A stretch of DNA of 62,984 nt, counting the filler, from Hausera hauseri (lineage: Eukaryota): assembly GCA_046269625.1 (NCBI GenBank). It is 12 parts of 12 records of this genome, joined end to end, with 100 filler letters (N's around TTAATTAATTAA, not from the genome) between each part and the next. Parts side by side here need not be neighbours in the genome. Positions count along the whole stretch, not along the records: positions 19,877 to 24,999 come from JBJURY010328827.1; 11 more parts are not named here. One strand, written 5' to 3'. Shown piece after piece: positions 1 through 62,984 of the stretch. Made by a program: the position numbers and the translations under genes. Below the pieces are notes generated by a model that made no database searches, had not been told where the DNA came from, and saw nothing but the letters and a program-made list of their open reading frames with translations. Every line of letters starts with the position of its first letter. Positions within the stretch are counted from its first letter, which is position 1.

Positions 1-3000
1 ATAAAGACACAGGCAATCTAGAATAACAATGTGCACCGGTCACTCCAACGACTACATGCATATATTTCAATCGTCCCGTCACGCAACAGATCTGCGTCTC
101 GTCACAGATCCCAGTCTTGCAGTCGAGGACTGATCTGATTTTACCACAAACGCTTCGGTGAAATAGCAATTAAATGCCATATCGGTTGTAGTTTCTGCAG
201 CAAGAGTGTAGCCACAATTTGAGAACTTTGCGTCATCCATGCAGCCTAGGGTGATAATACAAAAATTTGCTTCCATAGTTGCAACCGCAAAAAATCTTCA
301 TCTAACAGAACATTATCTGCTTTCAACTGATAAGGTCTCCAAAGGGTTCGTTTTCCTTATACACCCAGCCTAAACAGCCGTAAACGTCGTCTTCTTCACC
401 ATCAACACCGGGCAATCTGACGCACAAATTTCTTTCCTTGTTGACACCGGTTTCACAATTTCTGCTGTTCCTCTTTCTTATGCAGCAACATGCAACATTA
501 TCGCTTCTCACAACCTAAATGCTGCCAAGGGTGCACCCATCAAAACTGCTCGGGAGCAAAAGTTATCATTTAAACTCCACTCTTTAAACAATATCTTCTC
601 ATGGCACTTCATTGTCGCTGACGATCAACAACCAATTTTAGGCTCAAACTTTTTTTGAACCTTTGATTTACCTATTGACTGCAAACGCAGAATGATGCTG
701 CCTCCGAAAAATTATGATAGACTAACAACTAATCTAAAATCGCCCATTAATTCAATCGTTAAATCAGCCGCGAGCAGTAAAAATCTGAAATAACATGTTT
801 CATGGCAAAGCCCATAGTAGAAAAAACGAACGAGGAAAGCGAAAAGATGTCAACATCTGTCGTATCTACCGAACTTTCCGCCGTTCCTTCCGTCTTGCAA
901 TCTTTTTTGTCACAAATTTTTTGTCCAAAACCTTTAAGCCTGCTGCTTCAACATTTTACATCATTCACACGAGTTCACTCGCTCCAGTTGGACAAGGCCG
1001 TTGTGAACTCCAGCCAGAGCGCCGCAGCATAGTTGAAGCTGAATTTTTGCAACTTGAACGAGAAGGTACAATCCGGCGGTCTACCCTTCCATGGGCTTCA
1101 TTACTTTACGTGGCACCAAAAAAGATGACATGCTCCGGCCTTGCGGAGATTATCGTCGGCTTAACGTCTTAACCACACCCCTGATAGTTACCCTCTCCCT
1201 ATGATCTGTAACATTTTCCGCAGATTAGATGGCAGCAACATTTTTTACGGTGGACTTGCACAAGCTTACCATCAGATTCCAGTCGCTCCGGAAGATGTTC
1301 AAAAGACCGCCATAGCAACGTCTTTTGGTCTCTTCGAGTATCTCTACAAACCATTTGGACTTTGCAACGATGCCGAAACATTCCAGTGGCATATATACTT
1401 TGTGCTATCAAATTTGCCTTTCACATTCCCACATATCAACGACATACTGATATCCTCCGGAGACGAAGACCAGTACAGGGAACGCATGCGCACTCTTCTC
1501 AAACGCCTTCACGACCATAATCTCCGAATGAATTGGAGTAAATCGCATGTTTTTGCTCAGTCTGTCACATTCTTTGGCTATATCATTTCAACGCAATGGC
1601 ACGCACCACTGCCTGAGTGATTACATTTAATTTGCAACATTGCATATCCATCGACCGTGACAGAACTGGGCAACTTCCTAGGAATGGTTAACTTTTGCCA
1701 AAAATACATTCTTAACTGTTCACACTTCATCACAAATCTCTCTGCCCTAGCTTCTGGCTCAAAATGACGTAAAGTTCAGTGGATGGTTTCTTTAACGACT
1801 GATTTTAATACTCTAATATCCCAACTACAAGATCTTAAAATCCTCGCGTATCCCAAAAGGACGCACCATTGTATCTGTCCACTAACGCATCTACAATAGC
1901 TACAGGTGCAGTTCTGAATAAGCTAAACAATGTAATTCACGAGCCATTACAATTCTTGAGCTATAAGTTCCCTAATACCGAAACGCGTTACCCGACTTTT
2001 TGTAGAGAGTTGCTTTCAATATTTCTAGTCACTAAACATTTTCAACACTTGCTGATTGGGCGTTCTTTCACAATCCAAACCGACCATAAGTCATTAATAT
2101 CTATGATGCAAATGCGTAACCCTTCTCCACGCCAAGAAAGGCAAATTTCGTTTATCTCTCAATTGAATTTTAATATTCTACGTATAACAGGTGCGAAAAA
2201 CGTTGTGACTAATTTTATGTCACGGTCTGTGCCGTTGATCGATTTTATTCCGGTATTTTCTCAAGAAACACTTCGTCAAAATCCACCGTCTCCATCCGAC
2301 ATCTCATATTTCAAAAATACCAAAACCGTAGAAGGTATAATCTTTGATACCACACTGTTGAGAACTTTACGGTTTATATTGTTAGAGACTTTACGCAAAC
2401 AAGTCTTTGATCACATCCATAATCTTCACCATCCCGGTAGTTTATACACTTATCGTCTTCTTCTCACCAAATTAATCTAGCCAGTCATGCGTAGAGAGGT
2501 AAAACACCCGGTGTCTCATGCATGCCATGCAAAAATTCAAAATATCGGAAAACATTAAACCACCGTTATATCATTTCCAAACAATGTCACGTTCCGACAT
2601 TATCCATATTGATCTCGTCGGTCTTCTGCTACCTAACCGAGAATTCACTTACGTGCTCACAATGCTTGACAGATTAACAAGTTTGCCAGAAGTCATACCA
2701 CTTCTTAATATCGAAAGTGATACAGTAGCTAAAGCCTTCATCCTCACAAGGATCAGCCGTTTCGGAATACAAAAACATCTCATCTCTCATCAAGGACGCC
2801 AATTTGAATCCTCGCTCTTTAAAACACTAGCCGCTCGTTTAAGTATCGAACATATTCACACTTAGCTATATCATCTTCAGGACAACAGAGCTTTAGAACG
2901 ATTTCACTGCACTTTTAAAGTTTTGTTAAAGATTTTCGCAGCCAGTAACGAGAAGTGGTTAGACGTCTTTCCATATGTTTTACTTGGTTAGAAAAATTCC

Positions 3001-3350
3001 CAAGGTTCATCAACGAATCACACTCCAGCTCAAGCTTTATTCAGTACATCACTCCACCTGCTTTCAAACCTAGTTATAACGACAACCGACACAACGGAGC
3101 GTGACATAGAGGCAGCAAGAAAAATTTTTGAATCATTCGACGGAGATAAATTCTGCTGTACAACAAACAATCATAAAGAATTCGATTGCACCAAAATTTG
3201 TTTTCTAAAAAATAAAACAAATAGAGGTTTGCAGCCAACTTACACCGGACCACATAGACTTTTAGAATGGCACTCATATACCATCAAAATTCTGAAAAAT
3301 AATGAAATAACCTCTGGCTCATTTAACTAATATAAAACCAGTCTAAATAA
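1..3350 (+). mobile_element. Degenerate Ty3/Gypsy LTR retrotransposon gag-pol (gag Zn knuckle, protease, RT, RNase H, integrase, GPY/F)
   Basis: Gag-type CVIHAA*GDNTKICFHSC (~229-282). Protease FLVDTG (434-451) and FIVADDQQPILG. RT PWASLL..., GDYRRLN, LAQAYHQIP, PFGLCN, HINDILI (YIDD decayed). RNase H TNAS...RELL...TDHKSL. Integrase HNLHHPG, HIDLVG, HQGRQFES, LERFH. GLQPTYTGPH. Many stops and frameshifts. Confidence 0.95.
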
Positions 3351-4103
3351 TACCTGAATCTATAGAACAACCGATCAATGATTCCTCATTCCACAAACGT
3401 TTATTAAACTTAAACTTACCACGGATATCTGGCATAAACACCCAGTATAATCACACTCAAAACTTCCAGACAACCCACACGATTTCTACTCCAACAACCT
3501 CTTTCCCTTCTTCGTCTTTAATTGCACCTAGTATTTCATGTTTTCCACATCCACATATACTGCCATTGTCGTCGACGAAACGTCAATAAACTCATTGTTG
3601 GATCACACGGATATACCAGAACCACTTTTACAGTCCACACCAAGTAGTCATGACCACGCCACCACCAATTCTCGCCTAACAGCCTTAACTTATGACTTGC
3701 GGGAAACTTCTCGTTCACCATACTTCTTACGTTCCATTTTATATAACGCACATGAGTCACAACAACGCATAGCACTACTTCCATCACGTATTTCTTTTCG
3801 ATCATAGTCCTCTATTGCACGACACAACCCAGCATATTCACGCAGGCACTGCATTTGCAAAAATCAATAAAAATACTTACAAAATGTATCATTCACTTGT
3901 ACAGCACACTTTTGTAATTTTTTAAACATGTTTTGCAGTGTGAATTGTTTCTTTTCGGCGGCGGGAGTGGGATGTGTTGTGGCCGCGTGAGATTCCAAAA
4001 TTGTTTTAAAAAAAAGACCATTTGAATAATTAGATCGGATATTAAATTTACAAGATTCACAAGGCCAAAGAAATAAAATTTCACGATTTGACCGAACCCT
4101 TCC

Positions 4104-4203
4104 NNNNNNNNNNNNNNNNNNNNNNNNNNNNNNNNNNNNNNNNNNNNTTAATTAATTAANNNNNNNNNNNNNNNNNNNNNNNNNNNNNNNNNNNNNNNNN
4201 NNN
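4104..4203. other. Artificial contig linker N44-TTAATTAATTAA-N44. Identical copies at 8297, 13181, 19777, 25000, 32959, 37346, 42552, 48342, 53545 and 57950.
   Basis: Eleven identical 100-nt spacers, each with a stop-in-all-frames core flanked by Ns. Confidence 0.99.
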
Positions 4204-4348
4204 TCAGCAAAGAACAAAGTGTCTGGATGGTTTGAAAGAATGGCTCGGAAGTAGGTCAACAGCAGAGATGATTGGAGACATCAGGAATCGCGAGAGATGG
4301 AGATCCATGACAGCTTGTGCTTTGCAGCACAGCACCTGATGATGATGA
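4204..4348 (+). mobile_element. 3' end of an RTE-type LINE
   Basis: Translates QQRTKCLDGLKEWLG...RNRERWRSMTA...QHST* followed by a (TGA)n tail, typical of RTE-clade C-termini. Confidence 0.7.
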
Positions 4349-4830
4349 GTTTTAAGGAATGCAAAGAAAGATATGTCAACACTGTCCTCTTCCATTCCAA
4401 ACATCTTCCTCAAGTAAAATACTCAACATATTGTTAATTACTTTATGTTACATTATGTTAACATTATGGTAATGGATATCATCATTTCACACCTGATCAA
4501 TTCCATAGATCCTTCAAGCCATTTTAATAATTACACGAATCTTGGCCAACTGAACAAAATTCATATCTTTCAACTCCCATGTATTAACGCCACATGTGAC
4601 TGGCTCTTTTGTTTTGTCAGATGGTCTTAAAATCAGAAAATGCTGGTTGCTGTCACAATGACCAGCTTCTTTCATGGCTAAACTTACCAATGTTTGACTA
4701 ACAGATCCTACCACAGTATGAACAGGCTACACCTGTATTAATTTCTCCTGAATCTTTGTGTCTATGTCTGTTGTCCTCCAGCTTATTGAATCATGCAGTA
4801 TTGAATGTAGGTTTGCCTCTGCGTACCAAA

Positions 4831-4978
4831 CAACTAAGTACAACATACTCAGCTTCTTAGTATTACATACATAGCAACTAAGTACAACATACCCAGCAAC
4901 TAAGTATTATGTAGGCCTACCCAACAACTAAGTATTGTGTACCCAACAACTAAGTACAACATACCCAGCAACTCAGCA
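4831..4978. repeat. Degenerate minisatellite, ~22-nt unit CAACTAAGTACAACATACCCAG
   Basis: CAACTAAGTA recurs five times with related spacers. Confidence 0.85.
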
Positions 4979-5225
4979 TATCATCAATTACGAGTACCAT
5001 ACATTTCAAAGAATAAGTCAACAATGAAATACAACACAACTCACAGTTTATTTATACATTTCAACAAGCCTCAGTCTTCAAAACGAGACTTCAACTCTCC
5101 AATGAAACTTTCAAAGAATTTCAATTCGTTCTAATTTTGCAGTCATTTACATTTTTACTACTCCCTTCACATATTTTTCAGCTTCAATGAAAACACTATT
5201 TATTAATTTTGTTATGCTGAAGTTG

Positions 5226-5622
5226 ACTGTAAAACAAGACTGACTTACACACCTAGCCTTTCACCAACACTCTAAAACACGACACACAAACCTAGCCATT
5301 TACCAACCCTGTAAAACAGGACATACAAACCTAGCCATTTACCAATACTGTAAAACAGGACATACAAAACTAGCCATTCACCAACACCATAAAACAGGAC
5401 ATAATCACCTAGCCATTCAACACCGTAAAACAGGACATACAAACCTAGCCATTCATCAACACTGTAAAATATGACATACAAACCTAGGAATTCACCGACA
5501 ATGGAAAAAAAAGGACATACAAACTTAGCCATTCACCAACATTGTAAAATAGGACATACAAACCTGGCCATACACTAGAACTGTAAAACAGGACTTGCAA
5601 ACCTAACCATTAACTGACACTG
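5226..5622. repeat. Minisatellite, ~39-nt unit CTGTAAAACAGGACATACAAACCTAGCCATTCACCAACA, ~10 copies
   Basis: Head-to-tail repeats are directly visible, with no unique spacers. Confidence 0.95.
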
Positions 5623-5959
5623 TTAAGATATTTCAACATTTAGCCACTGCTTAACCCTTCTTCTCTGAAAGAATGCCTACTGTCTGTCAATATTGTCACA
5701 ATTTTCTTCTAAGGCATAATTAATATTAAGCTAAAGTGACCATATTTCTCAGGGGCATTGCCCTCAATCTGCTGTAAGTGACCACTTTATTTCTGGGGAC
5801 AACCTATTTGGTAGCAAAACTGCATTCAACTGTGTACAAACTACAAAATAGAGTTCAACATATGAGCAACCTGATATACCCATCACATACAGCCAGAAGA
5901 ATACAATTATCAAATCTATCAGAAAACAAACAATAAAACAGAATGATTATCACCTACTC

Positions 5960-6935
5960 AGCCAGGCCTGAACAGTTTCATCATCCTAGACTCAGCATGG
6001 GAACAAACGACTATGTAATCCCATGTACACAAAATTCTAGATTGGCAACTCAGTCATGTGTACATGTGGACGGGCACACTGGCCCTGTGAAACAACATTA
6101 GAGACTAAACTATACGGTAGACTGTGTGAGCTGCAAACAACAGGGAAGTTCGTACAAGAGACAGCTTTACAGATATACAGTGTTTCAAGAGAATGAAAGA
6201 AAAACTGTGCACTTTGTACTTTTTAAAAGGTTTGAATTAAACTATAGTGACACTACAAACTACAGAGCTGAACTACAGGCAGTCCTTGAAGCTACAAGAA
6301 TACTAGATGCAAACTGTCTTCCTATGTGACTGCCTATCAATTATCCAGACCATCCAAAGTGAACCAGAAGATTTACTAACAAGAACAGTCATAGCAGAAC
6401 TGAAGCAACTAACTATAAACCACTGCAATGGATTTTTGCACACTGTGGCCTACAAGGAAATGAGACAGCCGACAGATTGACAAAAACTGGTGCCCTGAAG
6501 GAACAGTTCCATCACAGAGTATCATTCAAAGAAGCACAGACACTCATCAAAGAAAAATCCAAGACCTCATGGCATCAGAGAACAGGCAGCAACTACTGAC
6601 AGGACCCTATCCTAGTACTAAATAGAGCACAACAGACTCAAATCTTCATTCTCTGCACAGGACATTGCAGACCACAAGCTCATCTCCACAGGATAAAAGC
6701 CACTCCAACTGCACAATGCACATGCCAAAACAGTTCCCAGACACCAGAGCACATTCTACAGACAATTTCTCTCCTCAAAGATTTAAGGACAGAGATAAGG
6801 CAGAAACAAAAAAGCATGGAAGAAGAGCTGTGGGGCTGCCGCGAGGCACTTCTGCTGATGACCAGATTCACAGAGACAACCCACCTCCTTGTCTAGACAT
6901 TGAGCATAAGAAACTAAAGAAGAAAAAGAAATTAT
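5960..6935 (+). mobile_element. 3' part of a non-LTR retrotransposon (I/Ingi/Nimb-like): RNase H and C-terminal Zn knuckle, decayed
   Basis: TTNYRAELQAVLEA, CDCLSIIQ, LQWIFAHCGLQGNETADRLTKTGA, LCTGHCR..., CTC...QTPEHIL. Confidence 0.85.
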
Positions 6936-7107
6936 AGTGAAAAAGAATACAACTAAACCTGATTTTTTAAAAAAGTAAAGTCCATGTACACGCCTAAGCA
7001 GGTGTATAGGTAAATGTGGAGTTAGTGTCCACATTTTGTCCCTGATTTACTCCTGACATAAAATGAAAAATTAAGCATCTGCACCCGACTTAACTATGAT
7101 AACATAA

Positions 7108-7355
7108 TGGCAGCGTGGTGGTTAGCACACTCGCTTGCCAATTATACGGCTGTGGGTTCAATCCCGACCAAAACAGCTCTAGGGTCTCACCCAGCCTTGA
7201 AAATGGGTACCAAAGAAACGACCTGGGAAAATAAAAACAGCCTGTTGTTTTACCGACAAAATAACCCAACCATATGCTGATATGAATGAAAAATGTGGAC
7301 ACCGACTGCACATTCCCCAATGCGATGCCTTTAGACATGAATGGTCTTTACTTAC
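7108..7355 (+). mobile_element. tRNA-derived SINE. Same-family copies at ~6975-7095 (-), ~7510-7745 (-) and ~8165-8296 (+).
   Basis: A-box-like TGGTGGTTAGC and B box GGTTCAATCCC, central CACCCAGCC..AAAATGGGTACC. Body sequence (ATAACCCAACCAT..., CACAT.CCC..ATGCCTTTA) is shared with the reverse copy at 7510-7745. Confidence 0.75.
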
Positions 7356-8396
7356 TTGTCATCACCATTTAACTTGGATTCTCACCCACAAGGTGTTAGT
7401 ATTGTCCAAGAGACAATATTAGGAGTGTTACAAAGAGTATGTTACTATTTTCACTAGGGATATAAACACTAGTAAAACATTGCTTAGAGATGTAAAAGCA
7501 AAAATACCCAAGTCATATTTAAAGGCATACAAGGGGATGTGAAGTTAGTGCTCACATCTTGCCTTGACCAATGGCACATGGTTGGGTTATGTGGTCAGCA
7601 TGATGCCAGACTGGCCTTTACTTTCCCTGACAATTTCTCTCTTACAAATATTTTGAGATTTTGGCTTTTACAAAAAAAAAAATCCAGCCCAGTGAGAGTC
7701 GAACCCATGGCCTTGTAATATACAAACTTGTGTAGTAAGGGGCATGGAACACAGAATACATTCAATCTTTAAAACTCTTACACAATTTTCACCCGAATCA
7801 CAAATTTATTCAGCATCTCGTACAATCTCGTTATTCAACACGCTACAATCTTTTACGCTCTCTCTTGATATATTCCAGAACAGACTTGTGTGGGACTGGA
7901 CTCCTGTAGTTCTTGTACCAGAGATAAAATGTGAACACACACAGGACATACCTTTAAATACACAAACATTCAATGATTAAAACACAGATCAGAGTGTGTT
8001 TAACAAAAATAAAATGACAGTTTTTTTTATTTAGACAACCTCACTGTTGGTTTTTTTAAGAAAACTGATATTAATTTTTAAAAAATCTACTTTACTCAGA
8101 TCATCATGTTGGCAGTTGTGTGAAAAGTGTTAATTTTTTTTACGGTGTCCCTCATATTCAAGAGAGGTGATTGCAAAGTGGTTAGTATGCTCACTTTTTA
8201 TCTTATGGGGGTTCAGTCCCAGTTGATGGATTGAATTTTTCCAACCAAAACAGCTGTTTTGGGGTCCACTCTTCGTAAAAAAAAATGGGTACAGGGNNNN
8301 NNNNNNNNNNNNNNNNNNNNNNNNNNNNNNNNNNNNNNNNTTAATTAATTAANNNNNNNNNNNNNNNNNNNNNNNNNNNNNNNNNNNNNNNNNNNN

Positions 8397-8525
8397 GGTC
8401 AGTTTCCCTTCCCACGATGACGTGCCTTCCTCCCATTCGCCAGTTTCCCTTCCCCGCCATGACGTGTTCTCCTACTATTGGTTTCCTTCCTTCCCTGGGG
8501 GGGTTTGGTGCGAAGTCCTCACATT
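8397..8525. repeat. GC-rich subrepeats next to the PolB 3' end, probable inner part of a Polinton terminal inverted repeat
   Basis: Two copies of CAGTTTCCCTTCCC...ATGACGTG, directly downstream of the PolB stop. Confidence 0.45.
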
Positions 8526-8594
8526 TTACTACTCTGAAACTGTACAAATTTACTACGAAAAAAAACAAATAAAACTAAAATATTTATTTACAAA

Positions 8595-11500
8595 TTATAT
8601 ACAGTAATGGCTATAAGCGGCACTCTGATTTTTCTGAAGCCACTGTCTCTTATCGTCGAACGGGTCCAATGCTTTCTTTTTGCTGTTTATTTTCATGAGC
8701 TGATGATTTTTGTTCCGATACGCTCCTGGTAGACTGTTCTTCGATGACCATATTCATAGGCTTAGAGAAAGTTTTCAAACTGTAAATTTGTTTTCTTCAG
8801 ATTTACGCCTTTGCATTTCAATACGGACTTGGTTTGTGTTTTCAACTAGTAACATTTTGGTTTTAGGCAAATTCCCTCTTTGTACTCGACACTGCCTTTG
8901 CTTTTATCTTTAAATTTATCTATAATAGCCGAGAAACGAGTGGAATAAAGAGGGTCGCTAGTATTATAATTCGACGTGTCCAATTCTTCATTTGAAATCA
9001 TTGTTATTAAGAGTTGTGATCTTAAATCAACTCCACGACCCTCAAGAAAAAAGCTATCCGTGTCACAAGCAGTGATATTTAATTCACAATTAAAATGGTG
9101 TCTATACTTAGCCAGTTTGATGTAATTAAGCTCATACGTCTGTAGCTTGGAAATATCAAGTACGGCCTGACCGATATGTGAGGGCCTATCTAATGTAACT
9201 ATGTCATTATCGAGCAGAACGGCAACCAGATCATCAGCAATAATGATACTTTATTTGAACTGGGCTTTACTGGCATATGTTACAAGCCTCTTTGCATTGA
9301 TACAAAGCCTCAAATTGGACCGTTTTATAAAATTTTCCATTATTTTGATCTTAAAAGTCCTTTTCAAAAGCATTTTTAGCAGCAGCCCTCTTTGCTGTAT
9401 TAAGATTGATGTAGTCCTTAAAGATATAGCATTGATCAAATTTAGCGGCCCGATGTACCTTGTCAATTACAGCGCCTAATTTGATGTACAGTTGCAAACG
9501 CGTATAGTGTATAACATAGTTGGACTTTTGCTCATGTATTAGCAGCAATTTCTTTACTTACAAACCAGGAAGGCAGTTGGTCTAACTTATCATAATTATC
9601 AGCCGGAATGATCAAATCAACTTTGAAGATGAGACCACGTTTTTGTGTAACAGTGTCGACAAAGGGCAATTGTGAAATCAGACTGTTTAATTTATCTTTA
9701 TCATAAATCCCAACCAAATTTCAAAATGGTAAAAGCTGAGATAAAGCCCAGCGGTACAAATTATTCACATCTATATGCAAGATAGTGGTGCTTTCATCGG
9801 TGGTAACCCTATGTTTATTTAGGAACGTCATACCACCACGAATTCCAGATTGGAAAAAAACTATACATTTCAGGATCCTGAATGAGCTCAATACGACATG
9901 GACTCATTTTTAGTTCAGTTGACAAGTTAATCTGGAATAGACACGAAATTAACCGCTTCTAAGTCACCCTCCAACTTAACCTGTTTTCTAAATCGTTCAG
10001 AAATATCACCTAACAAGTATACATCTAGTTTCATGTATACTACCATGTAATCTAAAAGCGAGCTACATCTATATTTTGATCAGGTAAGTTGAGCCTCCTG
10101 ATAATCGCTGTCACTAACTCCATCCCATTTTGGTGGTAATTCAGAAATCGACTGCAAGTCAATAAACGATTTGGCTGCAGTGTATGGAAAAACAGCTTTA
10201 CCTTTAATGATATCAGATGGAAAAGCTGTTTCGGTGAATGGATAACAGTCTAAATTAGAGGCAAGTGTATTTAGTGAAGCAGGTAAAAACTGAAGCGTGT
10301 CAAAAAGCGAATTGAAACTGATTTTTACTTGAACATCGTATCATAGCCTGAATAGTGAAGAATTTTTACGTAGTTTGTGGAACAACACTTAATTCCCAAC
10401 TTCCGAATTTACTTAATGCGTGTTTTAAAATATGATAAATAAAATATCCACGCCAATTATGCAACATAACAGGTAAATTGTACCTAATCTGTTGAGCCAA
10501 GTTACATTTACTACATGCTGGGCCTAAGAATTTACCTGTAACATGGCAGTGATCTCGAACAAATTGAGAACCGTTTTCATGACAGAGGTAACACTATGTG
10601 GCGTTTTTAAACCGAAACCATTCAGCTGATGTTGGTGGGATCATTGGCTTTTTTGCATTTTTGTACCAGGGAAAACCAAGCTTTTCACAATTTACTCTAA
10701 ACAAGCCAGAAACTCAACGATAGAATTTTCACCAACAAACTGTCTATATTCAGTACCCGTTGATGAAACTAACAAAGGACCAGCTGCAGCAGCAAATGAA
10801 TATGTTGAACATTATCATCAGGATACAGAACCGATTCAAAGTCAGCATATATGATGAAAGGAAAGTTTATAGATTTGGCCCAGTCCTTAAATTTAAAAAA
10901 CTTGTTTTCAAGCATTCTGTACAAATTTGTGCATTTGGAAGAAGACACGCACATTGGGAAATGCTTAGCATAAGCAGTGTCAAGCCTAAATCCATGTAAA
11001 CATTTTTCACACCAATGTTTACATTGAATTCTCATATCATTAACCGTATGTTCAACAACCGATTAAGATTAGGAATTGCAACATAATGGAACTTTTCGTC
11101 ATTTTCTAAAATCAACAAGTTCACTACAGTACCATTCGGAATTTTGCTTCTATACAAAATATCAACGAATGGATTTTTCACCATATCCTCATCAAAATCC
11201 ACAACATCCTCATCGTGAAACAAGAAAGCATTAATTGCCAACTGTGGATTCTGCCTTTCAAATTTACCTATGTTGCATATTTTCATAAGCATTTCATCCA
11301 AAGAATATTTCAGCTGGCTTAAATAAGGAACATAATTACTAAGTCTATATATATATGACTTTCAAAGAGAAAATATTTGATCACGGCAATAATCGAGTGT
11401 AGGAAACATAAATTTCCCTCATTCTGTATATCAACAACGGCCATAGCATTTTTTAATGCGTCAAGTGTTGGTAGATAGGATTTTCTAGATAGATAGGGTA

Positions 11501-12210
11501 GTGGACTTATTCTAACTATATGAAAACAGTATTTCAGAATTTTCACTACCTTCCAACCACTACCCATTTCAGAAAAATTATCAACTTGCTCACGCAAAGT
11601 ATCAATTACCGATTGTGGATAAACCTTTTCATAAGGGGCAGTTCGATGTAAAATACATGCCTCCTTAAAGTCACCTTCAGCATTTGCGAACAGAATCTCA
11701 AGTCCGTATTGAATCGTACACAAAGAAAACCGAGAAGTGTACATATCAACATTATTCAAAATTTCCTCAGGTGGTTAAATAGAAATGCGTTGGTCAGGCG
11801 AAACATTAAAGCAAAAGTTCATATATTTATTAGCTATCATCTTTCGAACATTAAGTCGTAGCTTTTTCACAAAATCCATTTTCGATTTCTTTGCTGGTTT
11901 GTCTGAATTTCGGTTCATCCGTCGTTTAACCGGCTGACGAGATGGTTTCATCGGCTGCTTAGATGGTTTAGCTGGTTTACCAGTTATTGGAAGTTGTTGC
12001 TGTGCTACGAACTGTTTTGCCATATTTATCATTTCTCGACGTTCTTGTAGTATGGTTTTCTTTGGTTTGTTAAACATTGTCAGATGGTGTCAATGCTGAT
12101 TACAGAATGCCGGGAATTGTAGACCAGATAGAACCTCGCATGTTGGACAAATGTAAAATTGGGACCCGTCAACTTTCACACTATAATATTTGGGAATCGT
12201 GTTGTTTCAT
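8595..12210 (-). pseudogene. Polinton/adintovirus protein-primed family B DNA polymerase (copy 1)
   Basis: GSGWKV..., IQNEGNLCFLHSI, IIYADFES, DHCHVTGKFLGPACSKCNL, KLDVYLL, SGIRGGMTF, IDVNNLY.WALSQ, CDTDSF, FDDKR. Multiple stops and frameshifts. Confidence 0.93.
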
Positions 12211-12445
12211 TTTTCTTCAGAATAATCTTTATTCGTACCATAGTTGAAGTGACAAATCTAGAATTTACAAGTGCAAAAAAAAGAAAATGCCACTAACCAT
12301 TTTAGCAGATTTAGCAAATTTTTGAAAGTTTGAAATAATTTTAAAATGACTTTGAGGCTCTATTTATACCAATTTTCAACCAATCGGATTTGAGATAAAA
12401 GAGTATATATACTCCAAAACTTTGGGCATAAAACCGAAAATGTTT

Positions 12446-12673
12446 ATGTCTCAAAACAATGTTTGGGTGATTTGTCTCAGTGATATTGAAAAAATCAATG
12501 TCAGACCAGTTAGATATATTCATAGATTTTGTTTAAAATGCATTCGCAAATGGTTTCAAAAAGATGCTACTACATGTCCAATATGTCGCAAATCGAGTCT
12601 TTACTTTTCAATATATAGTGAATATGGGGACTTATTAACCGTAAAACATTTAGAAAGTCTGTTTTGTGATTAA
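12446..12673 (+). CDS. Small RING-finger protein (C3HC4-like; two ligands decayed)
   Basis: (W)VICL...(Y)IHRFCLKCIRKWF...TCPICRK. Confidence 0.8.
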   Translation: MSQNNVWVICLSDIEKINVRPVRYIHRFCLKCIRKWFQKDATTCPICRKSSLYFSIYSEYGDLLTVKHLESLFCD

Positions 12674-12756
12674 ATGTATTTTGAAACTATGATTAAATGT
12701 ATTTTCGTTATTTTTTTCAAAGACAAAATAAAACATAATATTTATTAGTATAACAT

Positions 12757-13180
12757 TTACAATGTTTTGCCTAAAATAGCATGTATTGCGGCGATAACAT
12801 TCATTTCACGAGTGTTTAATTCAATAAAGTTATGTATAAGATTCAAAAGTCGTTTCTTTGCTGGCAGTTGGATTTTGGGCTGTTTGAATGTCGGTAACAT
12901 TTCAAGTATATGAAATTTTATTACTAATGTATCGTCATTAACTGGAAGAAGAGACTCCAATTTTGTTAGTTGACAAATTTTCGGAAATCCTCTTGCAATG
13001 TTACTGTTTTCTGGTTTTATATAACATTTCAATCTCAGATCAGTTTTCATTTTATCCGAGCAGAAAACTTCACCTAATTTGTTCAGTAAAGACATTTGGA
13101 TAGCTGCATAGAAAGGCCATTGTAATGAATGTCATGTTCATCTTTCACTATTGCAAAGAAAACTGATAAATGGGTATTTC
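12757..13180 (-). pseudogene. TRAF-type MATH (TRAF-C) domain gene, 5'-truncated by the contig end
   Basis: NTHLSVFFAIVKDEHD / frameshift / LQWPFYAAIQMSLLN...IKPENSNIARGFPKI...LE...DDTLVIKFHI matches the TRAF-C consensus THLSLFF...D.LL.WPF...P...NIA.G.P.F...DDT.FIK. Confidence 0.85.
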
Positions 13181-13674
13181 NNNNNNNNNNNNNNNNNNNN
13201 NNNNNNNNNNNNNNNNNNNNNNNNTTAATTAATTAANNNNNNNNNNNNNNNNNNNNNNNNNNNNNNNNNNNNNNNNNNNNTCCCCCTACTAGTATAACTT
13301 CGACTGTAGCGTCGAATAGTAGCAGAAACGAAAAGCTTGCTGAAGAATTAACAATTTTCTTGTGGACGAAAATTTGACATTTTCTCGACGTGATTCCAAA
13401 TCTTGACGATTCGTGTTTTGTGTGGTAATTATTATATTTGTCATTTTATTTGTTCTTTTTAAAATACCCGTATAGTTTTCCATCGGCCCTTAAGGCAGAT
13501 TTGAGATATACTATGTTCTAAACTTGTGGTAAATTATATAAGTACTAGATCATTCTTAACTTGTGCACAGGATACGGCACGCATTTCACACGCACGTAAT
13601 ATTTATACATTGGGCACATTCGTTTAACGAGAATGTTAAACCGAATTTGCTTAAAATTAAAGTGTAAATTACGT

Positions 13675-15362
13675 CATATATAAGGGGACAGAGTTAAGGG
13701 CCACCTTAATATATAACATATGTTATTTTTTCGGGAACTGAACAACAAAAATCTGGTATGGACCGAGTCTTGAAACGAAACATTTGAAGCAATGAAAATG
13801 GCTTTGTCGTCTCCACCAATACTAGGGTTCGAAAACTTCAAGAAGGAATTTATTCTGGATACCAAAGCTAGCTTTGATACGATTGGATCAATATTATCAC
13901 AGAAAGACAGCAAGAACAGGAAATATTGATTGCATATGGATAACACGGAATGAATAATCACAAAAAGGTCTATTGCATTACACGGAAGGAGTTGCTACCT
14001 ATTCTGTCAACATTTTAATCACCACTTGTATAGGAGAAGGTTTACACTAATAACGGATCACAAGGCCATTACCTTCACTTTGAAAAAGAAAAAGCCGATA
14101 ACGGCACAATTCCAAACCTGGATAAACTATTTATCAAGTCTAGACATAAGACTGGAATACATGAAAGGAACAGATCACGCAAACGCCGACATGCTATCCC
14201 GGACCAATTGCGGCACATGCAGCCAATGCATGTTAGCTCACGAAGAGGCCAAAACCCACAAGATCAAGACTCGAAGGATAAACGCAGTAGAATTGACAGA
14301 AGCATATCCATATCAAAAAGACAGCAAAGAAATTGAAGAAATAAAAGAAGACATCTCAAAGAAAGAGCATTGGAAATTCATAGTAGAAAATGGCATAGTA
14401 AAGACACGAAAAGGCAAGATATGGATACCAACGGATAAGAGGGGAGAAACGATAAAGCAATGCAACGCCATGCTATCTCATGTCGGAATAGAAAAAGTAA
14501 CAAAATACATAAGCAGTAACTACGATATGACAAACATACAAGACACCGTCAAGGAAGTGATTGGACGCTGTGAGCCATGTCAACGAAACAAGACCGTGAC
14601 AACGGGTACGAAGGAAAAGACCCTGAGACTCACTGCAAACGAGCCATTCGAGAAGATCTACATTGACATTTGCGGACCGTTAAAAGAAACCTGTAGGAAG
14701 AAAAAATACACATTGGCCATCATAGACCAGTTTAGCAGATATATATCACTATCGGCAATAGCAAAACAGAACGAAGTAACAATAAAAAATACCGTGCTGA
14801 AGACTCGGATTATCAAATTTGTCACACCGAAAGAGATACACACAGATTGCGGAAAAGCATTTGAATCTAAGGTATTTAGAGAGATGGCGGCGTCAATGGA
14901 CATCAAGATGTGCTATTCGAGCCCTATCATCACAACACCAATGGCATAATAGAAAGGCAATTCCGGACAATTATAAAATATATAGGTGCGACTCTCCACG
15001 ATCGACGACGAACAGATTGGGAAGAGACACTACCAGAGATAGAATTTACACTGGATGCGACAGTTCAGAAAACAACATGGAATAGCCCAGCAGAAATAAT
15101 ATTTGGAAGAAAAATACGTAGAGAGATGGCATGGACAGGATAAACCAGTGGAATCAACAAAGAGCAACGACCCAGAAAGTATACCAATAAAAAGGGTATT
15201 CCAGGTTGGATACAGACTAATACAGAGGGAATCAGGAGCAAAAGATAAAGACAAGTATGAAGGGTCATACGAAGTAACCAACGATATGTACTGCAACCCG
15301 CGGACGGCAGAATTTTAGAAAAAATGTGGAGAAACTGCAAAAATTCTTAAAGGAGGAGAAGG
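13675..15362 (+). mobile_element. Ty3/Gypsy pol 3' half (RNase H, integrase) ending in a polypurine tract
   Basis: FILDT.AS...IGSIL, TRKELL, FTLITDHKA, HANADMLSR, SHVG...CEPC, IYIDICGP, IHTDCGKAF, PYHHNTNGIIER, YEGSY. PPT AAAGGAGGAGAAGG at 15349-15362. Confidence 0.93.
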
Positions 15363-15541
15363 TGAGGAGGAATTCAAACGGATATTAAGGTTTAAATTTA
15401 ATTCAAAGGTAATTCAGTAAACAGCCAACCGAAAGCCAGGAAAATCAAAAAAGAAGGAAAATAAGGCCATTTCCCCAATGAAGGAGATAAATGTTATATA
15501 AACTTTTATAATAAATATCTTATGCATAAATCAATCTTACA
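15363..15541 (+). repeat. Putative LTR of the Gypsy element
   Basis: Starts TG immediately after the PPT, contains TATATAA and AATAAA, ends ...TCTTACA. The right boundary is inferred. Confidence 0.55.
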
Positions 15542-15628
15542 ACCATTAGTGACGTTGGGGTCGGGATGATAGAGACACGATCTACTCACATAGCGATCAA
15601 TGCTTAAAGAGACTTCTTCGAGAAGAAA

Positions 15629-16126
15629 TTGATGACAAAGGAAGGTGACAACGTGGAAACCTTTATTGGAAAATGCGAGAGATACTTCAACTTCATAAAG
15701 ATGTCGGAGGCGGATCGGGAAACGGCGGTCCTGTGCCTATTGGCGGATGAAGCACAGGAAAAATATTATTTGGTGAGCCAGAAAGTGAAAGGTTATCAAA
15801 ACCGGTTGAGAAGGGCCTTTGCAAAACCCACAACGCTGTGCGGAGATCTGCGGGAAGCACTGGACTACAGAATAAATGGGGCAGAACCGGACGCATACTT
15901 CTACAAAATCGAACAGTTGGTGAAGGGCCTCCTTAGCCACAAAATAACAGCGGAAGCTCTAACAGAGGAATTAATGATCCACTGTTGCGACAATCCAGAA
16001 ATTAGAAAGGAAGTCTACCACAGTGACGAAAAATGCGTCGAACAAATCAAAGAGAAAACACGGAAAGTCCACGAAGTGGCAACAAAGACGAAAGAAATAA
16101 ACACAGTCAGAGAATACACTAGATAG
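15629..16126 (+). CDS. Retrotransposon Gag (capsid-like), 3'-truncated
   Basis: DNVETFIGKCERYF...LCLLADEAQEKY resembles Gypsy gag N-termini, and it lies just downstream of the LTR. Confidence 0.6.
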   Translation: MMTKEGDNVETFIGKCERYFNFIKMSEADRETAVLCLLADEAQEKYYLVSQKVKGYQNRLRRAFAKPTTLCGDLREALDYRINGAEPDAYFYKIEQLVKGLLSHKITAEALTEELMIHCCDNPEIRKEVYHSDEKCVEQIKEKTRKVHEVATKTKEINTVREYTR

Positions 16127-16459
16127 GGTCGCCGGAGTTACCGCGATGTGGCGGTGCACAAATTTGACAAACCAAGACAGAAAAGGAAGAATTTCAAACT
16201 GCACAATACGCAGGCAACGTGTTGTAATTTCTTTTCCCATTATTGGTATGTAAACATTCTTGATCAATATCAAAAAGAACGAAATTCCTTTCTCGTACAA
16301 TCTACACATTTACCATTTCTTATCCGTGTCAAGAACAATCAAAAGTTTGTCCCACCTGTCAGTTAAGCCTGTTCTACAGGCAGGCATCCCTAAGTTAAGG
16401 AGAGTAATAAGAGTAGTGGAAACAAAGGAAGAAGCAGATACTTTTTCAAAGGAAAGCTA

Positions 16460-17070
16460 ATGGAAGAGTTCTCAATAAAATTCAAACTAAAAGCCTATAC
16501 AAATCGTATCGAAATAGCATTTTCTCCAGAAATGAAAGAATAGGAAATTAAAATAAAATGTACCGGTGTCCACACAAAAATTGAAATCAAATATATCAAA
16601 AGTAAACGAAATTTTTGCGAAGGTCTAATACCGGATACAAATTACCTAGTGTCAATAAAGACACAGGATAAGTCAAAACTTGTGACAATAAAACGTTACA
16701 TATGACGGACCGATATCGGAACATAAGGGACAACGACGAAGACGAGAAACTGAGAGTAACTACAGCCACGCCAAGTACAATAGATATGTGCTTCACACGA
16801 TATTGTGGATATTCGTTATAATGACTAGTACTGGTATAGTCGTGATTTTAATGGTAACATGGGAGGAAAATGAAATACAGAAACAGAAGGACTTACGAAT
16901 CGCATTACTCGGTAATCCGAAGTAATAAATTATATACGACTTCCAAATCGTACTCAGTTGAAGAAATAAGGAAGGAAAATAAGGAAACGCAAGACATTTC
17001 AAACACAATACCGACAATAGTAGATAGGAATGAAAACACACTTTTTGTTTTGTACCTACATTGTTTGTAG
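16460..17070 (+). pseudogene. Decayed type-I membrane protein: FN3-like domain, TM helix, Tyr-containing tail
   Basis: KAYTNRIEIAFSP...CEGLIPDTNYLVSIKT (FN3-like GLxPxTxYxV). Hydrophobic TILWIFVIMTSTGIVVILMVTW in another frame, then RRTYESHYSVI. Confidence 0.4.
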
Positions 17071-17856
17071 GATTAATTGGAAGTAATTCTAATGATTAAC
17101 TTAAATACAACTTTACGAACTACATACCATTTGTAATAATTGGATTAATCACAATCATCCATATTGTTATCATCTTAATCTTAACCACTCAAAGAAAGCC
17201 TAACTCAAGGGAAAATATTGGCCAACTAATCAATTCAGCCTAAATGGCTAAAACCAGATTAGAAGAATTAATAAGCCACTTTATATCTGATAAAATGTCA
17301 AGAAATCAATTCAATCTAGATCCGAAACTCGGAAGAAGAATTCAAGACCGACTTGGTACCGCTCCCGAATTGGGAAGCAAAGATAAAGGAACCTGCCATA
17401 AAGGAATACGAAAGTTTAGTACTGCTCAGAAATCCATGACTTACTTATTTTATGATAAAGTAATTGCTCATGTGGTTGAATCTACCGACCGCATAAGCAA
17501 AGTATAACAGATACCTAATGCCTTGAAATACGGAGAACTTCGCAATCGCGAAATACTTCCCTTCAAGATGCTTAATTCAGAGAAAACAATGGGATAACTA
17601 TTCACGTCGCACTAAGATCATGATGATATTCCGAAAACTCAGAGAAGAAAGATACATAGGAAACAATCAGTCAACAGGAATCTTGTAAGATAAATGACCC
17701 CATTGATCAAACCCGGACACGATTCATTGCAAAGGAAATGTTAACAATGAATGATTGAGATCCTTAGAAAGGAGAAAGTATATTCGACACCAACTCCATT
17801 ATAATACAAGGTAAAACCTACCGAAGAATTATTGAATGAACCAAACATCTTATTAA

Positions 17857-19776
17857 CCCTTTCAGGGACATTAATGTCATATGGAAAAAAAATAAAATTT
17901 GTCTAATTAACTCACTGCAGTCACGCGAGACGTGAACTGCATGTAGGACATGATTGCACGCAACCATACACAAAAAATTGGTTTTTGTATTCTATGGCGT
18001 GATGGTAAGGCGGGGCCGGAACAACGGCCCGCGAAAAGTGCTGTCAAAGTAGGAAGCTATTATGTCTAAGTTTGATAACGGTCATCGGTTTTTTCATGTT
18101 TCAGAAAATTAAATCCAAGTTAATATTGATTAGTACGCAAAAATTAGATTCGCATAATTTAGACACAGAAAATTAATATTTGTTGCCATATGGCAATAAT
18201 GTCATAATATTCAATCAATCATTATTTGATATGTATTATTAGCACTTGTTTTTATTTCTTTGACGATAGTGTATCAATACTTATTTCTTACATTGAAAAT
18301 GTCATTGTATTTTGAAGATTTGGGCTTCTACGTTTTTGGCTATCACAAAGATCAACGGAGATGTATCGGAAAGTGAATCTATCAAAGGAGACTATTTCAG
18401 ATACACCTGAATGGCGCTGCGAAAGGCATAAAGTGGTGTAGACACTTGCAGCCAAAGTTTCCTGATGAAGTGCCTACAGACAACTTTACGGAACCACAAA
18501 ATACGGATTTATTGCCATCTCATGAATATTCCTCATTATTTTTGAAACCAGAAATGATTAAAATTTTGACTGAGCAAACAAACTTTTATTCTGTTCAGGA
18601 AACTGGTGACTCAATTGCTTGCACAGTTGCGCAAATGGAAAAATTCATTGGCATTCTTTTCCTATCTGGTGTGACTCAGTTTCCATCTCACAGATTATAG
18701 TGGAACACGCATATGCGTTTCAATCAGATCGCTGATATAATGGGATTAAAACTATGTAAGAAAATAAAGAAATATTTTCATATTAATGACAACATCAATT
18801 AGAAAAGATCTCGTGAAGACGGATATGATCCGTTGTTTAAGGTTCGTCCATTACTCGATCATGTGCGCAATAACTGTAGAACAATCGAACCAGAAGCACC
18901 TCAGTGTGTTGATGAACAAATAATAAAGTTCCAGGGAAGAAGTCGTATGAAAAAATATTTGCCTAACAAACCTACTATATGGGGATATAGGGTAATTGCA
19001 CGTTGCGGCAAATCTTGGTTAATCTATGATATTCATATCCAATCTGATAAGTTTGAAAGTCCGCAACACTCCCTGGACTACTGTGCAGATGTTGTGTGCA
19101 AGCTTTGTGAAACTCTTCCAACAACGCAAAATATCTTTTTGTACTGACAGTTTTTACATTACAATATCCTTGTTGAAAAAGTTAAGCGAACGGCAGATTT
19201 TTGTTACAGGTACCATCAATTATAATCAATTGTCCAAATGCCCATTCAAGTCCAATAAGGAATTACGTCGTGGTGAATCAGACATGCTAATTGATACGGA
19301 AAGTGGGGTTTGCGTTGTGAAATGGTTTGGCAGCAGGTCTCTTATTTTAGCATAAACCAGCTTTGGTCAACTACCAACCGATGAATGTGATTGATTCTGC
19401 AGGAAAACAAAGCAAATAATTAAAGTTACACGGCCAGCAGTTGTCCAATCTTATAATAAAAATATGGGAGGTATGAATTTGTTTGACATGATGTGCCTGT
19501 AGTCAACGGTTGGTTACTGATGCGAAGAAACGCAAAGCAACTAAACCTACAGGAAAAGTCAATTGTTCCACGGTTGGACTTTACGTTTCATATTAACAGT
19601 ACATTGAGAACATCTGATATAACTGCTCAACGAAATTGTGGTCGACCTAGTAGTGACGCATGGAATCCTCTTGTTGACGCCCTTTTCCTATCAAAAAAGC
19701 CGAGTCACTATTCAGCCAAATTTTGATTCAAGAAAAAACAAAACCGAACAGTGGCCAGTATACAGCACGAAAAGTG
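17857..19776 (+). mobile_element. piggyBac (PGBD-like) DNA transposon, decayed, right end missing
   Basis: TTAA target (17853-17856) followed by a CCCT terminus. KVRPLLD, VDEQIIKFQGR..KKYLPNKPTIWG, TDSFY, YNKNMGG..LFD. Confidence 0.92.
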
Positions 19777-19876
19777 NNNNNNNNNNNNNNNNNNNNNNNN
19801 NNNNNNNNNNNNNNNNNNNNTTAATTAATTAANNNNNNNNNNNNNNNNNNNNNNNNNNNNNNNNNNNNNNNNNNNN

Positions 19877-20134
19877 AATATATCGGTTATTGTGTCGGAT
19901 TGTCCGCAAACGACTTGAAATAAGGTTTGTTTCTTGTCGGGTAAAGTAAATACCATTGTTCTGACGTATTGTCATTGGTGAAAATGTAAATATGAATTCC
20001 GTCAAAGCCACTTCCTAGGCTTCTTGGCGTAAATTGACCGGTTGGTTCAAGTGCACGGTAAACTGTTTAGCGGTATTGTTATCATCATTTTGCGATGATG
20101 ATCTGTTACTATCAAGTACCAAATAAGTGCTCAT
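19877..20134 (-). pseudogene. Polinton minor capsid (penton) paralogue A, N-terminus
   Basis: YLVLDSN...NNTAKQFTVHLNQPVNL...(W)EVALTEF. Its start overlaps the integrase stop (TGATG). Confidence 0.8.
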
Positions 20135-21167
20135 CACTCAATCTGCGATGCAAAAATCCAACTCGGTGTAGTGTATCCGTGTCACTTGTCGAGATATTAT
20201 TTATTTGAACCTTGACCACGTGAACGTAGAATTTCCTGAATACGATACACATCAAGCTTTTCCGGTAGTACTTGCAGTTCCTGTTCGTAAAATTTGCCAC
20301 GTATTTCGTCACCATTTTTATCTTCTAAAACGTACATAACCGGACTTTGCTTTGTGCTGATTGCTGAAATTCGGAAAACCTCATCGCTCCAGTTCTGATT
20401 AAAATTCTTAATGAATGGTGTCGTATTCAGCTTTGAAATACATACATAATCACCGATTTTATACTTTGGACGACGTTTAATTGCCTGTCGTCCTCGCTGG
20501 GTTCGGTTGTTTTGATAAAGCCAGATGTCCACATCATCAGTTACGTCAACCGGCCATAATCCATTGATGCCACGATGTGTCGAATGATTGTATGCATGAA
20601 TAATATCCGGCAGTACATCTACTCAACGTTTGTTGCCTTGCATCGTAAAGAATTTGTTTAGGCGACCACGCAATGTTCCATTAAATCGTTCATCCAGTGC
20701 AGCCTTGTATTGGAAAAACACCGAGTAGTAATTTACACAGAACCGTTTCAAGACCACTGCAGCGTGGATGTTGTAGAATTCCTTACCCAAATACGTTTGT
20801 AAATGTTTTGGTTGTTGTTATTGTATCAGTGTTGTTGTGCAAAACGACTAAACACATCAACGCATGTCAGCACATACCGATACTTATCGTTGATGCTGGC
20901 GTACGCTATCATTTCCATCAGATGCATTTTCCATACGTTATTTACATCGGCAGCACGGTATGCACGAGTTGGAAACCTCTTTCTTATCGGTTTGTTTAAA
21001 ATGTATGCTAACTGTTTCCCTAGGCAACTTTGGGTCTGTTGCCGAGTCTGTTTGACAGTTTTTGCCAGTTTGTCAAAGCCAGTATACCCGACGGGATGAC
21101 GCGGGTCGAACCATACGTTGCCTATCGGTGTTGTTTTCTTCGTCGATGGTGCCGGTTTTGCTTGAAT
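20134..21167 (-). pseudogene. Polinton rve integrase with C-terminal chromodomain
   Basis: WFDPRHPVGY, VWKMHL.EM, YVLTCVDVFSRFA, LGKEFYN, YNHSTHRGI, NWSDEVFRI, GKFYEQELQ, YRIQEIL. Confidence 0.92.
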
Positions 21168-21382
21168 TGCAACAATTAGAACTAAACGTAAATGAAAGAT
21201 TAGGTAAACTGGGGCAAAGTGATGAAAACCATGCACCCATTGCGACGAATAATTATATACTTACCGTCATTGTTTATACTATGCTGTAGAGCCAATGTGT
21301 TTACTCAGTTATGACGTGACAATCGGTACAATTGCATTAAGTACGTATTGTGGACGTATTGATGCTGATGAGACGTAGTTGT

Positions 21383-21601
21383 TTATAACCGTTGCCACTG
21401 TGACGGTAATTTGCGTCTAGTTGTTGTTGTTGTTCGAAGCACAGAAGTGATTAATCGCTTGGCTGTCGCGGTTCGTTTTGATACACGTTTTTCGCCGGAT
21501 ATCGGCATGGTAGGTTTGAGTTTAACAATAGTTTTTCGGAAATTCTTTATTTTATCACAATCATGTCGTCGATTTTTGAATTTGTTTATAGACACATACA
21601 C
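21383..21601 (-). CDS. Small basic Polinton protein of unknown function
   Basis: K/R-rich 72-aa ORF directly downstream of the ATPase. A homologous sequence is at 53645-53785. Confidence 0.45.
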   Translation of the reverse strand: MYVSINKFKNRRHDCDKIKNFRKTIVKLKPTMPISGEKRVSKRTATAKRLITSVLRTTTTTRRKLPSQWQRL

Positions 21602-22211
21602 CCACTCTTCTGATTGAAAATGTATGTTCGTACACGCATGTCATCGGGTCTCTGTTGTGTAAAGGCAATAAACAGATATCCATGCGGTTTTTTCGTAGCA
21701 TCATGATATGCATCTATTAAGTAGGCTCGGTTGTGAGGACATGCTTGTCGTGCAACATAATCAATGATAGTCTGATCACGGGGATTTTTGAACAACACCA
21801 AACAGTGTACGTTTAGATTTCTTATTCGATGCTGTCCGCCCTGATAGAAAATGTTTTGCGTAATGAAAATGACCGTTACGCCACGGTGTCGTGCAATCTT
21901 CGTGAACAGGTTGTTTAAATCCGATTGTTTCGCGGCTTCATGAAATAAATCATTGATGACAATAGCAACACCGTTGTGTAATCTCTCTGACCAGTTCTCA
22001 TGAAACCCGTTATCGATTTCAGTTTACAAAATTCCCGATGTGTCACAACGGACTCACCATTATCACCAACACCCTGATGCCAATATATGTGATTGTACCA
22101 CGGTGAATGGAACATATCACTGTAGTTCTGTAATAGTTTCAACAGAAAGTATTTTTTGCCACTTCCACTGGGGCATATAATCTGGAAAATGGCATCATTC
22201 TGCAGCTTCAT
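21586..22211 (-). pseudogene. Polinton A32/FtsK-like packaging ATPase
   Basis: Walker A (C)PSGSGK, Walker B IVI(N)DL, RHRGVTVIFITQNIF, VLFKNPRD, DATKKPHGYLFI. Confidence 0.92.
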
Positions 22212-22318
22212 CTAAATAACAATAATAATAAAACCTTTCCTTACCACATGATTTGTTTATAATCGTGTTACACACACACATATATATATATAGCTATAGT
22301 ATAAACACTGCTTCCATA

Positions 22319-22790
22319 ATGTTACCTAATATCAATTATCGCGGACATATTACCGAGTGTGACATTAACACACTACCTTTTAATCAATGGAAGCCGAGGC
22401 AGTATGTCGTCAAGTATCCACCGGATTTTACATGTATTGTATTTCAATCGGAAAAGTGTCGTATTATGGGTTGTCGCAAACCAATCACAGAAGACAGTAA
22501 CAGTAATCTACTACCATTCGGAATTGTCATTGACCAAATCTAATCAATAACGGTAACGACTCAGTTAGACTACCACCAAACAATCAATTTGTACAAATTA
22601 GCAATGACCGCTGCTACTGAATGTACGTATGAACCCGAACTGTTTTCTGCACTTAGACTGACAATGTTTCGCCCACCTTGTGTCAATGTGTGTAGCAGTG
22701 GAAAAATTTTTATACTCGGTATTCGGACAGTGGACTATTAGCCGATTATTAATCAAATTAAAAACCACATATATCTTTTAGTAAATCAAA
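22319..22790 (+). pseudogene. TATA-binding protein (TBP)-like gene inside the Polinton
   Basis: Repeat 1 TCIVFQSEKCRIMGCR. Reading through TAA 22541 gives repeat 2 I*SITVT...INLYKLA...YEPELFSAL...CVNVCSSGKIFILGIR, which compares with TBP YEPELFPGL...LLIFVSGKVVLTGAK. Confidence 0.85.
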
Positions 22791-22852
22791 ATAATGTACT
22801 TTGCACTACAAACTGTAAATACCATTCCCATGCTCATTCAGACATTACTGCC

Positions 22853-23506
22853 ATGGAAGACGACGATGATAAAACGATTCTGCCCAATGATGATGATAGT
22901 GGTTGTGCGAATGATGAAAGTTCAGATTGGTCGTTGTTGTTTGGCGACAAAAAGGACAATTTTAATGTCAAACAATTAGAAAAACCGGGCGATCGTCGGC
23001 AGATCGATTTTCTGGAAACGAAACAGGAACTTGCTCAGAAATCATCAGCAGCGGCGAACCCGACGTTAAAAAGGCGAAATGCAATGATTGGAATATGCAA
23101 ACGAAAATCAAAACCGTCGGCACACCAAACACAGATATTTTTACCGAAACGAATTTTTCGCAAGTATGAAATGCATTTTCTGCAAACGCCCATACTAATT
23201 TTATTAAACGATCCCGTGTCTCTATGCGCACCCAAGTACAGCTATCGTGTAAAACGGCTTTCGGTTGAAAATTTGTATAAACTTTCTAATGCTCTACATC
23301 AATCAAACGTGGATTTAAAGTTGAACGAAAGGACTGTGCAACAGCAATCTGTCGATTTACCGGCGCAAAAAACAAAACTGTTTGATTTTATCGGTCGCGA
23401 AATGTCTTATGTACCCGATGATAATGGTAGTTTAAAGTGTCGACTGAATATTGAGTTGCAAGGATACAAGGAAAAGCCGGTATCAAAAGCCCGATTTGGC
23501 GTGTAA
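22853..23506 (+). CDS. Hypothetical 217-aa Polinton protein with acidic N-terminus
   Basis: Open ORF between the TBP-like gene and dUTPase, in the same frame as the TBP-like gene. No recognisable motif. Confidence 0.55.
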   Translation: MEDDDDKTILPNDDDSGCANDESSDWSLLFGDKKDNFNVKQLEKPGDRRQIDFLETKQELAQKSSAAANPTLKRRNAMIGICKRKSKPSAHQTQIFLPKRIFRKYEMHFLQTPILILLNDPVSLCAPKYSYRVKRLSVENLYKLSNALHQSNVDLKLNERTVQQQSVDLPAQKTKLFDFIGREMSYVPDDNGSLKCRLNIELQGYKEKPVSKARFGV

Positions 23507-23614
23507 CTGAACACATTNNNNNNNNNNTACTATTCTTCTTCTTCTTCTTCTTTCACCAACCCAATTAACGAGCATAAATATACGTGTTTTTTTAAAAAAA
23601 TAGGCATAAGAATA

Positions 23615-24085
23615 ATGATAATGAATGATGTAAAGATTATCTTAACAGACGAAAACGCCTTTGTACCGAGACGTGTTACAGCAAACAGTGCAGGCTACGA
23701 TGTGTTTTCCAATGTCAATACGACAATTTCCGTCAGCATAATCAAATGCATAACGACTAAAATGCGATTGGCGATTCCATCGGGTAACTACGGCCAACTT
23801 TTATCGAAAAGCGTACTGGCAAAGCTCGGATTGACAGTTGTAGACGGTGTTATTGATTCAGACTTTTGTGGTGAAATTAAGGTGTTGCTGAAAAACTAAT
23901 CCAGCGAACCGTATGCTTTTTCGAAAGCCAGTGCAAATGCACAAAACGTTTTTCTTCTCTGTGAAGAAATGGAATTCAGTGTAATGTCACCGGAACAATG
24001 GGGATTGTTTTGCATCAATGAATCGATGCGAAATGAACGCAAAGAATTTGACTTCTGTGATATGGAAAAAACCGTCTATGTTTAA
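23615..24085 (+). pseudogene. dut: Trimeric dUTPase
   Basis: SAGYDV, GQLLSKS.LA, GVIDSDFCGEIKVLL. After a premature TAA at 23897 come decayed motifs 4 and 5 (NAQ; R...EF). Confidence 0.92.
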
Positions 24086-24159
24086 TTATTACGATAATAA
24101 TAATAGTTAGTTGTTTTGCTTGTGTCATAAACAAAAAAAGATTTTGTACATGATAAGTA

Positions 24160-24619
24160 ATGGCGACAGGATTTATAGATATTGAAACGTCCCAAGATGA
24201 TAATGTCGGGTACATAATAAATGAATTATGAATTATGGATGTCGGTAACATTTTCAAACCGCTTCTGTACATACTGAAGCCCGGTATTGCGTGGAAAGAC
24301 CTGACGGAAAAAGCGAAAATTGCAAACGGATTTTGTTTNNNNNNNNNNCAATTGAATATTTTGTGCGCCGTGCATTATACAAGAGATTTGTGATCGTTTT
24401 GACATTGAAAATATAATATTTTACATTAGAGATCAAATTGACGGTCAAAGGCTTACACAACTCCATTCACAGTTTCCCGAGTTGCGAATGGCGACGTATT
24501 CAACATAAAATAGCTCACTGGCGATGGTACCTGACAATATTCAATGTCCATATCGTGATCATGGACCACACTGTGCTTACAAAAAATGCCTACGGCTTTG
24601 TATTGACTATATTTCATAA
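24160..24619 (+). pseudogene. DnaQ/DEDD-like exonuclease-fold protein with C-terminal Cys/His cluster
   Basis: MATGFIDIE...YIINELWI, VKG, CPYRDHGPHCAYKKC. Interrupted by a 10-N gap. Confidence 0.55.
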
Positions 24620-24729
24620 ATAAATGCATTTCTCTGTTTCTTTTTTCTTTCCGTAAATAAGGTTTGCCATGTTGGTCAATTGAATAATTCGAAAACTATA
24701 AATATTGGTAGGAAATATTATTAATCATC

Positions 24730-24999
24730 ATGAAAATAGTTAATCAACTGAAGCAGTTGCAAAATTTTGATGAATTATCAATTTCAGACTTGGAACGATG
24801 GTGGCAAGTAATTGATAGTGGGCTGATTGCGAGAGCAGCAGCTGATTTTGGGTTTAAAGAATATCTAGTGTCAATAGCATTGATGACAGCAAAAGATTGC
24901 AGCTCTATAGAAAATCTAATTATTGTATTAAATCAAATGTACATTCACCGATTGTACAACACAAATTACTTTAACACTGTTGAAAAGGTACGCGGTGAA
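24730..24999 (+). CDS. Hypothetical protein, truncated by the contig end
   Basis: ATG-started 90-codon open frame preceded by TATAAA (24697). Confidence 0.45.
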
Positions 25000-25099
25000 N
25001 NNNNNNNNNNNNNNNNNNNNNNNNNNNNNNNNNNNNNNNNNNNTTAATTAATTAANNNNNNNNNNNNNNNNNNNNNNNNNNNNNNNNNNNNNNNNNNNN

Positions 25100-26758
25100 T
25101 GGTGCATTAATGAATTCAGCGTGATAAATTTAACCTCTTGACCTCTTGTCAACAGCTTTATCACTTATTAACCGATAACTCCAACAGATAACCTTCACAA
25201 AATTCATTCGCTCAATACAAATCAATTATGGATAAGAAAAAGTTAATGTTGACATTGAACCAAAAGTGGAAATTATTAAGTTGATCGAGCAAAAAGAAAC
25301 ACAGACGGCAATAGCTAAGAAATACGATGTAGAGCAAGCTGTAATATGTAGAATAAGTAGTAACAATGGTACAAGTCTAACTGACTGACAAAATAATAAA
25401 AATCCGAACATGAAACGAAAACGCGTTGGGCATGCGGAAGATGTAGAAAACGCGTTGTTGAGTTGGTTCAGTCACGCATCGAGTAGATAGGTGCCATTAA
25501 GCGGACCAATCCTCAAATCAAAAGCTGAACAGATTGCGAAGCAGCTTGGATTTAATTCATTCACAGTATCAACAGGGTGACTAAAACGATGGAAACAACG
25601 CAATAACATTAATTGTAGGAAAAAGCATGGTGAGAAACAGGATGTGGATGACTTGGGTGCTGAGCGATGGATCACCGATGTGCTTACAGATCTGTTGAAA
25701 GACGTTAATCCATCCAAAGTGTTCAAAGCTAATGAGACAGGTCTGTACAGGAAAGCACTTCCAGACAGAACATTAGCGTTCAAGAACTCAACGGTGTCTG
25801 GTGCAAAGATCCGCAAGGAAAGATTAACTATTCTTATTGCTGTGAACATGGATGGATCAGAAAAGTTAGAGGTGTTAGTGATCGGAAAGAGTCTGAATCC
25901 ACAATGTTTCAAAAACCTTAAGAACTTACCAGATATGTATGAAGCCAACCGCAATGGTTGGATGGTGCCTGACCTGTGGAACAAGTGGTTACTGAAGGTT
26001 GATCGTTCGATGGAACTCCTAAATAGAAACATTCTGTTATTCTGTGACAACTGCACATCTCATAAAACCGATGTAAAGCTGACGAACATTAAAACATTCG
26101 ATGAGACTATCATTTACAAACCGGATGATATGAACATGGATGAGTTCGTCATTTATGTTTCAATGGACAATGCTGTTGCTACAGAAAGTGACGAATTTAA
26201 TGCATGTGACTCGATCAGTCTAACAGATACGACGGATGTTACGCAGCCTGGAGGTGTCAATATCCTGGAACCAGCAACCGTTTGCCAACCTCAACCCTGT
26301 CAATGACCGTGTAGCCATTGATGTCGTTCGAAAATTCCTGGAAGCAAATGGCTGCAAAATTATGATGGTGTGTATCAGATGCAGAATAAAGTTATCGAAC
26401 TTGGACATAAAACTGCAAAGCAAAGTTCTATTCTGGATTGTTTCAAAAAATTTTAAAAAACTTGTTCCTACATTTCACAGTGGACTACAACTGTTTTATT
26501 AAAATTTAGTTTCATGAATGTGTGTTCGAAAAATAAAACAAAAAATTACATAGTGTGTTGCAGTCTCATTATTTCATTTATAGGTCTCCTTATGATATTA
26601 TTTTTTACGTAAGTTAAATGATCAAATGTTGGAATAACTTGTAAATATTTTTGACACGGAATTTCATTTAATTTCAATAAGTCCGCCATAGTGGATAATC
26701 TGCTTTAATGGATTTTTTCTCAGTCCAGATGCTATCCACTGAAGCGGAGCCGACTTTA
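25100..26758 (+). mobile_element. Tigger/pogo (CENP-B-like) DNA transposon, internally deleted
   Basis: HTH KVEIIK...IAKKYDV, VENALLSWF...PLSGPILKSKA...STG*LKRWK.RNNI, NETGLY..ALPDRTL, KERLT, LLFCDNCTSH. Tigger-like right TIR at ~26683-26756. Confidence 0.92.
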
Positions 26759-29116
26759 ATTTATTTTTCAGCTCTTTTTTCAGTTTCTGATGATGACGGC
26801 AATTCTACTGAAATTAATCGAGACACATTATTATTTTCTATTGTAATGAGATCTTATGATATTGCAAGTAATGAAGCCATTTATATATCCAATCGTTCTT
26901 TGTCAACGACAAATTGATACCACATTAAAATCAATATTGTACTGAATGTAGAAAATAGCTTAAATTTAAAAACTGTTAATAAAAATCATTTCCGTGATAT
27001 ACATAAATTAAATTAAAAATTATCGGAAATAATCACAACATTGCTTATTTAAATATGTACGATAAATTGATAAACTCGATATTGAGCATATTTTGTGGAA
27101 TCGAAAAAAAAACGTAAATAATTATAAATAACGTGCATTTTCATTTTATCCAAATTATTTACGTATGCAGCACATTAAAAACATAAATACGATTTGAATT
27201 CAAATAATGGTAAGTACTACATAAGTGCATAAATGGACATGTTGAAATTGTTTAATTGAATTAAAATCGAAAATATTCAATCATTCAATTCAAAATATTC
27301 TATCACAATGAAAATGTATCATTTCAAAGAATTGTTCGTTATTCAATGCGAAAATCAACGGGAGAACGTTGAATCATGTTTTCACGTTAACTGCATTATC
27401 ATATTAATTTTATTTAGTGATTCCACTGGTCATTGACAAGATCCGTCCGAACGGGAAATTGGTTGTGGTTTGTGAGGAGAATTTTATCGGGTAGTTATTT
27501 GTTTGAAATCCATTTATGCTGTTTAAGTTTTGTAATGGGCGGTGTGAAAATGCTTATTCGTCCTCACCTTCCTGGGTGTTGCCGTAACCCGATGTTCAAT
27601 GAATTCAGGAATCGGTGATGTGTTACGGCCATTGTAGTGGTAATGGTTTCCACGGCGACCAATAATCGATCGCGCGAAAGACCAATAAATTGATTTTGTA
27701 AAATTGATAATATACAGGTCACCGATCAGATGAAGGTGCACTTGAAATATTCGGTGCACCATTATAATGGGATGAAAAATGGAACCGTAATTTATTCGAA
27801 TAATTTGACAATTCCATTAGATTCGCCACATATGAATCATACGTTGTATGGTAACACAATTTGTACCGTACAGTACACGGTTGTCCATTAAATTGAGATA
27901 ATATATTGCATAATTGAAGTCTGTTCATCATGATGAACATTTGACAAACATTTGGCATAGAAATTGCAATTCTAAATAGGAATAATAAATTTCATGAAAG
28001 CAAATTTAAAACTCACCATTCGTTGAAATGATTTATTGAAATAATGATAAATATAAAAATGTCAGCATTACTGTCTTGTTTATTGATTTTTATAATTTGC
28101 ATTTGAATTTTATTGATTTTTGAATATTCAAATCATGAACTTGTTTTCAAGTACCTGACGTCAGAATCTGATTCTCCATATATGATTTCATATTTGTCTA
28201 TGCTTAAATTTTGATCGATTTTTGATTCCTTGGGGCAGAAAAAACTATGCCAATGCCAAATTGATATTATTCAAAACCAATTGACCGATTTGAAATCCGT
28301 TTGTAAAGTTGTATAGACCAACGTTTTCGTGATCGACTTATCGATTTTTAGAAAAATCCATTTATCGATTTCCCCGCTCGATAAATTATCAGTTGCCAAG
28401 GAAACCATGACAACGGCTAGTGCATATGATCGATTTCTTGATTTATTGGAAATCGATAAACTGATGCTGCAGGGTTACGGCAACCCCCCCTTTCGCGGGA
28501 CGTGAGGACGAATCGGCATTTCCACATTACTATAATCTGATACGAAATTTAATCTGCATATATTTTGCATTTTATGAATGTAGAGCGAATCCGTGAAAAT
28601 GTGATTCAAGGTCAGTGAATTTGAACATGTATGGATAATAAATAACTACAATATTGAATCTGTTACTGTCAAATAAAACGAGAAACCAAATTTTGATTCA
28701 AAAATTATTTTCTCGACTTTTATTTACTACAAAATTTCGTTTTTATGCGCATTTTATTTTTGGATGAATTTCCATGCATTATTTGCATGTTCCTTTGCAA
28801 TTTCATAAAGTCTGCACGAGAGTTTTATTTTAGAAAACGGAGTTCTGGTGCACAAATTTCTAAATTTGTGTATGTAATTTGTGTGCGGAATTTGGGAAAT
28901 TGTAGAAACGTCATGGATAGTGTCAATGTGTGTCCAGAAAATTTTTAATAATAAATATCCATTTTCATTGCTTAGGAAAATCTTCAATTTTATGATCTGA
29001 TGAAGTCTGTTCCTGCACAGGAATTTTCCTTTAGTTTCCTTTCATGATGTGAAGGTTTGAGATTGCGTTTCCTGTTGTTTCGTTGTCAAATTTTATTCAT
29101 TTCCGTAAATGCAGTA

Positions 29117-31759
29117 TTACAAATAATTTAGCAGACATTCGTTAGTGTATACCATCGAAATAGGTCTTTGAGTGGTTTTTATACAATTCGAATTATTCGG
29201 AATGATCAACAATGTGACGAATACATTTGTGTGGAAATGAATAAAAACGTCATGTTTCTTGTGGATATCGTAGGTACAACGTACAATTGTCCGATTGAGG
29301 AAGTGTGTGATAAAAATGGCATAAAAATTCCACAAGAAATGCCAATGAGTAAATTTGTATCAAATCATGGAACAGATGTACGATTGAAGTTTTCCTGTCG
29401 ACAAGACAATGATGCGCGGTAGCTGTTGATTTCATTTGGATCTTATTGTGTGGTACAGGGATATCATTTGTCTTGCTGTTGATGGGGTATTGACATGCCG
29501 TGTACTGTCACATAATGATACTCTTGTCGCCAATGTTCAGACTGGTATAGTGTCTTTCCTTGATTTTCAATATTCGTGGAAAATTGACCAAGAAACAGAC
29601 AAAATGGCTGCATTGGAAAGGTGTCATATTTTTATTCCATTTTCATTTCTGATTGACTTGAGTAGGTTTAAGAAACAGCGAGAGAATCTCATTTGGACCG
29701 TGAGAAATGGTAGTGAAATTGACATGAATTCCACTGTACGTCAATGTTTCTATTCATCGGGTGATATAAATGACGATGGAAATGCTGTTTTGAATGTCTA
29801 TGAACGTCAGTGCGATATTCATGTAAGATTCGTCGATGATGACATACAAGGACAGGGTGCTATTAAACAGTTGTAAGTTTTAGTGGAATTGCGTGACTGT
29901 TTGTGTCAGGTTAGCACAACAGGTGACAATGGTGGACGTAAATAACCAGCAATTCATGATCGTCAGTGATGCATTGACCAGATATAAGGATGTCAGTGTT
30001 ACCATCACTAAAACTCTGGGGTTCAAAATTATGAGATTATTAAAAGAAGACGGCACAGTCATGGCTCCAGAAAATTACGTCGGTAGCAGGAAAGTCGAAT
30101 TTCTGCATGGGGAATCTGAAATGATGTAAATTGTTGTTATTGTAAAATTTGTTTCCTTCACATAATCGAATATGTAATTACACCGAATCGAATGTATCGA
30201 CAATCATTGCTTCTTGGCTTCATTACGATTATTCAACATTTTCGTCATAAGGTCCGTTGCCCAAATTATTTTATTATTGAGGACACAAAATTTTGATACT
30301 TTTGTAAAAATTTCCCACTGGGAACCACTTATGAAAGAAGCGTATGCTATGATGGAACAGCATTTGCGTAACTAGTCTGTTAACCCCCCGCAGTATCATC
30401 CATACTGAATAATGCATTCGGAACCTTCTCTAGCAATATTTTCAGTAGATTTTATTCTTAAATAAAAATTCCTGACACGAAACTATGACAATTCAGGAAA
30501 TTACATCCCCTAGTTGACAAATCATTCTTATAGAGACCGCGATGTGAGACAGGACAGTATTGACTGCAAATTTGTGTTTCCAGTAACGCGTAAATGGCCG
30601 CAGGTACTCATTCCACAGGGATGTGCTACTGTAGATCATTTGCGTAGTTCTGTGAAGGATTATGTTGGGACTGATGGGCGAGTCATATTTTTGGGGTATG
30701 AAGGGAACGAATACCGTTTATTGGATGATATGGAGCAATTGGATTTATTCATGAGGAATAAATTGTTTTACTGCATTGTTGCACCGTATGATTATTGATT
30801 TCTTTTGTCAATTGGTGCATTTTCGATATAGATTTGATGGAGTGGAGAAGATGCAACCAATCGGACGAGGAGGATTTGGGTCAGTTTACGAATGTATTGT
30901 AGGAGAAATGAAATTGGCGGTGAAAGAAATTGAGTTGCCAGTTCATAGCCGAATAATGTGGAAAAATGACATTATAAAAGAGTTGACGACCATGGCAGTG
31001 ATTGGTGAACATTTGAATATTATCCAATATGAGACGTTGTACGAAAATGATGCGTCATTGTTCATTGTCATGCCACTTATGAAAGTAAATTTGTGCGGTA
31101 TGAATTGGTTACGTAATGCAGGAGTCACTGGCACACTACATTCATGGACAACCTTTGTGTGAAAGGGATATTGTTTCATTTTCCCGTCAGATTCTTCAAG
31201 GGTTGTCCTTTATGCATAGTAAGGGTCTTATGCATAGAGATTTGAAGGGTGACTTCCTATCAACCATGAATTCTCTTATGTACCTGTAGGGGCAAATGTG
31301 TTGCTGGATGACGATAATAACGTCAAATTGACAGGTTTTGGCCTTTCCAAATACGTTGCGTTTGTAGGTAGTACCCTATTGGCTGATAAAGTTGCAACTA
31401 CAGCCTGTGGAACATATAGATGGATGGCACCAGAAATTATGAATAACGAAGGATATGGTTGTAAGGCAGATGTGTGGTCAATGGGCGTTACGTTCATTGA
31501 AATGATCACTGGTCAGTTCAGTAGATTTTATGCATACTGAATTACTTTAGGTCGACCTCCATATCCCGATTTAAATGATTATGTAGTAATATGGAAAATT
31601 GCCAATGAGAAACGTATCAATTACCATGTGCCGCATGACAAATATTCACCTCAGCTGTTGGCAATTGTTGATTCGTGTCTACAATCAAACCCCATGGATC
31701 GACCCAGCTGCAAACAGTTACTTCAATGCGATATTTTTCTACCTGTTAATAATTCGTGA
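29117..31759 (+). CDS. Spliced host STE11/MEKK-like Ser/Thr kinase with N-terminal PB1/ubiquitin-like domain(s); 5' end uncertain
   Basis: GRGGFGSVY, AVKEI, HRDLKGANVLL, TGFGLSK, GTYRWMAPE, KADVWSMG, GRPPY. GT-AG introns at 30786-30831, 31085-31121, 31249-31289 and 31512-31550 restore the frame. Stop TGA at 31757-31759. Confidence 0.88.
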
Positions 31760-33140
31760 ATTGTGTTGTTTTACGGCTAAATTAACTTTTAATCAAATCA
31801 GTATGACCTTGAAAATTACCTATTTAAAACAAACAATGGCCTTGATATGAAATGCATGTCAGAGGCCACAATGTATGGAATAAATTGTTAGTTTTTGTAG
31901 ATATTCCGAATTAAGTTTTTTGTCAAAATCAAAATTATGCAATACTTAACAAGTACGAATTTTAACACAGTCAGGATCGGATTAGAGTTTTAAACGCCCC
32001 ACAGCAAAGCCTAAATTTGTTCTGCCTTTCTATTTTAGGTGCAAGTTGTAGAAAATTTGAAATACGTAAAAGTTTGTCTGTTAACAAAATTTGTCACGAG
32101 TTTCCCCATAGCACTTATCACAATCGCCCCATTGGAGAACGTAAAATTCAGTTTTTGAGCAATTATTGATTTTCCAATCGTTGCGAAATTTTTTCAAGTT
32201 GAGTTAACGTGGAAATCTTTTCCAAGTCGACATATTTGGCTTCTTGTAGCAGTTATGCCAAAGTATCTTCTGTCTGAGGAGAATCGTCAGTTAAATCTAT
32301 TGCTTCTACTTATAGTGGGTTGGCTGATTTCTTTTTCTACCTAAAACCTCATCTATTACTTCGTCAATTTCAGTACATTCTTTACTGTAACGATTTTTAT
32401 GTATTTGTTTTAATGTCTGTGTGAGAAAACGACAGACACAAATGAACTGAGTTAACATATGGAATAAGCCACATGCTTATCATTATTTGAATAATTGTAT
32501 ATATTTATCTCTAAACGTAGATATTCAAAACAATTTATTATTGGAAGTGTCGGAAAAATAAAAAGATAAAATGCAGAATGTACACATAATTAGGTGAGAA
32601 AATGATAAAAAAATATTAGTATTGTACATAATTAGTCCAGTTAAATAGTATATAAGCAGTATGGAAAATAGAACGAACTGAACATTTATTTGCGACTTAG
32701 GATCGCATCAGCTAATTGAATAATTAGAAGCTTACGACTTAGGTTCGTTATTGCGAAGTTGCGAATAGACCTGACAATTGACTCTAATTCGATATTGACT
32801 GATTGTGATACGACGTTTATTCGATTGTGCAAGTGAATAATAAAAGGTTATTGCTTATTTGATTATCATTAAAATCCCTACATAGTTTTTCATCGGCTCT
32901 TAAAGCTGATTTGGACTACCCTAGGATAAAATCTGACTAAAAGTTAAATAGATAAGACNNNNNNNNNNNNNNNNNNNNNNNNNNNNNNNNNNNNNNNNNN
33001 NNTTAATTAATTAANNNNNNNNNNNNNNNNNNNNNNNNNNNNNNNNNNNNNNNNNNNNTTGTTTACATTTAAAAATATACACAATATCCCATGTACTGCG
33101 TCGCGCGCATATATGTGGGGAGGATCCGTGCCATCAAGAG

Positions 33141-36100
33141 ATGGCAAAATATTACAAAATCAATCCGGACACGTATGTGTGTCCAACGTGTGATGTTCCA
33201 ACCCGCTGTCCGTACTCAGACTTTTATGAGATGCACAAGCATCATCTCGGTCCGTTCACGCGGTCCAAGAAGATGATGCATGTGAATTGTCCCACATACC
33301 CACACTACTGTAGTAATAAAGTGCACAACGTTAGTGGTTATCATAGTACAGTGCAGCAGTACTATGGCATAACCTCAACGCTGCACAATAAAAGGGCCTA
33401 CGTTTGTCCCTGTTGTTCAATAGTTGAAACTCAAATAAACTATGAACAATTTTATAATCTGCATAAAAACCACTTAAACCAGTTTAAGCGGCCGAAGAAA
33501 CAAATATTTATGGACAACAGCAGCAGCAACAACATCCTGTCAACAACAACAACCAGTAAGAAACATCAGGCCTCAACAAGTCTTGACGGCTTAATCAGAA
33601 ACAGTATCCAGCAGCAGCATTAGCAACAGCAACAGGAACATTATCAACACGAACAGGAGGCCAGTATTCCCAACATTACAGTCAAGTACTATCTGAACAG
33701 ATCGTACGTGGACATAAAAGTGAACATGTCGTCGACAACAACAATGCAATTGAGACATATTCCGCAAAATGTGCGTAACCGGTTGGAATCAGAACTGAGA
33801 AAATTCCAACACCATTGCAAAGTGCAATATTATGCACTTGCAGAATTTAAAATTTGGAATGTGATGGGAAACAATGGTACATGTCACATCGAGCCGAACC
33901 GTATTCCAACAATTTTATTGCCGACGTAGGTGAGAAGCTCGAGAAAATCGCCAACTACACTAAAAAGGTCAGTGGATAGCGAATTATAAAAATTGTCACT
34001 CTTGGCTTTATCGTAACAAAGTCGAGTGACATAATTTACCTGTCCGGCCGATCATTCATACCGTCACCTACAGCCCTGCAGCATTCACATTCAGTAGTGA
34101 ATGTAAAAAATACTGACAAAGAATACTGTTTTCTTTACAGTATTCTGGTGGGAATAAAATAAGACCAAGTGGGCAGACATAGTGCAAATTGTACAAATCA
34201 GTATCGGCACTACTTTTCCGAATTGGATTTCGATGAATGCTGGATGCCGATGAGACCTAAAGCCATTCTGGCTTTTAAGCGCCGTAATCCAACACTGGAA
34301 ATAAATGTCTTGCGGTACAGTACAATAATAGAAACATCTGCAAACGACGAGACATAAGAACCCCTTGTGGACATAATTTTTCGAAGTCGGAATGCAAGAA
34401 GACACCCAATATATTTGTTGCAGCTCGAGCAAAAGGGAAACTTACATTATATGACAGTGACCAATTTGTATCGATTGTTGAACATGGATCACTGTCAGTT
34501 TGTCCAAAAGTACATACAGTGTAAATTGTGTCCTGTATATCTGCATGGTTTCAGGTCAAAAACAACATGGGAGAAACATGTGACGCTGTGCAAGCAGAAT
34601 TCAACGGAAACAACCATGTACGTCATGCCACTGAAAAAGGAGCTCCGATTCAATCATTGGTCGAAAACGAACAGTCCGGCATATGTGGTATATGCCGATA
34701 TTGAGGCAACTGTACCACGGCACAACGTGTATGATGAAAAACACGTTCCAATCGCCGTTGGTATGTTGGTTGTCCCAATAAAAGCTGTCGGTAAGCCGCA
34801 GTATTACGCCTTTCACGACTGGAACTGTGTACGTAATTTCCTGCAGCGTTTAGAAACGATAGTGGAAACGAAATCGAGCCGTGGTATCGCAATAACTGCA
34901 CAAAACCCCTGATTTGGACAGACGAAGACGAACGCCTGACATTTGCAGTCACAGATGAATGTTATCTGTGCCACCATAAAATATTACCGTTTGATGCACA
35001 GGAACGACTCGTACCGGATCACGACCATTTCACCGGTGGATACCTGGGAGCATCATGCAAAGCATTCAATTTAGCGAGGCGTGTGCGGCCATTCCTACCG
35101 GTAATCTTTCATAATTTCCGAGGTCATGACTGTCACCATATTCTTAAATGGGCCATTAACGGCTTTCCGCACTGGGAAATGTCCATAATTCCAACAACAG
35201 TGGAGAAGTACCTGTCCCTGTAAAAACGCATAAACCGATTCCAGGTACGCTTCTTTGATTCATTGCAATTTCTCAATAAATCATTGGCGAAGCTGGTAAA
35301 TGCCTTCCCGGATGTGCCGATAACCTCAACACAGTTCTCCACACATATTCCACGCAGCAAACGCATAATTCCTTATGACTTTGCAAAATCAAACGAGCGA
35401 CTCTGGACAGCAGAGAAATTACCGTCGCGATGGACAGGCATCACAGAGGATGAATACCGAAAAGCGCAGAGGTGTTAGACAGAACTCGGCTGTAGAAAAA
35501 TGTTGGATTACATGCTCCAGCATCTTAAACTAGACGTGTACCTGTTAGCCGATGTGTTCCAGCCGTTTTGAACGAAAGCGTTGGCTGAAAATAGGCTAAA
35601 GCCACTTAACTTTTATTCCATACCGAGAATGAGTTAGGCGTAAGCTCTAATGTAAAGGGATCAAGACATTGAGCTACTGAAAGACCCGAAAATATACCAA
35701 CTGTTTCATGTTGGTATTCGCGGTGGCATGACTTTTGTCAACAAGCGTAAGGTCAGTGCTACCGTCCATATCACATCACTGCTGTATATTGATATTAATA
35801 ACCTGTATGGCTGGGCGCTTTCGCAACCCTTGCCGTACGGTTCACTCTAATGGGTAATCGAGAGACAAAATCTGGAAGAAATAATGGTCAACCTACCACG
35901 TGCAGACATGGCAGGCTCAGTCGGATACCTGATNNNNNNNNNNGTATGGCTGGGCGCTTTCGCAACCCTTGCCGTACGGTTCACTTGAATGGATAGTCGA
36001 CACAAAATATCTGGACGACACAATGGTAACCTATCACGAGCAGAAATGGTGAGCTCAGTCAGATACCTGATGGAGGTTGATCTCTTGGTACCGGATGAGT

Positions 36101-36905
36101 TGCATGACGTTTTGGATGATTTACCGGTGGCACCATATAATCAATGCCTGCCAGGCTCAAAAGTGAAGAAACTGCCCATGACTTATGAACCGAAGCTGAA
36201 TTACGTGGTCCAGTGGCGTCTGTTACAGTTCTACATGCAGCTCGGTGAACGCGTCCCACAGCTGCATCGCGCAATCAAAATCAATCAGACGCCGATATTC
36301 AAGGCGTACATTGATGGAAATTCAGAAAAAATGAGTCGCAGCTTGTACAAAGTTCGAAAAGGTCTATTACAAGCTGAAAAACAATTCATTGTACGGGAAA
36401 ACAGTGGAGAATTTGATAAAGCATCTCAATATGCGCCTGAGCAACGACGAAAAACGGCTGGTTACGTACATAAGCAAGGCTCAGTTCAGGCGGTCAATGC
36501 ACATTGCGGATGGATTGGTTGCAGTGCTGTTAAACTGGAAAGAAATCGTAATGGACCGGACAAGTGGTATTGGACCTGAGTAAGTTGAGAATGTACGAGC
36601 TCCATTATCGCGATTTGGTAAGTTACCGGCAAATATTCTACGGCTGTGAGATCAGTATTGTTGCCGATGACGGACAACTTTTTCCTTGAGCTGTAAAACA
36701 TCAGTCAAGTCCAGCTGCTCCGACAAATGATGGCAGATTGATTACTGGACACGTCCAACTACCCACAGAACCATCCGCTGTACATCAGCGCGATAACAAA
36801 CAAAATCGGCTGCTTCAAGGACGAAAATTAAGGCAGGGTTCAATACAGGAAATGGATAATTTTGCGCCCAAAAGTGCTACAGTTTTCTGACGGATTGTGG
36901 GCCGA
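33141..36905 (+). pseudogene. Polinton/adintovirus protein-primed PolB (copy 2) with two N-terminal Zn fingers
   Basis: VKNTDKEYCFLYSI, VVYADIE, DHDHFTGGYLGA, IFHNFRGHD, FFDSLQFL, LKLDVYLLAD, GIRGGMTF, YIDINNLYGWALSQPLP, YGKTVEN, LDTSNYP, IGCFKDE. Confidence 0.93.
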
Positions 36906-37445
36906 AAATTCGGTCAAAAAGCATCCAGCTGAAACAGACGGAAACAAATCACGGCGATTACCGCCGCTGTAGACGGTAACGAATAAAAAAGTTGTTTTAT
37001 TATGCCGTGATGATAAGCGTAAGTGGGTGGGGCGGAATAACAGTTGGCGTACGGACATTGACGTTTGGAATAAAACACGCTCACACACAGATGAAATCGA
37101 TGCAGATAGATCAATTGACTATGACATTTTGTTGTTATATGTGTTTTATCAATAATGTATATTGTTCACTGTATTGCCTTTTGTTTTATTATTTTATTAT
37201 CATTTAATGTACCTTTATATTTAACTTAATGTGACGAAAAACGATATGAAAAAAACAAACAAACAAAACCAGTAAAATTTATTAATCATCATAAGCTGAA
37301 ATCAATAACAAAGTCAAATCAGCGTAAACTTCCCAGCTTTCATATNNNNNNNNNNNNNNNNNNNNNNNNNNNNNNNNNNNNNNNNNNNNTTAATTAATTA
37401 ANNNNNNNNNNNNNNNNNNNNNNNNNNNNNNNNNNNNNNNNNNNN

Positions 37446-37706
37446 GTGGCGCATTTTCAGCTTTTCTTTTTGTCCCCTGGTTCCTCTCCCTTAATTTCCG
37501 AGCTCCTCACATCTATAAACTTTTGCTCCTTTTGTCACGCGCTACCGACTTGACTCGGTCCAAAATGCAATGCTCCACCTCCTTTTCGGCCAGGAGGGGT
37601 CTGATTAAAATTTTTCCGAAAATGATAGTTATAGCGAGATAGATGGAGAAACGCGCTTATAACTTTTGTTTTAATAAGTGAGGAAGAAAGCATACTTCTA
37701 GCTACT
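37446..37706 (-). repeat. Probable Polinton terminus (TIR start AGTAGCTAGAAGT)
   Basis: The reverse complement aligns with the units at 43258 and 43835 (AGTAG...GAAGT...CTTTCT, CCTGGCC.AAAAGG, TAGCGCGTGAC, AGCAAAAGTTT). Confidence 0.6.
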
Positions 37707-38216
37707 CTCCTGTATTGATTATAGCGGTGATAGGATATCCAATTATCCAAATTACGGTTCTCGGTGTTACTTTACCACTTCTGTACTATTATATGAGTTA
37801 TCAGAGCTTCTTTTGGAGTCGTTGGGTAAACCCTTAGTTTCATATGTTTTGGATCGTAATTTTCCATAACATTAGGATGATGTATATATGCGTATTCATT
37901 AGAAGTAATGAATTGTTGTTGTTCCATTGGATGTTTATTCCACCATTTTACTTGCAGAATATCTGCCAGCAACCTTCTCCGTTTCTTACTACTAGTAATG
38001 ATTGAACTCCATGTCTTTTTAGTATTCAAGAGTGAAATTTATCTTCTTCGTCGGCGGTACATCTTCATCATCGTCAGAGTCATAATTATTTTTATTCTTT
38101 TGTTTGCATTCAGCACCTTTTTACTAAAAACCAACTAGCTAAGGATTGGATCAGAACATAGATGATTTCCCATGTACATACAGCAGTTTATTTTATACCG
38201 TATCTTTTAGTTACCA

Positions 38217-39745
38217 GTAAGGATTGCTTTGAAAAAGGTTGTTATGTTTGGGATTATTTTGTTTTGCTGGTAGTTTACCACAAACACCCCAAATGAAAAC
38301 TGGCAGAAAGTGGTAAACACAGAAATAGAAAACTAGTAGGATTTCGAAAGTTTATTCGATTCACTTGCTTCGTCTGCTAAGGCAGAATGCTCCTTGGTAG
38401 ATGATCGTGTCCACTCTTGCCTGCTACATTGGCGAGGAGGACTTGCAATTATTTCCGTACAAGTATCGGGAAACCTAGGCCACCGCTTTCAGTGGGATGT
38501 TTTGTCAGGTATCAGCTGGCTCTGACGGAAACAGTGACTAGAACAGACGGTCTGTCGCAGCCATTAGTCCGATGAAGATAGATGAATCGAAAAGTCACCG
38601 TCGGTCACTGTCGGCGTAGAACTTGTCGAGGCTGGTTATAGGTTTATTGGAAGTTTAGTGAGATGCGTCACGAATCTACTCCGTTGCAAGAGTTCTCGTG
38701 CCGTCCGAAAATCCGAATAGGATAGGTACGGCGTGCGTGGTCGTAGGGTAGTTTTGTGACGCCTCCCGATTAGCTTGGCAAATCGTCGGCTCTCTCGAAG
38801 ATTTTTCTGCGAGGCTGGCACTTGTAGTGGGTAGTTGCCGAGGCACTGTCTTCCAGCATCGGTTGGCCGAACATCTTAGGAATTCGGTATTCCGAATTCG
38901 ACACCGTCATTCCGTCTACAAAAGCTCCACCAGATTCCACTTCCTCAATTGAGGCCCTTAGTCATGCAGCTCCCTTGCTCGTTTGGGGAACTCGTTTGCT
39001 TGTTGCAGCTTTGGCAGCCGGAAACTCATGCCTCACGTAGTCTTCGTGTGAGGCTTGAGTTCCTTGCGAGAAATAAATCTCTCCGTCGTCGTAGTCTGGA
39101 TCCAGGATTTAGATCCCACCGTAGTGTGCAAGCTTGTTATCGATACAAGATCTGTCAAGATCCACGGTCTCGGCCCCGGATTCATTGTCGGAACTGTCGA
39201 TATTGTTAATTTCTTCCTTACTCATTGATTCTAGTCGCACCATCCCATCAGCATGTTTTTATCGTGTCGTCTTTCGGCTTCCTGCGTTATCCCTTCCCGG
39301 CACACCAGTTACAGTCTCTTGTTTTTTGACCTTCTTAGTTCGTCGTTGATCAGCTTTGGTGTTGTTGTTCCTACTCGCCTCTTCTTCCGTAATAGGAGTC
39401 GGCATATCTGTTTCTTGTGTTTCTTCTTCAGTGATTGGTATCGGTATGTGACATTCTCATCTTTTCGTTTTTAGTTTCCTCGGCACCGGCTGTTTGAATT
39501 TCGTGTTCTCACTTCGTCGTTTACAGGTATCGGCGCTCTTGTTTCTAGCGTTTTCTTCACTAGGGTCGACGGTTCCGTAATTTGTTTCAATTCGGTCGGA
39601 TTTTTTGTTTTTTTTTTTAATTATTTTTAATTTATCGTAAATTTAAATTAGCTACTTTGCGTGAATTTATTAAATTCTCTCTTTGTAATTTCGCATGAAT
39701 TTATTAAATTTGCTATTTGTAATTTTTGTAAAGCAAAGCTTTACA
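38217..39745 (-). repeat. Putative ~1.5-kb 3' LTR of a Gypsy element
   Basis: Begins TGTAAAGCTTTGCTTT right after PPT GGGGGAGTA. The far end CAAAGCAATCCTTAC is an imperfect inverted repeat. AATAAA near 38351. Confidence 0.55.
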
Positions 39746-40380
39746 ATACTCCCCCGATCTTTTAAAGACCCTGTTGGCAGTGGGTATCACTTTCCTTTGT
39801 CCCTTCTGGTTTGAAACGTCTAGATGCACGTTTCAGCAGAGTTTGGGTATCTTCGATGCACTACTGGTGCGATTAAATACTGGCGCGGTGGGAGTTCTGT
39901 TTCGTTTTGTCGCACGTTACATTTCATGAAGTATGGTCGTCGATTTGATGTTTATTTCGGTTTGTACAGGTGTTGGGTCATATGTTGCGGCAGTGACCAA
40001 ATCGAATTAATCGATCTTCTCGTAGTTTTAATACAGCTTGTCTACTTCCGACATGCTTGTTATATCTTGTTCTATCAAGTCTTTGGTATTTGAAACATTA
40101 GAGCCGAATGCAGGTTTTACGTTCAAAAAGTGAACTATATGTTCAGAATTTTCGCGTATTATTTTAGCATTGTGCACAGTTATTTCAATGAGTTTGTAGA
40201 AACCCATGTAGTACGGCTGGAACCCGTGTCTTTATTGGCTCTTGAGCCATGCTAATGAAGCTTCTTTAAGGTTCTTTGACATGAATGTTTTTTTGTGATT
40301 CTAGCAGTGTACAGGATTCGTGTCAGTTAGCAAGAAATGATTCCGAGCTTGATTGAGAGCAGGGATAGAAGTTACTTCCT
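39746..40380 (-). mobile_element. Gypsy integrase C-terminus (GPY/F) and PPT
   Basis: FMSKNLKEASLAWLK...FQPYYMGFYKLI...IVHFLNVKPAF. Confidence 0.75.
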
Positions 40381-41108
40381 CATTTCGTACCAGATCTTGC
40401 GGGAATGAAAATTTTTTTGAAATTGGAGTTAAGCAATTTCAAATAGAATATTTTTAAATCATCCTTGATGTTATTAATGGATGATGATGGGACATTGATA
40501 ACTGTACTCGGAGGTGAGTTAAAGTTCTCAAAAACTCGGGGTATGTTTTTATATTGTATCCGAATAATCTTACCAGAAAAGGGCATTTGATACAATACTG
40601 AGTGTAGTTCGTCGAATTTATTTCTGTACCAGGTATTGACCTTTTGAAGTGATTAAAAAAGGTAAAATGTTCAAAAGATTTAACCCGACTTTGTTGGTGC
40701 AGCGAAATATTAAATTTTGTATTTCTTTGCACCAACGATGTATTTTTATATTTTGATAATCTGGACCTTTTGCAAAACTTTGTAAGTAATGAATGATGAT
40801 CTTCTTTGTAGTTTCTCATTAAATTTCCAGAATAAAATTTGATTCAACAAGATAAATTATTTATTTGAAACATTCAAAAAAAATTCAACTTTCTTATCTA
40901 CGTTATTGTGAGTTTAAAACACATTGCACAACGAAATTACAAAATATGGAATCAGGCTCCTATATATGAAACCCCACCGCGACTGTTCAATGGCGCAATT
41001 TATATTGGTTTACTTTTTGTTACGAAAATTACTTTTATTACGAAAGGCTAAATCACATTTGTATATACGAACATTGAGTAAAAGATTAACTCAGTTGAAA
41101 TACTTAAA

Positions 41109-41820
41109 ATGACAGAAACGGGTATTCTTTATTCTAATATTAAGATTTCCGAAGCTGAATTATTAAATGTCGTAAAACAGGTTTGTGAATTAACGGGTTG
41201 TTCGAATGATCTAGCAGTCACAGCATTATTTGATTCAAATTATAAAGTAGAAGTTGCTGTAGATAAAATATTTGGACAAACCCAAAAAGCGTTAAAACTG
41301 AACGATGATTGGAAAGAAGTCCCAAAATCAAAAGGAAAACCAATTAGTGTCGAAGTTTGCTTCGAATGATCTTAACAATGAATTGAATGAAAATGGTTAT
41401 AATAGTAATAGAATTTACGAGAAACCAAAAATATTCAGAGGCAGTGGACGAAGCAGAGTGCGCAGTAATAGGCTGATGAGAAATTTCGACAATTTCAATA
41501 GTCGGGTTTATCAGAACAAAGAAGAGAACGAAAATGTTGAATGTGATTGGTTTAAAATTTAAGTTTTCGCAGCCGTAGAGGCCACAAAATGCAATTTAAA
41601 AATCCTTCTACTAGTGGCAGAATTCATCAGTTTTATAATAACGAAAGTGCTATTTCTGATCAGAACATTGATATGACATTAGAGTATACGATTATAATAA
41701 ATCGAATACAACCAATGACGAATGGCTGTCTGATGACACAGTTAAATCAATTGGAAACCATTTATAGTGTGATAAACAGCCGGAAGAAATTTGTTACGAT
41801 TTAAAACTATACTCTCCAAA
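41109..41820 (+). pseudogene. UBAP2/UBAP2L/lingerer-like gene 5' part (UBA-like domain, RG-rich segment), disrupted or spliced
   Basis: VKQVCELTGCSNDLAVTALFDSNYKVEVAVDKIF...DDWKEVPK resembles the UBAP2L/lingerer UBA (VKQLIDITG..QDEC.IALHDCN.DV..A) and its W-E-V-K motif. Confidence 0.6.
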
Positions 41821-41829
41821 GTATGTAAA

Positions 41830-42551
41830 AGGTAATGACACTACAATACCCCCCCCTCCTGTGGCTGAGTTGAGAACCTGAAAGAAAAACTTAAAGAAAG
41901 TTCTGAGGACAAGCACAATTTGTCTAATAAGTTTTCGTGCGTACGAGGCGTTGTACTCCTTCGTTGTTTAATTCTCTGGTATAGTTACTAAAAGTAACGG
42001 ATTTCAGACATACCTTTATTGTAGTATCTGGCCGCTGGTAGGGTTTATCAAAAAAGTTTTAGTTTCAGTGTGATTGGATGTTGTTTCTGGGGAAGGTAAT
42101 AGAAAAGGTGGAGGAGAAACGATTATGGGTAGATTATACCCGTTTTCCGCGGTAGTTTAAGTAGGTGACGAATTGAGAGGTGGTGTAGAAAAAGGCGAAG
42201 ATATAACAGTTGAGTGCGGACCAGAAATAGTGATGAAAGTAGGGGTAGATGGAAATGTCGAGATGAAGGCAGGAATGAAATTTGTAGGTGACAATGTAGA
42301 CACAGGGACGGTAGCAGCGGGATGATGTGTGGTGGACTGGGGAATCGAAGTCGAGGTAGAGGTGATTATAGGTGTGAGGAATGAGGTTGATGAGGTATCA
42401 TCGACGTAAAAGGTGGGTTTTACATTAGCAATATGCACTACAACTTCTTTTCCGTCTTTGAGTATAACAGCATTATTTGAATGTGGTTATATTAATTTAT
42501 ATGGTCCTAAGTACTGTGGCTGGAAACCGCAAGGAGTGCAGTTTTTTAGCC
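41830..42551 (-). mobile_element. Gypsy 3' end: GPY/F domain, S/T/P-rich tail, PPT and LTR start
   Basis: GFQPQYLGPYKLI...VVHIANVKP. PPT AGGAGGGGGGGG followed by TGTAGTG at 41845. Confidence 0.8.
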
Positions 42552-43257
42552 NNNNNNNNNNNNNNNNNNNNNNNNNNNNNNNNNNNNNNNNNNNNTTAAT
42601 TAATTAANNNNNNNNNNNNNNNNNNNNNNNNNNNNNNNNNNNNNNNNNNNNACTTCAAAATGCACTTAAATCGAGAAACAAACGAAACAGACGAATATAT
42701 TTCCAAAAGACGTCGAAAGTCATTACACATAATGGATAGTGTAATCAGTTATTACTCAAAATTTATTGACGTTTTGGATTCGAAAACGATTATTCTGCCG
42801 GACAAGCCACCAAATATGACAGTCAAAGATCTTGAGTTATGTGTTAAGTCCTTGTACAACGCATCCGGCCCAGAGTGTTTTTTTAATGCCTTACGAAGAA
42901 TGTTCTGGTGATCGATATTTGCATGAATTAGCTGGTGATAAATATTTATACGTGCCCATACAGTCTCTAATTGACGTTGAAGTTAAATTATTTTTATTTG
43001 GATATAATGATGTACTTTTGGCCAGTCTAAATCCCTTAGATTGACAACATATCGAATAGTTAGACAAAAAATTTATGGTCCAAATTAAATACGGTGTTCA
43101 GATTGTCAATTTTCGCAAAAAAAGTAGTAAAGCACAAGACGTCGGTGCTCTACAGGCTTATATTCCTCAAATGACAGAATTTAAAACCAAAGAAAAAATT
43201 TTACTCGCGCATTTTTATGCGGAACTAGACAAAATAACAGTTTTGCTTTAAAAAGTG

Positions 43258-44390
43258 AGTAGTGGGAAGTGCGGGTTAACCGCATTTCTCTGATTGGTCA
43301 GCCGATTGCTTTTCCCTACCTGATTGATTATTTCGAGCATTTCACTAAAATTTTCCCTCGACCCCCCTGGCCAAAAGGGAAGTCGAGCAATGGACATTTG
43401 ACCTAGTGATATCGATAGCGCGTGACGAGCTAAGCAAAAGTTTGTGGCGGTGCGGCTTTGAAAAATGTAAGGGCGAGGCGCTAGAAGAGAAAGACGCAAA
43501 ACAGGAAATGCTCCACGCGTAACGAGAAACGTGCTTCTAGCTCTGACAAAATGTGTACAAAGGGTAAATCGATGTTGGCAAATCCAATGGACACGGTTGC
43601 AACTCAATCAAACCATGGGAACATGGGGAAAAATCGATGGAAAATTTTCAAACGGGGAAAATTTCCCTACACAAATCAAACGGTGGTGGAAATGGGTTGA
43701 GCTCATAGCCATCATTAGTTGAGCATTTCATATAGCCGCCTAACGATCAGATGAAAGGATCCAGGTGAAAATGGTAACAAAACGAACAAACGAACCGAAA
43801 AAACGCATTGTTAAAATGTAAGTCAAAATCATAAAGTAGGTAGAAGTGAGCTTTCTACCCCATTTCCCAAAAGTGCTCAGATCGACCTCGGATCAATTTT
43901 CCCTACCTATCTCGTAATTCTGAGCATTTCATGTTTTTTGTCGGAGACCTCCTCCAGACGGAAGCATATGTCACATGTTGCGCAAGTCACCGACGGAAAT
44001 CGGTAGAGCTCGATGAGCGGAGAAAAATTTTGTAGCGCAGTGAGAGTCAAAATGTAACCGGGCGGCGCTAGAAGCAAAAGAAGCAAAACAGGAAATTTTC
44101 TACGAGAAACGAGACACGAGTTACGAATTTCGCAATGTTTTGTCCCAATGTAAAATGAATGTTGATGAATTGAATGCACACAATTTCAACTCGGTCTGAC
44201 CCTGGGAACATGGGGAAAATTGATGAGAAAATTTCAAACGATAAAAAAATTTTCCATTGTTCAAATCTGCTGGCTGTGGAAATGAGTTGAGCACGTAGCC
44301 CATCAGTAGTTGAGCATTTCATATTATAGCCGACTCACGATCAGACTAATGGATCGGGGTGTGAAAAATGTGAAACGAAAACGAAAATGA
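43258..44390 (+). repeat. Two tandem, diverged Polinton terminal-repeat units (starts 43258 AGTAGT and 43835 AGTAGG)
   Basis: Shared blocks GGCGCTAGAAG..CAAAACAGGAAAT, GGGAACATGGGGAAAA and AGTTGAGCATTTCATAT. They lie directly downstream of adenain. Polinton ends typically begin AGT. Confidence 0.65.
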
Positions 44391-44546
44391 ACGTCATGTA
44401 TGATGACGACGATGACAACCACAAGTTCATGATTGAGTACCAACAACTCACAAGGAGAATGATTGATGAAAAGTCACACATATTATATTTGTTCTCATGA
44501 TTTGTTCAAAAAAAACAACAGCAATAAAATAATACGCATATATATT

Positions 44547-44920
44547 TCACAAAATGGAATGTAATGTAAGCCACAATAAGCAATAATGTCCACAGAGTAT
44601 AGTCATTGGATGTTGGTAATGAACTCGATTATATTCAACACGGTATGATGATGATGATTGCCGTTCAATTTGAGAAACTAACGATGACGGATAGTAAAAT
44701 CCAAGCGGATCGAATACTCTGACGACGTTGGTCGGATGGTGGACGTACACAGCAATCCGATGTTCGCACGGCAACGATGAAGCTTGTGTATTGACAATAA
44801 AGCCACCGCCGCCGGTTTGTCGTAAATCACGCTGCACACAATCCAGTGGAAACACTCCACAAAATTTCACGCCCAAGAGCAGTTTTCCGTAGTGACTGAG
44901 CTAGGTGGAGATAATTGTGA
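44547..44920 (-). pseudogene. Adenain-like cysteine protease
   Basis: FCGVFPLD, FIVNT....PCEH(R)IAVY, FDPLG, YQ...TILCGHYCL. Confidence 0.9.
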
Positions 44921-45000
44921 ATTAAGTATAATAGTAATAGTAGTAATAAATGGCTTTATAATACGGCGAAGAAGAAAAGGTGAGACACAGCGGATTTTAT

Positions 45001-46219
45001 TTATACAATGATGGTTCCGTTTTTCATTATTTCAACCTCGGCATCAAATACACCGTACATGTACATCACGGTAGATTGATCCAACGCTTTGGTAAACTGA
45101 ACCTCCAGTCGCAGGTTTCCCTACTGAAGTAGTTGAGTCTGTTCAACGTCATAATCCGGAGCCAGGACAAAGGTGAAAAATGGATAGGTGGACTTCAACA
45201 AATCCATCGATATGCCATTGTTGATGTTTTTTGTTCAGCAAACCAATGTTGAGCACAATAGATTGCATATATGTGCAAACGTTATCATTAAACTCAAAGT
45301 CTTGTTTGTATGTCTCAACGAAATCTGCATTTCGGCCCAAACTAATGTAATTCACATTGCTATGTGTAAACGTTTCCGAATCGACGGTATAACTGCCCGT
45401 TTGTTGAACAGTCGTTTGAAATGTAACGAGCACTAATTTCGGCAATCGCATGTCGCCAAACAGTGCATCTTTGTAAAACGTAGTTGAACCTTTGCGTATG
45501 GTGTAAAAGAAGAGTTCTCTGCACTGTAATGGGTAACAAGTATTTTGCGTTTCCAAGCCCAACCGATGTCCCATGAGCACAGATGGTTCTACTTTTACAC
45601 GACAAACGTATAATCGTGACGCGGTAATTTTCAGTATGGGTTTCAGATTTTCAACTGTAGTTTTCAAACAAAAGGCATTGTCGCTGCGTTTGAGTCGAAT
45701 TATGGCTTTAACAGCGGGCAGTAGGCATTTAGGCTGATCGAAAAAGTCAAAGTACAGCGGTCCACACATGGTAAGCGGTTTTTATTCTGTCGCCCATGCC
45801 TGACGGTTTGCCACTGTGGCATCGTATCCGATGGTTTTCGTCAAATAAGTCGTTTTCGTGTCTGCGCTGTAATTCAGAGCCGTTTCAATTAGTGCTGGTG
45901 TTGCCTTCAATTTTGACGCTGTTTAGGGTTTGTGAATCCTCCTGGAACAGTGTTGGGAAAAGGTAATTGGCCGGTGTGACAGTGTCTGTTGCAGCGAGAA
46001 CCGTTGACGAATCCTTTTTAACAATGACTTTTCATAGAGTAGCGTATCGTTCAAATCCAGGTATTTATCGTCCAATGCCATAATGTTGAATTGAATGTCA
46101 ATGTTATTGTCCATTGAAACCGAATCAACGGGATAGATTTCTTCAAATGCCGCATTGTGAATAACAATTTGTGGGGCCGCTTTGTCAAATATACACTATT
46201 CAGATTTTGCAGATGCCAT
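45001..46219 (-). pseudogene. Polinton double-jelly-roll major capsid protein (hexon-like)
   Basis: KSE*CIFD..., IYPV, YLDLNDTLLY, IETALNYS, GPLYFDFFDQPKCLLPAV...LKRS..AFCL, LRLEVQF.KAL. Confidence 0.9.
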
Positions 46220-46246
46220 TTGTATGTCTGTCTGTCTGCCAATCAA

Positions 46247-46606
46247 TCAACCGAAAATCGTACGACGACGAAGTTTGTTTACAGTTGATGAGTTCAGTGG
46301 TGCTCTACGACGTTTTCTCAAGCCACTGCCAGCGAACTGATTCTTGACTGATTCAACGACTCCCGATGCAGCGCTTTTCATTTCTGACAAGGCGTGTTCC
46401 TTCAACGATGGTAAAATCGACTTGTTTTCATACAGTACGTCCTGTGATGTTTTTGCTGCCATGGTACAGGTACGCTTCAACATCGGAAATGTTAAACGTG
46501 CCAATGTATGCAACAATCCAGACCCATACTGTTTACGGACGAAATACGGCAGTTCACCACCCTGCTGCGGTTTACTGTAAATGGAAACGATTTCGGAATC
46601 AATCAT
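46247..46606 (-). CDS. Polinton small core/cement-like protein with QxGG and QxGxG motifs
   Basis: QQGGELPYF, QYGSGL, GSG followed by a basic tail. Lies between penton and MCP; homologue at 57395-57759. Confidence 0.75.
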   Translation of the reverse strand: MIDSEIVSIYSKPQQGGELPYFVRKQYGSGLLHTLARLTFPMLKRTCTMAAKTSQDVLYENKSILPSLKEHALSEMKSAASGVVESVKNQFAGSGLRKRRRAPLNSSTVNKLRRRTIFG

Positions 46607-46610
46607 GTTG

Positions 46611-47673
46611 TTATTGTTGTTGGATTTGACGGAAATGAAGAGTTAGACTGGTTGTTGTACCGTACGGAAATTCAATCGGGTAGCCCCCGTCACATCGGAT
46701 GTTCACTTCAACATTGTTTATAGATGTAGATGCCACAGGTAGGTACATTGGATTATCGACCTTGACAGTGACATTGTCGCCGGCACTATACTTGGTGCTT
46801 TCCTAATAAATTGCACGGAATAGCGGTACACGTATTCCACCGACCAAAATCGGTTCAGTGACATTCACGTAAATGTACATTTGACTTAGTCCCGTTTTCA
46901 GTTTGGGTTTGAATGTTGCAACATGTGCCACCGCCGCCGTCTTCGATGCCTCAAACCGTTGTTTTTCAAAACCCAATACCATGGCCAAAGCCTTGTCCAA
47001 TGAAATGACAACAATATCTTTAGCCAGTTAAAATTTAATGTACCCACTTGCATCTGACTTTTTTGTACTTTTGACTGGAAAAGTGTTGACAGACATGTGC
47101 CACAGATTCGCAATAGAAATTGTCACCAATCGGTACGTATGACGTTGACACCCTTTCTGTTGTATAGGTAAATTTCACCGTTGTCTGGTAATATACGGGA
47201 CTTAATCTAGGAGCAACTATATTTTCACTTTTAATATTTGCACCTTTGTACGCTGTATTTGTGAATCCAAATTTCTGCGCCATCTCAGAGGACTCAAAGA
47301 TAATATTAAATTCAAAATCTGCCATAAAATGTAAGTATTCCCCTAAAATAAAAACACCGATTTTGCCGTATACACTGTAATTTTTACTGGACGTGCAAAT
47401 GGCCGATTCTCCAACTGTTATTTTATTGTTAGTAAGTGTCAGAGGACAAGAATGTGTTTTGGTTTTAGTAAGTCTTTTTATACGTTATTTTCATACTACC
47501 TTTCAATGTCACCGGTGCGTAGGGAAAGTTAAATTCAATTCAGTGCAACCTCCCATTGTCCAGCAGATAAATCCAAAGGATTGTTCCAATCTACAACATA
47601 TTCACTGGCTGAATTGTTCAGACGAGTCGTCGGACAACTGTTGCTCGGCAACACCATGTAAATACTCATTCAT
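46611..47673 (-). pseudogene. Penton paralogue B
   Basis: MVLPSNSC...WNNPLD; MYIYVNVTEPILVGG..VPLFRAI; NPMYLPV; LTLHFRQ. Confidence 0.85.
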
Positions 47674-47789
47674 AATGATGTCAGTGATGATTATACAGTT
47701 TGTTTATTATCGAAGACGAAAATGTAGCATGAAATGTGTTTTGGCTCCAAACAAATTTAATGGGTTTCCAAAATTCGTTTACTCTATGC

Positions 47790-48341
47790 ACGGAATTACT
47801 GTGCACAACATTGAGACAACGATAAATACATGTACCTGATGATATTTACATGAGCAGTTTCGCCAGGTGTTTTGTACGTGGCCGAATCCAGTTCGATAGA
47901 AGCCAATAATTGTTTACGGTCTCCGCCAACATATACGGGTTCGGTTAGATCTGTTAAAATACTGATTCGATGAAATGCTTCGTAGAGACGTGGTTTGTGT
48001 TTAGCAACAATCGGCCGTCTGCTGCCGGTTTGACCGAATTCTCGTTTCTTAACTCCCATATTCCGAGCCAATAATTCACCAAAAGCAAAGTATGTAACAT
48101 TATCATGTAGTGAAAACGAATTACGACCATCTTACTTTAATTCAAATGTCTTGACAGCCAATTTAGCTGAAAACTTGATGGTTGCGCACAATTCTGTTTC
48201 CGTTTCCGTAAGAACAGCAGTTCCTGTTGTATGAGAGTAAAAGGATGATTCAGTCTTTTGCCACTTCACTGTAATATCGGTGGTTTTTATGGAAAAGTTA
48301 AAATTTTCTCTAATTATACTATGTCCACCGAGCTATAGACC
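47790..48341 (-). pseudogene. Penton paralogue A, C-terminal part
   Basis: ISILTDLTEPVYVGGDRKQLLASIE...YMYLSL. Homologous to 55740-56290. Confidence 0.75.
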
Positions 48342-48441
48342 NNNNNNNNNNNNNNNNNNNNNNNNNNNNNNNNNNNNNNNNNNNNTTAATTAATTAANNN
48401 NNNNNNNNNNNNNNNNNNNNNNNNNNNNNNNNNNNNNNNNN

Positions 48442-51400
48442 CTAATAGATTATAATATAGTAATAGACGTAGCTACAAATTCATTGGAAAAAACGAAAGA
48501 TTTGGAGAAGTACCAAAAAATGTGAACGAATTGGCAGATGAAATAAAAAGGTTAGAATTATTATATAACATGCATTGTCGTAAAGCTATAACGATTACCC
48601 TCTCTTAACTCCAATATTGGTCAAAGTATATGGTAAGTATGTGAATGCGGAACTTGACACTACTACTCCATTGACCCGCATAAACTTACAATTATATAGA
48701 CGGATTACCCATTACATACCTGAAGCGTGTGAAAAATTAGGTTTAACTATAAGATATATAGATGTTACTTGTTACGCCAATCCACAAGAGTCGTATTCTG
48801 ATTTTATTATTTGTTTAGACGTACTATACAAACTGACAGGAGTAGAACTCACAGTTATTGGAAGATCAATTGTATTCAACTGCGATGGTTATCAAGATAC
48901 AAAACCTCAACCTTATGATCAATTGTGGTTCGCACGGGGAAAAGAGACTGTTTCACCCTCATTAAATTATGTTACGTTAAAGCAAACGACTAAACAGAAT
49001 ACAAAATCCACACTAGTTCGAAAAATAATGCAAACACGAATGATGGAAACACCTTCAACTAATACCCCTGCTATGATTTTAGGAAATCCTTTTAGGTTGT
49101 CTACTATAACCTTGATAACCTTAATATTACTCATAATATTCGGATGCGCAAATGCTCAACCAACTCCAACAACTACCGCGACTAACACCTGAAGTAGTAC
49201 AATCGTATTATTGTTAATATTTGTATATTATGTTACATAGCAGTATGACATGTGATGACAAGGAAACATATAATCTTTTCTCGAATGACCACGTAAGAAG
49301 ACAAGTACCTTTACCCTCAATAGCCAATATGGACATCTATTCGGTGCCTAGCTTAGCGAGTATTCCGCAGAAACCACCACGAAATTCTTTACAAGATTTT
49401 TCAAAACCTGTATCAACAACCTCCATTTATCCCGACTTAATAAAAATGCAAATTACAAATAAGTTTCAAACACCTGCAAGCCACATCGTTATAAGTAAAA
49501 ATTGAAAAAAGCAGAAGAGAATATTAAACTCCTAAGGGAGGAAATTAAAAGATGCCAGCCATGAAACCAAGAAACTACCAATAAATAATAAGATTAGGTC
49601 AAGGAGAACAGATTTTACCGAGCAAGTGCAACGTAAAGAAGTCAAACCAATCGGGAAAAATTACGCAGAATTACCTCAACAGAAAAGGAAAAATCTACCG
49701 CCACCACTCCCCCTAACCAGAGAAGCTGCAAATCCACGATTGGAGAATTTCCTGTTAGCTACTCCAGAACGTATTAATCACGCCCAAGAATTAGTCAAGG
49801 GACCAATAAACAGTGTAATAGAGCAGAGACTTTCTTGGCAAATATCACAAAAAGTACGGGATAACAAATGAACCATATTGACCTATAAAAAATAATATGA
49901 AAAGACTTAAAATAGGATTTTAATACGCTTACCCCATTGGATAAACTACTAATAAAGATAAATTGTGAAGAGGTCTATTACATAATTTCCGACTTGGCCA
50001 ATCCAGAAAAATCCCAACATCATGATTATGTAGCCCCCAGCCGAGTGATAAAAATTTATAAACACCATAACCTAAATATAGGAAGACGAGAACTTATTAG
50101 CGGAGTAGAAAAAGTAAAACGAGCTTGGAATAGAAGAATGGGTCAACCTTTAGATAGTAACCTCCCTCCGGAACAATAGATGAAAATCGATTAACTACAA
50201 TTTGCAAGAAACAGTACCAAATATTTCGATGAAATTGCAAATGAGACAAGAGCGATGCATATTCAAGACCTTCAAGAAAAAATAAAAAATGGGAATCCCA
50301 AGAAATAAAAGGTTATTCCTCATTTTCATTTGGAATGTTATTCCTTATGGAAATATGTTTCTTAACCATGATCAACATAGCTGATGTAGCGGAGATCAGC
50401 TATCAACACTCAGTCCCTCTTGGATTTCAATATTACCATGGTTACTCTCATTGCTAATGATAGGTAAACTCTTTAGCGATGATAATGACAAATCAAACGG
50501 ATTTTCGAAGATAATAAGCGTCCCGCATTCCATCTTGAATAGTCTGATAAACACAGTAATATTGAAGATATAAATTAAACACAAAGCGACGCCTACGTAA
50601 ACAACATGGAATCACGCTTGGAGTTCCCTTACAGTAATCGATCGGTAAAAGAATGCTTAGATTATGAAAAACTAGCGGAAACCTTAAAAGAAATTTGTAA
50701 AACACAACCAATATCAAATCAAACATTTCCTCCATCAGAACTAATACATTACGCTCGTACTTTTGATTGGGAACTACCTAGACGTTAATCGATTTATGAT
50801 GACGATTGTGACAAAAGTATATGGACTACGATAGATTATTCCGTTTACGGAGAAGCGATGAGGTATAAACCTCTATTCATCGGTAGTACACAAAAACGAA
50901 TCTTTTTTACTTATTTCCTAAACGAAAAAATACCACAAATTCCTTATTGCAACAAACATCTCCATTATGCGATCGTTATGTAACTCAGGAAAGTGCCAAA
51001 AATTGGAGAAACGTGTATCGGATTGTTCAGGAATTTCAGGGGAGAAGTAGTAAACAAAGAAACGACCAATTCATTTGTAATCAACTGCTGGTTAACATGT
51101 ACATTGATAACAATAAAAGATGAACTAGGAGAATAAGAAATAGAAGAAATGGAAAAGGAAGAAGCTCGAATATTATGGAATAGCTATCTATGTAGAAACG
51201 TTATTGATTATTATTTTGTATGTTGGACGACAACCAACCGATGGCTGAACCTTTCAAAAGAAAACGTGAAGAATTCATTTATGATAAGAACATGCAGGAA
51301 AATAAACACAAGTCACCACAGAATGTAGCCTCTGCAATGTCAAAAATGACAGAATATTCGGTGAAAAATAGAAAATTGGTAAATAAAGCATCGTTTTATA

Positions 51401-53544
51401 AGAACGAGTTGGATTATGCATAGAAGGTATCCCCGAATTCCTCATTTGATTAGTCGTCATCTGAGGAACAATATTATAAACGAATGCAATCTAACAATAA
51501 TTATACCAATTTAATACATATAGTGAAAGAATACCAAAAAGAAAATATAACTCACAACTGTTCCTCCCACATATATAAAAGAGTGCAATATCCAAACCAG
51601 TTAAGAGGTTGGAAAACTATCAGCTCTAAATGTCATCTTCCGCCGAAGAAGCGAAAATATTATTTTCCCAAAGAAATATTTCAGAGAAACTATTCCGATA
51701 TCGAGGAATGGAAACAATTACCTACACCGATACAAGAAGTTATGGAAGTACTAAATAATGAAAATGAAGGGAAGCAGCTTAAAATCAGATGGGTAGCGAC
51801 GTTAAACCTAATAGAAGGAGTACAAAAAGATGTTAATCTGACACCAATGACAATAACGCCCGAAACTAGTAAAATTTTGGCCACTAAAACAAGTGTAATA
51901 AAACCAGAAGGGAAATACAACTATACAATGACTAATCAGATAATTTCACACTTCAGGTTAATAAATGCTCTAAGAATAAACCCAACTAACCTCCCGTTTA
52001 TTAGATAGGAAATGGATCGAGTATTACATAAATTGGTATATCAACCATTACACCATCCTATTGTTAATTCAATGGAAATATGCCCGCAAGATCAAGATAC
52101 CACAGATACCATAAAGAAACTACGCATTATAGCAAATAGAACCGAACAATGGTTAAATGATATTAATTTGGGCAATGATCACCCTAGCATCACGCTCCGT
52201 TTATTTAGAGAAAGTCCCCGTGTATGGCTCCAAGATAGTCTCGATTGTTTATTGTTAAGAGGTAGTGTAGATCAATTACCAAACGAGGAACGAAAAGACT
52301 TCATGAAATTATATACAAACCTATACAGTCCATACTTTGATCGACTGAAACAGGAAACTGAAATAAACTTTAAGGAATCGGAATATAAGTACCAAGTACT
52401 CCCAATGGCCAGTATCTTATATACCTCTTATAAAATTCTAGATAACAATTTATTATCCTGCCCAGTAAATGATTTTCAAACTATAGTATATTATGATGGT
52501 ATTTATCTATTTAAGGGGGTACTAATATACATATCTACACAGCCTATATGGTTTCGACCTACCAATATTATGTTAGGAATCTGGAACGACATGATGGGAA
52601 TACCAAGTAATGAACAAATGTGTCTTAAACATGAGCTAATATTAGAAATTCGATTAGAAACCCATTCTACGTTACAGACAATACGCTGCATCCGATCACT
52701 CGAACCACTGATAAGAAAATACCGGCTATCTTACGAAGAGACTATAGTATATGGAGATAAAGTTAAATATCGACCTCTATTCATCGGGAGTCGCAGAAAA
52801 CGAGTGTTAGTCACTTATTTCCTACGAGGACCACCATTATCATTCCAAACAGTAGATGTAATCAACCCCTTACGAAGAATCTCCCCAGAATTAATAGCAA
52901 GTAAGCCTTCAAGAAAAGTTTTTAAATTAGCCAATAAATGTCTAGGATTACTCAAGTGTTATGGTGAAGAAATAACAAACAAAACCTAGGCAGATTTTTT
53001 CATAATCAATTGCTGGATAATATATACATTAATGACAATAAAAGACGATCTCTTTCAGGAAGACACAGACGCTTACGAAGAATAAAAACGAATAGTATGG
53101 AATAATTATTTGAAACGAGATATAAATACACCGTTTATCCCATCGGATTACGAAGATATAAATAAATTCGATATGGTAAATGAAATTGTATTTTCAGGTA
53201 AACTAAATGCTTTGCTCTATCATCTAATATTTTGTGAGTTAGACGATAATCAAGAGATTGCTAAACCGTTCAAAGAAGAACGGTAAAGATTGATAAATAC
53301 ATGCTTCCTAAGTACTAATAATGAAGAAAAAGTAACAACAGATGTGACAAAATTATACTGCGATTAAATGCCTTTGAAAGACATGCCTTGCGTATTTGAT
53401 ATAATAGAGAGTTATCCAAAATGGAAGAGCGTAAAGATATACAACTTAACAACGATGACCTTAATGAAATGAAGAATTATAATAATGATGATAATGTCAA
53501 TTCAGATGAATCTGTATCCATTAAGGTAATTAAGCAATTAACAC
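48442..53544 (+). other. Unclassified decayed polyprotein-like region: retropepsin-like domain(s), hydrophobic helices and a duplicated unknown domain
   Basis: VKVYGKYVNAELDTTTPLTRI...DFIICLDVL (48617-48890). Strongly A-rich + strand with collinear ORF remnants. Internal protein-level duplication, 50845-51270 versus 52745-53285. Confidence 0.5.
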
Positions 53545-53820
53545 NNNNNNNNNNNNNNNNNNNNNNNNNNNNNNNNNNNNNNNNNNNNTTAATTAATTAA
53601 NNNNNNNNNNNNNNNNNNNNNNNNNNNNNNNNNNNNNNNNNNNNTCAACCTACCAAGCGGGTGTCCGGCGGTGTCAAGAAATGTGTATCAAAACGAACCA
53701 ACGCTACAGTCAAGAGATTAATTAATTTTTCGAACAACAACATCAACACCTAGACGCAAATTACTGCCACAATGCAACGGTTATGAACCATTACGTCTTA
53801 TCAACATCAATACGTCAAAA

Positions 53821-54144
53821 ATGCGACTCAAACGTAGTCAACCGTACTTTGTTGTTTTGCTGGTGGCACCTACGAGACATAAGCGAAACATGCTGCGATC
53901 ATTCGCACAGTTTGTACTATACGATTTGATTGAAATTTTATACAATATCGCTGTGGGTCACGTTGACATTGGTAGTGAAAAGCGGAATTTACTAAAGTAT
54001 CGAAAATGACTCATTGGCCTTGCCAACGCCCGTAGTAAACCACTGAAACGAGAGGTTGTGTACCAGCAAGACGGCGGATTCCTTGGTGCAATTCTACCGA
54101 TTGTCACGTCATTACTGGGTAGACTCATTGATTCTGCAACATAA
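53821..54144 (+). pseudogene. Polinton/adintovirus protein with C-terminal amphipathic (membrane-lytic-like) peptide
   Basis: LIEILYNI..G ... QQDGGFLGAILPIVTSLLGRL. One premature TGA at 54007. Confidence 0.75.
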
Positions 54145-54258
54145 TATTATAAACAATGTCGGTAAGTATGTAATGATTCGGCAATATGGGTGCATTGTTT
54201 TCATTTTTCTTTCCAAATTTACCGATTCTTTCACTTGCGTTTTGTTCTAATTGTTGTA

Positions 54259-55313
54259 ATGCAAGCAAAACCGACACCATCGACGGCAATGACGGGCGAT
54301 GTGTGGTTTAACCCGCGTCATCCCGTCGGCGATACTGGAGTCGACAAACTGGCAAAGACTGTCAAACACACTCGGCAAGAGACCCAACGTTAGCTCGGGA
54401 AACAGTTAGCATACAGCCTAAATAAACCGATAAGAAGGAGGTTTTCAACTCGTGCATACCATGCTGCCGGTGTAAATAATGTATGGCAAATGGATCTGAC
54501 GGAAATGATTCGGTACGCCAGCATCAATAATGGGTATCGGTAAGTGCTCACATGTGTTGATGTGTTTAGTGCAATTGCTGTGAAATCTTAATCCTGTAAA
54601 GTGATTGCCGACAATGTTCAGACACTGATACTACAACAACAACCGAAGTATTTACAAGCGGATTTAGGTAAGGAATTCTACAACACTTACGTTGCAGCGG
54701 TCTCGAAACGGTTCGGCGTAAACCACTACTCGGTTTTATCCCAATACAAGGCTGCACTCGTTGAACGATTTAGTCGAACATTGCGCTGTCGCCTAAACCA
54801 ATTCTTTACGAAGCAAGGCAACAAACGCTGCATAGATGTACTGCGGGATATTATTCCTGCATACAGTCATTCGACACATCGTGGTATCAATGGATTACGG
54901 CCGGTTGATGCAGTCGATGATTTGCACATGCAGCTTTATCAAAACAACCGACGAGGTCGACAAGCAATTAAACATCGCCCAAAATATAAAATCGGTGCTT
55001 ATGTACGTATTTCTAAAATAAGTACAATGCCATTCATTAAGAATTTCAATCAGAACTGTAGCGACGAGTTTTTCTGCATTTCGGCAATCAACACAAAACA
55101 AACACCTGCCATGTACGTTTTAGAGGTGAAAATGGTGAGGAAATACGCGGTAAATTCTACGAACAGGAACTTTAGGTACTACTCGAGAAACCCGATGTGC
55201 ATCGTATTCAGGAAATTCTACGTTCAAGTAGGAAAGGTTCGAATAAACAATATCTCGTCAAGTGGCACGAATACACTACACCGAGTTGGATATTTGCATC
55301 GCAGATTGAGTGA
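54259..55313 (+). pseudogene. Polinton rve integrase with chromodomain (second copy)
   Basis: VWQMDL, VDVFS, LQADLGKEFYN, LVERFSRTL, YLVKW...SWI. Closely similar at the DNA level to 20134-21167. Confidence 0.92.
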
Positions 55314-56300
55314 TGAGTATTTTTGGTACTCCATAGTAACAGATTATTATCAGAACATAACGGTGATGACAATAACGATAATATCGCTAAACAATTTACC
55401 GTGCACTTGAACCAAACGGTTGATTTAGGCCACGGAGCCTGAAAAGTGGCTTTGATGGAATTCATGTTTACATTTTCAATAATGACAATACGTCAGAACA
55501 GTGGTATTTACTTTATCCGACAAAAAACGTACCCGATTTCAAGTCGTTTGCGGACAATCCGACAGAATAACCGATATGTTCTTTGCAATTATTGGGGAGA
55601 AAATTTTTCGGTTTATGCTTATTTTTCAAACTACCGTATGAAACTAATGCATTGAAATCCCATGGAAATTCAATTTAAATATATAGCTGATGCTCAGGCA
55701 TAAAGTTTTCAATCAGTCAATGTACACGCAAAACGTCTACGGCTTGGTGGATATGTTATAATTGGTGAAAAATTGGACCTTTTATACAATGTGGAATCTG
55801 ATAATATAGTAAAGTGGAATAAGTCAGAAGCAGTCTCCCGCTATTATATTATACAACATGATTTACTAATGGAAACGGAACTGGAATTGTGTGCATACAT
55901 AAAGAAATTGGCCTCATTAGCCGTAAAGACATGTGAAATAAACGCAGATGATCGTATTTCGATTACACTACATGATAATGTTACATATTTTGCTGTTGAT
56001 GAATTATTGGCTCGGAATCTGGATTTTTCAAAAATCTAATTCTATCAAACCATTGTTGGACGATCTATTGTTGCCAAATACAAACCGCAATTCTATGGAG
56101 AATTTTATAGAATCAACTTTTTAACGGACTTAACCAAATTCGTACTCGTTGGTGGAGAACGTAAACAACTGCCGGCTTCTATAGAACTGGATTCTGACAC
56201 ATACAAAACATCATCATCGGGTGAAACTGTTTGCGCTATTATGTTCAGATCTGTGTATTTATCATTGTCTCACAATATTGTGCACAGTATTTCCGTGTAT
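55313..56300 (+). pseudogene. Penton paralogue A
   Basis: NIAKQFTVHLNQTVDL...*KVALMEF ... LTDLTKFVLVGGERKQL. Confidence 0.8.
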
Positions 56301-56364
56301 ATGTTTCATAATAAACAAACTGCGTCATCACCATCATTATCATCATCATAATCATAAGCATCGA

Positions 56365-57402
56365 GATCATGAGTATTTCATGGTGTTGCCGAGCAACAGT
56401 TGTTCGACGACTCATTCAAACAATTCCGTTAAGAAATACGTTGTATACTGGAACAATCCTTTGGATATATCTGCTGGACAATGGGAGGTTGCTCTGACGA
56501 AATTTAACTTTCCCTACGCATCTGTGACATTAAAAGGTAGTATGAAAATAACGTACAACAAGACTGTTTTTGAAACCAAAACACATTCTTGTCCTCTGAC
56601 ACTTACAAACAATAAAATAACGGTTCGAGAATCGGCCATTTTCACGACCAAATCAGGTTCCGATTCACATGGCAAAATCGGTGTTTATATTTTAGAGCAA
56701 AACTTAGTTTTTATGGCACAGAAATTTGAAATCAAAAATATAGAGTACAAAGGTAAAGATATTAAAACTGTATATGCTGTTGCTCCAAGATTAAGTCCCG
56801 CAAATTACCAAAGAACAGGAAAATTTACCTATATAGTACAAAGGGTGACAAAATCATACGTATCGATTATAGAAAATGTCTATTGGGAATCTGCAGCACA
56901 GCTTTGTCAACACTTTTTTTCTAGTCAAAAGTACAAGGCGATATTTAAAGTTTTCGAGTCAGATGCAAATGGTTACATTAAATTTGAATTGGCCAAGGAT
57001 ATTGTCAACATTTCATTGAACAAAGCTTTGGCCATGGTATTAGGTTTTGAAAAACATCGGTTTGAGGCGTCGGATACGAACATGGCACATGTCGCAACAC
57101 TAAAGCCCAAACTGTAAACTGGACTAAGTCAAATGTACATTTACGTAAACGTCACCGAACCGATTTTAGTTGGTGGAGTACGGTTACCGCTACTCCGTTT
57201 AATTTATCCGGAAAGCAGCAAGTATACTACTGGCGACAATGTAAATGGCAAGGTCGATAATCCAATGTATCTACCCGTGGCATCTATATCTATAAACAGT
57301 GTTAAAGTGAATATTCAATATGACGCGGGCTACCTTATTAAATGTCCGTACGGTACAACAATTAGTCTAACGCTTCATTTCCGTCGAATCCAATATGATT
57401 GA
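56365..57402 (+). pseudogene. Penton paralogue B
   Basis: YFMVLPSNS...NNS...WEVALTKF ... MYIYVNVTEPILVGGVRLPLLR...NPMYLPV...LTLHFRR. One premature TAA at 57115. Confidence 0.88.
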
Positions 57403-57759
57403 TTCTGAAATCGTTTCCATTTACAGTAAACCCCAGCACAGCGGCGAACTACCGTACTTCGTTGGTGAACAGCATAGTTTTGGATTGCTGCGTACATTGG
57501 CATGCCTAGAATTTCCAGCGTTGAAGTGTTTCGGTGCCCTGTCAGCAAAAACAGCACAAGACGCACTATATGGAAACAAATCGATTTTATCATAACTGAA
57601 GGAACACGCCTTGTCTAAAGTAAAAAGCGCTGAACCGAGAGTCGTTCAATGAGTCAAAAAACAATTTGCTGGCAGTGACTTCATGACGAGAAAACGGCTT
57701 AGAGCATCATCGAGTTCATCAGCTATAAACAAACGTCGTCGTCATACGATTTTCGATTG
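57395..57759 (+). pseudogene. Polinton small core/cement-like protein (second copy)
   Basis: Homologous to 46247-46606, with internal stops. Confidence 0.75.
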
Positions 57760-57763
57760 ACTG

Positions 57764-57949
57764 ATGGAATCTGCAAAATCTAAATTGTGTATATTTGACA
57801 AAGCGACACAACAAGTTGTTATTGACAATGCGGCATTTAAAGACATCTACCCCGTTAATTCGGTTTCAACAAACGATAACATTAATATTCAATTCAGCAT
57901 TATGCCATCGGACAATAAATACCTGGATTTGAACGATACGCTACTCTAT
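57764..57949 (+). CDS. Major capsid protein N-terminus, truncated by the contig end
   Basis: MESAKSKLCIFD...IYPV...YLDLNDTLLY. Confidence 0.85.
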
Positions 57950-58148
57950 NNNNNNNNNNNNNNNNNNNNNNNNNNNNNNNNNNNNNNNNNNNNTTAATTA
58001 ATTAANNNNNNNNNNNNNNNNNNNNNNNNNNNNNNNNNNNNNNNNNNNNCGCCTTATCCTATATCCCAAAATTCTTAATCAAGAAGGCCATGAGATATTT
58101 TAAAACACGATTTATTAACACAACAATACAAAAATATAACAAAGATAT

Positions 58149-60860
58149 TTACAACATATTCACAACTGATACGTGTCCATGAGGTAGTGTGAATATCCCA
58201 TTGTTTAGGGTGCGTTTCCACTCATCCATCCAATTTAGGCTGTTTTCTGCAGCCTTACTGTTTCGATGTTATAAGGTGTAGATTGGATCCTTCTTATTTT
58301 GAAAATTATATGGGTCTGCTCCTGTAGAACTCTTATATAATCATTAAATACGTTTTTCTTTTCCAAGGTGGTTCTTTGCACACCTTTAGCTCTATTCTTT
58401 ATTTGGTCACATACATTGATTGCGTAAATTTTTGATCTTAGATCCACGAATCTTGAGATAATTGCCTCATTCACCTTATCTTTGAATTTCCCAAGGACCT
58501 TTTCGTTCTTCATAGAAAAATTCTTGTGATCTTTTGGATAGTCAGATGCATCCATATGCTCTGCCAATTAAGCAAATATCCTCTGTATGGACTTGATATA
58601 CAAAGCTATCAGTATACATGTGCATGAGCTGCAGAGTCTTGAATGTTGGGATCATGATGTCATAGTGGAAATGATATGTCAAGGTCTTTCACAGGTCTAG
58701 TATTGATATACCCACATGTATTGGATTGAAGAATTCTATAGATATCTTGAGCATATGGATGCTGACCAAGGTCTCTGTGTATATGATGCAGCTGTAAAAG
58801 TTCGACTTAGAAATCAGCTTCTTGGCTGGTTTCCACCCACATACTCACTCGACGTTGATCCTATTTCGGATGTTCTCCATCGTCTTGCCAAAAGCACTAT
58901 TGTTATACCGTTTAAACTGGTCCTTCTCAATATCGTTTTTGACATTGGTCCGCAGCATCGTATTGAGATTATATATAAGGTTTCAGCCACATGGACTGGC
59001 TGAACTGCAAAGTTTGATGGATCTTCGTAATGCGGAGTCTATATTTGATAGCCTTCTGGAGATTGATATAGTGGGCTGCATAACTCTACCTGTTCTCCAG
59101 ATGGCAGAGCAGCTTTCGATGTTTACATTAAGTGGTTCCTTACCCTCAGGGAGGAATAGCACATATTTATGCCTTGTGTGGATGGAGCGCAGATATTCAA
59201 CATATACTTTCAGTATGCATCCCGTATACCCATTGGGATCTGCATCTTGTATTGCCATATGTCCCGGATGATCAACCCATTTAAAGCCGTCATAAAGCAG
59301 TAGGGCGCTCATTGCCCATCCATATACGTTGTTTGCATCCAGGTAATCAATATGAGGTAGGTAATACCAAGTAGGTAATATCAGTATGCCTTGAATGGAT
59401 CATATTCGGCCATATAGTTGTTATTGGCCTTGCTCTACCAGTGAATTGCCTGAAATATTCCACCTCTAATACCTCGCTTGATCATGAAGATCATATAAAA
59501 ATCCTTCAAGATATGCAGTCTAATACCGATATATCTCAGCATTACTGCTCAACTCATTCCTGAAGCTGTAAAGAAATGAGCTGGGTCCAACTTGCGACTT
59601 GCTAATGTTTCATCCCGGAAGCTTTTAAATATATCGGTTAGCAGTAGCACATCTGTCTTGTTGTATGCATCACTATATTCACCTACTATTTGAAATCTGA
59701 ATGCTTCCCAGACCTTTTTGGCACGCTGATATTCTGCGTTACTGATATCGCTGTCTGACAGCACACTGTAAAATTTTTTTTGGCCGGCAAAGCTGTGTCA
59801 TCAAATGCTTCGATGATGTGATATAATCATAGTGAAACAATCCTTTCCTTTGGACCAAGTCAAATTTAGTAAGAAACAAACGCTTTGTCTCCTTAAGATC
59901 TTCTGCCGGAAGATTCTTCACTAAGCTGTCAAGTGAAGAAGACATGAATCGAAAACTATCTCCGCAGCGGAGCCGGATTTTTCCAACATTATTTGTAAAC
60001 GTTATATATTTTTCTTCACTTTTGGGGATCATGTCAATATTTCCTTCAATGTTACTCAGTTCCCGAAAAATAAAGTAAAAATCATATCTACTTAGGTTGT
60101 GGAATATTACAAGAACAAAAGTTACTGTTCTGCAACATATATTGCAATTTTTGAGTCTCTGAAGCTCATCCCTTATTACACCTTTGACTTTTGATTTGCT
60201 GTTCCTTAAGAAATCCGTGATGCTTCGGTCATTCTCATTGGCAGATATATAAAAAATGTTGACTTTTCGGCTCATAGCATGATCATTAGCCATTCTTAAG
60301 AGCGAATTTTGTGGGTAGTAGATGGCACCGCCTGGGTGTTTTGTCTTTTGTCAGGAGATTTTTGAGGAAATGGAATTTGTTGCGTCCATAGTACTTCTGT
60401 CAGAATTTCTCACTTCTTCATTATTTCAAATGGTGTCAGATGATCTTTGCGGGGATTATAAATGTCAGGGAATTGAGATTTTTCTGCAGTTTTACAATTA
60501 GGGAAGAAAAAATAAATTGTACCATTTGAATCTGGTTAAATAATATTTCCCATTTCTTCGGGGGGGGGGGGGAGTTGAAACAAATTATGATTTCCAGATT
60601 TGGTTTGTTTCTTGAGGTTGGAATGATTGAGACATTTCTTTCCTTGAGCATGATGCATTAAAGTGACTTAAATGTTGCTTATGCTGTTTGTAAAATTCCA
60701 AATACGAAACAGCACCGGCAGATTAGCAGTCCGGGCATAAGTAATAAATAAGACCATTCTTTCACGTTTTACAGTTCCTTTCAATGATCTGGTTACATAT
60801 ATCTGAACGATACCATTTAGAAATGTAATAATTGACATAATTTGCACTATGAACAATTTA
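58149..60860 (-). pseudogene. Polinton protein-primed PolB (copy 3, divergent subfamily, internally deleted)
   Basis: IFHNLSRYD, DSFRFMSSSLDSLV, RKGLF.YDY, YNKTDVLLL.DIF..FR, LDPAHF, YLDANN.YGWAMS, TDSFVY, DASDYP, KVLGKFKD, AKGV. Confidence 0.92.
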
Positions 60861-62984
60861 AATATAGTTAAATAAAAAAATAATACTCTTAGTTTATTTA
60901 TGTTTAAAGAGAAAAAGTGATTGTGTCAGATGGTAAACGAGAATAAATAAGTTGTATGCGCCTAATTTCAGGTTGCCATTGTGCGTGCGTGTGTGGTTTT
61001 AACCATTAGGTTACGTCTGCGTGCAGACTTTTCTATCGTACGTAAATTAACTAAAGTCCAAATAATGAACGAATATCTACTCACGCTTTTATATACATGC
61101 GCCAAGCACAATGCATTACGTACCAAGCTTAGTATTCTGAAAAAAACCTTACTTGCTTCATTTTCTATTCATAATCCCTGTTCGTACGGTCCACTGCCGT
61201 CAATATCTGATTTATCTGACTCGTTTCATTGAGTCGCATCAAACGATATCTCAATCAACTCCGTCAGACTTTTGCTTAAGATACTGCATATGGAAATTTT
61301 TACTGAAAAACCGAAACCATGACAGATTCCGCACACCCTTTTGTCGTCCCGTTTGTATTGTTATCCATATATGCCATATACCGGTAGAACCGCGCCTAGA
61401 CCAATTTTGAATAGAACAATACAATAATTTTTGGTTTTGATGCAATTCCTCAAAACATGAAAAAGTATTCAATTGTCCAATGCTCAACTTAGATGAGTTA
61501 ATAGACCACTCACTTTAAACCATTTTATATGCTTCCTCATTACCTCTCCAATCACATGCTAATCAACTCATTATCCACTATGCTTACTGAGTTATTAGAT
61601 ATTTTCTGATTATCAATTTTTTTAAATCGCTCTAACACAAAATTAAATTGTGGTCAAATTACTCATCGGACCAACTTGGATCAGATACCAGTCGATACAG
61701 CCTACTGAATATTTGGATTTTGTTCAGTATTCAAAGCCAAAATTACTTTTTTGATCCGTTTTCTATTCATAACTCCATCATGTATGCTCCAATGTCGTCC
61801 ATGTTGGATTCATTCGACTAGTCTCATTGACCTGCATCGAACAACACCTCAACCAATTCCATTGGACTCTTGGGAACTGAGGTATCGCACATCCGGCAAA
61901 TTTCAGTGAAAACCCGGAACTGTGCCAGAACCGGAATATCCTTTTGTCAGCCCGTCTGTAGAGTTATCCAAATAGGTTATATACCATTAGAACCGCGTCG
62001 ACATGCCTAGAGCGACTGTGAAGAGAAAAATGAAATATGTTTCTTGGTTCCGACGCAATTCCCAAAAGATCATTTTCCTTTAAGATCAATTTCTTAGTCC
62101 CCTGAGCAGATTTTCAATATTTTTAAAATGGTCACGTGAGCACATGATGGACTGCACAATTTTTGCCACCAAAATGGCGTGAAGTCACGTGTCTTGTGCT
62201 CAGAATTTCGAAAAATATACCGAAAGTACTGAAAATTCGACCAAAAGTTACAAAAATGTAATCGAAAGTTTTGCAATTTGACCGGGAATGACGCATTCTA
62301 TCACATAACTGAAAGTTGGATGAGGTGGTCCAGAACCGGTATTTTTATACTGCTGATGACTCTTGGCTTTAAAATAAGTTATAAATTATTCGAACTACAT
62401 TTGGTTTTTGTCGGTCCTGGCATCGATTTCCATATTATTATTATTTGAATACATTTTATTGCGCAAAACTTTTAATCCACCATAACTCATTACATGCTAC
62501 ATTACCCAACGAAAACCCTATAAGCAAAAACTGTGATCGACATTAAATGATGACTCACGCAGCTACAAACGTAGACACCAATATGTCCTCAAGCTGGTGT
62601 TGGTCATAGCTCATTTAACTTATAAATAAAACCTTATTTAATTACCAAAGTACCTTTACTATTAGCCTTGTTGCTGTTTGATATGTTGCTATTTTTAGCA
62701 TACCTCCTAATTTTTTCTTTGCACTTTCTAGCAAATAGACGTTTAGTGTCATGTGATGCAGTTGATCCCTAGTTGGATGAAGGGTGTTTTTATTCGATGT
62801 ATCAAGTTTGACCAAACGGGGTTGTTGTTGTTGTTTCCTGATGCCTTAAGTGCAAATCATGGCGTGACCGAAATTCTAAAAATAATTTTCCTTCTAGAAA
62901 TTCGTATGGCTAATGCAGGGAGAGAATACATTTTGTTTTAATTTGTACATACAGATATATATACTGATGAAAATCTGTTTCGTT

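Follow-up and report, generated by a model that had tools for sequence, protein, structure and literature searches.

TRAF proteins that lack a RING act as dominant negatives, and PMC5863512 points in this direction. Three published reports already place a TRAF gene on viruses or transposons, which limits the surprise of a further case. Starrett et al. 2021 labelled a TRAF3-like ORF in Fig. 5 on a MELD virus with an adintovirus-like PolB, and their section 3.2 describes oncogene-like accessory genes upstream of PolB, with Bcl2 and IAP homologues in adintoviruses (PMC8502044). The preprint 10.1101/697771 likewise names TRAF. One supplement text contains no whole-word TRAF, RING or MATH; supplementary figures may bear on novelty. 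In planarians, the giant LTR retrotransposons Burro/GYPSM1 carry MATH_TRAF_C with RING, BIR and BCL2 (PMC6431247, section 7), and the same review regards Burro as possibly a provirus from its env-like region. The megalocytivirus TRAF ISKNV ORF111L, a protein of 296 aa, binds TRADD and induces caspase-8 apoptosis (PMC3352826); this one tested viral TRAF in the literature covered promotes apoptosis instead of blocking signalling, which speaks against a decoy reading.

The TRAF-C gene described here resembles each of these systems in part. In the MELD virus, too, a midsize dsDNA element having the same class of polymerase carries a TRAF3-like gene, but its TRAF is set apart by its description, which stands in a section on non-animal datasets and refers to predicted structural similarity (PMC8502044); the contig studied here belongs to a Polinton of animal type, the match to TRAF2/3/5 is at sequence level, and a tail helix is present. 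Burro is also a mobile element carrying MATH_TRAF_C, which in D. tigrina is a separate accessory ORF, but it is a retroelement and not a DNA-polymerase element, a comparison made with our family by description only (PMC6431247). ISKNV ORF111L is a viral gene of host TRAF origin in which RING, coiled coil and MATH follow in the usual order (PMC3352826), whereas our family has no RING and a helix after MATH. With animal TRAF1/2/3/5 the family shares the TRAF-C fold and, to judge from the groove sites, apparently the polar pocket and part of the hydrophobic pocket; unlike them it has no RING, zinc fingers or TRAF-N, its serine triad is reduced and it has an extra C-terminal helix. Arabidopsis RTM3 has an N-terminal MATH and a C-terminal coiled coil and is self-interacting (PMC3377653), but it serves a plant host against viruses and its coiled coil is far longer; the likeness, drawn by description, is one of architecture only. 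TRAFs on viruses and transposons are known; the MATH-then-helix order in a Polinton was not found described. The literature covered, in which subscription journals are thinly represented, yielded no description of an animal Polinton whose TRAF-C stands alone and has a tail helix. The portions of PMC11161782 and PMC11915834 that we consulted mention neither MATH nor TRAF; those of 10.64898/2026.10.13.758929 do not mention MATH, and no mention of TRAF was found for it.

The window, that is the whole stretch of 62,984 nucleotides that was analysed, is made of 12 short contigs with 11 identical N44-TTAATTAATTAA-N44 linkers between them, and the assembly is repeat-rich eukaryotic, probably animal. 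The TRAF-C remnant occupies the right-hand end of the 4784-bp contig 8397-13180, which alone provides its genomic context; the DNA past 13180 is unrelated. Besides the TRAF-C gene, this contig contains a RING ORF and a decayed polymerase of Polinton type that is preceded by a conserved ORF (Table 1), and the DNA neighbouring TRAF-C is gene-dense and without introns.

Table 1 Features of the TRAF-C contig and of the adjoining linker
Feature	Position	Strand	Basis or remark
GC-rich tract, 144 bp, 53% GC, directly after PolB 3' end	8397..8540	.	composition, repeats
Polinton-type family B DNA polymerase, decayed, endonuclease VII insertion	8595..11774	-	ordered motifs, Endonuclease_7 1.3e-5, collinearity
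Conserved ORF upstream of PolB, Cys/His motif then basic region	11775..12206	-	stop at 12090-12092; tblastx
Small stand-alone RING ORF, 75 aa from Met, convergent with TRAF-C	12446..12673	+	zf-RING_2 9.4e-7, over cut-off
Spacer separating RING and TRAF-C stop codons, 83 bp, 16% GC	12674..12756	.	AATAAA on both strands
TRAF-C (MATH) gene remnant with C-terminal helical tail	12757..13180	-	motifs, Pfam, alignment with P0002; 5' end cut by contig end
Assembly linker, N44-TTAATTAATTAA-N44	13181..13280	.	joins unrelated contigs, no biology

The four motifs quoted in the earlier note were all found on the minus strand in two frames, THLSVFF at 13178-13131 and LQWPF, NIARGFP and DDTLVIK at 13131-12757, with one frameshift near 13131. 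The claim of a TRAF-C domain held in the profile search proposed with it: the piece 12757-13131 alone matched TRAF-mep_MATH (7.2e-8) and MATH_2 (5.2e-8) in Pfam, and because both families exceed their curated cut-offs the match is not due to chance. The profile score was 33.3 bits for the window piece against a cut-off of 27.4, and 88.5 bits for the relative P0001. Aligned to the intact relative P0002, the remnant covered residues 44-59 and 60-182 without an intron-sized gap; the first ~43 MATH residues and all upstream DNA are absent because the contig end at 13180 cuts the gene. The gene had been called intronless, and the alignment agrees with this, but it is not diagnostic, since unrelated MATH stretches at loci L001 and L004 align equally free of introns. 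A distance of ~550 nt to the PolB locus fits the conserved ORF upstream of PolB (about 12200) but not the polymerase itself, whose frame on that side starts at 11774, ~1 kb off.

The window TRAF-C copy is a pseudogene, like its PolB, and most likely dead. The first Ser at the serine-triad position (S453) is lost, and Arg replaces the Ser/Thr of the relatives in the motif preceding the last groove strand. The 17 differences tallied inside the TRAF-C ORF (40 of 135 rows) fell on 9 first, 3 second and 5 third codon positions, a pattern consistent with neutral decay in a sample too small to carry much weight.

The PolB region contains many stops and frameshifts, and its motifs are scattered over all three frames. 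Read from 11774 to 8595, they begin with Exo I and pass through motifs A and C to later polymerase motifs, all in order. The region was collinear with contig 33059-37345 from 12155 to 8622 (tblastx) and matched contig 58050-62984 (tblastn), which bears the only DNA_pol_B_2 match of the window (1.9e-5). No polymerase family in Pfam or PHROGs was matched by 12 pieces of the region. A phage tblastn search with a PolB piece gave no match, and in a viral contig scan with two PolB pieces 0/20 and 0/1 pattern matches were relatives. We assign a Polinton-type PolB because of the ordered motifs, the endonuclease VII insertion and the homology chain to the DNA_pol_B_2 contig; judged from its sequence, the polymerase of the element would be a protein-primed family B enzyme of the Polinton/Maverick (adintovirus) type. 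Inserted homing endonucleases occur in polinton pPolBs (PMC11161782). The ORF upstream of PolB matched no Pfam or PHROG entry, but its Cys motif part likewise precedes PolB in the second Polinton contig (33174-33272, tblastx collinearity), where the ORF gave a blastp value of 3e-5, pairwise only.

In the GC-rich tract there is a direct repeat of 14 nt, and TGACGT occurs twice and CCCGCC once; the tract is possibly part of a terminal inverted repeat. If so, the terminal repeat would lie beyond the PolB 3' end, and TRAF-C would therefore be on the inner side of PolB. In agreement with the earlier note, no terminus is visible between PolB and TRAF-C, where neither a long inverted repeat nor a terminus motif was found; contig 8397-13180 as a whole contains no long inverted repeat. 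Ends of the AGTAGT/AGAGAG type, which we take to be Polinton terminus motifs, were represented by one ACTACT only, at 8528, which is chance level.

The contig was detected in two public runs from two organisms (X1 and X2; shares 0.46 and 0.08), with 41,851 (X1) and 3,163 (X2) contigs aligned along 8397-13180 and 445 and 15, respectively, on 12280-13180. At a single TRAF position as many as 27 X1 contigs depart from the window sequence (27 at 13141, 10 at 12877), hence the gene is repetitive and not single-copy. These are not alleles of one locus, because 352 of the 445 X1 contigs are less than 95% alike and thus too divergent; so are all 15 of X2. The window sequence at the frameshift site is not shared by four contigs of X1 and two of X2, indicating that the frameshift is not common to all copies. 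Summed contig depths, which cannot rank genes and were given no weight, vary widely along the contig, and X2 cover is missing in 8 of 30 bins of 12280-13180, 7 of them inside TRAF-C.

Among the matches listed, divergent pieces tile 12010-12327, 12302-12545, 12481-12766 (X2) and 12737-12875, and together they extend almost gap-free from the upstream ORF, across RING, as far as the stop codon of TRAF-C. One X2 contig spans RING through the whole RING-TRAF-C spacer. The TRAF stop is unbridged under a 31-letter rule among the 16 of 463 pieces listed; there, an X2 piece reaches 10 letters into the ORF and an X1 piece begins 20 letters before the stop. An X1 joint at 12655-12841 was discounted as a link, with 23 letters on its short side, and two short matches to long X2 contigs, one of 36 bp at 12312-12347 and one of 34 bp at 12700-12733, were taken as chance.

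These copies bear on two other accounts of the contig. That it is a chimeric assembly of repeats is barely credible: it is short, it comes from a fragmented repeat-rich assembly and no single piece among the matches listed spans the whole PolB-to-TRAF-C stretch, but independent contigs of two organisms keep the same order over the junctions. It is distinctly unlikely that RING and TRAF-C, or TRAF-C alone, form part of another mobile unit in or beside the Polinton, for example an accessory ORF of a Burro-like LTR element, as is the separate MATH_TRAF_C ORF in the Burro-like element of Dugesia tigrina (PMC6431247). Such a unit finds room in that strict bridging is lacking at the TRAF stop and that the next gene lies past the contig end. 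Against it, the divergent pieces pass from the Polinton upstream ORF into RING and across the spacer, no start or end point is shared by many molecules and no breakpoint is common to the matches listed, and the 4.8-kb contig, as far as it reaches, contains no LTRs, gag-pol, retroelement coding matches or long repeats.

Protein searches returned a small family. The window TRAF-C piece matched 2 representatives in a set of 1.84 billion, P0001 and P0006, and when it was used as query 1 of 2 candidates was a relative (P0001, 68%). With P0001 as query 4 of 20 candidates were relatives, P0001 included; P0005 is a cluster-mate of P0002. The six intact relatives (P0001-P0006, 170-213 aa) are gene-caller predictions, in which an upstream exon may be missed. 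In all six a Met stands at the first MATH strand; in P0004 it is preceded by 28 extra residues. The tail after MATH measures 47-50 residues in five relatives and in the window copy and 31 residues in P0001, whereas all six full-length TRAFs inspected stop within a few residues of MATH. The earlier note had suggested looking in other copies for a RING or zinc fingers of their own: both are absent from 6/6 relatives, as is an upstream TRAF-N coiled coil. A protein that consists of Met, MATH and tail is not a canonical TRAF1/2/3/5 adaptor.

No close fused longer form was present among 21 of 8000 scored candidates, whose best local identities were 28-53%. In the viral contig scan the TRAF piece gave no relative (0/5 pattern matches, 0/98 by alignment). 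Of 193 matches in the metagenome scan 4 loci were retained, each of them a distantly related MATH gene (33-53%), with which no PolB, upstream-ORF or RING match was found. ESM Atlas searched with P0002 returned only generic MATH clusters, the best at 0.91.

The architecture of the relatives also bears on whether the remnant stems from a host TRAF gene adjoining the Polinton insertion, either as its last exon or as a retrocopy, which we consider highly unlikely. Intron-free MATH coding does occur at ordinary eukaryotic loci (L001, L004), the 5' end of the window gene is unseen and some invertebrates have large TRAF families (PMC7586133). The relatives, however, have their Met at strand 1 and an additional tail absent from the full-length TRAFs inspected, and a single host exon fits poorly with the divergence of the 352/445 X1 contigs and with gene-dense, intron-free neighbouring DNA. 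The TRAF-C gene is probably cargo of the Polinton.

The AlphaFold model of P0002 shows a beta-sandwich followed by one 41-residue helix (142-182), with pLDDT 80-91 over 151-183; the MATH part is of low confidence (mean pLDDT 66.5, pTM 0.51). With this moderate model confidence, P0002 is predicted to adopt an antiparallel beta-sandwich fold. Compared with viral TRAFs in Foldseek, the model gave a probability of 1.00 and a TM of 0.56, and iridovirus TRAFs were the top named BFVD fold matches (1.7e-6 and 2.3e-5, 30-33% identity). In the tail, 67-79% of heptad a/d positions are hydrophobic, as against 29-39% elsewhere, values for the best of 7 registers with no shuffle control; a homotrimer prediction of P0002 run without an alignment scored 0.02 and was given no weight in either direction. 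P0001 matched 28 PDB sequences, all TRAFs, the best being TRAF3 (1e-22), followed by TRAF5/2/1 at about 1e-20 and TRAF4/6 at about 1e-8.

A phylogenetic comparison, which the earlier note had recommended for host TRAFs, placed the family in a single clade beside full-length host-like TRAFs. The tree had 49 rows, namely 48 of 56 MATH stretches (8 under 95 residues were dropped) and the window piece; the six relatives and the window piece formed one branch (100/99). Its sister was the pair of full-length zinc-finger TRAFs P0011/P0012 (86/88, unstarred), which weakly suggests that the clade is sister to full-length TRAF2/3/5-like proteins. Groove sites were taken from TRAF2 positions (PMC6125299) mapped through lamprey P0015. 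R/K393, Y395, F410 and S453 are kept in 6/6 relatives, F447 is M or I and S454 is altered in 6/6, and C469 is retained in 1/6; five of the six have S-x-C at the serine triad, as in P0011/P0012.

Collectively, these results partly uphold the proposal that the element carries a captured host TRAF: the gene is multi-copy, it belongs to a compact gene pair presumably inward of PolB and its relatives form their own clade next to full-length host-like TRAFs, although this support is indirect. An animal host is the likely source of the captured TRAF-C domain, and its likely use was to jam signalling in the host. We hypothesize that a single capture took the MATH-coding part of a host TRAF2/3/5-type gene and that RING, zinc fingers and TRAF-N were lost. 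The model-predicted amphipathic helix of ~40 residues gained at the C-terminus would then oligomerise the domain, replacing the lost coiled coil. The partly kept groove may bind PxQx-type receptor or adaptor tails in competition with host TRAFs, which could damp signalling through NF-kB, JNK or death pathways in cells with the replicating element. PxQx binding is uncertain because the groove is kept only in part (F447, S454, C469). The RING-less, zinc-finger-less design of the six relatives, as read from their sequences, appears compatible with a decoy. If the gene is cargo, the balance tilts toward a decoy role; the full reading, in which a stand-alone TRAF-C is cargo of a Polinton family and its intact relatives are decoys occupying TRAF-binding tails without passing a signal, is an even call.

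Such cargo had also been taken to favour an element with a genuine infectious stage over one that only transposes. This is not supported, as the Burro LTR retrotransposons carry MATH_TRAF_C too; given the precedents in the MELD virus, planarian Burro and iridoviruses, TRAF cargo does not show an infectious stage.

The RING ORF, overlooked in the first reading, sits between PolB and TRAF-C and is presumably degenerate, with Trp at the first zinc ligand of the RING consensus. The spacer that follows it carries AATAAA at 12727 on the plus strand and, as TTTATT, at 12741; it might weakly be read as a shared terminator for RING and TRAF-C, and AT-rich DNA yields such hexamers easily.

This ORF raises the possibility that the cargo is an active effector, in which TRAF-C picks substrates and the small RING ubiquitinates them as a split TRAF, or which pushes survival or death signalling. 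ISKNV ORF111L combines RING, coiled coil and MATH in one chain and triggers caspase-8 apoptosis (PMC3352826), and Burro elements join RING, MATH_TRAF_C, BIR and BCL2 (PMC6431247). At our locus, the two genes converge with their stop codons 83 bp from each other, and the X2 contig covers RING and spacer. Neighbourhood alone is a weak sign of an interaction between RING and TRAF-C, the RING ORF has just 75 aa and lone RING genes are widespread in large DNA viruses; an active effector, although the main alternative, is unlikely. In one form of it, an animal Polinton lineage would have remade a captured host TRAF-C back to front, placing an oligomerising helix after the domain, and would have retained a convergent small RING gene, the pair working as a split ubiquitin ligase that removes receptors or adaptors of the host; that such a split TRAF-like ligase persisted in elements of at least two organisms is a long shot.

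Polinton accessory genes indicate the host pathways that the elements must handle. If the decoy reading were true, TNF-receptor-like or Toll-like signalling would restrict Polintons in an invertebrate, where these pathways are poorly mapped. A bare TRAF-C domain could be used as bait for TRAF-binding partners, and the MATH-then-helix order offers a natural test of oligomerising TRAF-C from its other end.

Other contigs of the window contain further element remnants. Contigs 33059-37345 and 58050-62984 hold two more decayed Polinton-type PolB, the former having the upstream Cys/His ORF and the endonuclease VII insertion in common with the TRAF-C contig. The decayed Polinton-like contig 19877-24999 carries a TBP-like ORF (22544-22738, Pfam 6.8e-9) and a dUTPase (23507-23899, 4.4e-13) as further cargo types, with pieces that by eye we take to be integrase-like and packaging-ATPase-like. 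Likewise, ORFs of 42652-48341 and 53645-57949 are by eye presumably Polinton major capsid, cysteine protease, minor capsid and integrase. These capsid-, protease- and integrase-like ORFs had no Pfam match at 0.01 and are unlinked to the TRAF-C contig; in the viral contig scan a capsid-like ORF gave 0/3 relatives. Contigs 1-4103, 13281-19776 and 25100-32958 hold Gypsy-type RT/RNase H/integrase remnants, two transposases, one IS4 and piggyBac-like and the other DDE_1, and part of a protein kinase. In 48442-53544, A-rich plus-strand ORFs (48584-49192 and 51454-52989) had no Pfam match and possibly represent an unusual retroelement or viral remnant.

Two observations concern other TRAF-like proteins. 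P0013, P0014, P0028-P0036 and P0018, from NCBI, JGI and ENA contigs and annotated 'hypothetical protein', form a clade separate from the window family, some being 144-aa MATH-only forms that share one cluster with 392-aa forms; we would guess that they are possibly symbiont-borne TRAFs. In the Oculina patagonica gene model P0017 an integrase (PF00665) is combined with a TRAF zinc-finger/MATH end that matches the MATH of P0016 identically; this is probably a gene-model fusion across an insertion.

Follow-up and report, generated by a model that had tools for sequence, protein, structure and literature searches.

Parts of Barreat & Katzourakis 2021 (PMC8097293) describe vertebrate Mavericks with an (AGT)2 end motif, accessory regions and mostly degraded copies, and note no observed virions for animal Mavericks; the genes stand in two blocks with the internal order atp-pm-pz and int-mcp-pw-Mcp-pro. 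Both blocks, with that internal order, recur in DNA of Hausera hauseri (GCA_046269625.1), where, in contrast to the vertebrate elements, they lie on one strand in one line, two minor-capsid paralogs occur, PolB is not next to the ATPase, and an accessory arm carries TBP, SSB-like, dUTPase and DxE genes (PM, PZ and PW are matched solely on position). The Beta-type virion module of adintoviruses, as set out in parts of PMC8502044, shares the integrase, penton, Cupiennin-position gene, hexon, adenain and FtsK ATPase. Labels for dUTPase, MAEL and SSDBP stand in the animal adintovirus maps of that paper (Starrett 2021, Supp. Fig S2, seen among parts of the supplement), and duplicate pentons appear in sections of Buck 2024 (PMC11071296). 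Published adintoviruses already have dUTPase, SSB and MAEL-like genes as well as duplicate pentons, and the composite gene map alone is ordinary. An earlier note had called the genome accessory-rich, beyond a minimal Polinton; an accessory arm with TBP, dUTPase and replication helpers is supported, and most of that richness is already known.

The Polinton TBP shares with cellular and archaeal TBP (Pfam PF00352) the two-repeat saddle signature, the C-lobe EPELF stirrup and three Phe positions, but it is only 145-160 aa long, with a shorter N-lobe and a variable first Phe position. According to parts of Ravarani 2020 (PMC7221094), a patch on N-lobe helix H2 receives Mot1, TAF1, TFIIA and Brf, and TFIIB contact involves two C-lobe positions; NCLDV TBPs likewise lack the N-lobe regulator patch, but they vary at the TFIIB-contact positions and are paired with their own TFIIB, whereas Polinton TBPs keep both Glu. 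The herpesvirus TBP mimic ORF24/UL87 (beta/gamma; parts of PMC7498053 and PMC12529657) is also a viral TBP-type factor that uses host Pol II at variant-TATA late promoters; ORF24 acts in a six-protein complex with direct Pol II contact, whereas the Polinton TBP is a stand-alone small TBP that we liken to it by analogy and do not count as a member. In the freely available texts covered, a Polinton-type TBP appears only in the legend of a figure on non-animal MELD viruses in the sections seen of PMC8502044, without analysis, and neither TBP nor TATA occurs in the main texts of PMC11131425, PMC11071308, PMC11071296, 10.1101/2023.08.22.554363, 10.1101/2025.04.19.649669 and 10.64898/2026.10.13.758929. 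The Polinton papers searched give no account of gene timing.

The window, the whole stretch of 62,984 nt analysed here, consists of 12 separate contigs joined by spacers (Table 1). We think it probable that a single multi-copy Maverick/Polinton family gave rise to its segments 19877-24999, 53645-57949 and 43258-48341, each a copy that decayed separately, and that the family's shortened TBP is likely a late-gene switch. On the two segments examined for coverage lie 39,779 and 42,684 contigs of run X1.

Table 1. Features of the window, by position along the whole stretch
Feature	Position	Strand	Evidence or remark
Penton (minor capsid) paralog A, N-terminal portion truncated at the contig end	19919..20131	-	relatives' penton profile iE 2e-9; identity by position
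rve integrase, broken; frame change ~20830; stops 20625, 20199, 20184	20155..21241	-	tblastn L023 integrase 52-54%
TATAAAC, ~37 nt ahead of integrase start	21272..21278	-	
TATAAAC ahead of 'lytic' gene site	21381..21387	-	gene deleted in this copy
Small Lys/Arg-rich ORF (PM/Adintoc2 position), broken	21383..21570	-	by-eye comparison with relatives
TATAAAC of small Lys/Arg-rich ORF	21584-21590		
A32/FtsK-type packaging ATPase, frame change ~22010	21589..22211	-	52-63% to L023 ATPase
TATAAAC of packaging ATPase	22255-22261		
TATAAAC of window TBP	22300-22306		
Short TBP-like gene, stops 22541 and 22739	22319..22774	+	Pfam TBP, PDB TBP matches; 17 homologs 42-76%; profile iE 4.5e-51
217-aa ORF: acidic N-terminal part, ~115-aa OB-fold domain, predicted ssDNA-binding	22853..23506	+	neighbour family, relative's model, Foldseek
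10-N scaffold join beside TTC microsatellite	23518..23527		homologs sharing record sizes
Trimeric dUTPase, stop 23897	23615..24085	+	Pfam E 2e-13; intact homologs 71% and 63%
Broken DxE-motif gene, DnaQ/MAEL-like on motif alone, across 10-N join 24339-24348	24163..24616	+	family profile
Unknown ORF, open at contig end	24730..24999	+	contig coverage as in rest of segment
'Lytic-peptide' gene (PZ/GasderminX position), stop 54007	53731..54129	+	37-41% to relatives; named by position
TATAAAC of second integrase copy	54148		
Integrase, second copy; stops 54391, 54541, 54589, 55173	54187..55292	+	relatives as queries
Penton paralog A, broken	55350..56306	+	iE 4e-20
Penton paralog B, stop 57115	56368..57390	+	iE 2e-69
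TATAAAC of 'core' gene 57395..57700	57291		
'Core' gene (PW/Cupiennin position), stop 57593	57395..57700	+	43% to L023
TATAAAC of MCP	57724		
Major capsid protein (MCP), N-terminus	57764..57949	+	58% to L023
Third copy, broken: penton A 47814-48302, penton B 46623-47666	46623..48302	-	penton profile
TATAAAC of 'core' gene 46247..46606	46716-46722		
'Core' gene, open frame	46247..46606	-	53% to L023
Predicted MCP, several stops and frame change	45004..46219	-	43-58% to L023
Adenain-like cysteine protease	44550..44900	-	alignment; profile against PDB adenain E 3.5e-6
Terminal region: two tandem units ~580 nt, outer starts AGTAGT at 43258	43258..44385		blastn, depth step
Third, partial terminal-unit copy on other contig	37446..37707		sequence match
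Broken protein-primed PolB, weakly preferred partner	33791..37044	+	40-42% to L012/L023 PolB; nearest dinucleotide signature of three
Broken PolB, second candidate partner	8598..11340	-	44-45% to L012/L023 PolB
Broken PolB, least likely partner	58274..60146	-	32% to L012/L023 PolB; CpG o/e 0.59

The shortened TBP and the TATAAAC boxes

By alignment, the window TBP (Pfam E 7e-9) is a member of a wide Polinton clade in which the TFIIB-contact stirrup is kept and ~13 residues of H2 are absent. The profile match covers both TBP repeats (two Pfam stretches in the relative L023; PDB profile E 7e-29). Of the 65 TBP loci, 40 include a Polinton core gene and 54 include at least one core, SSB-like or MAEL-like gene; all but one of the remaining 11 are shorter than 3.2 kb. 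While 64 loci were gathered by patterns that include the EPELF motif, 63 TBP matches were collected by phmmer with no motif filter, and in this second set the two stirrup Glu were retained in 57/60 and 58/60 aligned rows, the Phe at three DNA-kinking positions in 58/58, 60/60 and 58/58, and both Asn/Gln-type saddle positions as well; the first-Phe position of the N-lobe varies, with Y or F in 18 of 57 aligned rows. A full helix H2 with its basic patch is missing by alignment, as the N-lobe linker has a median of 20 residues (59/62 at most 26) compared with 33 in archaeal TBP 2z8u. A branch with 100/100 support separates the 35 short-type rows from six full-length TBP-like rows, and one full-length locus in the alignment is without Polinton genes. 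Members of the L047-L059 group have linkers of 27-31 residues and some of them carry the TATAAAC box, so loss of H2 is not required. No TFIIB Pfam match was seen among 87 of the 106 unassigned ORFs of the TBP loci, mostly partial, and no RNA polymerase gene was seen in these partial loci.

TATAAAC lies upstream of 40 of 60 virion and packaging gene starts in relatives and of none of 69 TBP, SSB and PolB starts, and TATAAAW precedes 17 of 47 TBP starts (4.8 expected), all of these being counts over related, partly near-duplicate and hence non-independent loci. The decayed copies in the window retain an exact TATAAAC at eight structural-arm sites. The signal is positional; over the whole window TATAAAS is not enriched (25 compared with 27.8 expected). 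The window TBP itself has a TATAAAC 19 nt upstream of its start, unlike the TBPs of relatives (0/47), and the box also occurs at the DxE gene in 5/10 loci and at the integrase in 3/16, which blurs the division into early and late genes.

The kept stirrup and the placement of the boxes suggest a late-transcription switch. Host Pol II would transcribe the TBP first, often from a host-type TATAAAW box, together with the replication helpers SSB-like protein, dUTPase and PolB. The viral TBP would then attach to TATAAAC boxes and use its intact C-lobe stirrup to bring in host TFIIB and Pol II. Mot1/BTAF1 and TAF1 dock on H2, so a TBP without this helix would evade them. The outcome would be a surge in expression of the capsid, ATPase and protease genes once replication has begun. 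On this proposal an intact viral TBP homolog would prefer TATAAACA over TATAAAAG.

The best-surviving alternative, although we regard it as unlikely, is that TATAAAC is a strong promoter for host TBP and that the viral TBP has another role, for example as a decoy that ties up host TFIIB or host promoters and so damps host transcription or silencing. Host TBP may read TATAAAC unaided, the box being one position away from TATAWAW; a decoy would also account for the TFIIB stirrup as the best-kept TBP surface, and the variable first Phe could weaken DNA binding. This alternative has to contend with the lack of any box at TBP, SSB and PolB starts, with the enrichment of TBP starts for the host-type box, and with a TBP in which three of the four Phe positions are kept, as are both saddle positions of Asn/Gln type.

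Copies and the structural arm

Using intact relatives as queries, we recovered the gene positions given in the earlier note, and its claim that the three segments overlap by homology was borne out by blastn: 19877-21336 aligns with 55580-54087 (81%, 1512 columns), 21344-21516 with 53825-53647 (77%), and 46034-48340 with 57949-55735 (75%, 2352 columns). The 'lytic' gene is missing from segment 19877-24999, where ~260 nt of 53826-54086 have no blastn counterpart. Independent decay, which the note had also proposed, agrees with stops in integrase and penton B that fall at non-equivalent places between the two copies compared.

The integrase is 48-57% identical to the L023 protein, which itself matches Pfam rve (E 1e-12) with an additional weak chromo match; the L023 ATPase is Pfam Pox_A32, and the protease is adenain-like. 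Segments 53645-57949 and 42652-48341 each contain two penton paralogs. The putative MCP and minor capsid proteins are conserved genes of 403-427 and 340-400 aa at the expected positions, with no sequence match in Pfam, PHROG or PDB. Short basic ORFs between the ATPase and the 'lytic' gene were seen by eye in six of seven relatives inspected. The composite order proposed from the window recurs on the single metagenome contigs L012, L023 and L033, which carry ATPase, 'lytic' gene, integrase, penton(s), 'core', MCP and protease in that order, L023 with two pentons; the proposed composite order is upheld.

The three copies are 19-25% apart and differ slightly more often at third codon positions (215/1043 compared with 186/1042 and 155/1046, p=0.002), so different subfamilies are possible. 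We weighed, and give low probability to, a reading in which the pieces come from different subfamilies and no single element has the exact composite, for example with the two-penton arm apart from the TBP-SSB-dUTPase arm. Besides the 75-81% identity and the codon excess, it draws on the mobility of accessory genes among relatives and on contig depth, which is lower over penton A at 47782-48341 and drops to 1,670 between the protease and the terminal unit. Most of the divergence is blind to codon position, however, as expected of decay after insertion; penton A, integrase and ATPase are joined to TBP with no gap in 19877-24999; and relatives' single contigs confirm the structural order.

Accessory arm, element ends and PolB

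The family of the 217-aa ORF adjoins TBP in 20 of 65 loci. Modelled from three sequences, the ORF reached a pLDDT of only 34, whereas the 116-aa domain of a relative was modelled at 92; for this domain the top PDB rows in Foldseek have probability 0.98-0.99 and TM 0.53-0.65 with E of only 0.07-0.4, and giant-virus models give E 4e-5. An Atlas search gave no usable match for the ORF and sub-threshold leads for a relative. What the earlier note listed simply as an ORF is now, on the relative's model, predicted to be a T7 gp2.5/Enc34-like ssDNA-binding protein, sharing the predicted OB-fold with those SSBs and their NCLDV relatives and differing in its N-terminal acidic stretch. The DxE gene, a DnaQ/MAEL candidate with a DxE motif and conserved Cys/His, belongs to a family found in 13/65 TBP loci and has no Pfam or PDB match. 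ORF 24730..24999 has no match in Pfam, PHROG or the TBP loci, and no close relative came from viral_contigs when TBP, dUTPase and the 217-aa ORF served as queries.

The earlier note allowed that the 10-N joins might be misjoins; both are supported. At 24339 the DxE profile continues across the gap (positions 3-59 before, 74-160 after), which supports that join, and at 23518 support is indirect, with linkage inferred from equal record sizes and not from the DNA sequence of those records: intact TBP, SSB-like and dUTPase homologs lie on records of equal size (2683 and 10226), as do those of TBP and dUTPase (also 10114 and 4354). The view of the accessory arm as an artefact of scaffolding, or as host DNA beside a truncated Polinton, is largely refuted and very improbable, for although there are two such joins, one at a microsatellite, and dUTPase and the unknown ORF occur in 0/65 TBP loci, one gene crosses 24339, the homologs share record sizes, both runs cover all 30 bins of the segment to a similar depth, and TBP and SSB lie upstream of the first gap.

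At the other end of the element, the tandem terminal units are 72% identical (blastn), and the AGTAGT at 43258, matching the (AGT)2/(AG)3 end motif, coincides with a step in summed contig depth from ~100 to ~37,000 over 43222-43601. The supposed TIR is one end only, tandemly doubled, with no inverted partner seen within its segment. PolB is linked in the same element in relatives L012, L023, L030 and L047. Here the choice of partner leans weakly, by composition only, to 33059-37345, whose composition distance is 54-67 compared with 103-152 and 187-225 for the other PolBs and 74-97 for an unrelated contig. Neither whole-length identity (40-42% compared with 44-45% for 8598-11340) nor a PolB tree (bootstrap 50) supports this contig as the closest to the relatives' PolB.

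Because the left arm ends at 24999, PolB is unlinked, there is a single terminus and the copies diverge by 19-25%, the evidence falls short of the composite genome that the earlier note took to be reconstructable. Its bidirectional layout exists here, head-to-head, with the integrase in the structural arm, but is no general trait: among 28 relatives that have both ATPase and TBP, the two genes face head-to-head in 3 and share a strand in 24. The term virus fits by gene content, and by that alone, since every copy here is broken.

Implications for the Polinton cycle

We judge the chances evenly balanced that a widespread Polinton clade, with Alpha-type (PLA2-bearing) and Beta-type virion modules, has a one-protein late-transcription system, in which a minimal TBP without the helix where regulators dock would recognise its own TATAAAC box and direct host Pol II to the capsid and packaging genes. 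A conserved TBP with a matching virion-gene box gives a direct handle on the early-to-late programme, and a natural TBP without helix H2 is informative on the surfaces needed for Pol II initiation. If the proposal is true, we know of no smaller viral late switch, and the system would be evidence of a timed, virus-like cycle.

Three decayed copies and their composite

The earlier note had joined three broken Maverick/Polinton copies (S5, S11 and S9; see the table) into one composite genome, an observation that is confirmed here, and its interpretation is supported in part. The window as a whole comprises 12 unrelated contigs with spacers between them, and its host is probably an animal, judging by the transposons present and the kind of virion module. 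S11 shares 1.5 kb with S5 at 81% identity and 2.3 kb with S9 at 75%; with intact relatives as queries every gene lies at its claimed position, and the stops are not the same from copy to copy. In frames taken from S11, mismatches are spread nearly evenly over codon positions (186/1042, 155/1046 and 215/1043; p=0.002), which is consistent with decay that mostly followed insertion, plus a small share from founders already diverged. S5 has lost its 'lytic' gene (named, as is 'core', by position alone, PZ and PW respectively) while retaining the box upstream of that site. Two public runs contain the family, covering all 30 bins of both S5 (39,779 and 1,881 contigs) and S9 (42,684 and 1,721), a depth that does not equal copy number, and one run is possibly the source sample; among the differences listed, window copies and run contigs disagree at 549 and 822 places.

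The two scaffold joins in S5, named as potential misjoins, are both supported. The join at 24339 is sound because one profile of the DxE gene (DnaQ/MAEL-like by motif) matches both sides of the gap, at positions 3-59 before it and 74-160 after it. For the join at 23518 the support is indirect. Clusters of the nearest intact homologs of TBP, of the 217-aa ORF and of dUTPase each include members from contigs of 2683 and 10226 bases, the dUTPase on the shorter contig being a 50-aa N-terminal piece; TBP and dUTPase homologs additionally share contig sizes of 10114 and 4354 bases, and four matching sizes are unlikely to be a chance coincidence.

Features of the window
Position	Feature	Basis or remark
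795-3327	Gypsy-type LTR retroelement fragment, broken	RT, RNase H and integrase motifs by eye
5226-5631	Tandem repeats	
13954-16123	Gypsy-type LTR retroelement fragment, broken	RT, RNase H and integrase motifs by eye
18377-19352, 25581-26303, 30755-31159	Presumably piggyBac-like and Tigger-like transposase fragments and a protein-kinase exon	Motifs
19877-24999	Copy S5	
22319-22774 (+)	TBP gene	In S5
22853-23506 (+)	217-aa ORF	In S5; predicted SSB
37446-37707	Terminal unit, third copy	Partial
42652-48341	Copy S9	
43258-44385	Terminal unit	Tandem double, 72% identity
48442-53544	Open 174- and 325-aa ORFs, aspartic-protease-like frame	
53645-57949	Copy S11	
61153-62070	Tandem repeat, 70% duplication	Near end of third PolB contig

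The frames at 48442-53544 match no other window segment and no TBP locus, and possibly represent another mobile element. Observed/expected CpG is 1.1-1.3 in the element copies, 0.25 at 4204-8296 and 0.59 at 58200-60900, a spread that may reflect contigs differing in methylation history or more than one organism.

Terminus, polymerase partner and gene order

The region described as a TIR begins with AGTAGT at 43258, in agreement with the Maverick end motif in PMC8097293, and depth steps up more than 300-fold there. With the unit doubled in tandem, a depth dip between it and the protease, and only one element end within the window, the region is no more than a likely TIR; the unit could instead be a separate short element. 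One contig of run X1 connects MCP position 46007 with 43279, resembling such an end inserted into a capsid gene.

Since in S9 the terminal region comes next after the protease, the place of PolB would be on the other arm. In line with the earlier note, a PolB tree singles out none of the three contigs: the candidates at 33791-37044 (40-42%) and 8598-11340 (44-45%) are about equally close to the PolBs of L012 and L023, two TBP-bearing metagenome loci used as relatives, and the third reaches 32%. The dinucleotide signature leans weakly towards 33791-37044. Both L012 and L023 carry an endonuclease VII-like insert in PolB.

TBP alignment retrieved 65 loci (64 metagenomic, one from a viral collection), 40 of them with a Polinton core gene. 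The claimed structural order (ATPase, 'lytic', integrase, penton, 'core', MCP, protease) runs in line in L012, L023 and L033, with two pentons in L023, and matches the vertebrate Maverick blocks atp-pm-pz and int-mcp-pw-Mcp-pro in PMC8097293. The divergent TBP/ATPase layout holds in S5 and is not supported as a family trait, being head-to-head in only 3 of the 28 loci with both genes; TBP is found ahead of ATPase, behind the DxE gene or behind PolB, and neither dUTPase nor the unknown ORF occurs in any of the 65 loci.

The C-terminal domain (~115 aa) of the 217-aa ORF adjoins TBP in 20/65 loci. A model of this domain in a relative, built from 22 sequences (pLDDT 92), places the T7 gp2.5 and Enc34 ssDNA-binding proteins on top in the PDB at weak E-values, and reaches E 4e-5 against giant-virus proteins. 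By this predicted fold the ORF is likely an SSB.

The TATAAAC box and the viral TBP

We scored TATAAAC at -105 to -14 from gene starts of the relatives. The box precedes 40 of 60 virion/packaging starts (ATPase 14/21, 'lytic' 7/8, penton 4/10, 'core' 5/6, MCP 7/9, protease 3/6) and none of the TBP (0/47), SSB (0/18) or PolB (0/4) starts, against a shuffled expectation below 1.2 per class; this early/late contrast leaves out integrase (3/16) and the DxE gene (5/10). TATAAAW precedes 17/47 TBP starts (4.8 expected). Because the loci are related, the significance of these counts is overstated. Exact boxes in the window copies precede ATPase, the basic ORF, the 'lytic' site, integrase (2), 'core' (2) and MCP. 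The exception, at 22300-22306 in the 107-nt head-to-head spacer, lies 19 nt before the window TBP start, too near to be that gene's promoter, and may be autoregulatory or due to chance.

The viral TBP has 17 close homologs, mostly of 145-160 aa; among 50%-identity representatives, 63 clusters match it with E no higher than 1e-10. In a 41-row tree of hand-picked rows, with the bootstrap not fully settled, 35 short-type rows group together at 100/100 against six full-length rows. Mapped to yeast numbering, the C-lobe stirrup Glu residues and three Phe positions are almost invariant (63 hits, no motif filter). The N-lobe linker has a median of 20 residues versus 33 in archaeal TBP. Ravarani 2020 (PMC7221094) describes a TFIIB contact for the stirrup Glu residues and contacts of N-lobe H2 with Mot1, TAF1, TFIIA and Brf. 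A scan of 87 of the 106 unassigned ORFs of the loci gave no TFIIB match, the other 19 having been scanned already or judged duplicates or off-frame.

Among neighbouring genes, a longer-linker TBP group (L047-L059) belongs to elements with PLA2, KilA-N and C2H2 genes (an Alpha-type module) and PolB upstream. An unassigned ORF of ~190 aa follows TBP in L029, L030, L044 and L045, as does a leucine-rich-repeat gene in these four and L039. Near TBP also lie a ubiquitin-conjugating enzyme (L023:225-719), a dual-specificity phosphatase (L006:4008-4316) and a RING finger (L036:1710-2168).

A putative late switch

Most likely, and we infer each step, host machinery would first express TBP along with the replication helpers; bound to TATAAAC, the viral TBP would next bring in host TFIIB and Pol II while evading inhibitors that dock on H2, and thereby switch on the virion genes. 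The DNA pair TATAAACA versus TATAAAAG is named for comparing its binding preference. The viral TBP would work in a mode similar to that of the herpesvirus TBP mimic (PMC7498053, PMC12529657), but falls outside that family. Labels of dUTPase, MAEL and SSDBP for adintoviruses (Starrett 2021, PMC8502044) and duplicate pentons (Buck 2024, PMC11071296) have already been published; in the openly accessible text and legends of the Polinton literature searched, TBP is named in legends about non-animal MELD viruses and nowhere else. The interest of the family lies in the TBP and its TATAAAC box, not in the composite map.
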